From an uncultured Candidatus Saccharibacteria bacterium (lineage in GTDB: Bacteria; Patescibacteriota; Minisyncoccia; Phycocordibacterales; Zambryskibacteraceae): DNA of 25,480 nt. The notes under the pieces are model-generated. The model saw only the letters and a program-made list of their open reading frames with translations. It was not told where the DNA came from and did not search any database. This document shows, piece by piece, positions 1-25,480 of this stretch; positions within the stretch are counted from its first letter, which is position 1, and each line of letters starts with the position of its first letter. The position numbers were made by a program, and so were the translations under genes. The stretch covers positions 1-25,480 of the forward strand of contig CAYHKS010000002.1 in assembly GCA_964357345.1 (NCBI GenBank), given 5' to 3'.

Positions 1-84
1 AAATATTTCGAAGATCTCCTACGCGCGACTTGTATTTATTATGTTCCTTACTCACTACACATACAATAGTGTTAACACAAAGAG

Positions 85-93
85 TGTGGATAA
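85..93 (-). promoter_or_regulatory. Perfect DnaA-box 9-mer (TTATCCACA on minus strand) in intergenic DNA
   Basis: TGTGGATAA at 85-93 matches consensus TTWTNCACA exactly and lies downstream of the 110..2176 stop. Function is not demonstrated. Confidence 0.4.
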
Positions 94-109
94 CTTTCTA
101 ATAAAATTT

Positions 110-2176
110 TTATACTCCTTCGCTTTCTATTTGTTTGATGTTTGCTTCGATCACATCTTTTTGTTGCGGAACCTTTTTTGCCAAATCTCTTAGGAGAGCA
201 AGTAGAAAAGATTTTTGACCAGTTTGGTATAGGGCCGACAAGGCTCGAGGATCAGAAACTAAAACAGCTGGACTAATTTCTGATAAAAGTTTGACGGTGA
301 GATTCCTGTCTTGGGAGTAAATCGCCCCAACAAGGTAGGCCATCTTGGCGTCTCCATATTCAGGCGCTAAATCGTAAGCTGTTTTGAATTGTAAAAGAGC
401 TTCTGGTAAATTATTGTCAGTTAGAGCCAATTGTCCGAGATTAAAGTAGATCATTTGCTTCTCTGGCATTAGCTCCTTGGCATTGTTGAAGTGCCTTAAG
501 GCCTCATCCTTCCCTCCAACATTAGAGTAGAAGGTCCCGGCGACTAGCTCATAACGGGAGTCTCCAGATAATTCCTGAGTTATTGCTTCCAAACTGTTTT
601 TTGCAAATTCAAAGAAAGCATTCCTTTTGTCCATTGAAATGGTTTCATCAGAAAGAATTGTTGAGGCCGAGGAGGAAACCCATTCAACCACTTCGGGACG
701 GCCCAAGCGGGAGGAAGTATAAGCTTTTTCGAAGTATCCAATTGCCGGAGCCTTACTCCCAGTCGATTGGACTGTCTGAAGAGCCATTATAAGGTTCGTA
801 TTGGCAATCAAAGGTCTCACGTTTACAAAGTAAATAACCACAATCAATATTAGTGCCACTCCAATAGACATGGTGGTCACAATTTTCCCTGAGAAAAGCT
901 TGGGTGAAGTTACCAAATCTTTGACTGTTCTACTATGCATGTACGAGAGCAAAGAAAAGAACAGGACATAACTTATAAGATTATCGAAAACAAATATATT
1001 ATTAAAGAAATATGCAGCAATTAGACCCGTCAAAACCGAACGTTCCGTGTGAGAAAAAGAACTCCCCTTCTTCCAAATAATCCAAAGCAACACCACATAC
1101 AAAGATAGATAGGCTCCTAGACCTAATATTCCTGCAGCGACTGCCCAATCGAGAAAGATGTTGTGAGCACGATCAAACCAAGGTTCCAAGTTGAACATTT
1201 TGGCAGAGTAATGTTCTGCAAAAACATAATTGAAATTGTCCTGTCCCCAACCAAGTAAAGGTCTCTCTCCGATACCTTTCAGGGCCATCGGCCAGATGAA
1301 GGCACGGCCTTCAGTTTTCCACGCGGAGAGCGAAATGGTAGAAAAACGATTTAGAACTTGGCTATCCCTTACAAAGGAGGTATTTCTTACAGCCCAAAAT
1401 CCAACAATAAAAATTACGAGACCAATCAAGAAATAGATACTAACCTTTCTAATCTTTTGATCTTGTTTATTGATTAAACCAAGTAAGGCAACTAATAGAA
1501 AACCACCCATCAAACCAAGAATAGCTCCCCTGGTCGCAGTATAGTAAAGGATAAAAATCTGACCTAAAATAAGTGCCCCATAAGTCCATTTTAAGGACGA
1601 TGCACGACTTTTAACAAAATAGAAAATGGCCACAAAAATGTGTATCAAGAAATATAATGCGAGATATGAGGCGTTACCGATAGTGCCGTCAACTCTCGCT
1701 CCACCTTGGTGTATAGGAAATCTTGGCGAGCCTGATAACTGGAGGAGGCAATAGAAGACCATGATTGCCGAAGCAATGAGGGTTGTATTCCACCACCAAT
1801 TCCACTCTCTTTCCTTGAGAACAGATCCCATGACAACAAAAAGCGCTCCAAGGTGGAGCATTGTTATGAAACCTTCCATGCGTTCGAAATTTGACCAAAA
1901 ACTTTTCATGGGCTCTACACCAAAAAAATCTGCCAGACCTATTATGAGCAGGAAGGCTAGCACGGCATAAAGTATCGGCGAGCGTCTTAGACGAAATTCT
2001 GGGGCTAAGAGCGCCAAAATCACCCAAACAGCAAAAACTATCTCAACTATAAATCTCCAGGCAAAAGCCTTAGTGGTAATAAATGGGAAAAAAAGTGACC
2101 CCGAGACCAAGAACGGAACGAAAGGGATGGCAAACAATCCAATCAGAATTGTAGTCTTTAGTATTTGTTTATTCAT
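110..2176 (-). CDS. O-antigen ligase family (Wzy_C/WaaL-like) multi-pass membrane protein with C-terminal TPR repeats
   Basis: Many hydrophobic segments. Ligase motifs YTATRGAILG, R-x-x-IW-x-x-A-x-x-x-I-x-x-RPLLGWG-x-x-NF and HNIFLD-x6-GILG. TPR-like helices EALRHFNNAKELMPE and EALLQFKTAYDLAPEY. Start placed at MNKQ (ATG 2176) rather than the ORF-track GTG 2233, which lies inside the flippase. Confidence 0.88.
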   Translation of the reverse strand: MNKQILKTTILIGLFAIPFVPFLVSGSLFFPFITTKAFAWRFIVEIVFAVWVILALLAPEFRLRRSPILYAVLAFLLIIGLADFFGVEPMKSFWSNFERMEGFITMLHLGALFVVMGSVLKEREWNWWWNTTLIASAIMVFYCLLQLSGSPRFPIHQGGARVDGTIGNASYLALYFLIHIFVAIFYFVKSRASSLKWTYGALILGQIFILYYTATRGAILGLMGGFLLVALLGLINKQDQKIRKVSIYFLIGLVIFIVGFWAVRNTSFVRDSQVLNRFSTISLSAWKTEGRAFIWPMALKGIGERPLLGWGQDNFNYVFAEHYSAKMFNLEPWFDRAHNIFLDWAVAAGILGLGAYLSLYVVLLWIIWKKGSSFSHTERSVLTGLIAAYFFNNIFVFDNLISYVLFFSLLSYMHSRTVKDLVTSPKLFSGKIVTTMSIGVALILIVVIYFVNVRPLIANTNLIMALQTVQSTGSKAPAIGYFEKAYTSSRLGRPEVVEWVSSSASTILSDETISMDKRNAFFEFAKNSLEAITQELSGDSRYELVAGTFYSNVGGKDEALRHFNNAKELMPEKQMIYFNLGQLALTDNNLPEALLQFKTAYDLAPEYGDAKMAYLVGAIYSQDRNLTVKLLSEISPAVLVSDPRALSALYQTGQKSFLLALLRDLAKKVPQQKDVIEANIKQIESEGV

Positions 2177-2191
2177 AGTTACTTCTGTACC

Positions 2192-3475
2192 ATGATAATA
2201 CATATGCAACAGATGAGAAAGAGGGCCTACCACCTGCTCCGTGGGAGTGAGAACTTCTTCAAAACTGACATGTTATATCTTGCTAAGGGTGGGTCTTGGC
2301 TTGTCTTGGCTCAAGCGGTATCCATGCTCTCTGGTTTTTTCCTTTCCATCGCTTTTGCAAATCTCTTTGCCAAAGAGTCATTTGGTACTTATAAATTTAT
2401 TTTCTCAGTTGTTGGAATATTAGGAGCTTTTTCTCTTACAGGTCTTAGTACCTCCGTTATCCAATCAGTAGCACGTGGATTTCATAGCTCCCTTCAAAGA
2501 GGCTTTCGCATTAATTTGAAGTGGAGTCTGGGAATATTTTTAGCAGGAATTGGGTTAAGTATTTATTATTTTATAAATGACAACGCATTTTTATCATTTT
2601 CTTTTCTTATAGCGGGCGTCTTCTCTCCCGTAATAACAAGTGCTAACTTACACAGCTCATTTTTATTGGGAAAAAAAGACTTTAGAAGGAACTCTCTATT
2701 CGGTATGGTTCGTAATACTCTTCCTGCTATAGCCATGATCCTAGCTCTTTTGCTTGCTCCGAGTCTTCCCATCATCATCTCTGTTTACTTTCTTTCTGCG
2801 ACCCTTGTCTCTTTGTATCTATATCAAAGAACGATAAAAGCTTATCCAAAAATAGATATAGAGGGTGACCCAGAACTGGCTTCATATAGTGGACACTTAA
2901 GTGCCATGGATGTCATAGGTCGAGTTGCTAGCCTCCTAGATAAAATTCTCATCTTTCATTATCTCGGGGCAGCTCCTTTGGCAATTTACGCCTTCGCCAT
3001 CGCTCCTGTTGAACAACTCCAAGGAGGAAAGAAGATAATCAGTAGCATGATTCAACCCAAGCTGCCCGAGCGAACTTTTGAGGAACTGCAGAAGGCTGCT
3101 CCACGCAAGGCAATGATCCTCACCTTTTATGCCTTGGCTCTAGCTGGACTCTACGCACTTCTTGCTCCATACTTTTATAAATTCATTTTTCCTCAGTATT
3201 TGGATTCGGTCTTGTACTCCCAAATTTATTCTCTAACTCTTTTAGCTGTATCTGGAACTATTTTCAATGAAGTTCTTTTAGCCCACAGAAAAAAGAAGGA
3301 GCTCTATGTATTCCGTAGCGTTACTCCCATTGTCCAAATAATTCTTTTTGTTATACTTTTACCTCTATACGGATTAATGGGGCTTGTTATAACACACGTT
3401 ATTATAAGATCCTTCAATGCTCTCCTTGGTTACTATCTCGTCATGCATCCCTTTAAAACAGCTTCCTCAAGTTGA
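2192..3475 (+). CDS. wzx: Wzx/MOP-family oligosaccharide flippase
   Basis: About 420 aa with roughly a dozen hydrophobic segments. Typical MOP flippase motifs (F-G-x-Y-K-F-I-F-S; DKILIFHYLGAAPLAIYAFA). Start is ATG 2192 or 2204. Confidence 0.85.
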   Translation: MIIHMQQMRKRAYHLLRGSENFFKTDMLYLAKGGSWLVLAQAVSMLSGFFLSIAFANLFAKESFGTYKFIFSVVGILGAFSLTGLSTSVIQSVARGFHSSLQRGFRINLKWSLGIFLAGIGLSIYYFINDNAFLSFSFLIAGVFSPVITSANLHSSFLLGKKDFRRNSLFGMVRNTLPAIAMILALLLAPSLPIIISVYFLSATLVSLYLYQRTIKAYPKIDIEGDPELASYSGHLSAMDVIGRVASLLDKILIFHYLGAAPLAIYAFAIAPVEQLQGGKKIISSMIQPKLPERTFEELQKAAPRKAMILTFYALALAGLYALLAPYFYKFIFPQYLDSVLYSQIYSLTLLAVSGTIFNEVLLAHRKKKELYVFRSVTPIVQIILFVILLPLYGLMGLVITHVIIRSFNALLGYYLVMHPFKTASSS

Positions 3476-5157
3476 TCAACAACCCACTTGCTCCCATTTT
3501 TGTGTGGGTCACCAAAGTATTTTTTTTGAAGATTAATTAGGTCATTCAAAGACACTCTTCGCGCATTTTTGATCTTTTCAATAAGTCCGTCTGTGTCGTG
3601 AGCAAAGAACTGGCTCCCCTTCAGATTATAGTAGTCGCCCCATTTTTTTGTTTCAAAAAAAATCGGTACTCGACATTGAAATAAGGCTTCGAGAACCGCA
3701 GTACTCATTGTCCCGACTGTTACCTCATTTTGATTTATCGCCTGCTGAAGACCACTCCCCCCCTCCAAAATTGTCAGTTTAGGATGTTTGAGAATATCAG
3801 GTCGATGCTCATCCAACCAATTTCTGAAACCGTCTCTATATGGGCGAAAGACTATAGTGGTATCGATTTCCACTTCATTAAGTAGTGCCTCTAAATAAGT
3901 TATTACCTCTTCTGGAACAGCTATCTGTTCGGATATAAAAAGAACTTTGATTGGACCATCGATTGACGGGGATTTAGAGTCTTTTGTGAGTCTACCGAGT
4001 GGCCTCATCGGTCCAGAAACGAAAAGTTGTTCTGAACGATAAGCGTTGCTGTGTTGTAGATAATACTCTCTCCACCATTCACTCCATAAACCGTATCTAT
4101 CAACTGAGAGCTGTTTTTCTCCTCTAAAACCTGTCATGAAGTCGTACATCGTATAATAACGAGAATGAACTCCATGCATAATGCCAACAGTTTCAATAGA
4201 TTTCGTCTTACATCCCAGGAAAGTGTTCATATTGCGCTCCCCAGCTGCCGAAAAGAAGGCTGCTCTTACTTTTATAAGTGTTAATATCTTCCCTATAATT
4301 TTTATAGACCAAATATCACCACAAGCTGTCAGAAGATAATGCGTTGATATTCTAAACTTAAATTGCTCCCATGGTGGCTGATAACTACCAACAAAAGATA
4401 GGAATTGTTTTTTGGTTCGATTACTTTCTCCAGTTATAAAACTAAGTATCAATCCCAGATAGGATACTGGCTCCGAATAAATCACTGGGCGCATCCGTAG
4501 AAAAGCATTTTTCAATACTTTTTTCCATGACTCGAGACTTCGAACAAACTCCACAAAATCTAAGTTTTTGGAACGTAGTCCTTCATATACAAATTTCATT
4601 CTGAAATCATAATCCCGCCCTTTCTCAAGTTTATCGCCGATGAAAACCAAAATGAATGATTTTTTGACTATGAGAACTGGTAGCGATAGTAGGGTAAGCA
4701 ACATCTGAACGAAAATACCAAGAGGAAGTGATGGAAAATTAATTAACTTTGCTTTTCCTATAATCTTAATTTGACAACCACATGATTGAAGAAAATAAAT
4801 AAAAAGACTTTTGTATGGAGGATTATAAAGTGTTATTTTACTGTAAGTCGCCAGATGCTCGAGAAGTTTTCTATATTGTGTGTAAGGCAAACAGAAGTAT
4901 AAAAAAATACTGTTTTCATGCATCCACCACAATTCGTAGCCCTTATAAGTAAAATACTTCGTAATATGTTTTCCATCCGGCATCTTGAGACGGGAAAGTT
5001 CTTCAACCATGGCAGTTGCCTCATAAATACTTCCTGGTTCAACAAACTTTCTGAGTTCTTCTCCCGATAACACCACGTCATACTTACTGGAGTATAAGTG
5101 AGGTGATTCTTCCCCAAATATAACTAGGGCGCTCCCCTTTTTATCTTTTAAATCCAT
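3433..5157 (-). CDS. Uncharacterised glycan-locus protein; C-terminal half resembles GT-B sialyl/Kdo/glycerophospho-transferase-like folds
   Basis: 574 aa, no obvious TM run or signal peptide. Motif series GIMHG / YGLWSEWW / VSGPMR / VLFISEQ / VFRPY / STAVLEAL-x-x-x-VP resembles capsule-type GT-B transferases. The fold assignment is inference. Confidence 0.45.
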   Translation of the reverse strand: MDLKDKKGSALVIFGEESPHLYSSKYDVVLSGEELRKFVEPGSIYEATAMVEELSRLKMPDGKHITKYFTYKGYELWWMHENSIFLYFCLPYTQYRKLLEHLATYSKITLYNPPYKSLFIYFLQSCGCQIKIIGKAKLINFPSLPLGIFVQMLLTLLSLPVLIVKKSFILVFIGDKLEKGRDYDFRMKFVYEGLRSKNLDFVEFVRSLESWKKVLKNAFLRMRPVIYSEPVSYLGLILSFITGESNRTKKQFLSFVGSYQPPWEQFKFRISTHYLLTACGDIWSIKIIGKILTLIKVRAAFFSAAGERNMNTFLGCKTKSIETVGIMHGVHSRYYTMYDFMTGFRGEKQLSVDRYGLWSEWWREYYLQHSNAYRSEQLFVSGPMRPLGRLTKDSKSPSIDGPIKVLFISEQIAVPEEVITYLEALLNEVEIDTTIVFRPYRDGFRNWLDEHRPDILKHPKLTILEGGSGLQQAINQNEVTVGTMSTAVLEALFQCRVPIFFETKKWGDYYNLKGSQFFAHDTDGLIEKIKNARRVSLNDLINLQKKYFGDPHKNGSKWVVDQLEEAVLKGCMTR

Positions 5158-6064
5158 TGAGGATATCTATTAGATGTTTGACCGAGTTGGCGTGCACCTT
5201 CTCCCACGCTAAAAGACTTGAGTTGGAATTATGGGGAGACAGAATAACATTCGACATTTCCTTAAGTTGACTGTCATCAGGAAGCGGCTCATTTTCAAAA
5301 ACATCGAGACCTGCCCCGGCAATCTTTCTATTTTTTAACGCATCAATGAGAGCCTCCTCATCTACAATCGGTCCTCGGGCAGTATTTATAAGATAAGCCG
5401 TTGGTTTCATCTTTGAAAGAGTCTCTTTATTTATTAAGTGATAACTCGTATCATTTAAATCACAGTTTACACTTACAAAGTCAGACTCTATTAAGAGCTT
5501 TTCGAGTGAAACCATAAAATCCAAAGGAATTTCTTTAATGTCATTACCAAGCACCCTCATACCAAAAGCTTCTGCTCTTTTAGCCACTGCTCTACCAATA
5601 TTGCCCATACCGATAATTCCTAAAGTACATTCGTTCAAAGCAAGATTAAGTTTCTTCTCCCAGATACCTTTTTTCATCTTTTCGCTCAAATCAATCGTCC
5701 CTCTAGCAAAAGCTAGGATGTGACTCAGGACCGTATCTGCCACCGGTTCAGTAAAAGCGTTTGAAGTATTTTTTACTGGGATGCCTCGTCTACCAGCGGC
5801 TTCTTTATCTATAGAATCTATGCCCGTTCCCCATTTTACAATCACCTTAAGATTAGGAGCGTTCTCTAAAACTTTCTCTGTAATTTTGTCATCTCCACAA
5901 AGAATCGCATCGATATCGGTAACCAGAGGTAAGAGCTCTTCTTCTGACATTCTTTCATTAACTATGGGCACAATAACCTCAATGTCATGCTCTTTAAAAA
6001 ATGGCCTGTGACGCTCAACCACTGGCTGAAAATATGGAGCAGTAATTAGAACTTTGAAAATCAC
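5141..6064 (-). CDS. D-isomer-specific 2-hydroxyacid dehydrogenase (SerA/GhrB-like, NAD-dependent, no ACT domain)
   Basis: G-x-G-x-D (WGTGID), Rossmann GIIGMGNIG with acidic GND, and catalytic Arg/Glu/His in INTARG, LDVFENEP and SPHN. Start probably GTG 6064 (MIFKVLITAP); the track uses TTG 6085. Confidence 0.92.
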   Translation of the reverse strand: MIFKVLITAPYFQPVVERHRPFFKEHDIEVIVPIVNERMSEEELLPLVTDIDAILCGDDKITEKVLENAPNLKVIVKWGTGIDSIDKEAAGRRGIPVKNTSNAFTEPVADTVLSHILAFARGTIDLSEKMKKGIWEKKLNLALNECTLGIIGMGNIGRAVAKRAEAFGMRVLGNDIKEIPLDFMVSLEKLLIESDFVSVNCDLNDTSYHLINKETLSKMKPTAYLINTARGPIVDEEALIDALKNRKIAGAGLDVFENEPLPDDSQLKEMSNVILSPHNSNSSLLAWEKVHANSVKHLIDILNGFKR

Positions 6065-6099
6065 AATAAGCTTATACTGCCACAAAATGCTCGATTTGC

Positions 6100-6134
6100 A
6101 AAAAAACCACGCTCCGACTTAAGCTGGAGCGTGG
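6100..6134 (-). terminator. Intrinsic (Rho-independent) terminator after the radical SAM gene
   Basis: Perfect 9-bp GC-rich stem CCACGCTCC (6107-6115) / GGAGCGTGG (6126-6134) with a 10-nt loop, followed on the minus strand by T7 (6106-6100). It begins 6 nt after the 6141 stop. Confidence 0.85.
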
Positions 6135-6140
6135 GGTGTT

Positions 6141-7628
6141 TTAGAAACTGATCTTCGGTTCAGCGAAGAATGTATCCCGGTACTCCCGCTGAAGAATTTG
6201 TAGAAGTTCTCCAGCTTCTGGGGTATCCCTAGTCGCTAGGTCGATCTCCGACCATCTCGATATAGGGAACTTTACCTTGAGAGCGAAACCGAGACGAGCC
6301 TGACGAATTTCTTCCCTTGAGAACTGGGACATGGTCAGGACCGAATCCTCGGCATTGCCCGGAGCGATGAGATCCGGAGCTATGAACCCAGCCTCGACCG
6401 CCTCATCACGGGCTGGGGTGCCGTAATACGGGGCAAAGGTAAAGCAGTTGGTAGTGTCAACGTTTGGAAACTGCCGATTGAGCTCGATTGTTGCCAGAAA
6501 GATTTCCGGTGTCTCATGTGGATAACCTACAATATTGTTCGTATTATAGGTTATACCCATGGCCGCCGTAATCTCGAGAGCTTTTATCGCTTGTTCGTTT
6601 GTGAACTCTTTCTGGACAACCCTTCGGCGGAATTCCTCATCGCCATTTTCGATCCCAAATGCGACACGGTGAAGACCAACCTCTTTGAGTTTTTGGAGAC
6701 GCCAGTCCGTGATCGTCTCCACTCGAGTCTGGACCCAGAAGGGCAGCCCGACGTCTTGATAGATCTCGCAGAATTGGTCAAGCTCTGACCGTGACATCAT
6801 GAGAAAGGTGTCCGCCCAAAAGAACATGTACTCCACCTTATACACATCCTTGTAGTGCAGGATCTCTTCTCGAATGTTGACCATTGACTTCTTGCGAGAC
6901 CCGGTATTCCGAGAATTGCAGAAAGCACAATGGTAAACACATCCTCTGATCGTCTCTACTGGCGCCATCCGATAAAGTTTACCTGCCATCGGACGAACCA
7001 GTCTTTCGGAGTCGAACAGTCCAAGATCGAAGTCGGTCGGATTTTCGTTTAAGTCGGCGAGCGGGGCTACGCCGCCTTCTTTGATGACCCCGTCCTTGTC
7101 TCTGGACCAAATCCCCCGGATGCCGTCATAAGACTCTCCTCTTTCCATCTTTTGACAAAGTTCGAGCAGGGCAACCTCCCCCTCCCCCTTACAAACCAAG
7201 TCAATCTCGGGAAAGTCTAGAGCTCTCCTAGGAGCGAATGTTGCAAATGACCCGCCTAGGATCACTGGCATATCGCGAGGACTGCGATGTTTAATCCGCT
7301 GAATTACCTCAACTCCCAGAAGAAAGGTGCTCTCCGTGCAGGACAAACCAATAAGGTTTGGGCCGAAGGAATTCACTTTCTCGTTGAGATCTGCCCAGAC
7401 ATCACGATCTGTTTTCTGAAGTGTCCGGTGAGGTGACGGACGAACACCTAGTGTTGCCTCAGTCAACCTTTCGTAGTCCTTGGCCAGATCAAGGCCGTAA
7501 TCGGTGGTATCGAACACCTCCACCTGCATTCCATGATTCTTGAGGATCCGAGATAGCAAAGCTATCCCTGGGGGCACCAGTGTCTCACTACGAAAATTCG
7601 GATAGATGAAAAGAACTCGAAAGCTCAT
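6141..7628 (-). CDS. Cobalamin-binding radical SAM protein (class B methyltransferase-like)
   Basis: N-terminal B12-binding domain (VLFIYPN...PPGIALL...VILGGSFATF...VCKGEGE), CxxxCxxC motif RGCVYHCAFC, then GIENG and IVGYPHET. Start at ATG 7628 is supported by an SD. Confidence 0.92.
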   Translation of the reverse strand: MSFRVLFIYPNFRSETLVPPGIALLSRILKNHGMQVEVFDTTDYGLDLAKDYERLTEATLGVRPSPHRTLQKTDRDVWADLNEKVNSFGPNLIGLSCTESTFLLGVEVIQRIKHRSPRDMPVILGGSFATFAPRRALDFPEIDLVCKGEGEVALLELCQKMERGESYDGIRGIWSRDKDGVIKEGGVAPLADLNENPTDFDLGLFDSERLVRPMAGKLYRMAPVETIRGCVYHCAFCNSRNTGSRKKSMVNIREEILHYKDVYKVEYMFFWADTFLMMSRSELDQFCEIYQDVGLPFWVQTRVETITDWRLQKLKEVGLHRVAFGIENGDEEFRRRVVQKEFTNEQAIKALEITAAMGITYNTNNIVGYPHETPEIFLATIELNRQFPNVDTTNCFTFAPYYGTPARDEAVEAGFIAPDLIAPGNAEDSVLTMSQFSREEIRQARLGFALKVKFPISRWSEIDLATRDTPEAGELLQILQREYRDTFFAEPKISF

Positions 7629-7630
7629 AA

Positions 7631-7639
7631 CCACCTCTT
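7631..7639 (-). promoter_or_regulatory. Shine-Dalgarno site of the radical SAM gene
   Basis: Minus strand reads AAGAGGTGGTT-ATG. GAGGTG is complementary to the canonical anti-SD, and GAGG is 5 nt from the ATG. Confidence 0.7.
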
Positions 7640-7716
7640 GTCTAAGTAGTTTGTAGAACTTCAATCCGGCCCCACTTTATCATATACATAGATATATACA
7701 AAGAACCTTTTACGCC

Positions 7717-8349
7717 TTAGCTAAGATGAATTAGAATAGCCCGCGTTGGAGCGGCTTCGGAGCCAGCAATTTTCACAGGAAGACAGATAAGTTCATAAAC
7801 TCCAGATTTTACTCCAGTTAGATTTAAACTCTCTATAATACAAATACCCTTACCCAAAAGAATTTGGTGCACCTTAGCAGCTTCGTCAAATTTAGCAATC
7901 GAAAGATAATCCATTCCCACTAATTTTATCCCCTTCTTGGCAATCCACGATGCCCCGCTTTCGGTCAAACCAACATAATTTTTTTTAAATCTTTTTGTCT
8001 TCCCCCAAAGTGGAGAGTTGGATGTCCTGAATAAAATTCTCTTTACACCCTTCGGTATCGACAACTTTTCCAAATCTTTAACACCAATTTCCTTCACTTT
8101 TGGTAAGTATGCGACAAATACTGGGCCCATAAAAATATCTAGTGGTAACTTATCAATAGATTTACCTTTAGCTATAAAATGAAGCGGGGCGTCAATGTGA
8201 GTACCGATGTGAGCATTCATTTCTATATGCGTTTCATTCACCAAATTTTTCGAACCAATTTTCGATATACGCTTTATACAAAGCCCCGTGGAATTTGGCC
8301 ACAATGGTAAATTATTGCTAACTGGAACAGATATATCGATTATCTTCAT
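7717..8349 (-). CDS. Cyclase-family metal-dependent hydrolase (kynurenine formamidase/isatin hydrolase-like)
   Basis: Signature H-x-G-T-H-x-D-A-P-x-H (HIGTHIDAPLHF), plus VGMDYLSI, IIESLNL and LPVKI-x-G-x-E-A-A-P-x-RA. ATGA overlap with the upstream gene. Confidence 0.92.
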   Translation of the reverse strand: MKIIDISVPVSNNLPLWPNSTGLCIKRISKIGSKNLVNETHIEMNAHIGTHIDAPLHFIAKGKSIDKLPLDIFMGPVFVAYLPKVKEIGVKDLEKLSIPKGVKRILFRTSNSPLWGKTKRFKKNYVGLTESGASWIAKKGIKLVGMDYLSIAKFDEAAKVHQILLGKGICIIESLNLTGVKSGVYELICLPVKIAGSEAAPTRAILIHLS

Positions 8350-10193
8350 GGTTTCAGAAAAATCTTTAAATATTTCCCAGTTCTATGTAGTTCCCAGGCC
8401 TTTTTGAAGTCTTTGAGAGGCATAGCCGTCAGCATGGAATCTGGAATATCAATTTTTGGCAATAGCATCAAGGCCTGATGGAAATCTTGCGAATCTCCTC
8501 CCACAGAACCGGCAAAAACTTTTTCGTGCCCAACTAAATCTTCAAAATTGTAACTAATATCTCCGTAGGGAAAGCCGAGCAACATTATTGTGCAATCGGT
8601 ACGACTTTTTTTAACTACTTGCTCAAGAACCTCTTTGGACCCTGTTGCCTCGATAATTACATTAAATGATTCAAGATCAACGAGTGACGTAGAAATACTA
8701 CTAACCTTATCTTTCAAAAGCTTCAATCTATCGTTGCTCCTATCAAAAACACTAACCTTATAACCTTCAAGTGCAAGGACCTGTGAGCATAGGAAACCGA
8801 TTGGCCCAGCTCCTGTCACCGCAATTTTAGCTTGTGGAGTCAGCCTATTCCTTATTCTTCTTATGGCTCGTAGGATAACGGCTGTTGGCTCGGTTAGGGC
8901 GGCTTTCTTCGAGTCTAGATTGTCTGGTATGTGGTGGATAGCATCTCCGGGCATGACTATATATTTACTGTAAGCGCCATTAAAGTTAATAACTCCAACC
9001 TCTTTGCGATTAGAGCTATCGCGCGATAAGATACACTCCCCCACCACCTTTTGACCAACCTTGAAACGTTCACGAAATTTATTATTCGAACCGATTCTTA
9101 TTATTGTTGCGGAGAATTCATGCCCTGGAACAATCGGATATTTAGCCAACCCATCACGGTAATATCCTAAAGCTCCCTCAAGAATTTCTATATCCGTTCG
9201 ACACACGCCAACATAATCTACTTCAAGCATGATGTCTCCGGGCTTCATCTCTGGCAAGAGCACTTCCTCAAGTTCAGCCTTGTTCTTACCCTTGATAACT
9301 ACGGATTGGTTTTTTATCAACGATAAAATGCCAAGTCCCTCTCTGTTCAGATCTAGATTTCTATCTTTAAACCAACCCTGTCTACTCCCTTTCCATTGAT
9401 AATATCGAAAACGCAGTATCTCTTCGACTCTTTGCCAAGAGTAATTTGGGAAGGTGTGAAAAATATCGTCCGCCAAGCGAAGTGCGAGCCAAAAAACACT
9501 CAACCTAGTCTGAGGCGGATGCTTTAACCCAATTCTTACGGAAGCTATGGACTCTCGTCTGTAACGGTTGAAAACTTGATGCCACTCCTCTGTGTGGATG
9601 TGATATATAGTGGCTTTCGGTTCGTAATGAATAATATGCCCCATCTCGGCCATGTGTCGTGCCCAGTCAATGTCTTCGAGCCCAAAGAGATACTCATCAA
9701 AGTGATGACTCCTCCATAAATCCTTCCTGATGGCCGAATTTGCATTATTGGCATAATCAATAGCAGTCGTAGCATCTATTGGTTCCAAGCCGAATAGTCT
9801 ACGGAGATCCATCTTTTCTGAGAACTTCGATTGGCTTGCCCCCACCTGGCGTCCATATACCATGGCTACCTTCTCGTTTATGAAAGGTGCAATAAGATTG
9901 GAGAGCCATTTGTCGTTTACTGGCAGTACATGTGCTGAAGCGAAGACTAAATACTTACCCTTACTCTCCTCACATCCAATATTAAGAGCGTAACCAAATG
10001 TGAAGTCTCTACTCTCTATCTTTATAACCCTTACCTGGAACTCTTTTGCAATCTCGACTGTTCTATCGTTTGAGCTTGAGTCAACAATGATAACCTCATA
10101 GTCCTGATAATCTTGAGTCTTAAGAGCTCGCAGCAAGTTACCGAGATGCTTCTCTTCGTTAAGAGTCCTGATGATAATACTGGTCTCAGGCAT
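8346..10193 (-). CDS. Fusion of a GT2 glycosyltransferase (aa ~1-285) and a Zn-dependent MDR sugar/polyol dehydrogenase (aa ~294-615)
   Basis: GT2 part: SIIIRTLNEE, IIVDSSSNDRT, LEDIDW. MDR part: GVCRTD, PGHEFS, LTEP, GAGPIG. One uninterrupted frame. Confidence 0.9.
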   Translation of the reverse strand: MPETSIIIRTLNEEKHLGNLLRALKTQDYQDYEVIIVDSSSNDRTVEIAKEFQVRVIKIESRDFTFGYALNIGCEESKGKYLVFASAHVLPVNDKWLSNLIAPFINEKVAMVYGRQVGASQSKFSEKMDLRRLFGLEPIDATTAIDYANNANSAIRKDLWRSHHFDEYLFGLEDIDWARHMAEMGHIIHYEPKATIYHIHTEEWHQVFNRYRRESIASVRIGLKHPPQTRLSVFWLALRLADDIFHTFPNYSWQRVEEILRFRYYQWKGSRQGWFKDRNLDLNREGLGILSLIKNQSVVIKGKNKAELEEVLLPEMKPGDIMLEVDYVGVCRTDIEILEGALGYYRDGLAKYPIVPGHEFSATIIRIGSNNKFRERFKVGQKVVGECILSRDSSNRKEVGVINFNGAYSKYIVMPGDAIHHIPDNLDSKKAALTEPTAVILRAIRRIRNRLTPQAKIAVTGAGPIGFLCSQVLALEGYKVSVFDRSNDRLKLLKDKVSSISTSLVDLESFNVIIEATGSKEVLEQVVKKSRTDCTIMLLGFPYGDISYNFEDLVGHEKVFAGSVGGDSQDFHQALMLLPKIDIPDSMLTAMPLKDFKKAWELHRTGKYLKIFLKP

Positions 10194-10971
10194 AGTGTGC
10201 GATAAGATTATCCCCGGACATAAGCTCCTCTACTTTCTTGAGATCACTTAAAGTGTCCACAGCTTGAGTTTCAAAATATTCTGGGATCATCTTCACTTTG
10301 AAGCCGTATTCGAGTACCCGATTCATATCAATCGACTCAATAATTTCAAGTGGAGTTGGCTCAAGCTCATTGAACTTCAGAAGAAAGTCTCGAGTAAAAG
10401 GGATAACACAGACCTGTTTCCAAGTTGGCGGCATCGTGCCGTGCCACTTCTTACTTGAGGGAACGGGTTCACGAGAGAAGTACAAGGCATAGTTATTTTT
10501 ATCAGTAATCACCTTGGGACAATTTGGATCATTCCGTTCTTCAACAGTTGTAACCGGAGCCATCAAGTTTACCACTTTTATATCGGTATCTTCTAGAAGA
10601 GGTTCGACGGCCATATCTATCATTTCCGGTTTTATCATGGGTTCATCTCCCTGAATCATCACAATGATATCAACTCTTTTGCCTGTGGACTTCTCGATCT
10701 TCTTCAAGGCTTCGGCTGTTCTATCAGAAGCTCGTTCATGGGTGTTCATTGTCATTATCCATTTAGCTCCAATAGAATCAGCATATTTACCTATCTCTTC
10801 ATCACAAGTCGCTATATAGATTTCGTTCAAACTTTGACTCAACTTACTCCTGTGGTAAACATGTCCGATCATTGGCATACCTAAGATCTTTTCCAATGGC
10901 TTACCAGGGAATCTTGAGGATCCCATTCTAGCGGGAATAATGCCAACGATATTAAGATTATTTTTCTCCAT
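10186..10971 (-). CDS. kdsB: KdsB-family (CMP-Kdo synthetase-like) cytidylyltransferase, divergent substrate pocket
   Basis: IIPARMGSSRFPGKPL, QGDEP, ALYFSR-x-P-x-P and AVDT-x-x-DL. The symbol denotes family membership only; the substrate may not be Kdo. Confidence 0.88.
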   Translation of the reverse strand: MEKNNLNIVGIIPARMGSSRFPGKPLEKILGMPMIGHVYHRSKLSQSLNEIYIATCDEEIGKYADSIGAKWIMTMNTHERASDRTAEALKKIEKSTGKRVDIIVMIQGDEPMIKPEMIDMAVEPLLEDTDIKVVNLMAPVTTVEERNDPNCPKVITDKNNYALYFSREPVPSSKKWHGTMPPTWKQVCVIPFTRDFLLKFNELEPTPLEIIESIDMNRVLEYGFKVKMIPEYFETQAVDTLSDLKKVEELMSGDNLIAHYA

Positions 10972-10978
10972 AACCTTG

Positions 10979-10984
10979 ACTATA
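10979..10984 (-). promoter_or_regulatory. Putative -10 element for a leaderless kdsB-like transcript
   Basis: TATAGT followed by exactly 7 nt (CAAGGTT) and then ATG 10971, within a 15-bp intergenic gap. Confidence 0.4.
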
Positions 10985-10986
10985 AC

Positions 10987-11868
10987 TTATATCTCCTCGA
11001 AGTCCAGATGTTTGATTTGTTCAAATTGCTCGTGAGCACTGCCAAATTTTCTAAGAACAAACGGGTTCGGATAAAAAACTTCATCTGGAGAAAGCTCAAT
11101 AAACTTATTCTTGGCAACATCTTCCTTAACAAAGAAGGCGTCGTGACCGTGAGTATCACAAGCAACTAGGATATACTTTTTTTCTTTGGCCAATTTTGTT
11201 AAAGCAGTTAAAGAAGCACCGAAGTATAGAGGGTGATTTTGCTTTGGATTGAATCGTTGTGTAGCATCATATTTTTTAGTCAGCGGATGAAGACCTAGCG
11301 ATGCGTTGTATTCAATCACTACTACTCTAGGGTTAACCACTGTGATTGCCTCCCAAACCCAGTAATCATTTCCATCTATATCGATAGAAAGAAGATCAAT
11401 CTCCCTTCTGATGGCTCCATCGGTAATAGTTTTATTAATATTTTCTGCAGTAACGAAAGATTGTACAACTTGAACATTGAATCCATTATAGAAATCTCTG
11501 GCAGATTGAACCCATTTTTCATTAGCATCGATCATAAGGCCCTGCCAACCAAAATTCCGAGAAAGATTCGCTGTATTGCACTCTCGGCCATCTTCTATGC
11601 CCATTTCCACAAAAGTTCGATTAGTTACACCTATTTTTGAAAAAACATATGCCAAGATACCGTCACAGCCATGTTTAGAGTAAATTTTAAACTCCGCATT
11701 TCTGAAAGCAATTCTTTGACTCAAATTATCAGACATAAGATTTTGATAATGAGTGACAAACAAATTGTTCAACCTACCTTCAAGAATATTAATTTTTTCA
11801 GGATAAAAAATATCTCTAATAAAAATAAAAACTTTTGTGGGTAAGATTCTTTTAAGAAAGTTTTTCAT
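10987..11868 (-). CDS. FkbM-like SAM-dependent methyltransferase (putative sugar O-methyltransferase)
   Basis: YSKHGCDG, FVEMGIEDGRECNT, W-x-GLMID, DLLSIDIDGNDYWVW, PRVVVIEYN and GAS-x-x-AL form a pattern typical of FkbM-like glycan-locus methyltransferases. Start at MKNF (ATG 11868); the track uses TTG 11877. Confidence 0.65.
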   Translation of the reverse strand: MKNFLKRILPTKVFIFIRDIFYPEKINILEGRLNNLFVTHYQNLMSDNLSQRIAFRNAEFKIYSKHGCDGILAYVFSKIGVTNRTFVEMGIEDGRECNTANLSRNFGWQGLMIDANEKWVQSARDFYNGFNVQVVQSFVTAENINKTITDGAIRREIDLLSIDIDGNDYWVWEAITVVNPRVVVIEYNASLGLHPLTKKYDATQRFNPKQNHPLYFGASLTALTKLAKEKKYILVACDTHGHDAFFVKEDVAKNKFIELSPDEVFYPNPFVLRKFGSAHEQFEQIKHLDFEEI

Positions 11869-13081
11869 ATATAGCAATGTGTTGAACTACTTTATCCTCC
11901 AGATTGAATTCTGATTTTACCCTTTCTTGCCCGGCTTTACCAAGCTTTGATGCCTGCTGGGGATTTTTTAATAAAGTAACAATTTTTTCTGCCATTTCCT
12001 TAGTCTTGAGGGGATTAACAACGTATCCAGTAATTCCATCCAAAATGAGTTCTCGGGCTCCTCCATAGGGAGTCCCCACTACTGGTTTTCCTGCTGCCAT
12101 AGCAGAGAGCACGGTTCTAGGGAAGGCATCAAAGCAGACAGAAGGAACCAACACAACATCAGAAGAAGCGTAGATGTATTTCATCTCAGCTCTTCCGATC
12201 CAACCAGCAAAAAGAAGTTTGTCCTCTATGCCCATTTTGCGGGCCTCGTCTTTCATCTTTTCTGAATATGCATCAGTTTTACCTGCAATCAAAAGTACCA
12301 ACTCTGGTATCTCTTTAGAAATTTTGTCTATAGTCTCTAGAACATATTTACCGCCCTTAGCTTCGCTTATTCGTCCACTAAACAAAACTACTTTTTTACC
12401 GACCAAGCCATGTTTAGCTCTAAACTGTTCGGCATCCTCATTTGAAACATGTCGTTCCGAGACGGATGAGCCTGTATACATAACTTCTACATTCTTGATA
12501 CCGTTTTGCTCAAGAGCAATTCTTAAGGCATTACTGACAGCAAGCAATTTATCTGCATACCCAAGATATTTCCTTATAATAAAATTCCTGAAGGGATTCC
12601 AACTCTTTTTAGCTTGTTTAAGATTATCCAACCAGGTGAGACGACAATCAAAATTTTCGAGATAACGCTTTGTGTTCAATTTCCCATAACTAAATGTCAT
12701 CGCATCACGAGCGGTAAACACAACTACTTTAGTATATTTCTTAGAGAGTTTGATGGAATGATATGACAAATAGAGATGCACATTGTTCACGTGTACTACA
12801 TCAGGTTTTAGTTTCTTAAGAATCTCCTCAAGTTTTTTGATTACAGGTCTGTTATACAAACTAATGTATGACCGCCATCTGGCAGGATAATCGCTTGCGA
12901 TTTTCCAAACCGTAAGCCCTTGATAATCCGACTGCCCCGCCTCTGCTTCCTCACGACAAGTTGTTACAACAAAGACTTCATGTCCTGCCTTTTTCATTCC
13001 CAGAGCCAGGTCACAGGTAGAAATTCCTGCTCCTCCGAAGCTCTGTGGCGGAAAATCATCGGCAAGAAACAAGATTTTCAT
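11852..13081 (-). CDS. GT4 family glycosyltransferase
   Basis: MKILF...FPPQSFGGA, GHEVFV, PDVVHVNN, FSGRISEAKG, and PSVCFDAFPRTVLSAMAAGKPVV (D/S replace the usual E-x7-E). Confidence 0.92.
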   Translation of the reverse strand: MKILFLADDFPPQSFGGAGISTCDLALGMKKAGHEVFVVTTCREEAEAGQSDYQGLTVWKIASDYPARWRSYISLYNRPVIKKLEEILKKLKPDVVHVNNVHLYLSYHSIKLSKKYTKVVVFTARDAMTFSYGKLNTKRYLENFDCRLTWLDNLKQAKKSWNPFRNFIIRKYLGYADKLLAVSNALRIALEQNGIKNVEVMYTGSSVSERHVSNEDAEQFRAKHGLVGKKVVLFSGRISEAKGGKYVLETIDKISKEIPELVLLIAGKTDAYSEKMKDEARKMGIEDKLLFAGWIGRAEMKYIYASSDVVLVPSVCFDAFPRTVLSAMAAGKPVVGTPYGGARELILDGITGYVVNPLKTKEMAEKIVTLLKNPQQASKLGKAGQERVKSEFNLEDKVVQHIAIYEKLS

Positions 13082-14820
13082 GGATTAAATTTATAGATTA
13101 TTATATTGCCAAATTCAGAAGCCTCGTCCAAATAATTAAAACGGTCTAGTTGCCAAGACGGATTGGTAGATTTATCCCAGACTAGATACTCAACTTCATA
13201 TTTTTTCCACATATCACGCAACCATTGAGCAGTAGGAAGAGAAAAAGTTTCTTCATACAAAGCAGTAAACTCATTTATCTTGTCATCAGGGATTGCTTCA
13301 TAGGAGCCGAGCTTCGGCTTGTAATACATGCCGTACATTATGGTGGATATTCTCACCCGCTCCTGATTGTGGAAGAGTTCACTAGCCTCCTCCTCGCCGA
13401 CTCCCTCTAACCTGTAGTATGTAAAGAGGGCATCTCTAACCCGTTCTTCTGATGCTGCAAGGGAGAGCGGTCCCTTAAAGTGATGGAAGACATTCAGAGG
13501 TGTGTAGATGACTGTTAAATCAGATCCCTTATCGTTTGCAAAAACTACCGCCTCTTTGGGCGCAAACTGAGTTAACCACTTCATAGCTGGCCCATATTTT
13601 TGCTCTCCAATTGAGGGGGTCAAGCCGTCATTATGATCATATCTATACGAAGCTAATTGGGTAAATATTGCTACATACAGACCTACAGCGATTATTGATG
13701 CTGTGAGTATTTTTTTGTAAGATTCTTTACCGAATCGACTTATCAAATTGAAAATTACCCAGATTACAAAAATGACGGCCATTGGCTTGTGGAAATACCA
13801 ATGATAATGCGCTGCTTGCATTTCCTTGCCAGTAATAACTTGCTGACTCATGGTTACAAAAGGTGCCAGGAGGAGCGCCAAACCAAAATAGTATTTTTCC
13901 CTATCCTCTTTTGAAAAACCTAGAAGAAAGACGAGGATGCCTACAATTACTACATACCCCACGAACAATGGGGCATGGGTTTCCACCACGCCAGCCCTCA
14001 TACTTGCCGCCTCATACACGGGGTGAAGCGTGGAATTATATAGGTTAATCATGTAAGGAACAGCAAGTAGCAAGGCTCCCAAAAAGACGTAGCCCAGCCT
14101 TGCCGCTTCTTGCCAGTTCCTTCTGATGATATAGACCAAAATTAAAATTCCCCCAAAAGCATATAAGTATGTCCAAGAATAAAAATAGTTATAAAAATTC
14201 AAACTCAAAAATACCGCGCTGAGAACTCCCCATTTCCAGCTTTTTTTGCGATAAAAAATCCAGAAAGATATCAGAAATAGAAAGACAGGAATATAGATCA
14301 TGGCGGGATTTACCGGACTTGCGAGTTCCAGAAAAGACTTTGGGCTTAACCCGCTAAAAAGCCTCTTTAACCCCCAAAAAGACAAAATTGGTCCAGCAAA
14401 AAGAATAGTCGCGGAACTAGAGAGAGCTATCAACCTGTTTTGAGACAATAAGTAAACAAAACCATAAAAGAGTAGAAAGACTATCGGCGAAAGCACAATA
14501 AATGAGAGCAAGATGGTGTTGCCTATATCAAGAGAGAAGATTGCGCCCATATACGCAACAATCATGGAACCGAACGGTTGAAATAAATAAGGGAGATCTT
14601 TGCCTTCTTTGTAATATATACTTCCCCAGTTGAGATGCCCATCCTGAACCTCCCGCACTCGCGGCACCCATGGAGAATTGTTCATTAATTCTACCCCTTG
14701 ATAAATCTCTTTTTGGTCGATACGAAAGTATATTGTCGGGAAGGCAGTAATTATAGATATAGCAATTGCTAAAATTATAGCTACTTTATGCTCTGACAAA
14801 ATCTGTTTAAATTTAGTCAT
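13078..14820 (-). CDS. Multi-pass membrane protein, putative GT-C (lipid-linked-donor) glycosyltransferase; paralog of 18323..19813
   Basis: N-terminal TM, a loop (RVREVQDGH), about 10 further hydrophobic segments and a soluble C-terminal domain (WLTQFAPKEAVVFAN). This is ArnT/GT-C-like topology. Located beside polyprenol-phosphate GT and GtrA genes. Confidence 0.55.
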   Translation of the reverse strand: MTKFKQILSEHKVAIILAIAISIITAFPTIYFRIDQKEIYQGVELMNNSPWVPRVREVQDGHLNWGSIYYKEGKDLPYLFQPFGSMIVAYMGAIFSLDIGNTILLSFIVLSPIVFLLFYGFVYLLSQNRLIALSSSATILFAGPILSFWGLKRLFSGLSPKSFLELASPVNPAMIYIPVFLFLISFWIFYRKKSWKWGVLSAVFLSLNFYNYFYSWTYLYAFGGILILVYIIRRNWQEAARLGYVFLGALLLAVPYMINLYNSTLHPVYEAASMRAGVVETHAPLFVGYVVIVGILVFLLGFSKEDREKYYFGLALLLAPFVTMSQQVITGKEMQAAHYHWYFHKPMAVIFVIWVIFNLISRFGKESYKKILTASIIAVGLYVAIFTQLASYRYDHNDGLTPSIGEQKYGPAMKWLTQFAPKEAVVFANDKGSDLTVIYTPLNVFHHFKGPLSLAASEERVRDALFTYYRLEGVGEEEASELFHNQERVRISTIMYGMYYKPKLGSYEAIPDDKINEFTALYEETFSLPTAQWLRDMWKKYEVEYLVWDKSTNPSWQLDRFNYLDEASEFGNIIIYKFNP

Positions 14821-16336
14821 TGAAAGAAAATGTGCGTTTTATAATATAGGCATTACCTTCTAATTTTTCTTCCAAAACTGGCGAGAGTCTGTTTCGGGCA
14901 AGCTCCGGAATCGGGGCATACTTGGAGCTCGGAACAGCGCTATAGGATGCTTTCACGCCGGAAATTATATCATCTTTAAGATCCACACCAAAAACAGTGT
15001 CGGTGACAATTACTTTGTGTGGACTATACTCAATTACCCGTTTGAACGGTACGGCTGAAACACCAGAGTAACTGATCATTTTGTGACGCAGCAAATCTTT
15101 GACGAACTTATATAGATATGGGATCCTGCCGAAAATAAATTGCCAAAGTTTGAAGACAATGGCTGTATGAGTTTTAAGAAGAGGCTCTTTTATCTTTTTT
15201 GCCGAACCTGAAGTTTTAAGGATTCCTGTCTGAAAAGATATTTCGTTAGCACTGTCTAGAATGCCTGTTGAGAATTTCTCCCCGCCAAAATTAATTTCTA
15301 GACCACTGTCAAAATAGACTTTTCCGCCAGAGTACAATCTGAATGATCCTCCCTTTTTCGCATTAGATACGAGATAATATTTTTTGTTCACCACTCTCAA
15401 AATAGAACTTTCATTAAAGAAACTCTCTCCGAGACTCACCTTAATCGGCTGCGGCGCAATCTCGATCCCAGTCTCAATCCAGTTATAAAGAATGTAGCAA
15501 AGGTAGCGATCATCAAGATGGGCTGGCCTAACTGCTCCCAAATACGCGAGCGATGTAGAGGGTATTATATATTCGGTATTTCTCGACATGTATTCCCCAC
15601 CAGCCGTATGATCTGGATTGATGAAAGTTTCTACAAATTTTTTTGCCTTACTGATAGCCGCATCTGCTTTAGTAGAGTGGGTAAGCTTCCGATACTTTTC
15701 CAAATAACTTATTGTCAAAGATAGATAGCCTATATCCGGACCCCCATATTCACTCCACCATCCTTCTTCATTCTGTTTCTCTAAAAATTCTTCAAGGAGA
15801 TGCCCGGTATCCTTGCCGGCAAGAGCTAGAGCAAAAATTGCTCCAGACACTTGGTTCATAACCGTGTTTTCCTTGATTTCCAAGAGAAAATCGGCTGCTT
15901 TTTTCAATACATTTCGTGTAAGTATTTCTTCTGCAAAGTTGATGTCGTTACTTTTCAACAGCAAGATGGTTTGCCCAATAGCAGATGTGAGAAAGGCAGT
16001 AGCTACATAAGAACCTTCATTTACATACCATTCATCGAATGACCCATTCGACCTTTGGAGATTTGCTGTAAAACATAGCGCAGCGCGTATCCATTCAAGA
16101 ATTTTCTCATCACGATAATATTCATTTCCTTCGAATTGGGAACAAAATAGAAGGGTCAGTGTATAGACCGCCTCTTGATAACGAGCACAACTAATGTCAT
16201 TAGTTCGATAATGCCAAAAAGCACGATCGAAAGACCCATAGGAAAGTGACGAAGGGTTTCGGTTGAGTTGTCCTAAAAGCCTCGGCATTTGCGCCAACGC
16301 TTCTCTAAGAAATTCGTTACTCGCTTTCTTCATCAA
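14813..16336 (-). CDS. Uncharacterised soluble protein with repeated helical G-x-F/W-x-E-W/Y motifs (alpha/alpha-barrel-like) and a beta-rich C-terminus
   Basis: 507 aa, no signal peptide. Repeats NGSFDEWY and EGWWSEYGGPDIGY follow amphipathic helices. Coupled to both neighbours by overlaps. The CDS is certain; the fold is inferred. Confidence 0.5.
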   Translation of the reverse strand: MMKKASNEFLREALAQMPRLLGQLNRNPSSLSYGSFDRAFWHYRTNDISCARYQEAVYTLTLLFCSQFEGNEYYRDEKILEWIRAALCFTANLQRSNGSFDEWYVNEGSYVATAFLTSAIGQTILLLKSNDINFAEEILTRNVLKKAADFLLEIKENTVMNQVSGAIFALALAGKDTGHLLEEFLEKQNEEGWWSEYGGPDIGYLSLTISYLEKYRKLTHSTKADAAISKAKKFVETFINPDHTAGGEYMSRNTEYIIPSTSLAYLGAVRPAHLDDRYLCYILYNWIETGIEIAPQPIKVSLGESFFNESSILRVVNKKYYLVSNAKKGGSFRLYSGGKVYFDSGLEINFGGEKFSTGILDSANEISFQTGILKTSGSAKKIKEPLLKTHTAIVFKLWQFIFGRIPYLYKFVKDLLRHKMISYSGVSAVPFKRVIEYSPHKVIVTDTVFGVDLKDDIISGVKASYSAVPSSKYAPIPELARNRLSPVLEEKLEGNAYIIKRTFSFND

Positions 16337-17276
16337 GATATTCTGCCTCTTTCCGAATAGTATAAATATTTTTCCCGTTATTTTGTCTGATTATGAGCTC
16401 ACCCAGAAAACCGGAGGAAAAAAGCTGGATACCGATGATTACAAGAAGGATGCCAAGCATGAGAAGTGGTCGACTACCAATTAACACGCCTTTGAAAAGT
16501 TTTTCGTAGCTAAGGTATACAAGAATGAGAAAACCAGCCAAAGAAGAGATAGTACCTATAATCCCAAAAAAATGCATTGGCCTGTCTATAAATCGCCGCA
16601 TAAGAATGAGTGTTATGAAATCAAAAAAACTTTTTGGAAGTCGGCGAAAATTTCCATATTTAGAAACGCCAAATTTTCTTTGTCTGTGATTAACAGATAT
16701 TTCAGAAATATTAAAACCTTGCGCCGCTGCAATTGACGGAATGTATCGATACATATCCCCATAAAGATTGAGACTTTTGGCTAACTCTCGAGTGTAAAGC
16801 TTATAGCCACAATTCATATCGTGAACAGATGTACCAGTGAAAATTCTTGTCAAACCATTTGCGAACTTAGAAACCATCCTTTTTGCAAAACTATCAAGGC
16901 GATGCTCCTTCCAGCCACACACTAAGTCAACCCTGTCCCTTCCCATTTTCTCAAGAAATCTAGGAATCTCATTCGGATCATCTTGCAAATCACCATCCAT
17001 AGTAAAGATATAATTCCCCAGAGCTAGATGAAAACCTGCCTGAAGAGCCTGAGATTTACCGAAGTTTCTAGAAAATTGAATGAGCTTCGCCGGTTTCAGT
17101 TTCGAAAGGACTTCAGATGTTTTATCTGTAGATCCATCATCAACAAAAATAATCTCAAAACTTTTACCAAGAGGATTAAGAACGTTTAATAGTTCAGAGT
17201 GAAGTTGACCTACAGATTCCGATTCGTTATAAACCGGAATAATTATTGATAGTTGGGGCCAAGGACCCTTAGTCAT
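16317..17276 (-). CDS. GT2 polyprenol-phosphate glycosyltransferase (GtrB/ArnC/YkoT-like) with two C-terminal TM helices
   Basis: IIIPVYNE, IIFVDDGSTD, FSRNFGKSQAL, TMDGDLQDDP, DMNCGYK, R-x-x-G-x-SKY and two C-terminal hydrophobic segments. Confidence 0.92.
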   Translation of the reverse strand: MTKGPWPQLSIIIPVYNESESVGQLHSELLNVLNPLGKSFEIIFVDDGSTDKTSEVLSKLKPAKLIQFSRNFGKSQALQAGFHLALGNYIFTMDGDLQDDPNEIPRFLEKMGRDRVDLVCGWKEHRLDSFAKRMVSKFANGLTRIFTGTSVHDMNCGYKLYTRELAKSLNLYGDMYRYIPSIAAAQGFNISEISVNHRQRKFGVSKYGNFRRLPKSFFDFITLILMRRFIDRPMHFFGIIGTISSLAGFLILVYLSYEKLFKGVLIGSRPLLMLGILLVIIGIQLFSSGFLGELIIRQNNGKNIYTIRKEAEYLDEESE

Positions 17277-17333
17277 GATGAGTAATTAAATCACAAATAA
17301 ACCCCGCTTACAAGAGAGATGCCACGAGAAGAC

Positions 17334-17576
17334 TTAAAGAACTTTAAAGTAGTCAAGAAGGAAATATCGCGTGATAAAAGTACTACCGATGACCACCGTA
17401 CTCGAAATAATAGTTGGAATACCAAAGATATCGATAAGGAGGTACAGAAGAGCGATATTAAGAACAGATATAAAAATACTTGTCCATGTATAGTGGACAA
17501 ATTTTTTATCGAGGAAGAGACGTCCAATCTTGTTACGCCTTAAACGTTCAATCAATTGCCCAAAAAAGACCTTCAT
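17334..17576 (-). CDS. Half-size GtrA-like membrane protein (2 TM)
   Basis: 80 aa. KFVHY...SVLNIALLYLLIDIFGI...SSTVV...RYFL matches one GtrA helical hairpin (compare RYVISGG...TNLLTLFVLVEYFHL in 19810..21078). Lies directly upstream of the GtrB-like gene. Confidence 0.65.
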   Translation of the reverse strand: MKVFFGQLIERLRRNKIGRLFLDKKFVHYTWTSIFISVLNIALLYLLIDIFGIPTIISSTVVIGSTFITRYFLLDYFKVL

Positions 17577-17599
17577 AGTATGTTAGATTACTATAACAT
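17577..17599. promoter_or_regulatory. Putative bidirectional extended -10 promoter in a 23-bp divergent gap
   Basis: Plus strand TG-T-TAGATT (17581-17589) and minus strand TG-T-TATAGT. These form the inverted repeat ATGTTA (17580-85) / TAACAT (17594-99). Confidence 0.45.
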
Positions 17600-18313
17600 A
17601 TGGACATTATCATCACCCCAACCTATAACGAACGGCAGAACATCCGTATCTTGGTCGACAAGTTATTCGCTCTCTATCCCACTATCCATATCTTAGTTGT
17701 AGATGACAATTCCCCTGATGGAACTGCCGAAGTTGTCAATGAACTACAAAAGAAACACCCTAATCTTCATCTCAAACAAAGATCTGGTAAACTCGGCCTT
17801 GCAAGTGCATATCTTGGTGCATTCAAAGATGTGCTGAAAGAATATCCTGAAGTCCGTTCTATCATAACTATGGACGCCGACCTTTCACATGACCCAGCCG
17901 TAGTTAGTCAGATGCTTAAAGAAATCAATAACTATGACCTAGTATTAGGCTCACGCTACATCAAAGGTGGTGGGGTAACGGACTGGGAATTATGGCGAAG
18001 AATACTTTCCCGTGGGGGCAACTTCTATGCGCGCCTTATAACGAGATCTTCGATTAAAGATTTAACTACTGGTTTTCATTGTTATAAAAAAAGCCTTTTG
18101 AATCGCTATGACATCGATGATATTAACGGACAAGGGTTCGCCTTCCTTATAGAAATGAAAATCATTGCTGAAAAATTTGGGGCGAAAATAAAGGAGATTC
18201 CCATCATTTTCCCAGGAAGGACCAACGGTCAATCTAAACTCAACAACAACATAATCTACGAGGGACTAATCATGCCGTGGAAAATATATTTTTCTTCAAA
18301 AAGAAAGGGTTGA
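17600..18313 (+). CDS. DPM1/Ppm1-like polyprenol-monophosphate sugar synthase (soluble GT2)
   Basis: IITPTYNERQNI, VVDDNSPDGT, R-x-GKLGLASAY, MDADLSHDP, GSRYIKGG, DLTTGF and R-x-x-G-x-SKL. No TM segment. Confidence 0.93.
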   Translation: MDIIITPTYNERQNIRILVDKLFALYPTIHILVVDDNSPDGTAEVVNELQKKHPNLHLKQRSGKLGLASAYLGAFKDVLKEYPEVRSIITMDADLSHDPAVVSQMLKEINNYDLVLGSRYIKGGGVTDWELWRRILSRGGNFYARLITRSSIKDLTTGFHCYKKSLLNRYDIDDINGQGFAFLIEMKIIAEKFGAKIKEIPIIFPGRTNGQSKLNNNIIYEGLIMPWKIYFSSKRKG

Positions 18314-18322
18314 TATCAAGTT

Positions 18323-19813
18323 CTATTTTGGAAGCTTATATATATTAAAACGTCCATCATCATATTCTGGTTTAACTCCACGCATAAATTTTGGTAAGAG
18401 CTCTGAATCCTTTGTTGAGTCCACAACAAAGTAGTCCAAACGCAAATTATTGAGATCTTCAATCGTTAAACTTCCCGGATTAAGAGAGAGAAGGCGTTTC
18501 ATCTCTAGTTCCTCTGAAGGAATATTGTGAAGCTGGGCTCCATGGAAAAAGAATGGGTAGTGTTTAGTCATAATTGAAACATATTCAGAAATAGACTGGT
18601 TCGCAAAAATCACTGACTCTTCTTTTACATTTTCATCAAGCCATTTAAGAGGTTGAGCATAACTTTGGACGAAGGCTACTTTATCCGTATCACGATTATC
18701 AAATTTGAAGAAACCGACTCCGCGCACAACATTTCTCCCCACTCCGATAAACATGATAATAATTAGTGTCGTAGCCGCAATCAAACGGAGCTTACTCAAA
18801 GAAAGTCTCGCAGAATACCACTCATATATCAAGAAACCAAAAATCATGAACATCCACAAAATAACAAACCGTCCGATATGAACAGCAAGTTGAAGCTCCA
18901 CACCAGTAATGACATTAAGACCTAGCCCGATTAGCAGTGCCACTCCGGTAGCAAACCAAAAGAGACTGTATTTTCGCAACACTATTAGTGTGGCCAAAGC
19001 CACGACAATCCATCTGCCATAATAGAATACTTCCACTGAGGGGATATGCGTATAAATGAGACCTATACGACTTAACGTCTCAAGATAGTATGGGCTCCCA
19101 ATCTGAAAAATAGTATAGATGCCAAAAGGGATAAGCATTAAGCCGGAATACACTGCCACCTTAAATAAAGCTCGTAGTTCTAAATAACGCTTCGTTGCTA
19201 GAAACCAAAAGAAAACGAGAACTAAGGATAAAAATACTATGTATGAGAGGTAGGTGTAGGCGTAAAAGGTCATGGCCGAAACAAAAGACAACCAGATTAT
19301 TTTTTTTCTTGCTGTCGGCTCTTTGAGAAACTCAATAAACACAATCAAAAACGTAAGGAATAGTGGATATATAAGTTGCATAATCGTGGGTCGCAATATA
19401 AATGAGTATGCTGTTATATATAAAACTACAGATTGCACAAACGCCCATTTCCTCTCAAACTTAAGTTGCTCAAATAATCTAAAAGCTAAAATGAGAAAAA
19501 CAAAACTCCAAATAAACATATTGAAAGCGATACTAATATCAAATGGTATGCCCAATATCAATGGCACCGCAGAAATTATATCCGGGATAAAGAAAGCGGG
19601 AGAATAAGTATTACGATATTCATAAGCATAAGGATTTCCTATAAGTAAATGTCCGTCCTTCACTTCTTTCATGCGAGTGTAGTAATACAAACTATCAGTC
19701 GTGCCCCTAGGTAGAACCCCTTGCCAAGCTTGTGGCCCGCCGGCTTTGTATATTACAAAAACACTAGGGATAACTGTTGCCACTAAGGCGATAAGTATGA
19801 AAAGTTTCTTCAT
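18323..19813 (-). CDS. Multi-pass membrane protein, putative GT-C glycosyltransferase; paralog of 13078..14820
   Basis: Acidic loop motif TDSLYY (GT-C-like D after TM1), RMKEVKDGH, many TM segments and a C-terminal WLDENVKEESVIFAN domain. Confidence 0.55.
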   Translation of the reverse strand: MKKLFILIALVATVIPSVFVIYKAGGPQAWQGVLPRGTTDSLYYYTRMKEVKDGHLLIGNPYAYEYRNTYSPAFFIPDIISAVPLILGIPFDISIAFNMFIWSFVFLILAFRLFEQLKFERKWAFVQSVVLYITAYSFILRPTIMQLIYPLFLTFLIVFIEFLKEPTARKKIIWLSFVSAMTFYAYTYLSYIVFLSLVLVFFWFLATKRYLELRALFKVAVYSGLMLIPFGIYTIFQIGSPYYLETLSRIGLIYTHIPSVEVFYYGRWIVVALATLIVLRKYSLFWFATGVALLIGLGLNVITGVELQLAVHIGRFVILWMFMIFGFLIYEWYSARLSLSKLRLIAATTLIIIMFIGVGRNVVRGVGFFKFDNRDTDKVAFVQSYAQPLKWLDENVKEESVIFANQSISEYVSIMTKHYPFFFHGAQLHNIPSEELEMKRLLSLNPGSLTIEDLNNLRLDYFVVDSTKDSELLPKFMRGVKPEYDDGRFNIYKLPK

Positions 19814-21078
19814 TGTTTTTTTGCAATGATAAAAAAATTGTCATGAAGATTAATGGGAATCTTTAACTTAGACAATCTTCCTTTGTTAGTAACACGTGCC
19901 AAATAATTCCATAGCGATAACCTCTGCCAGCGAAAAAGAGTTTGAAAAATATATGGAAGACTGAATCTCTTTCCTATATTGGTCGACATTATTGTAGTCA
20001 GACCAAGTCGAGTTAAAAGTTCTTTAAAATTACTACGATTAAACAAGATAAGATGCTCGGGTGGCACGACGAGTTGCCATTTAGAACCCCAAATACGCGC
20101 CCAAATACTTCCAGCATCAGGACTTGTTACAACAACAACCCCCCCGCCTTTCAATAATTTTCTAACTTCTGTAAGTACCGGCTTCGGATCTTTCAAATGT
20201 TCTACTACATCAAGGAGAGTAACAACATCAAAACTTTTTTCCGGAAAGCTTACGTTCTCTAAAGTGCCAGTTTTAATTGACAATCCCTTAGCACGGCCAA
20301 CCTCTGCTGCATATTCCGAAATCTCGATACCCTCTACTTCCCAACCATGATTTTTGGCAACCTCCATAAAAAACCCTGTCGCACAACCAATGTCCAGGAG
20401 CCTCCCCTTGCGCCCAATCACTCGCTCAATGTGCTTCAAATATAACTCGAAAGTCTCATGCATCGGCTCTTTGTCGCGATCATAGTTTGTGTAACCATGC
20501 TCATTGCCTCCAACAAAATAACTTTTGTCATATATCGAATTAGTACTCTCAGGAATCATGGATACAAAAACAGCATTGCAACCCTTGCACGAGACAAGTG
20601 TGTAACCATCTTTTTCTCCCCATTTTTTGCTTTTTACTGAGTCACATGAGGGGCATAGAGTATTTTCATAATTAATATCTGTACTAAAAACCATGTTCTT
20701 AAAGAGGAAGAAACTGTATACAGCAATGCCTCCGGCAATAATAATTTGTGATAATAGATAGTGAATATAAAAGACATCTACGAATATATACATAAACAGA
20801 GCATTGATTAAAAGGTTACAAATTTGGATTACAAAATAGATACCACTCTGTTTTTTAGTTTTACCTTTCGAGTAATCAGTAAATGTAAAGAACTTCTGCA
20901 TCGTAAAGCTCACCCCAAACGCAAAGAAAAATGCAAGTACAGTGGCAAAAAGATACCAGAGATGAAAGTACTCTACCAGAACAAAAAGCGTAAGAAGATT
21001 TGTGACTGCTCCCAGCCCTCCGGAAATCACATACCGCAAGGGCTGCCATTTTGTAAGATTGTTAATGAGAGCTTTCAT
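19810..21078 (-). CDS. Fusion of a GtrA-like domain (aa ~1-132) and a Zn-ribbon class I SAM methyltransferase
   Basis: Four-TM GtrA (RYVISGG...SFTMQKFFTF...KQSGIYF), then CPSC...CKGC, LLDIGCATGFF, GIEIS and FDVVTLLDVVEHL. Confidence 0.9.
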   Translation of the reverse strand: MKALINNLTKWQPLRYVISGGLGAVTNLLTLFVLVEYFHLWYLFATVLAFFFAFGVSFTMQKFFTFTDYSKGKTKKQSGIYFVIQICNLLINALFMYIFVDVFYIHYLLSQIIIAGGIAVYSFFLFKNMVFSTDINYENTLCPSCDSVKSKKWGEKDGYTLVSCKGCNAVFVSMIPESTNSIYDKSYFVGGNEHGYTNYDRDKEPMHETFELYLKHIERVIGRKGRLLDIGCATGFFMEVAKNHGWEVEGIEISEYAAEVGRAKGLSIKTGTLENVSFPEKSFDVVTLLDVVEHLKDPKPVLTEVRKLLKGGGVVVVTSPDAGSIWARIWGSKWQLVVPPEHLILFNRSNFKELLTRLGLTTIMSTNIGKRFSLPYIFQTLFRWQRLSLWNYLARVTNKGRLSKLKIPINLHDNFFIIAKKQ

Positions 21079-22186
21079 TCTTTTTTAAATCTACAATCAA
21101 TATATCAATCTCTTTTTCTACCATCTCTGAAGTAATAGAGAGTGTTTGCCGTAAAGCCTCTGCCTTGTCGTATGACTTAGCATTAAGAACATATAGCTCC
21201 GGGCGGCTCCTTTTTGGTGGAACCACATTCCTATGCATTTCCCCTCTTGGAGGTTGTTCATTTTCATCTATTGGACCAGTTATGTCTATAGTGGGAATAC
21301 CGAACGCCTCAGCTATGTATATTGGACCCGTATCAACAGAGATAAACATATCAAGTTTGGACACAAAAGCCTTAAGTTCATCTATGTTAAAGTCAGTAGT
21401 TATGACTACTTCCTTTTGTGAGCCCATCAAACTGACAACGTTATTAACTTTTTGACCATCCTTGGGTCCACCCACAATAATGACCTTGGCATGATATTTT
21501 GTGATTAAATAATCAGCAACTTTAGCAAACCTTTCTTCCGGCCACTCCTTTATTTTATGCCCTGCAGTTGGTGTTATACCAACAATAAAATCACTACTAA
21601 AATTTATACCATGGGTAGTAAAAAACTGGTCCACTTTCTTGCTCGCGGATTCCGAAAATCCCAAACGTTTAGTCGTATCATCTGTAACCACGCCAAGTGG
21701 TTCAAGACACCGCAAACGTTCCCGGGGAGCATACTTTCCAATGTGGTATGAATAGGTTTTTATGAATTTCTTTAGCAACATATATGGCCGAGTATTTTGG
21801 GGAGAAATTCCGCCAAGAACTTCTGGGGCTACTATCATAGGAATACCAGCCAAATACAGCGGGGCAGTCGATTCGAATGAGGGTCCTGTTAAAAGAGCCA
21901 CATCAGCTTTAACGTTATTGAGATAATACTCATCAACTAAGTCACTGTCCGCAAGAAGAGGCTTGAGAAGATTATAATTTTCTCCAGCTACGATGATGTG
22001 CGCATTAGGAAAGTATCTACGTAAAGCAACCAGAACTGGAGTGGCGCAAACTATGTCCCCAAGCTTGCCAGCTGGTACCACAATAATCCTAGAAATATTT
22101 TTAGGAAGTTTATTGGCTTTTCCATAAAAAAGTGCTCTGATTATACAGCGTGCAAGAAACCAAATGTTATTGATTCTTTTACTCAT
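21062..22186 (-). CDS. GT9 family glycosyltransferase (heptosyltransferase-like)
   Basis: GKLGDIVCATPVL-x-ALR-x-x-FPNA, K-x-WPEERF, IIVGGP and FISVDTGPIYIAEAFGIPT. Confidence 0.9.
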   Translation of the reverse strand: MSKRINNIWFLARCIIRALFYGKANKLPKNISRIIVVPAGKLGDIVCATPVLVALRRYFPNAHIIVAGENYNLLKPLLADSDLVDEYYLNNVKADVALLTGPSFESTAPLYLAGIPMIVAPEVLGGISPQNTRPYMLLKKFIKTYSYHIGKYAPRERLRCLEPLGVVTDDTTKRLGFSESASKKVDQFFTTHGINFSSDFIVGITPTAGHKIKEWPEERFAKVADYLITKYHAKVIIVGGPKDGQKVNNVVSLMGSQKEVVITTDFNIDELKAFVSKLDMFISVDTGPIYIAEAFGIPTIDITGPIDENEQPPRGEMHRNVVPPKRSRPELYVLNAKSYDKAEALRQTLSITSEMVEKEIDILIVDLKKNESSH

Positions 22187-23288
22187 GATTTATGAATTCA
22201 ATAATTCTACTAGCTCTTTTATACCAGGTATAATTCTTGGCATGCTCGCTTGCACACTGCGCGCGCTGTAAAGCTTTTTCTTTATTCTGTAGCACTTGCC
22301 GAATAGTATCCGCAAGCGCTTTGGGATCATCGGGATTCACAAAATACGTCATTGATTCATCGAGAACTTCCCTGAAGGTTGGTAGGTCAGACACAACAAT
22401 TGGCACCCCAGAAGCCATGTGCGCAAAAAGTTTTAAAGGAGATGTGTATGTACGAGATATCTCTGAATGACCGGAATTTGGTATGACGAGTACATCAGCT
22501 GCCCGTTGATTTTTTGATAAATCTGCATAAGGCAAGAAGCCTGTAAATATCACTTGGGGGTAACGAGACTTGAGCTTTTCAGCTTGGTCACCAAAACCAC
22601 CAATTATTACTACGCGTATATTATCGTCTATAAGTTGCACTGAAGCATCTAAGAGAGTTTGATACCCTTTCCATGGGTCCAGTAGGCCTATATACATCAC
22701 TAGATATGGCTCTAGTGGAAGCCCAAGACGTACTCGAGCTTCTTCCTTACTGATTTTCTCGTCAAAAAATTGCTGACTCAAACCATCTGGCGCCACATGT
22801 ATTTTATTCCCAGGAACTCCACGTTGTATGAAGTAATTTTTCGTTCCTTGAGTAAGAGTGACGATCCCTTGTACTCGCCGAACCAAGAGTCGTTCGGGTA
22901 AATTCCATGATCCACCATGGGCCTCCCAAATAACACGCGGGTGCCAGTATGTTAGCCAGAGTAGCGGAAACTCATCTCTTCCATAAATTATATCTGGTTT
23001 AAAAGACCGCACACAACGCAATACTGAAAGGGTAAACCAAAGGTTACTCAAAAAAAAACCGAGTTTCCCAAGCCAGAGAGGATCAGGAGTTGAAATTTTT
23101 TCTAGGGAGAAATTTTTTTCTATCTGATAATATTTAAATGCATCAATCGTAATGGTATTTTTTCTCGTGGGCACACAAAGTGTCACTTCGTGTCCACATG
23201 CTGCAAAGGCCTGACACGTACTCATAATTTGAGCCCCATGAGCCCGTTCCGTTGGAACCCGAATGTTCGCTATGTAAAGAATTTTCAT
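22179..23288 (-). CDS. GT4 family glycosyltransferase
   Basis: MKILYIAN, GHEVTL, YIGLL-x-x-WKG, ADVLVIP and SPLKLFAHMASGVPIV-x-SDLP. Confidence 0.92.
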   Translation of the reverse strand: MKILYIANIRVPTERAHGAQIMSTCQAFAACGHEVTLCVPTRKNTITIDAFKYYQIEKNFSLEKISTPDPLWLGKLGFFLSNLWFTLSVLRCVRSFKPDIIYGRDEFPLLWLTYWHPRVIWEAHGGSWNLPERLLVRRVQGIVTLTQGTKNYFIQRGVPGNKIHVAPDGLSQQFFDEKISKEEARVRLGLPLEPYLVMYIGLLDPWKGYQTLLDASVQLIDDNIRVVIIGGFGDQAEKLKSRYPQVIFTGFLPYADLSKNQRAADVLVIPNSGHSEISRTYTSPLKLFAHMASGVPIVVSDLPTFREVLDESMTYFVNPDDPKALADTIRQVLQNKEKALQRAQCASEHAKNYTWYKRASRIIEFINHE

Positions 23289-23851
23289 TGATCATCGACC
23301 ATAGCAACGCAAGCTAAGTTCGGATTCTGCAACCTAAATATGACAGGCAAATATTTCAAAAAGACATTGTGACTTGCGGCAGTATAGAGATTATAGAACC
23401 GGCACGCAAATCCTATCCTATTCAAGCTATATTCCAAACTTTCTTTATCCCACAAAAAATAGTGCTTGCCGTGCTCGGGATTATAAACTCTTGCCTCATT
23501 ATTAAAACCGAAACGATTTGGAACGATAATAAGAATCCTCCCGTGACGGTTCAGATTTTTTTTAATGTTAGTAAGTAAGCCAAGTGGATTTTTGACATGC
23601 TCTAACACCTGATTTAATATCACAAGATCAAAACTGTCAGCTATATTCAGATTTTCAATATCTTGTTTGATAAACTCAATTTTTTTATCTAGTTTTTCTG
23701 GTCGATTAAAAAAATCAATCGCTACGATTTTATTCAGATAACTAAACTTTGACGCAATCGCATTTATCAATTCACCAGAACCGCAACCAAGCTCTAGAAC
23801 AGAAGCCTTGTTTCTCAAATTGATAGCAGTGAGATGAAGTAAATTATCCAT
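23285..23851 (-). CDS. Class I SAM-dependent methyltransferase (compact)
   Basis: VLELGCGSG, VAIDF, FDLVILNQVLEHV-x-NP and G-x-ILIIVPN. Confidence 0.88.
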   Translation of the reverse strand: MDNLLHLTAINLRNKASVLELGCGSGELINAIASKFSYLNKIVAIDFFNRPEKLDKKIEFIKQDIENLNIADSFDLVILNQVLEHVKNPLGLLTNIKKNLNRHGRILIIVPNRFGFNNEARVYNPEHGKHYFLWDKESLEYSLNRIGFACRFYNLYTAASHNVFLKYLPVIFRLQNPNLACVAMVDDQ

Positions 23852-23884
23852 TTTATTGTATTTCTTGATTGTAACTTATTATGG

Positions 23885-25444
23885 TCAGTTTGGCTTCTCT
23901 AAGACAATGATTATCGTCTTTAGGAAGACCCCGAAATGCACACCAGCTAACGCAAGGACCTTTTTCACTAAACTCTTGATGGCAGACTGACTCTTGGTAT
24001 CATGCACAATTCTTAGTCCTGTTCTTTTAGCCATTTTTCTCAAGGTAAAATAACTAATGAAATGTAAATTCCAATCTTCAAGGGGGCTCGACCCAGTCCA
24101 TCTAAGTATTCTTGAAGTAAGTGACCGAGGCAACCAGCTTATAAACCAGAGCCCTGTGTGACTTTCTTTTGGGGCATACTTGTTTGGAAATGATAAATAA
24201 AATTTTCCACCTGGCCTTAGAGTACGAGCTATTTCCGAAATAACACTTCCCGGATATGACATGTGTTCGAGCACACTGGTAGAATAGCAGTAGTCAAAAG
24301 TCTCATCGGGAAATGGAAAGGATCTGCCATCATATATGACTAGCTCTGCCTTTAGATGATTGTCTCTAAAACGCCTTTCTGCTAAACCTAAAAGCGCGCT
24401 CTCTGTCTCAAGCCCGTATGTTTCTGCCCCAACTTTAGCAAATTCTAAAAGCATGATTCCATTTCCAAACCCAACATCGAGAATCTTTTTACCTCTCGGA
24501 TTTCCAACATCGCTAATAAAATCATCGATGAAAGCTTTGGCACTCTTTTCTTTTTTCATCCAGTCTCTAACAAATTTTTCTTTCTCATATATACTCCCAT
24601 GTGGAAGAAAGTTTTTTGTGTAGGCCCTAGCCGTTTTCTCAAATAACGACATCTTTTTAAGCACAAAGATGTGCTCTGATGAAATTCCACAATACTCAAA
24701 AATTTTCATAATTAAACCCAAACCAAACCCATATCCACTAAATGCAGGCCCACGAGCATGTGCGACTATTGAATACCCTGTCTCTCTAAAAAGCTCTTCC
24801 CATTTATTCCGCCCAAAAGCCACAAATTCCTTCGTATGGGTTGGAAAATTCCCATGGGGAGAAGGGATCAAGAATTTTTTTATTCGATTATCAACCCTTT
24901 TCGGATCTGTTTTCAGATTTATGTTATTTTCAAAATTTATGTTCTTTCCTCTAAAAAAAGCTTGTCCTTTGAACTTTCCTATTATTCTATCTATAACAAG
25001 AAAAAATAAATTTGGATAATATAAAACCAAATAAAATATCTTAATGTATCGACTTGGAACAATATGAACTGCATACCCATTATCTGTGAGCATGGGTTGG
25101 GTTTTTAGCAAAAAATCATAGGGATCTCTTAAATGTTCTAGTACATTTGAAGAAAAAATAAAATCGAATGAACTATCCCCAAAAACTCCTCCAATCGAAT
25201 CGGCATCGATAACTCTGTACTCGACACCGGGCACCTTTAGAGACTCTTTTATCCTTTTAAAATTTAAATCGGAGGAAATAAGTTTATTTATGTGTGAAGA
25301 CAGAAGAGCAGTCTGATAACCATCTCCGGCTCCAATCTCAAGACCTGACACAAATCGAGTCTCTGGTAGCATACCGAAAACCATGCCAACTTCCCTCTTG
25401 CGAATTGTGTGAAGATATCTAGTCCAATCTGTCTTGCCAATCAT
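23885..25444 (-). CDS. Tandem double class I SAM-dependent methyltransferase
   Basis: Domain 1: GLEIGAGDG, FDFIFSSNVLEHL. Domain 2: KILDVGFGNG, FDYCYSTSVLEHM, LRPGG. One frame of 519 aa. Confidence 0.9.
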   Translation of the reverse strand: MIGKTDWTRYLHTIRKREVGMVFGMLPETRFVSGLEIGAGDGYQTALLSSHINKLISSDLNFKRIKESLKVPGVEYRVIDADSIGGVFGDSSFDFIFSSNVLEHLRDPYDFLLKTQPMLTDNGYAVHIVPSRYIKIFYLVLYYPNLFFLVIDRIIGKFKGQAFFRGKNINFENNINLKTDPKRVDNRIKKFLIPSPHGNFPTHTKEFVAFGRNKWEELFRETGYSIVAHARGPAFSGYGFGLGLIMKIFEYCGISSEHIFVLKKMSLFEKTARAYTKNFLPHGSIYEKEKFVRDWMKKEKSAKAFIDDFISDVGNPRGKKILDVGFGNGIMLLEFAKVGAETYGLETESALLGLAERRFRDNHLKAELVIYDGRSFPFPDETFDYCYSTSVLEHMSYPGSVISEIARTLRPGGKFYLSFPNKYAPKESHTGLWFISWLPRSLTSRILRWTGSSPLEDWNLHFISYFTLRKMAKRTGLRIVHDTKSQSAIKSLVKKVLALAGVHFGVFLKTIIIVLEKPN

Positions 25445-25480
25445 AGATTTTAATTATCAATATACCGTAACATGGCAGAA

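What the first reader, a model, noticed from the sequence alone, without database searches (positions are those of the whole stretch)
3433..10971. Candidate synthase-independent pathway to a novel CMP-activated keto-sugar acid
Seen: a KdsB-family cytidylyltransferase is coupled to a GT2/Zn sugar-dehydrogenase fusion and a cyclase-family hydrolase. These are followed, past the radical SAM gene, by a D-2-hydroxyacid dehydrogenase coupled to an orphan GT-B-like protein. No KdsA, KdsC, KdsD or NeuB-type gene is in the window. Known: KdsB enzymes activate the C2 hydroxyl of 2-keto (ulosonic) acids; MDR enzymes include aldose and polyol dehydrogenases; cyclase-family proteins hydrolyse amides or cyclic acyl bonds; D-2-hydroxyacid dehydrogenases include 2-ketogluconate reductases. 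Inference: the set could run aldose -> aldonolactone (MDR) -> aldonate (cyclase as lactonase) -> 2-keto-aldonate (2-HADH) -> CMP-ulosonate (KdsB-like) -> glycan (574-aa transferase). That would make an ulosonate without PEP condensation, which would suit a metabolically reduced organism. Alternatively, the enzymes tailor a scavenged Kdo.
Basis: partly seen in the sequence, partly recalled or inferred. Interest (0 to 1): 0.82.

Follow-up and report, generated by a model that had tools for sequence, protein, structure and literature searches.

The report
Aldolase-free CMP acidic-sugar gene cassette
A tiny-genome bacterium carries a conserved gene set that most likely makes, CMP-activates and attaches an unknown acidic keto-sugar to its surface without any known enzyme that normally builds such sugars, which points to an undescribed biosynthetic route.

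Summary
The 0.54-Mb, 92%-complete genome shows no KdsA, KdsC, SIS/KdsD, NeuB, HpcH, NanA-type or KDPG-type aldolase, and no WaaA.

The set is not a chance neighbourhood. KdsB-like + GT2::Zn-dehydrogenase fusion + 2-hydroxyacid dehydrogenase recur together in dozens of loci, sometimes as a single KdsB::GT2::dehydrogenase protein.

New here: this KdsB subgroup (58-80% identical across Bacteria and Archaea) is usually fed by an HpcH aldolase module. That module and the GT2::dehydrogenase module never co-occur (0 of 124 genes), and they swap at least five times on the KdsB tree, so they look interchangeable.

The cyclase-fold hydrolase is dispensable. In three independent loci (four counting a duplicate record) an SMP-30/gluconolactonase-family protein sits in its place, which supports a lactonase role. 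The 574-aa orphan has a GT-B fold and is remotely homologous to TIGR04326.

The scan has followed up the aldolase-type cassette several times on other DNA. This aldolase-free variant had only been noted. I found no paper describing either.

The parts
10186..10971 (-). KdsB-like CTP:ulosonate cytidylyltransferase, NF009905/PRK13368 subgroup. Subgroup motifs are HERASDR, KQVC[IV][IM]PF and ESIDMNR. The CTP/Mg motifs PAR..S.R.PGK, QGDEP and VDT are intact.
8346..10193 (-). Fusion of a GT2-like domain and an NAD-type Zn medium-chain dehydrogenase. In the GT2-like domain (residues 1 to about 290) the DXD motif is replaced by an invariant S-A-H, and the linker is aromatic/basic. The dehydrogenase keeps the Cys-His-Glu Zn ligands but lacks the structural-Zn loop.
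7717..8349 (-). Cyclase-fold (KynB-like) metal hydrolase with the HxGTHxDxPxH motif intact. Proposed lactonase. It is dispensable and positionally interchangeable with an SGL-family protein in relatives.
6141..7664 (-). B12-binding radical SAM enzyme, probably a C-methyltransferase. An accessory member: relatives carry it downstream of the cassette, whereas here it is inserted between the hydrolase and the 2-HADH, in a GC-richer stretch.
5141..6085 (-). NAD-type D-2-hydroxyacid dehydrogenase (VLGND; Arg/Glu/His triad), closest to the PGDH-like 1wwk and to glyoxylate reductases. It is a dedicated paralog; a second 2-HADH lies on contig C5. The real start may lie about 8 codons downstream of the TTG.
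3433..5157 (-). 574-aa GT-B-fold transferase with no Pfam family. Its C-terminal half is homologous to the TIGR04326 (LIC13510) family, and more weakly to the LIC12162 family. ESM features resemble TagF/KpsC-type CMP/CDP-donor transferases.
10987..11877 (-). FkbM-like methyltransferase, a conserved upstream neighbour in CPR-type loci.
11852..13081 (-). GT4 glycosyltransferase, conserved directly upstream of the KdsB-like gene in CPR-type loci.
2165..3475 (+). Wzx-type flippase convergent on the orphan gene. Conserved in CPR-type loci: 8/11 and 14/33.
21062..22186 (-). GT9 (heptosyltransferase-family) gene, recurrent in CPR-type loci (7/11 and 8/33). GT9 enzymes of LPS cores use Kdo as acceptor (established knowledge).

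Best explanation
The genes form a conserved surface-glycan cassette that makes, CMP-activates and transfers an acidic 2-keto (ulosonic-type) sugar that is not Kdo.

Shown:
- The gene set, its conservation and its fusions.
- The KdsB-like enzyme has intact CTP/Mg motifs but altered sugar-side segments.
- All known C-C-forming ulosonate synthase/aldolase families searched for were not found.
- The GT2::MDR module and the HpcH aldolase module are mutually exclusive.

Inferred mechanism:
1. An oxidative feeder module replaces the aldolase module of sister lineages.
2. A sugar, possibly released from or held by the GT2-like domain, is oxidised by the NAD/Zn dehydrogenase.
3. The resulting lactone is opened by the cyclase-fold hydrolase, or spontaneously.
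4. The NAD-dependent 2-hydroxyacid dehydrogenase oxidises C2 of the aldonate to a 2-keto acid.
5. The KdsB-like enzyme joins its anomeric hydroxyl to CMP.
6. The GT-B orphan (TIGR04326-like), or the GT2-like domain itself, transfers the residue to a lipid-linked glycan that is methylated and exported through Wzx/Wzy.
For: - Domains and motifs.
- Own genome has no PF00793, PF03102, PF01380, PF03328, PF00701, PF01081, TIGR01670 or PF04413, and no ILVD/EDD dehydratase. Five other CPR carriers have no HpcH, and four of the five have no KdsA family.
- Conserved co-occurrence from two independent anchors.
- KdsB::GT2::MDR single proteins occur in at least 4 assemblies.
- HpcH and GT2::MDR never co-occur near a KdsB-like gene (0 of 124). 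They switch at least 5 times on the KdsB tree, with GT2::MDR-linked genes in at least 4 well-supported clades.
- An SGL-family protein sits in the cyclase's position in L004/5, L095 and L102. The hydrolase is missing in about half of the loci.
- NAD-type Asp in both dehydrogenases.
- The orphan has a GT-B fold and matches TIGR04326 by hhalign at 98%. An orphan-type gene also serves an HpcH-type locus, L060.
- Precedent for a non-3-deoxy 2-hexulosonic acid in a glycan: the E. coli K3 capsule (cited in PMC10433991 and bioRxiv 10.1101/2025.01.29.635457).
Against: - No enzyme here has been assayed and the sugar is unknown.
- The MDR domain is closest to polyol/threonine dehydrogenases; glucose and arabinose 1-dehydrogenases score much lower.
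- NAD-linked oxidation of a 2-hydroxy acid is thermodynamically uphill and would need pulling by CMP activation.
- The role of the GT2-like domain is guessed.
- A pyruvate-donor HpcH module would give a 3-deoxy acid, whereas the oxidative route would not. 'Same product' therefore needs a further assumption, such as a hydroxypyruvate donor. HpcH aldolases are known to accept hydroxypyruvate (references in PMC7610986), but this was not tested for these proteins.
- The 2-HADH and cyclase of the two cassette types are only distant paralogs (100-190 and about 50 bits).
- The genome is 91.65% complete in 62 contigs, so a missing synthase cannot be excluded absolutely.
Confidence: 0.45

Rival explanations
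1. Synthetase-transferase reading. The KdsB-like enzyme activates an acid sugar whose carbon skeleton comes from elsewhere (host, medium or an unrecognised enzyme). The GT2-like domain is the CMP-sugar transferase, channelled by fusion because CMP-ulosonates are labile. The MDR, 2-HADH and hydrolase tailor the sugar or the acceptor instead of building the keto acid.
For: KdsB::GT2::MDR fusions. The DXD motif is replaced by an invariant S-A-H, with conserved His/Arg residues, in all 67 fusions, as might suit a monophosphate donor. The aromatic/basic linker suggests a membrane interface. The orphan is absent from the 40-47% group although the trio persists. The MDR resembles secondary-alcohol dehydrogenases.
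Against: No GT2-family enzyme is known to use CMP donors (my knowledge). Sister KdsB lineages carry a dedicated aldolase module in exactly the complementary distribution, which argues that GT2::MDR supplies the substrate. The swap between SGL-family protein and cyclase points to a lactone intermediate.
Confidence: 0.2
2. Salvage of Kdo. The organism scavenges Kdo or a Kdo-like acid from a host, and the KdsB homolog simply reactivates it.
For: CPR bacteria are reduced and often epibiotic (PMC11665869, abstract). NF009905 and NF003952 name the protein a CMP-Kdo synthetase. A GT9 gene lies in the locus.
Against: TIGR00466 scores 154.2 against a cut-off of 155.2. Canonical KdsBs are at most 38% identical, while subgroup members are at least 58% identical across domains. 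The segments that differ lie on the sugar side. The same enzyme lineage is tied to de novo modules in organisms of many phyla, including archaea and monoderms without LPS. No WaaA was found.
Confidence: 0.1
3. Side-chain reading. The 2-HADH and hydrolase make a small hydroxy acid (glycerate-type) that decorates another sugar, and the cassette modifies nonulosonic or other residues instead of making a new monosaccharide.
For: The 2-HADH is PGDH/glyoxylate-reductase-like. The trio and the HpcH cassette often sit inside NeuB/LegC/PseF loci. Glyceroyl-modified CMP-nonulosonates exist in C. jejuni (bioRxiv 10.64898/2026.04.20.719630). The ESM Atlas names the GT2 domain's nearest cluster 'glucosyl-3-phosphoglycerate synthase family' (an automatic name).
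Against: The window's genome has no NeuB and only one CTP_transf_3 gene. A KdsB-type enzyme gives a useful donor only if the activated hydroxyl is anomeric (chemical reasoning). The cassette always has its own cytidylyltransferase.
Confidence: 0.1
4. Teichoic-acid-like reading (TarI/TarJ/TarL analogy). The MDR reduces a ketose phosphate to an alditol phosphate, the cytidylyltransferase makes a CDP-alditol, and the TagF-like orphan transfers the alditol phosphate.
For: The same three protein classes as TarJ (MDR), TarI (cytidylyltransferase) and TarL (TagF-like). The MDR's closest relatives include ketose reductase and sorbitol dehydrogenase. ESM features of the orphan resemble PF04464.
Against: The cytidylyltransferase belongs to the KdsB family, not the IspD/TarI family. 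The Asp at the end of beta2 predicts NAD, not the NADPH used by TarJ. Sister lineages use a 2-keto-acid aldolase. No sugar kinase is present. The orphan gives no PF04464 hit even at E = 5.
Confidence: 0.07

Closest known systems
Kdo pathway (KdsD, KdsA, KdsC, KdsB/KpsU; transferases WaaA, KpsC/KpsS, WbbB)
   Same: A CTP_transf_3 cytidylyltransferase with the KdsB CTP/Mg motifs; about 38% identical to E. coli KpsU (1gq9). The donor is presumably a labile CMP-beta-ulosonate. A GT9 gene lies in the locus, as in LPS inner cores.
   Different: No KdsA, KdsC, KdsD or WaaA in the genome. The sugar-side segments differ (KQVC.., IDMNR). The organism has no LPS context. The precursor genes are two dehydrogenases and a hydrolase.
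HpcH-aldolase / KdsB-like cassette
   Same: The same KdsB-like lineage (58-66% identity; the CPR clade is nested inside it). A 2-HADH and a cyclase-fold hydrolase at family level. FkbM or other methyltransferases. A TIGR04326-type GT-B transferase.
   Different: No HpcH aldolase, HAD phosphatase or SDR. A GT2::MDR fusion stands in their place. The 2-HADH and hydrolase are different paralog lineages.
Nonulosonic acid pathways (NeuC/NeuB/NeuA; Pse and Leg pathways)
   Same: The logic of free sugar, then keto acid, then CMP-sugar, then transfer. The trio often lies inside Leg-type loci in other organisms. In those pathways a glycosyltransferase-fold enzyme (PseG, NeuC) releases the free sugar from an NDP-sugar, which is a possible analogy for the GT2-like domain.
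   Different: No PEP-condensing NeuB-type synthase. The cytidylyltransferase is KdsB-type, not NeuA/PseF-type.
Oxidative non-phosphorylative sugar-acid routes (MDR glucose dehydrogenase, SMP-30/gluconolactonase, 2-ketogluconate reductase GhrB/TkrA)
   Same: The same three enzyme classes in the same formal order. An SGL-family protein really does replace the cyclase in some loci.
   Different: Those routes are catabolic and their reductases run towards the hydroxy acid. Here the MDR is closer to polyol dehydrogenases, and the context is glycan biosynthesis with CMP activation.
E. coli K3 capsule side branch, 4-deoxy-2-hexulosonic acid (Dengler et al. 1988, as cited in PMC10433991)
   Same: Shows that 2-ulosonic acids that are not 3-deoxy occur as glycan residues.
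   Different: Its biosynthetic genes were not examined here. No member of this KdsB subgroup was found on plasmids, including E. coli plasmids.
CDP-ribitol / wall teichoic acid system TarI-TarJ-TarL
   Same: Cytidylyltransferase + MDR + TagF-like GT-B in one locus.
   Different: A different cytidylyltransferase family, an NAD rather than NADPH signature, no PF04464 match, and linkage to keto-acid enzymes.

Membership tests
CMP-Kdo synthetase (KdsB/KpsU, EC 2.7.7.38) | CTP_transf_3 fold and KdsB-type HMM match | tested here: met
   PF02348 at 156 bits; NF009905 at 297.5 against a cut-off of 255; NF003952 at 262.9 against 193; 1gq9 at 4.9e-39.
CMP-Kdo synthetase (KdsB/KpsU, EC 2.7.7.38) | Score above the equivalog model TIGR00466 | tested here: not met
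   154.2 bits against a cut-off of 155.2. A Syntrophomonas member of the subgroup passes at 168.6, so this test is borderline.
CMP-Kdo synthetase (KdsB/KpsU, EC 2.7.7.38) | CTP/Mg motifs (P-loop-like PAR..S.R.PGK, QGDEP, VDT) | tested here: met
   Invariant in 30 subgroup members and aligned to KpsU.
CMP-Kdo synthetase (KdsB/KpsU, EC 2.7.7.38) | Canonical sugar-side segments (KHVGIYAY, ESLEQLR in KpsU) | tested here: not met
   They read KQVCVIPF and ESIDMNR, and these are invariant within the subgroup. That these segments contact Kdo is recalled knowledge, not tested here.
CMP-Kdo synthetase (KdsB/KpsU, EC 2.7.7.38) | Genomic partners KdsA, KdsC, KdsD and a Kdo transferase | tested here: not met
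   None found in the 91.65%-complete genome.
CMP-Kdo synthetase (KdsB/KpsU, EC 2.7.7.38) | Kdo-dependent PPi release | not testable with these tools
   Needs an enzyme assay.
HpcH-aldolase/KdsB-like cassette (undescribed) | KdsB-like gene of the NF009905 clade | tested here: met
   The window's gene lies in a 30-row clade (98% support) nested in the HpcH-dominated clade.
HpcH-aldolase/KdsB-like cassette (undescribed) | Adjacent HpcH/HpaI aldolase | tested here: not met
   Absent from the window, the genome and 5 other carriers. 0 of 124 KdsB-like genes have both HpcH and GT2::MDR nearby.
HpcH-aldolase/KdsB-like cassette (undescribed) | TIGR04326-type transferase | tested here: inconclusive
   No direct HMM hit. 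The profile-profile match is 98% probability, E = 2.5e-13, over the C-terminal half.
Zn medium-chain dehydrogenase, aldose 1-dehydrogenase type | Catalytic Zn ligands and a nucleotide site | tested here: met
   Cys331/His358/Glu359/Glu435, GxGxxG and Asp484 are conserved in 67 fusions.
Zn medium-chain dehydrogenase, aldose 1-dehydrogenase type | Closest relatives are aldose 1-dehydrogenases | tested here: not met
   The best matches are iditol/sorbitol/threonine/butanediol dehydrogenases (57-75 bits). Glucose and arabinose 1-dehydrogenases score 36-39 bits. The Foldseek top 50 contains no aldose 1-dehydrogenase. PF16912 does pass its cut-off (50.1 against 34.9).
GT2 inverting glycosyltransferase | PF00535 match | tested here: met
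   90.6 bits.
GT2 inverting glycosyltransferase | DXD metal/diphosphate motif | tested here: not met
   The position reads S-A-H, invariant or nearly so in 67 fusions of 37-100% identity.
Kynurenine formamidase (KynB) | HxGTHxDxPxH metal motif | tested here: met
   HIGTHIDAPLH; 4cz1 at 2e-32.
Kynurenine formamidase (KynB) | Equivalog score TIGR03035 | tested here: not met
   142.8 bits against a cut-off of 223. The context is glycan biosynthesis, not tryptophan catabolism.
TagF/KpsC/LIC12162-type GT-B transferases | GT-B fold | tested here: met
   AF2 model with pLDDT 88.6. Foldseek hits are NeuC, UDP-GlcNAc 2-epimerases, GT4s and MurG, with E down to 5e-9. ESM Atlas structural neighbours carry PF04464/PF05159/PF27859.
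TagF/KpsC/LIC12162-type GT-B transferases | Family HMM match (PF04464, PF05159, PF27859, TIGR04331) | tested here: not met
   No hit even at E = 5 for 11 members. hhalign to a LIC12162 alignment gives 90%.
TarI/TarJ/TarL CDP-alditol system | IspD-type cytidylyltransferase and NADPH-dependent reductase | tested here: not met
   KdsB-type enzyme; NAD-type Asp.

The most novel reading that the evidence does not exclude
This would be a third general way of making ulosonic acids, after PEP-dependent synthases and pyruvate-type aldolases. A condensation-free, purely oxidative route (sugar, lactone, aldonate, 2-keto-aldonate) would feed a KdsB-like enzyme and give a CMP-activated 2-ulosonic acid that is not 3-deoxy. 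The module would be evolutionarily interchangeable with an HpcH aldolase module, which would then use hydroxypyruvate as donor, and in some lineages it is fused into one synthetase-GT2-dehydrogenase protein.
Probability: 0.3. Interest if true: 0.85.

Novelty: new variant of a known kind. Interest (0 to 1): 0.68.

Why it matters
CMP-activated keto-acid sugars such as Kdo and the sialic, pseudaminic and legionaminic acids are key surface determinants. All known routes to them build the carbon chain with a PEP-dependent synthase.

This KdsB subgroup occurs in hundreds of bacterial and archaeal species, including organisms without LPS. It is served by two mutually exclusive and uncharacterised feeder modules. 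Identifying its product would add a new monosaccharide class, or a new route, to prokaryotic glycobiology. It would correct the widespread 'CMP-Kdo synthetase' annotation. It would also explain what ultra-small CPR bacteria and DPANN archaea display on the surface they use to contact hosts.

Two cultured carriers of the sister cassette (Syntrophomonas wolfei subsp. methylbutyratica JCM 14075 and Daejeonella sp. H1SJ63) make the question directly testable.

Tried and rejected
- A single-protein pattern scan of genome contigs found nothing. The alignment-based scan worked.
- Sampling 300 genomes of the phylum gave only one other carrier. Phylum-wide co-occurrence statistics were therefore dropped in favour of neighbourhood analysis.
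- A plasmid protein search gave only canonical KdsBs at 38% identity or less.
- Sequence search of the PDB, Pfam, NCBIfam and a relaxed Pfam scan gave nothing for the orphan.
- The Foldseek search of the full GT2::MDR model was dominated by the MDR domain, so it says nothing about the GT2-like domain.
- The KdsB paper I read (PMC3149649) does not list Kdo-contacting residues, so the pocket comparison rests on alignment differences only.
- Chance adjacency is rejected by the conservation and the fusions.
- An aldonate-dehydratase route to a 3-deoxy acid is rejected: there is no ILVD/EDD match and only a sub-threshold enolase-like MR_MLE match.
- The radical SAM gene as a core member is rejected: its position varies and it is often absent.
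- Literature searches found no description of either cassette.

Full report
**Observation.**
The window is one long minus-strand glycan locus of about 40% GC.
- a KdsB-family cytidylyltransferase (PF02348 at 156 bits; NF009905 at 297.5 against a cut-off of 255);
- a 615-aa fusion of a GT2 domain and a Zn medium-chain dehydrogenase;
- a cyclase-family hydrolase;
- a B12-binding radical SAM enzyme;
- a D-2-hydroxyacid dehydrogenase;
- a 574-aa protein without any family match.

The neighbouring genes overlap by 8, 4 and 17 nt. The rest of the window encodes Wzy_C-TPR, Wzx, GT4, GT2, GT9, GtrA-like and many methyltransferase genes. No KdsA, KdsC, KdsD or NeuB homolog is in the window.

**The genome.**
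The window is contig C2 of a 539,764-bp assembly in 62 contigs, 91.65% complete. The nearest homologs of its genes are named Zambryski-, Taylor- and Nealsonbacteria, which are CPR/Patescibacteria.

Whole-genome family searches found none of the following:
- KdsA/DAHP synthase, NeuB or SIS domain;
- HpcH/HpaI aldolase;
- DHDPS/NanA-type or KDPG-type aldolase;
- KdsC or WaaA;
- ILVD/EDD dehydratase.

There is only one sub-threshold MR_MLE match, in an enolase-sized ORF. The KdsB-like gene is the only CTP_transf_3 gene. A second 2-HADH paralog lies on contig C5, so the cassette's enzyme is a dedicated copy. Five other CPR carriers also lack HpcH, and four of them lack the KdsA family.

**The cytidylyltransferase is a distinct subgroup.**
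It is about 38% identical to E. coli KpsU and at most 38% identical to any plasmid-borne KdsB. By contrast, it is 58-80% identical to a very large set of proteins from CPR bacteria and from Chloroflexota, Planctomycetota, Nitrospirota, Bacteroidota, Campylobacterota, Bacillota, Thermodesulfobacteriota, Methanobacteriota, Thermoplasmatota, Hadarchaeota and Woesearchaeota.

Within the subgroup the CTP/Mg motifs are invariant, and so are segments that differ from canonical KdsB: HERASDR, KQVC[IV][IM]PF and ESIDMNR. It misses the TIGR00466 equivalog cut-off by one bit.

**Two mutually exclusive gene contexts.**
I clustered the ORFs of 86 KdsB-anchored loci and named the clusters with Pfam/NCBIfam.

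In 57 loci the gene directly follows an HpcH/HpaI aldolase. It is accompanied by a 2-HADH, an SDR 'epimerase', a cyclase-fold protein, a HAD phosphatase, methyl- or acetyltransferases and a roughly 600-aa TIGR04326 (LIC13510-family) protein, often beside NeuB/NeuA-type genes.

In 14 loci, nearly all CPR, there is no aldolase, HAD or SDR. Instead the order is KdsB-like, GT2::MDR, then cyclase (or an SGL protein, or nothing), then 2-HADH, then the orphan.

An independent scan anchored on GT2::MDR gave the same picture:
- Close relatives with enough flank have KdsB 10/10 (one of them fused), 2-HADH 9/10, orphan 10/10 and cyclase 5/10.
- Relatives at 40-47% identity keep a tight KdsB, 2-HADH, GT2::MDR trio in 8/10. 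They have no orphan, and they lie inside legionaminic-type loci with LegC, NeuB, a PseF-like gene, a LIC12162 transferase and an ABC exporter.
- None of these 80 loci has an HpcH gene.

Of 124 KdsB-like genes, 59 have HpcH nearby, 52 have GT2::MDR nearby and none has both. On a KdsB tree, GT2::MDR-linked genes fall in at least four well-supported clades. The CPR clade that holds the window (98% support) is nested inside the HpcH-dominated clade, and at least five switches are needed. I read this as non-orthologous displacement: two feeder modules for one activating enzyme.

**Fusions.**
A single KdsB::GT2::MDR protein of 863-865 aa occurs in several assemblies (L048, L089, L095, P0131, P0139). 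A weak CTP_transf_3-like domain is fused to the 2-HADH in L030, L060 and L069. These fusions tie the dehydrogenases to the activation step.

**The individual enzymes.**
- The MDR domain keeps the catalytic Zn ligands and an Asp that predicts NAD. It lacks the structural-Zn loop, which is retained in L011 and L050.
- Its nearest relatives by sequence and by fold are iditol/sorbitol, threonine, butanediol and DHPS dehydrogenases. Glucose and arabinose 1-dehydrogenases score far lower.
- The GT2-like domain has S-A-H where GT2 enzymes have DXD. S-A-H, E173-D174, H198, H200, R210 and R213 are invariant or nearly so in 67 fusions of 37-100% identity, so it is a functional but atypical domain.
- The 2-HADH has the NAD-type VLGND motif and the Arg/Glu/His triad, and is closest to the PGDH-like 1wwk.
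- The hydrolase has the complete KynB metal motif.
- In L004/L005, L095 and L102 a PF08450 SMP-30/gluconolactonase-family protein (270 bits in L004) sits directly after GT2::MDR, where the cyclase normally is. In other loci nothing is there.
- The orphan's AF2 model (pLDDT 88.6) is a GT-B fold. Its ESM Atlas neighbours carry TagF, Capsule_synth and LIC12162 domains. Its C-terminal half matches the TIGR04326 alignment at 98% probability. An orphan-type gene serves an HpcH-type locus in L060.

**Interpretation.**
The general claim is well supported by comparative evidence: a non-Kdo CMP-activated keto-acid sugar, made here without any known condensing enzyme.

It gains from the swap between cyclase and SGL-family protein, from the dispensability of the hydrolase, and from the two NAD-type sites. 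It is weakened by the polyol-type affinities of the MDR, and it gives no role to the GT2-like domain.

Two roles for that domain fit the data, and I cannot separate them:
- It releases a free sugar from an NDP-sugar, as the glycosyltransferase-fold enzymes PseG and NeuC do in nonulosonic acid pathways (my knowledge).
- It transfers the labile CMP-sugar.

If both feeder modules give the same product, the aldolase module cannot give a 3-deoxy acid. It would have to use hydroxypyruvate as donor. This would also explain its PGDH-like 2-HADH and its HAD phosphatase. HpcH-family aldolases are known to accept hydroxypyruvate (De Berardinis 2017 and Marsden 2019, as cited in PMC7610986). This is inference only. 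A 2-hexulosonic acid that is not 3-deoxy is known in the E. coli K3 capsule.

**Prior knowledge.**
Seven literature searches found no description of either cassette.

Earlier notes of this scan describe the aldolase-type cassette on other genomes. They reach the same general reading, and one calls the aldolase dispensable. GT2::MDR fusions had been noted but never followed up. I treated these notes as leads and re-derived the neighbourhood evidence here.

**Verdict.**
The feature is real and conserved: a new, aldolase-free variant of an uncharacterised CMP-acid-sugar system. The chemistry is unproven. My confidence is 0.45 for the oxidative-feeder mechanism as stated, and higher, about 0.65, for the weaker claim that a non-Kdo CMP-activated acid sugar is made without a known synthase.

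Noticed in passing
window 6141-7664: The B12-radical SAM gene sits in a GC-richer stretch (0.46-0.49 against about 0.40) between the hydrolase and the 2-HADH. In related CPR loci its ortholog (700-855 bits) lies downstream of the orphan/Wzx pair, so it has moved into the cassette here.
   Followed up: partly
L048:1754-4348, L089, L095; proteins P0131, P0139: Single 863-865-aa proteins join the KdsB-like, GT2-like and MDR domains in that order. They were seen in several independent assemblies.
   Followed up: partly
L030:12384-14159, L060:11683-13452, L069:10777-12555: Proteins of about 590 aa with a weak CTP_transf_3-like N-terminal domain fused to the 2-HADH, in HpcH-type loci that have no separate cyclase gene. 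In L071 the 2-HADH carries a C-terminal SPASM domain instead.
   Followed up: no
L055:16435-17181, L069 (about 15406): HpcH-type loci with a second KdsB-like paralog next to the TIGR04326 gene. These paralogs group with the deep clade of GT2::MDR-linked enzymes, not with the first copy.
   Followed up: no
L004:14735-16313, L018, L023 (cluster c48): Small NTF2-like (DUF4440/SnoaL_3) genes lie between the hydrolase and the 2-HADH in some CPR-type loci. This could be an isomerase or dehydratase step that is absent from the window.
   Followed up: no
window 21062-22186: The GT9 (heptosyltransferase-family) gene recurs in CPR-type loci (7/11 and 8/33), although these organisms have no LPS. It may glycosylate the ulosonate residue, as WaaC does with Kdo.
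   Followed up: partly
G000 contig C5:5455-6348: A second 2-hydroxyacid dehydrogenase (37% identical to the cassette's), close to an enolase-like ORF. It is probably the housekeeping copy.
   Followed up: no
window 5141-6085: The listed TTG start gives 314 aa, but orthologs are 304-310 aa and begin near 'KVLIT'. The true start is probably about 8 codons downstream.
   Followed up: no
L150-L159, L162, L166, L167: The most distant GT2::MDR fusions (37-39% identity, with all key residues conserved) have no KdsB-like or 2-HADH gene within the flanks held. The fusion may therefore also work in another context.
   Followed up: no

What the first reader, a model, noticed from the sequence alone, without database searches (positions are those of the whole stretch)
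10186..10971. KdsB homolog with an intact CTP site but a rewritten sugar pocket
Seen: the nucleotide and Mg motifs (PAR-x-x-S-x-R-x-P-x-K, QGDEP, VDT-x-x-D) are intact. The segments that are H-x-G-x-Y-x-Y, LEQLR and SGT-x-R in canonical CMP-Kdo synthetases read KQVCVIPF, IDMNR and RASDR here. Known: the canonical segments contribute to Kdo binding. Inference: the enzyme activates a different ulosonate.
Basis: partly seen in the sequence, partly recalled or inferred. Interest (0 to 1): 0.6.

Follow-up and report, generated by a model that had tools for sequence, protein, structure and literature searches.

The report
KdsB-like enzyme for an unknown sugar acid
This gene in a tiny-genome (Patescibacteria) bacterium looks like the enzyme that activates the LPS sugar Kdo, but it belongs to a separate, uncharacterised sister family found across bacteria and archaea that most likely CMP-activates a different, still unknown keto sugar acid for a surface glycan.

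Summary
The CTP loop, QGDEP and VDTxxD are intact, and KQVCVIPF, ESIDMNR and HERASDR stand where canonical enzymes have RHxGxYxY, LEQLR and HxSGTxR.

These changes are not drift. They are invariant in a separate clade (SH-aLRT 98) of at least 580 species, 58-80% identical, spanning Patescibacteria to methanogens. The clade coexists with a canonical KdsB in diderms. It also occurs in genomes, this one included, that lack KdsA, NeuB and WaaA.

One correction: the SGT-x-R segment lies on the cytosine/ribose side, not the Kdo side.

In most lineages an HpcH pyruvate aldolase sits directly upstream. Here, and in related Patescibacteria, that aldolase is replaced by a GT2/Zn-dehydrogenase fusion plus a cyclase-family hydrolase, a D-2-hydroxyacid dehydrogenase and a GT-B protein. 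The cytidylyltransferase also occurs naturally fused to the 2-hydroxyacid dehydrogenase, the GT2-ADH or the aldolase.

Best reading: a CMP-ulosonate synthetase for a non-Kdo 2-keto sugar acid, here probably made by oxidation. The substrate is not identified.

I found no paper on this family. Databases name it KdsB. The scan has noted this family before on other DNA.

The parts
10186..10971 (-). KdsB-like cytidylyltransferase (KDSBL), 261 aa. Member of an uncharacterised sister clade of CMP-Kdo synthetases.
   Evidence: Pfam CTP_transf_3 E 1e-45. TIGR00466 kdsB 154.2 bits, below the 155.2 cut-off. AF2 model pLDDT 92.6; best fold match KpsU, TM 0.86-0.93, 34% identity. Clade SH-aLRT 98.
10900..10935 (-). 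CTP loop PARMGSSRFPGK (E. coli P8-K19), conserved.
10720..10740 (-). HERASDR (canonical HxSGTxR). S74R switch with R78 kept. Nucleotide-side segment.
10639..10653 (-). QGDEP (Q98, D100), sugar-OH and Mg-A ligands, conserved. The preceding canonical Asn is Met here (N96M).
10468..10479 (-). FSRE. Canonical substrate motif FSR kept, followed by a clade-specific Glu (A158E).
10396..10419 (-). KQVCVIPF replacing RHxGxYxY. Switches: H181Q, G183C, Y185I, G186P.
10318..10338 (-). ESIDMNR replacing E-x-LEQLR. Switches: E210D, Q211M.
10243..10260 (-). VDTLSD (D235, D239), Mg ligand motif, conserved.
8346..10193 (-). GT2 domain fused to a Zn polyol/sugar-dehydrogenase-like MDR domain, 615 aa. Overlaps the KDSBL stop by 8 nt (ATGCCTGA). 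In this locus type it stands where other lineages have the HpcH aldolase.
   Evidence: Never co-occurs with HpcH in 50 full-flank loci. Found fused to KDSBL in P0247, P0248 and L042.
7717..8349 (-). Cyclase/arylformamidase-family metal hydrolase (PF04199), 210 aa. 4-nt overlap with the gene upstream.
   Evidence: Present in 25 of 50 full-flank loci.
6141..7664 (-). B12-binding radical SAM enzyme, 507 aa. Optional tailoring gene.
   Evidence: Present in 15 of 50 loci.
5141..6085 (-). D-isomer-specific 2-hydroxyacid dehydrogenase, 314 aa. Resembles phosphoglycerate dehydrogenase and glyoxylate reductase.
   Evidence: Linked in 35 of 50 loci. Recurrent natural KDSBL-2HADH fusions: P0241-P0246, P0255-P0257.
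3433..5157 (-). 574-aa protein with no Pfam match. Residues about 165-572 form a GT-B fold. Candidate transferase for the activated sugar.
   Evidence: AF2 pLDDT 90. GT-B matches at Z 11-14.6. hhalign 97% probability to the 'u602' protein (TIGR04326-like) of the aldolase-type cassettes.
10987..11877 (-). 296-aa conserved hypothetical directly upstream. Possible FkbM-like methyltransferase; this is a lead only.
   Evidence: No Pfam or NCBIfam hit. Conserved in 5 CPR loci. Atlas neighbours carry PF05050 in 13-14% of members.
11852..13081 (-). GT4 glycosyltransferase at the head of the co-directional run.

Best explanation
The gene encodes an active CTP-dependent cytidylyltransferase of the KdsB fold. 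It works like CMP-Kdo synthetase, with two Mg ions and attack of the anomeric 2-OH of a 2-keto sugar acid on the alpha-phosphate of CTP. Its substrate, however, is a keto sugar acid other than Kdo.

It belongs to a strongly conserved, horizontally spread paralogue family. The CMP-sugar is then handed to a GT-B-fold transferase (3433-5157) for a surface glycan.

In most lineages the acid is probably built by an adjacent HpcH-type pyruvate aldolase. In this Patescibacteria locus type no aldolase or PEP-dependent synthase was found in the 91.6%-complete genome. The 2-keto acid is therefore more likely made by oxidising an existing sugar or aldonate, using the Zn-dehydrogenase domain, the cyclase-family hydrolase and the D-2-hydroxyacid dehydrogenase. 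Alternatively it is taken from the host.

Shown: fold, motif state, clade, phyletic pattern, synteny and fusions. Inferred: catalytic activity, the ulosonate class of substrate, the oxidative route and the transferase.
For: - Fold and catalytic residues are kept.
- Twelve fixed switches are enriched in the documented substrate motif. They include H181Q and Y185I at the Kdo contacts.
- The family is one clade apart from canonical KdsB, SH-aLRT 98.
- The family was found in at least 580 species, including archaea and a Firmicute, at 58-72% identity.
- A canonical KdsB (226-279 bits on TIGR00466) coexists with the family copy (149-174 bits) in 4 of 5 diderm carriers.
- No Kdo8P synthase over cut-off was found in 5 of 5 monoderm, archaeal or CPR carriers.
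- The own genome lacks KdsA, NeuB, WaaA, HpcH, DHDPS/NAL-type and KDPG-type aldolases.
- An HpcH aldolase lies directly upstream in 60 of 80 loci.
- HpcH and GT2-ADH are mutually exclusive.
- Natural fusions exist of the family domain to 2-HADH (nine cluster representatives: P0241-P0246, P0255-P0257), to GT2-ADH (two) and to HpcH (P0253, plus the more distant 41%-identical P0260, which lacks the clade motifs).
- u574 is a GT-B fold homologous to the cassette protein u602.
- A Capsule_synth (KpsC/KpsS-like) neighbour is present in some loci.
Against: - No biochemical data exist for any member, and no substrate can be named.
- I had no coordinates, so I could not measure how close the switched residues lie to the sugar site.
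- E210 and Q211 as Kdo contacts rest only on memory and on a docking table.
- The 2-HADH and cyclase of this locus type are only 33% and 27% identical to those of the aldolase type. The two routes may therefore not be equivalent.
- A role for 2-HADH upstream of the cytidylyltransferase does not obviously fit loci that already have an aldolase making a 2-keto acid.
- The genome is 91.6% complete, so absences are not proof.
Confidence: 0.68

Rival explanations
1. It is an isofunctional CMP-Kdo synthetase with a divergent pocket, using Kdo that is salvaged from a host or made by an unrecognised route.
For: - It has the same fold.
- FSR, Q98, E204, E207, R213 and the Mg ligands are kept.
- It passes the NCBIfam 'subfamily' models NF009905 and NF003952, which also accept E. 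coli KdsB.
- Patescibacteria are thought to live on hosts (background knowledge).
Against: - H181 and Y185 are replaced by Q and I in every member.
- The family is a separate clade.
- It coexists with a canonical KdsB in diderms.
- It is present in archaea and a Firmicute without Kdo8P synthase.
- No WaaA is present in the own genome.
- It falls below the kdsB equivalog cut-offs.
Confidence: 0.1
2. It cytidylylates a small non-sugar alpha-hydroxy or alpha-keto acid, or a phospho-acid (for example a glycerate- or glycolate-derived unit). The product would supply an acidic, later methylated, decoration rather than a glycosyl residue.
For: - The commonest fusion partner is a phosphoglycerate-dehydrogenase/glyoxylate-reductase-like 2-HADH.
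- HAD phosphatases of the phosphoglycolate-phosphatase type and many methyltransferases are linked.
- The switched pocket residues are smaller or more hydrophobic (I, M, C, P).
Against: - Transfer from a CMP ester by a GT-B enzyme needs an anomeric (hemiketal) carbon; this rests on chemical reasoning.
- The KdsB-type carboxylate/sugar motif FSR and Q98 are retained.
- The aldolase partner makes 4-hydroxy-2-oxo acids that can cyclise only if they are sugar-length.
- KpsC/KpsS-like and LIC12162-type transferases are neighbours.
Confidence: 0.15
3. It is a catalytically dead or regulatory relic of KdsB.
For: None beyond the altered pocket.
Against: - All nucleotide and metal residues are invariant.
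- Identity is 58-80% across domains of life, which implies strong purifying selection.
- It sits in operon and fusion contexts with enzymes.
Confidence: 0.02

Closest known systems
CMP-Kdo synthetase KdsB / capsule paralogue KpsU (EC 2.7.7.38; PDB 3K8D, 1GQC, 1H7E)
   Same: Same fold (TM 0.86-0.93, rmsd 1.6-2.5 A) at 29-34% identity. Shared features are the CTP loop, R78, Q98-G-D100-E-P, the FSR motif, E204, E207, R213, D235 and D239. It presumably uses the same two-metal mechanism.
   Different: - Twelve positions are fixed but different: D50C, S74R, N96M, T125N, A158E, W162S, H181Q, G183C, Y185I, G186P, E210D, Q211M.
- It forms a separate clade.
- It is a paralogue of a canonical KdsB in diderms.
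- It occurs without KdsA or WaaA, and in archaea.
CMP-nonulosonate synthetases (NeuA, PseF, LegF/PtmB; PF02348)
   Same: Same Pfam family and chemistry, CMP activation of a 2-keto acid sugar. Such genes often lie in the same glycan islands next to NeuB.
   Different: Only 18-24% identical. These enzymes have a different motif set (LQPTSPL instead of QGDEP). They form the outgroup, separated by a branch with 100% support. No NeuB is present in the own genome.
The uncharacterised 'HpcH aldolase + KdsB-like' cassette noted repeatedly in this scan
   Same: Same cytidylyltransferase clade (about 61% identity, same signature). It is likewise linked to a 2-HADH, a cyclase-family protein and a homologous GT-B-like protein.
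   Different: This locus type has no HpcH aldolase, SDR or HAD phosphatase. It carries a GT2/Zn-dehydrogenase fusion instead. Its 2-HADH and cyclase are only 33% and 27% identical to those of the aldolase type.

Membership tests
CMP-Kdo synthetase (KdsB/KpsU) | CTP_transf_3 / KdsB-type two-domain fold | tested here: met
   Pfam E 1e-45. AF2 model matches KpsU and KdsB at TM 0.85-0.93.
CMP-Kdo synthetase (KdsB/KpsU) | Nucleotide and Mg residues (P8, R10, R15, K19, R78, Q98, D100, D235) | tested here: met
   All are identical in the window protein and invariant in the clade.
CMP-Kdo synthetase (KdsB/KpsU) | Kdo-contact residues of the RHxGxYxY motif (H181, Y185) | tested here: not met
   Q186 and I190 stand in their place, invariant in 80 members. 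Contacts are taken from PMC12199768 and PMC7717453.
CMP-Kdo synthetase (KdsB/KpsU) | Score above the curated equivalog cut-offs (TIGR00466, NF003948) | tested here: not met
   154.2 bits versus cut-off 155.2, and 172 versus 281. Canonical KdsB score 227-458 on TIGR00466. The miss on TIGR00466 is marginal.
CMP-Kdo synthetase (KdsB/KpsU) | Placement inside the canonical KdsB clade | tested here: not met
   The family is monophyletic (SH-aLRT 98) and apart from E. coli KdsB plus three other canonical KdsB (87). This is a quick IQ-TREE search. KpsU was not in the tree.
CMP-Kdo synthetase (KdsB/KpsU) | Genome also encodes the Kdo pathway and a Kdo transferase (KdsA, WaaA) | tested here: not met
   No PF00793 and no PF04413 match in the 91.6%-complete genome.
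CMP-Kdo synthetase (KdsB/KpsU) | Kdo-dependent cytidylyltransferase activity or kdsB complementation | not testable with these tools
   Needs bench work.
CMP-nonulosonate synthetase (NeuA/PseF/LegF) | Sequence grouping with NeuA-type enzymes and a linked NeuB-type synthase | tested here: not met
   18-24% identity to NeuA-like copies in related loci, which form the outgroup. No NeuB in the own genome.
Uncharacterised KdsB-like clade of aldolase-type cassettes | Clade signature KQVC[IV][IM]PF, ES[IV]DMxR, H[EQ]R[AC][ST]DR | tested here: met
Uncharacterised KdsB-like clade of aldolase-type cassettes | HpcH/HpaI aldolase directly upstream | tested here: not met
   Absent from the window and from the whole own genome. 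Present in 60 of 80 related loci.
Uncharacterised KdsB-like clade of aldolase-type cassettes | Linked D-2-hydroxyacid dehydrogenase and GT-B-like 'u602' homologue | tested here: met
   2-HADH at 5141-6085. u574 at 3433-5157 matches u602 at hhalign probability 97%.

The most novel reading that the evidence does not exclude
Patescibacteria and some other lineages make a so far undescribed CMP-activated 2-keto sugar acid without any C-C bond-forming synthase. A Zn sugar dehydrogenase, a cyclase-family lactonase-like hydrolase and a D-2-hydroxyacid dehydrogenase would oxidise an ordinary sugar, via its aldonate, to a non-3-deoxy 2-ulosonic acid. The KdsB-like enzyme, sometimes fused to these partners, activates this acid for a new GT-B transferase family. 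Aldolase-type loci would reach the same or a similar acid by a different route.
Probability: 0.3. Interest if true: 0.78.

Novelty: new variant of a known kind. Interest (0 to 1): 0.6.

Why it matters
Only a handful of CMP-activated sugars are known: Kdo, sialic, legionaminic and pseudaminic acids, and Kdn. A cytidylyltransferase clade that stays about 60% identical from Patescibacteria to methanogens must make something that matters for cell surfaces, yet it has its own fixed pocket and its product is unknown.

Public annotation calls these genes KdsB. That falsely suggests Kdo or LPS in monoderm, CPR and archaeal genomes.

The family gives a concrete handle for finding a new nucleotide sugar: one small soluble enzyme and cultured carriers. 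The aldolase-free layout points to a possible synthase-independent route. It also has practical value for reading the surface glycans of uncultured episymbionts.

Tried and rejected
- The search for related loci with the single protein found nothing. It worked with alignment A1.
- I first took NF009905/PRK13368 to be a model of this clade. I rejected that because E. coli KdsB scores 296 bits on it, so no curated model separates the clade.
- The Heyes 2009 KdsB-CTP-2-deoxy-Kdo paper is not held. The roles of E210 and Q211 therefore stay unverified. A search for those residue names gave only a docking table.
- Literature searches for an aldolase-plus-KdsB-like route found no description. One search failed on syntax. 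[quoted passage not shown]
- The phosphonate-activation idea has no support.
- The upstream 296-aa protein is not a hidden aldolase (hhalign probability 0.2% to HpcH), and it is not clearly FkbM (3%).
- Foldseek and VIA searches on the 574-aa protein gave only generic GT-B matches. No sialyl- or Kdo-transferase family stood out: WaaA scored Z 10.6-10.9, among many others.
- The 'careful' IQ-TREE run did not finish in time, so the quick tree was used.
- KpsU and characterised NeuA enzymes could not be placed in the tree because no tool supplied their sequences. They were compared only through the PDB alignments.
- Docking was not possible.
Full report
**1. The gene**

window:10186-10971 (-) is a 261-aa ORF. 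Its stop overlaps the start of the next gene by 8 nt, ATGCCTGA.
- It matches Pfam CTP_transf_3 at E 1e-45.
- In NCBIfam it passes two loose 'subfamily' KdsB models. It falls just under the kdsB equivalog TIGR00466 (154.2 bits versus cut-off 155.2) and far under NF003948.
- The best solved relatives are KpsU (1GQ9, E 5e-39) and E. coli KdsB.
- An AlphaFold2 model built on 34 homologues is confident (pLDDT 92.6). It superposes on KpsU and KdsB with TM 0.85-0.93 at only 29-34% identity.

**2. The observation**

I then compared 80 family members with five canonical KdsB, including E. coli K-12 KdsB taken from NC_000913.3.

Residues kept in both groups (E. coli numbering): P8, A9, R10, S13, R15, K19, H72, R78, Q98, G99, D100, E101, P102, K143, Y154, F155, S156, R157, E204, E207, R213, D235, T236 and D239.

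Residues fixed in both groups but different: D50C, S74R, N96M, T125N, A158E, W162S, H181Q, G183C, Y185I, G186P, E210D and Q211M.

Four of these 12 lie in the 9-residue motif RHxGxYxYR, P = 3.5e-4. That motif is called substrate-binding in PMC7717453. It contains Y185, which H-bonds Kdo O5 together with Q98, and H181 (PMC12199768).

The FSR substrate motif is kept.

The SGT-x-R segment corresponds to Aquifex L70, P71 and R76, which contact cytosine and ribose (PMC3149649).

I could not check LEQLR against the primary structure paper, which is not held.

**3. A family, not drift**
- Close homologues (65-80% identity) number in the thousands and are auto-named KdsB.
- The signature is invariant in 34 of them.
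- A scan of one genome per species found at least 580 species with the signature.
- The best 80 loci (58-72% identity) come from Patescibacteria, Chloroflexota, Planctomycetota, Nitrospirota, Omnitrophota, Bacteroidota, Campylobacterota, Desulfobacterota and Syntrophomonas wolfei. They also come from archaea: Hadarchaeia, Thermoplasmatales, Methanoregula and Woesearchaeota.
- In a maximum-likelihood tree the family is one clade (SH-aLRT 98). A small sister group joins it (83), canonical KdsB form their own clade (87), and NeuA-like copies lie beyond a long branch (100).
- Four of five diderm carriers also hold a canonical KdsB scoring 226-279 bits on TIGR00466, against 149-174 for the family copy.
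- None of five monoderm, archaeal or CPR carriers has a Kdo8P synthase over cut-off.
- NCBIfam has no model specific to the clade: E. coli KdsB scores 296 bits on NF009905.

**4. The host genome**

The own assembly is 540 kb in 62 contigs and 91.6% complete. It is a Patescibacteria genome, judged from the names of its homologues.
- This gene is its only CTP_transf_3 member.
- It has no KdsA/DAHPS family, NeuB, WaaA, HpcH, DHDPS/NAL-type or KDPG-type aldolase.
- Among 100 other genomes sampled from the same class, none has a KdsB-type match over cut-off. The gene is therefore a sporadic accessory gene there.

**5. Gene neighbourhood**

I clustered all ORFs of the 80 loci plus the window and named the clusters with Pfam and NCBIfam.

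An HpcH/HpaI class II pyruvate aldolase lies directly upstream on the same strand in 60 of 80 loci.

Counts in the 50 loci with full flanks:

| Linked gene | Loci |
|---|---|
| HpcH aldolase | 38 |
| SDR | 38 |
| 2-HADH | 35 |
| HAD phosphatase | 31 |
| 'u602' or 'u574' protein | 31 |
| Cyclase family | 25 |

The usual order is HpcH > KDSBL > (methyltransferase or acetyltransferase) > 2-HADH > SDR > cyclase > HAD > u602.

The window represents a second layout, shared with L002-L005, L012, L017, L044 and L068. Its order is GT4 > 296-aa protein > KDSBL > GT2/Zn-ADH fusion > cyclase > (B12 radical SAM) > 2-HADH > u574.

HpcH and GT2-ADH never co-occur.

KDSBL stays about 61% identical between the two layouts. 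The 2-HADH and cyclase drop to 33% and 27%.

u574 is homologous to u602 (hhalign 97%). u602 in turn is related to the LIC12162-family transferase TIGR04331 (95%).

u574 folds confidently (pLDDT 90) into a GT-B core at residues 165-572. It matches only generic GT-B structures, Z 11-14.6.

Some loci carry a KpsC/KpsS-like (Capsule_synth) protein.

**6. Fusions**

A search among longer proteins found the family domain, with its signature intact, fused to several partners:
- a C-terminal 2-HADH in nine cluster representatives (P0241-P0246, P0255-P0257)
- GT2 plus Zn-ADH in two (P0247 and P0248; L042:1754-4351 is one such gene)
- an N-terminal HpcH aldolase (P0253, plus the more distant P0260 from Raphidiopsis brookii, 41% identical and without the clade motifs)
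- GFO/IDH/MocA oxidoreductases, an acetyltransferase, a sulfotransferase and a methyltransferase

These fusions tie the enzyme functionally to its neighbours, most often to the 2-hydroxyacid dehydrogenase.

**7. Interpretation**

Shown:
- an intact KdsB-type catalytic core with a clade-specific, fixed pocket
- paralogy to KdsB
- presence without any Kdo pathway
- linkage and fusion to enzymes that make or oxidise 2-oxo and 2-hydroxy acids, and to a GT-B protein

Inferred:
- The enzyme forms a CMP ester of a 2-keto sugar acid that is not Kdo.
- In aldolase-type loci the acid would be a 3-deoxy-2-ulosonate, or a 2-ulosonate if hydroxypyruvate is the donor.
- In this locus the polyol/sugar-dehydrogenase-like MDR domain (closest solved relatives are L-iditol and sorbitol dehydrogenases), the cyclase-family hydrolase acting as a possible lactonase, and the 2-HADH would oxidise a sugar via its aldonate to a 2-ulosonic acid.
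- Uptake of the acid from a host cannot be excluded.

The rival readings are isofunctional KdsB, a non-sugar acid substrate and a dead enzyme. They are weighed in their own sections.

**8. Known or new**

I found no paper describing this clade or route.

Earlier notes of this scan describe the aldolase-type cassette in more than 100 genomes, and an aldolase-free CPR module at least twice. I reached the same reading from my own searches. Those notes are not independent evidence.

Noticed in passing
L042:1754-4351 (+); proteins P0247, P0248: A single 863-865-aa ORF joins the KdsB-like domain, the GT2 domain and the Zn-dehydrogenase domain. In the window the same genes overlap by 8 nt. The fusion lacks the C-terminal tail of the cytidylyltransferase.
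   Followed up: partly
proteins P0241-P0246, P0255-P0257: Recurrent fusions with the KdsB-like domain at the N-terminus and a D-2-hydroxyacid dehydrogenase at the C-terminus. They are 552-662 aa long and include one from a Nealsonbacteria MAG.
   Followed up: partly
L049:16435-17181 and L063:15406-16155: A second, 47-48% identical 'sister' copy of the KdsB-like gene, with motifs IEVCVFPF, ESIDMLR and VRRASDR. It sits just before the u602 gene in loci that already have the main copy.
   Followed up: partly
L069:10001-10771: One clade member lacks an exact QGDEP motif although it keeps KQVC. I did not inspect it further.
   Followed up: no
window:10987-11877 (-): A 296-aa protein conserved upstream of the gene in 5 Patescibacteria loci, with no Pfam or NCBIfam match. 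Atlas neighbours carry the FkbM methyltransferase domain in only 13-14% of members.
   Followed up: partly
window:8346-10193 (-): The MDR domain keeps GVCRTD, PGHEFS, LTEP and GAGPIG followed by an Asp, which suggests an NAD type. The GT2 domain has SAH where a DxD motif is usual. I read this from the translation only.
   Followed up: no
L007:4813-6090, L008:1-1284: A 425-aa protein with a weak Capsule_synth (KpsC/KpsS beta-Kdo-transferase family) match lies near the KdsB-like gene in some archaeal and Planctomycete loci.
   Followed up: no
NCBIfam NF009905, NF003952: These 'subfamily' KdsB models accept both E. coli KdsB (296 bits) and this clade (297-317 bits). Automatic annotation therefore names the clade KdsB even in archaea and CPR genomes.
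   Followed up: yes
related loci L007, L018, L030, L035, L063, L065, L074-L080: The cassette often lies beside a NeuB plus NeuA-like nonulosonic-acid gene set and a LIC12162-family transferase (TIGR04331).
   Followed up: partly
same class as G000 (100 sampled genomes): No other sampled genome of the class has a KdsB-type gene over cut-off. The locus is therefore a patchy accessory island.
   Followed up: partly

Follow-up and report, generated by a model that had tools for sequence, protein, structure and literature searches.

The window, a stretch of 25,480 nucleotides, comes from a Patescibacteria genome of 540 kb, about 92% complete. The initial annotation placed two glycosylation gene sets here, A and B, and all seven open reading frames are indeed present at the coordinates listed in Table 1, with the members of each set assigned by family. 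The minus-strand genes are linked by overlaps of 4–20 nt, and the only inverted gene, encoding the 237-aa GT2 of set B, is flanked by a 23-bp divergent gap and a 9-bp convergent gap. Genome-wide, GT-C genes of the GT-C_A/GT-C_B family and GtrA domains are confined to these sets, and GT2 domains occur in them and in one GT2-dehydrogenase fusion gene of the same window (8346–10193), with no others found. The numbers of GT2, GtrA, and GT-C genes match, and all of them lie within the window. Moreover, the window encodes a Wzx flippase and a Wzy_C/O-antigen-ligase-like protein, the same locus holds at least four further methyltransferase domains and several Leloir glycosyltransferases, and GT4 and GT9 enzymes are encoded nearby.

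Table 1. Genes of sets A and B in the window.
Feature	Coordinates	Strand	Length (aa)	Set	Properties and putative role
GT-C_A	13078..14820	-	580	A	polytopic; putative extracytoplasmic transferase
Toroid/beta-sandwich protein	14813..16336	-	507	A	soluble; putative tailoring enzyme
ArnC/GtrB-like GT2	16317..17276	-	319	A	putative polyprenyl-phosphate sugar synthase
Half-size GtrA, one hairpin	17334..17576	-	80	A	basic N-terminus
DPM1/DPMS-like GT2	17600..18313	+	237	B	soluble, inverted gene; putative polyprenyl-phosphate sugar synthase
GT-C_B	18323..19813	-	496	B	GT-C-fold membrane transferase
GtrA (4 TM)-Zn ribbon-class I SAM methyltransferase fusion	19810..21078	-	422	B	

Profile searches with GT-C_A and GT-C_B matched no Pfam or NCBIfam family, and the two proteins form a previously unnamed branch of GT-C membrane transferases. 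They are paralogous, as had been claimed (BLASTP, 25% identity over 472 columns, E 5e-13), and have in common an R-x-x-E-V-x-D-G-H motif within the loop that follows TM1. The conserved acidic residues of GT-C_B (E50, D53, E65, and D78) lie in this first loop, with E50 and D53 equivalent to E57 and D60 of GT-C_A, and the position of these residues suggests a candidate catalytic Asp. All 211 homologs of GT-C_A are of Patescibacteria-type origin, and the GT-C_B family comprises 2112 clusters at 50% identity. By its AF2 model (pLDDT 92.9, pTM 0.92) GT-C_B has the GT-C fold predicted for it: the best 25 Foldseek matches in PDB are all GT-C proteins (STT3, 3e-7; AftA, 2e-6; ArnT, 2e-4), VIA alignments span model residues 1–496 (AftA, Z 17.6 with 449 residues aligned; STT3A, Z 17.2; ArnT, Z 16.8), and Swiss-Prot models agree. 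GT-C_A, assigned by homology to GT-C_B, would likewise be a GT-C-type transferase.

The 319-aa GT2 of set A (PF00535, 1e-32) matches ArnC structures over its full length (1e-43, residues 5–297) and GtrB sll0501 (1e-29), and has two C-terminal TM helices, 237–255 and 271–289. The 80-aa protein had been described as a half-size GtrA, and it is one: the match to PF04138 (26.3 bits) covers profile positions 62–114, that is, the second GtrA hairpin, and the protein aligns to TM3–TM4 of a full GtrA domain (E 3e-4). In set B, the 237-aa GT2 (PF00535, 5e-29) has as its best solved relative the P. furiosus DPMS, matched in the catalytic domain only (2.9e-34), and corresponds to this domain without the GtrA-like TM domain; the NCBIfam PpgS model is matched over the full length, below the cut-off. 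The 422-aa protein combines a four-TM GtrA (PF04138, 64.8 bits), a CxxC..CxxC element, and a Methyltransf_23 domain (89.7 bits), which is placed on the cytoplasmic side by the positive-inside rule.

The components of both sets recur together in other Patescibacteria, as the initial annotation had anticipated for triplets. Among 26 Patescibacteria genome loci holding a relative of GT-C_B, 17 have an ortholog of the 237-aa GT2 (190 bits or more), ten have a four-TM GtrA, and in nine an ortholog of the methyltransferase is encoded directly upstream of the GT-C gene. The gene order half-GtrA, GT2, X, GT-C_A, GT4 is observed with a methyltransferase at position X in L002, L004, L006, and L007, and with the toroid protein at this position in L028 and L035, and L034 and L036 have the first three genes with the toroid protein third. 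Moreover, the best 150 representatives of the GT-C family include six GtrA::GT-C, three GT2::GT-C, and one MT::GT-C fusion, with one further fusion each in P0009 and P0076. In P0356 a GT-C is fused to a methyltransferase similar to that of the 422-aa protein (39% identity, E 6e-61), and the GtrA-methyltransferase fusion itself is found also in a 58%-identical relative in L002. These fusions of GT-C relatives to GtrA, GT2, or methyltransferase tie set B together, and, along with the position directly upstream of GT-C_B, indicate that the methyltransferase truly belongs to it.

This pattern bears on the type of donor. As STT3, AglB, and PglB are among the best structural matches and the window encodes Wzx and the ligase-like protein, GT-C_A and GT-C_B might be oligosaccharyltransferases or polymerases (STT3/PglB/AglB-like) acting on Und-PP-linked glycans, and not transferases of Pren-P-linked monosaccharides. 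We consider this very improbable: equally good scores are obtained with the Pren-P-monosaccharide-dependent enzymes AftA, ArnT, PMT, and DPY19, the repeated fusion or adjacency to DPMS-like GT2 and GtrA points to monophosphate-linked monosaccharide donors, and the GT-C genes match the two GT2 genes one to one. That the window encodes two polyprenyl-P-sugar/GT-C systems is highly probable.

The role of the GtrA modules is more ambiguous. To our knowledge, flippase activity has never been directly demonstrated for GtrA proteins, and they might instead anchor or activate the GT2, following the models of the archaeal DPMS TM domain, Rv3632 with PpgS, and GacJ with GacI, while flipping would depend on another protein or on the GT-C itself. 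The absence of the TM domain from the 237-aa GT2 fits such a role, PF04138 being defined as the GtrA/DPMS TM domain, and so does the half-GtrA, kept as a gene of 67–84 aa always directly upstream of an ArnC-like GT2 (L002, L004, L006, L007, L028, L034–L036, and the P0009 contig). Loci of the toroid family often have an LPG_synthase_TM flippase-like gene instead, and pairs of a GT2 with a small membrane protein have been described (PMC8035078). However, the GtrA::GT-C fusions connect GtrA with transfer no less than with synthesis, and the ArnC-like GT2 has two TM helices of its own; we hold this role to be a tentative option, somewhat less likely than its opposite.

The 507-aa protein of set A, for which the ATG at 16333 is the more likely start, has no Pfam match, and neither a signal peptide nor a TM segment was found in it. 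Its AF2 model (pLDDT 91.6) consists of an alpha/alpha toroid and a beta-sandwich, as in uronate lyases and C5-epimerases, and matches ulvan lyase (E 1e-11), PL33, PL8, PL12, PL15, and PL17 lyases, and dermatan-sulfate epimerase, with sequence identity to the lyases of just 9–14%. Taken by itself, the toroid domain is also similar to class II terpene cyclases (Z 17.3), as well as to cellobiose 2-epimerases (Z 16.2). As this fold is common to lyases, epimerases, hydrolases, and terpene cyclases, it does not name a reaction. The initial annotation had allowed for epimerization. The resemblance to uronate lyases and C5-epimerases is one of fold only, and no UDP-glucose or GDP-mannose dehydrogenase was found in the genome, which weakens this option by disfavoring a uronic-acid substrate; C5-epimerase activity specifically seems unlikely.

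The genomic context of the toroid family is conserved: of 34 well-flanked metagenome loci, 27 encode an ArnC-like GT2 at a distance of up to 3 kb, whichever GT-C type (GT-C_A/GT-C_B family or PMT_2) or flippase-like gene follows. These loci often carry a nitroreductase gene, although this usual partner was not found in the genome studied here. In the closest relatives of this genome a methyltransferase occupies the slot of the toroid protein. Lyases may trim polymers during export, as AlgL does for alginate, and, given that polysaccharide lyases match its fold best over the whole length, the toroid protein could be a true lyase or hydrolase trimming or releasing a polymer. Such a function appears very improbable, considering the lack of a detected signal peptide or TM segment, the low identity to lyases, the translational coupling to a GT2 of the cytoplasmic face, and the linkage of the family to ArnC-like GT2 and nitroreductase genes over very different loci. 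Action of the toroid protein on the product or donor of the GT2 has, in our estimate, even odds.

We infer the following scheme, including its donor lipid, flipping agents, sugars, acceptors, and the stage at which the accessory enzymes act. In set A, the membrane-anchored ArnC-like GT2, possibly assisted by the one-hairpin GtrA of the adjacent upstream gene, would charge polyprenyl phosphate at the cytoplasmic face with a sugar taken from a nucleotide sugar, the toroid protein, translationally coupled to the GT2, would modify the lipid-linked sugar or its immediate precursor, and, after flipping, GT-C_A would pass the sugar on to an extracytoplasmic acceptor. In set B, the soluble DPMS-like GT2 and the four-TM GtrA domain would act jointly at the membrane as a split version of the archaeal Dol-P-Man synthase, in which a TM domain of this kind and the catalytic domain form one polypeptide; the GtrA-tethered methyltransferase would methylate the polyprenyl-P-sugar using cytoplasmic SAM, and GT-C_B would transfer the methylated sugar outside once the product is flipped. 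As the methyltransferase is cytoplasmic and the GT-C active site faces outward, the only molecule accessible to both is the lipid-linked donor.

The same core scheme could operate with the methyltransferase and the toroid protein modifying nucleotide sugars or an Und-PP-oligosaccharide built by GT4/GT9 enzymes, the GtrA fusion being a membrane tether only. Cytoplasmic methylation of Und-PP-linked polymers is established for WbdD and for AglP in Haloferax, which sets a precedent; the other methyltransferase domains and Leloir enzymes at the locus are in line with it, as is the generic Methyltransf_23/11 type of the methyltransferase, with nearest solved relatives of mixed function. On the other hand, the methyltransferase family tracks GT-C (the upstream position in nine loci, the P0356 fusion) rather than Leloir enzymes, and the toroid family tracks the ArnC-like GT2 regardless of the remaining locus, and we regard modification at these other stages as rather unlikely. 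Action of the methyltransferase on the lipid-linked sugar is slightly favored. Tailoring of lipid-linked sugars in sets A and B alike, already suggested initially, is thus strengthened by the methyltransferase–GT-C fusions and adjacency and by the conserved toroid–GT2 neighborhood, and is plausible. Overall, we assign a probability of roughly 0.6 to two complete systems of the GtrABC, CsbB-GtcA-YfhO, or Arn type with tailoring of the lipid-linked sugar. Both multi-pair systems and auxiliary epimerases acting on lipid-linked donors have precedents (PMC8035078; PMC11127046).

The sets share features with several known systems. The GtrA-GtrB-Gtr(type) systems of Shigella and Salmonella also comprise a GT2 making Und-P-sugar, a small GtrA-family protein, and an outward-acting polytopic GT-C, and the 319-aa GT2, with its pair of C-terminal TM helices, is built like GtrB and ArnC. 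However, these are phage-borne cassettes of enterobacteria, while the present sets reside in a Patescibacteria genome, have GT-C proteins of no named family and a GtrA that is half-size in one set and carries a methyltransferase in the other, and contain an extra enzyme each. As for the Arn pathway (ArnC, ArnD, ArnE/F, ArnT), ArnC is, among solved structures, the nearest to the set A GT2, and ArnT is a strong fold match to GT-C_B. ArnD deformylates the lipid-linked sugar before flipping, the same logic as proposed for both sets; in contrast, the latter lack an ArnD-like deformylase and ArnE/F, the acceptor is presumably not lipid A, and tailoring would fall to a methyltransferase and to a protein with a lyase/epimerase fold. 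The mycobacterial PpgS (Rv3631)-Rv3632-Rv3779 GalN system similarly relies on a short soluble GT2 (about 240 aa) and a membrane protein of the GtrA family, and PfDPMS (PDB 5mlz) carries the two modules of set B, GT2 and GtrA, fused; unlike in these, the GtrA module here also bears a methyltransferase, and the GT-C comes from another family.

Gram-positive systems (CsbB-GtcA-YfhO; CsdAB/CD/EF with CflA in L. lactis; GacI-GacJ-GacL) resemble the window in that a single monoderm-type organism has multiple GT-A/GT-C pairs and that the GT2, whether soluble or anchored, is assisted by a small membrane protein, and probably also in their targets, cell-wall polymers (PMC8035078). Here, by sequence, the GT-C proteins are neither YfhO nor PMT_2, and that review describes no accessory methyltransferase or toroid enzyme, “methyl” occurring zero times. 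The three-component pentofuranose system of Citrobacter youngae (PPPRS, MATE flippase, GT136 GT-C, and an auxiliary epimerase) is comparable in that it performs post-polymerization extracytoplasmic glycosylation from a polyprenyl-P-sugar, and its auxiliary enzyme alters the identity of the lipid-linked sugar; its donor synthase is a phosphoribosyltransferase, as opposed to a GT2 in the window, its flippase is of the MATE type, and its epimerase differs in fold from the toroid protein (PMC11127046).

Hence, a Patescibacteria bacterium with a tiny genome retains two complete gene sets for lipid-carrier sugar transfer on one contig, each with its own accessory enzyme that probably changes the sugar before export, a plausible variation on the GtrABC/Arn-like three-component scheme.

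The 540-kb genome is about 92% complete, and the window is one entire 25.5-kb contig of it, with nearly all genes on the minus strand and nearly all serving glycan synthesis. All seven open reading frames named in the initial annotation are present, alongside genes for a Wzy_C/ligase-TPR protein, Wzx, a CMP-sugar cassette, GT4 and GT9 proteins and several methyltransferases. The only GT2 domains (three), GtrA domains (two) and genes of the new GT-C family (two) detected in the genome all reside here, so that one GT2 per GT-C in each set is the simplest reading; PMT_2-type GT-C proteins were not detected in the assembly (about 92% complete). We interpret the window as encoding two multi-component transmembrane glycosylation systems (probability about 0.85), in which the GT2 would make a Pren-P-sugar, this product would be flipped, and the GT-C protein would transfer the sugar outside the membrane. 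This core scheme is based on family, fold, synteny and fusion evidence, which we rate as strong. Coordinates are collected in the table. The third GT2 domain and a zinc-type alcohol dehydrogenase make up a fusion protein encoded next to a CMP-sugar cytidylyltransferase, as part of the neighboring cassette; the same pair is also observed on the contig of P0009, a relative from the GT-C family.

Features of the two glycosylation sets and of related loci (L, genome or metagenome loci; lengths of proteins in aa)
Location	Strand	Feature	Length
window 8346-10193		GT2-alcohol dehydrogenase fusion	615
window 13078-14820	minus	GT-C_A, set A	580
window 14813-16336	minus	toroid protein, set A	507
window 16317-17276	minus	ArnC-like GT2, set A	319
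window 17334-17576	minus	half-GtrA, set A	80
window 17478-17502		hairpin followed by T-runs	
window 17577-17599		gap between half-GtrA start and inverted GT2	
window 17600-18313	plus	DPMS-like GT2, set B	237
window 18314-18322		gap between inverted GT2 and GT-C_B stop	
window 18323-19813	minus	GT-C_B, set B	496
window 19810-21078	minus	GtrA-methyltransferase fusion, set B	422
L001:8001-10394		GT2::GT-C fusion	797
L002:13249-13992		methyltransferase in toroid slot, closest relatives	
L004:14422-15162		methyltransferase in toroid slot, closest relatives	
L006:12645-13535		methyltransferase in toroid slot, closest relatives	
L007:7433-8047		methyltransferase in toroid slot, closest relatives	
L029:5424-11332		toroid homologue, ArnC-like GT2 and nitroreductase-family triad	
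L030:6004-10663		toroid homologue, ArnC-like GT2 and nitroreductase-family triad	
L040:5986-7630		toroid homologue split into two ORFs	
L080:5252-6900		toroid homologue split into two ORFs	

By the family criterion, the GT2 proteins of both sets are assigned to polyprenyl-phosphate GT2 enzymes of the ArnC/GtrB/DPMS type; the NCBIfam equivalog cut-offs are reached by neither. The set A protein has two C-terminal TM helices and matches ArnC structures at 1e-43 over residues 5-297, the next match being GtrB sll0501 (1e-29). The set B protein is soluble, and its best solved relative is the Pyrococcus furiosus Dol-P-Man synthase, matched in the catalytic domain (2.9e-34, residues 27-241 of 374). 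The GtrA module of the fusion protein is a full family member with four TM helices (PF04138 positions 1-117, 64.8 bits), and the 80-aa protein is, judging by its profile match, a half member, scoring 26.3 bits with a cut-off of 26.1 over profile positions 62-114 only and aligning to TM3-TM4 of the full domain. Set B resembles an archaeal DPMS split into separate chains, one catalytic and one with GtrA-like TM helices, and therefore the GtrA modules may anchor or activate the GT2 enzymes instead of, or besides, acting as flippases. A complex prediction for the ArnC-like GT2 and half-GtrA, run without controls, scored 0.00 and speaks neither way.

The DPMS-like GT2 gene is inverted relative to its neighbors, and, as the flanking gaps are just 23 and 9 bp long, both its promoter and the one restarting minus-strand transcription must lie inside coding sequence. 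Scanning for promoters and terminators around this gene yielded sites no more frequent than in shuffled sequence. The inverted orientation recurs in five loci with relatives of GT-C_B (L002, L004, L006, L007, L008) and gives way to a co-directional one in more distant loci. The coding region of half-GtrA also contains a hairpin with a 9-bp stem, followed by T-runs on both strands.

Both GT-C-like proteins are polytopic, with 25% identity over 472 columns (E 5e-13); their paralogy rests on this pairwise BLAST comparison, the hhalign comparison of A3 with A1 being partly circular (A1 includes P0001). Neither has a family match in Pfam or NCBIfam, or a profile match above the threshold to the named GT-C sequence families (PMT_2, YfhO, STT3, ArnT-like); one of 48 family members matches PMT_2 at E 0.014, and the profile search of PDB sequences with the family gave no match. 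The AF2 model of GT-C_B, built on an alignment of 48 homologues, has pLDDT 92.9 and pTM 0.92, and the top 25 Foldseek matches to it in PDB are all GT-C enzymes (STT3, AftA, PglB, AglB, DPY19, ArnT). VIA-align yields Z of 17.6 for AftA (449 residues aligned), 17.2 for STT3A, 17.0 for Pmt4 and 16.8 for ArnT, and the Swiss-Prot models give the same fold. Hence the GT-C fold proposed for the membrane proteins in the initial annotation is borne out for GT-C_B, whose model has the N-terminal TM module and long first extracytoplasmic loop of the superfamily; GT-C_A is assigned to the superfamily by paralogy.

Conservation in the family is greatest in the loop after TM1, placed on the extracytoplasmic side by the positive-inside rule. 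Four acidic residues of this loop in GT-C_B (E50, D53, E65, D78) are invariant or nearly so, and the motif R-x-x-E-V-x-D-G-H is common to both paralogue families, E50/D53 in GT-C_B corresponding to E57/D60 in GT-C_A. GT-C enzymes carry catalytic acids in the first extracytoplasmic loop, and the conserved acids of both proteins would lie at the corresponding place, a match by position only. The family is not small, yet patchy: in the 50%-identity library we observe 2112 cluster representatives at E <=1e-3 and 602 at E <=1e-30, and of 301 genomes sampled from the phylum, five were found to contain it.

Synteny was counted in 26 genome loci with relatives of GT-C_B; these were recovered from species-representative genomes, every one a Patescibacteria-group MAG. 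An orthologue of the DPMS-like GT2 (>=190 bits) is present in 17 of them, a four-TM GtrA in ten, and in nine an orthologue of the Zn-ribbon methyltransferase (>=250 bits) lies directly upstream of the GT-C_B relative. Moreover, the components are joined in natural fusions. Among the top 150 GT-C family representatives, 11 exceed 720 aa, and the ten scanned comprise six GtrA::GT-C, three GT2::GT-C and one methyltransferase::GT-C proteins; further cases are P0009 (GtrA::GT-C) and P0076 (GT2::GT-C). Thus GT2, GtrA and GT-C form a recurring unit of the three-component GtrABC type, and the expectation that such triplets co-occur in other genomes holds in the 26 loci, on the P0009 contig and in the fusions. 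The locus L001 contains, besides a GT2::GT-C fusion, a separate ArnC-like GT2, a YdjC-like deacetylase, methyltransferases and a PMT_2 GT-C, its Patescibacteria genome having several lipid-carrier glycosylation modules.

The set A order, half-GtrA / ArnC-like GT2 / X / GT-C_A / GT4, recurs in closer relatives with varying X. In L002, L004, L006 and L007 this is a methyltransferase of 204-247 aa, and in L028 and L035, the 507-aa toroid protein, accompanied or not by a 444-aa nitroreductase-family protein; L034 and L036 retain the first three genes, half-GtrA, ArnC-like GT2 and the toroid protein. As a methyltransferase replaces the toroid protein in the closest genome relatives, these data suggest that the position between the ArnC-like GT2 and GT-C_A is an exchangeable tailoring slot.

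In set B the candidate tailoring enzyme is a methyltransferase domain, which follows the four-TM GtrA domain and a CxxC..CxxC ribbon within a single protein; by profile match, it is a class I SAM-dependent enzyme with the Rossmann-type SAM-binding domain. This fusion is unlikely to be an artefact of sequencing or assembly, as it is also seen in a relative with 58% identity, in which the junction differs by an indel of 4 residues; the protein may have evolved by gene fusion. The domain matches Methyltransf_23 at 2e-25 and Methyltransf_11 at 1e-18, which leaves the substrate class undefined, and the main rival reading is that an NDP-sugar or Und-PP-oligosaccharide is methylated instead. However, the methyltransferase is cytoplasmic, and yet fused or adjacent to a GT-C with an outward-facing active site (the domain fused to GT-C elsewhere is 39% identical to that in the window, E 6e-61), and the one molecule that both share is the lipid-linked donor. 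The most economical reading would therefore be that the sugar is methylated at the Pren-P-sugar stage, and we slightly favor it.

The toroid protein of set A is soluble, has neither a signal peptide nor a TM segment, and its gene overlaps both neighboring genes. No Pfam family matches it, and some homologues carry PF25840. In the model (pLDDT 91.6), residues 1-296 form an alpha/alpha toroid and residues 300-506 a beta-sandwich, the predicted two-domain fold being that of the polysaccharide lyase / uronyl C5-epimerase class (PL8/12/15/17/33/40, DS-epimerase). Matches over the whole length include Formosa ulvan lyase (E 1e-11, TM 0.56), lyases of PL33, PL8, PL15, PL17 and PL12, and dermatan-sulfate epimerase, with Z of 15.4 for GAG lyase 8khw (399 residues aligned) and 14.2 for DS-epimerase 1 (410 aligned). 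The toroid domain alone is equally close to class II terpene cyclases (Z 17.3) and cellobiose 2-epimerases (Z 16.2), and, given resemblance to several enzyme classes, the fold does not name the reaction. The profile of the toroid family (A2) matched among PDB sequences only the thioester domain of complement C4 (2e-4), which confirms the alpha/alpha toroid and nothing further. Invariant in the family are R251, N252, Y255, R276 and Y277. Searches of the assembly (about 92% complete) revealed neither UDP-glucose/GDP-mannose dehydrogenase nor nitroreductase; both results argue against a uronic-acid epimerase here, and the first also makes a uronic-acid substrate less likely. C5-epimerase activity specifically seems improbable.

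Genomic context points to the partner of the toroid protein. Across 34 metagenome loci flanked on each side by 2.5 kb or more, an ArnC-like GT2 is encoded within 3 kb of the toroid homologue in 27 cases, a nitroreductase-family protein in 19, and either one in 30. The three genes form a recurrent triad in L028-L113, often with an LPG_synthase_TM flippase-like gene and a PMT_2 GT-C. In toroid loci the downstream GT-C may belong to the new family or to the PMT_2 type, and the flippase-like gene may be half-GtrA or an LPG_synthase_TM protein. Thus the toroid protein is tied to the donor-making GT2, not to a particular transferase or glycan; the chances that the product or substrate of this GT2 is its target are about even. 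The triad is widely distributed in uncultured bacteria and archaeal-labelled MAGs; toroid relatives are encoded in at least 501 metagenome stretches, and one MAG is labelled Heimdallarchaeota. In two loci, L040 and L080, the homologue is split, which could be a frameshift or sequencing error.

The initial annotation proposed that a tailoring enzyme in each set acts on the lipid-linked sugar. More generally, and only tentatively, two undescribed enzyme families, the Zn-ribbon methyltransferase and the toroid protein of lyase/epimerase fold, may modify polyprenyl-phosphate monosaccharides at the cytoplasmic face prior to flipping. If so, the methyltransferase, which travels with GtrA or the new GT-C and in some cases is fused to one of them, would supply a lipid-linked donor with a methylated sugar, while the toroid protein, ArnC-like GT2 and, usually, nitroreductase flavoprotein would make a chemically altered one, serving GT-C enzymes of several families.

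The core scheme of Pren-P-sugar synthesis, flipping and outside transfer resembles that of GtrABC, CsbB-GtcA-YfhO and the multi-pair L. lactis Csd system (PMC8035078), PpgS-Rv3632-Rv3779, the Arn pathway, and the C. youngae GT136 system, which has an auxiliary epimerase (PMC11127046). We consider as new the GT-C family itself, the GtrA modules that are halved or fused to a methyltransferase, the presence of this methyltransferase as an integral component, and the toroid partner (with or without nitroreductase) of ArnC-like GT2 enzymes; in the literature we found no description of these four components, of Patescibacteria GT-C systems, or of the toroid/ArnC/nitroreductase cassette.

Patescibacteria are host-attached bacteria with tiny genomes, and to our knowledge almost nothing is known of their surface chemistry. 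Here, one contig carries what appears to be the entire polyprenol-linked glycosylation capacity of the genome. We also know of few reactions that edit a sugar linked to the lipid carrier, namely those of ArnD, DprE1/E2 and the C. youngae epimerase, and the methyltransferase and toroid protein provide two testable candidates for such editing. A sizeable nameless GT-C family (2112 clusters at 50% identity) is defined, its partners being identified via natural fusions, and the triad of ArnC-like GT2, nitroreductase and toroid protein extends well past this phylum.
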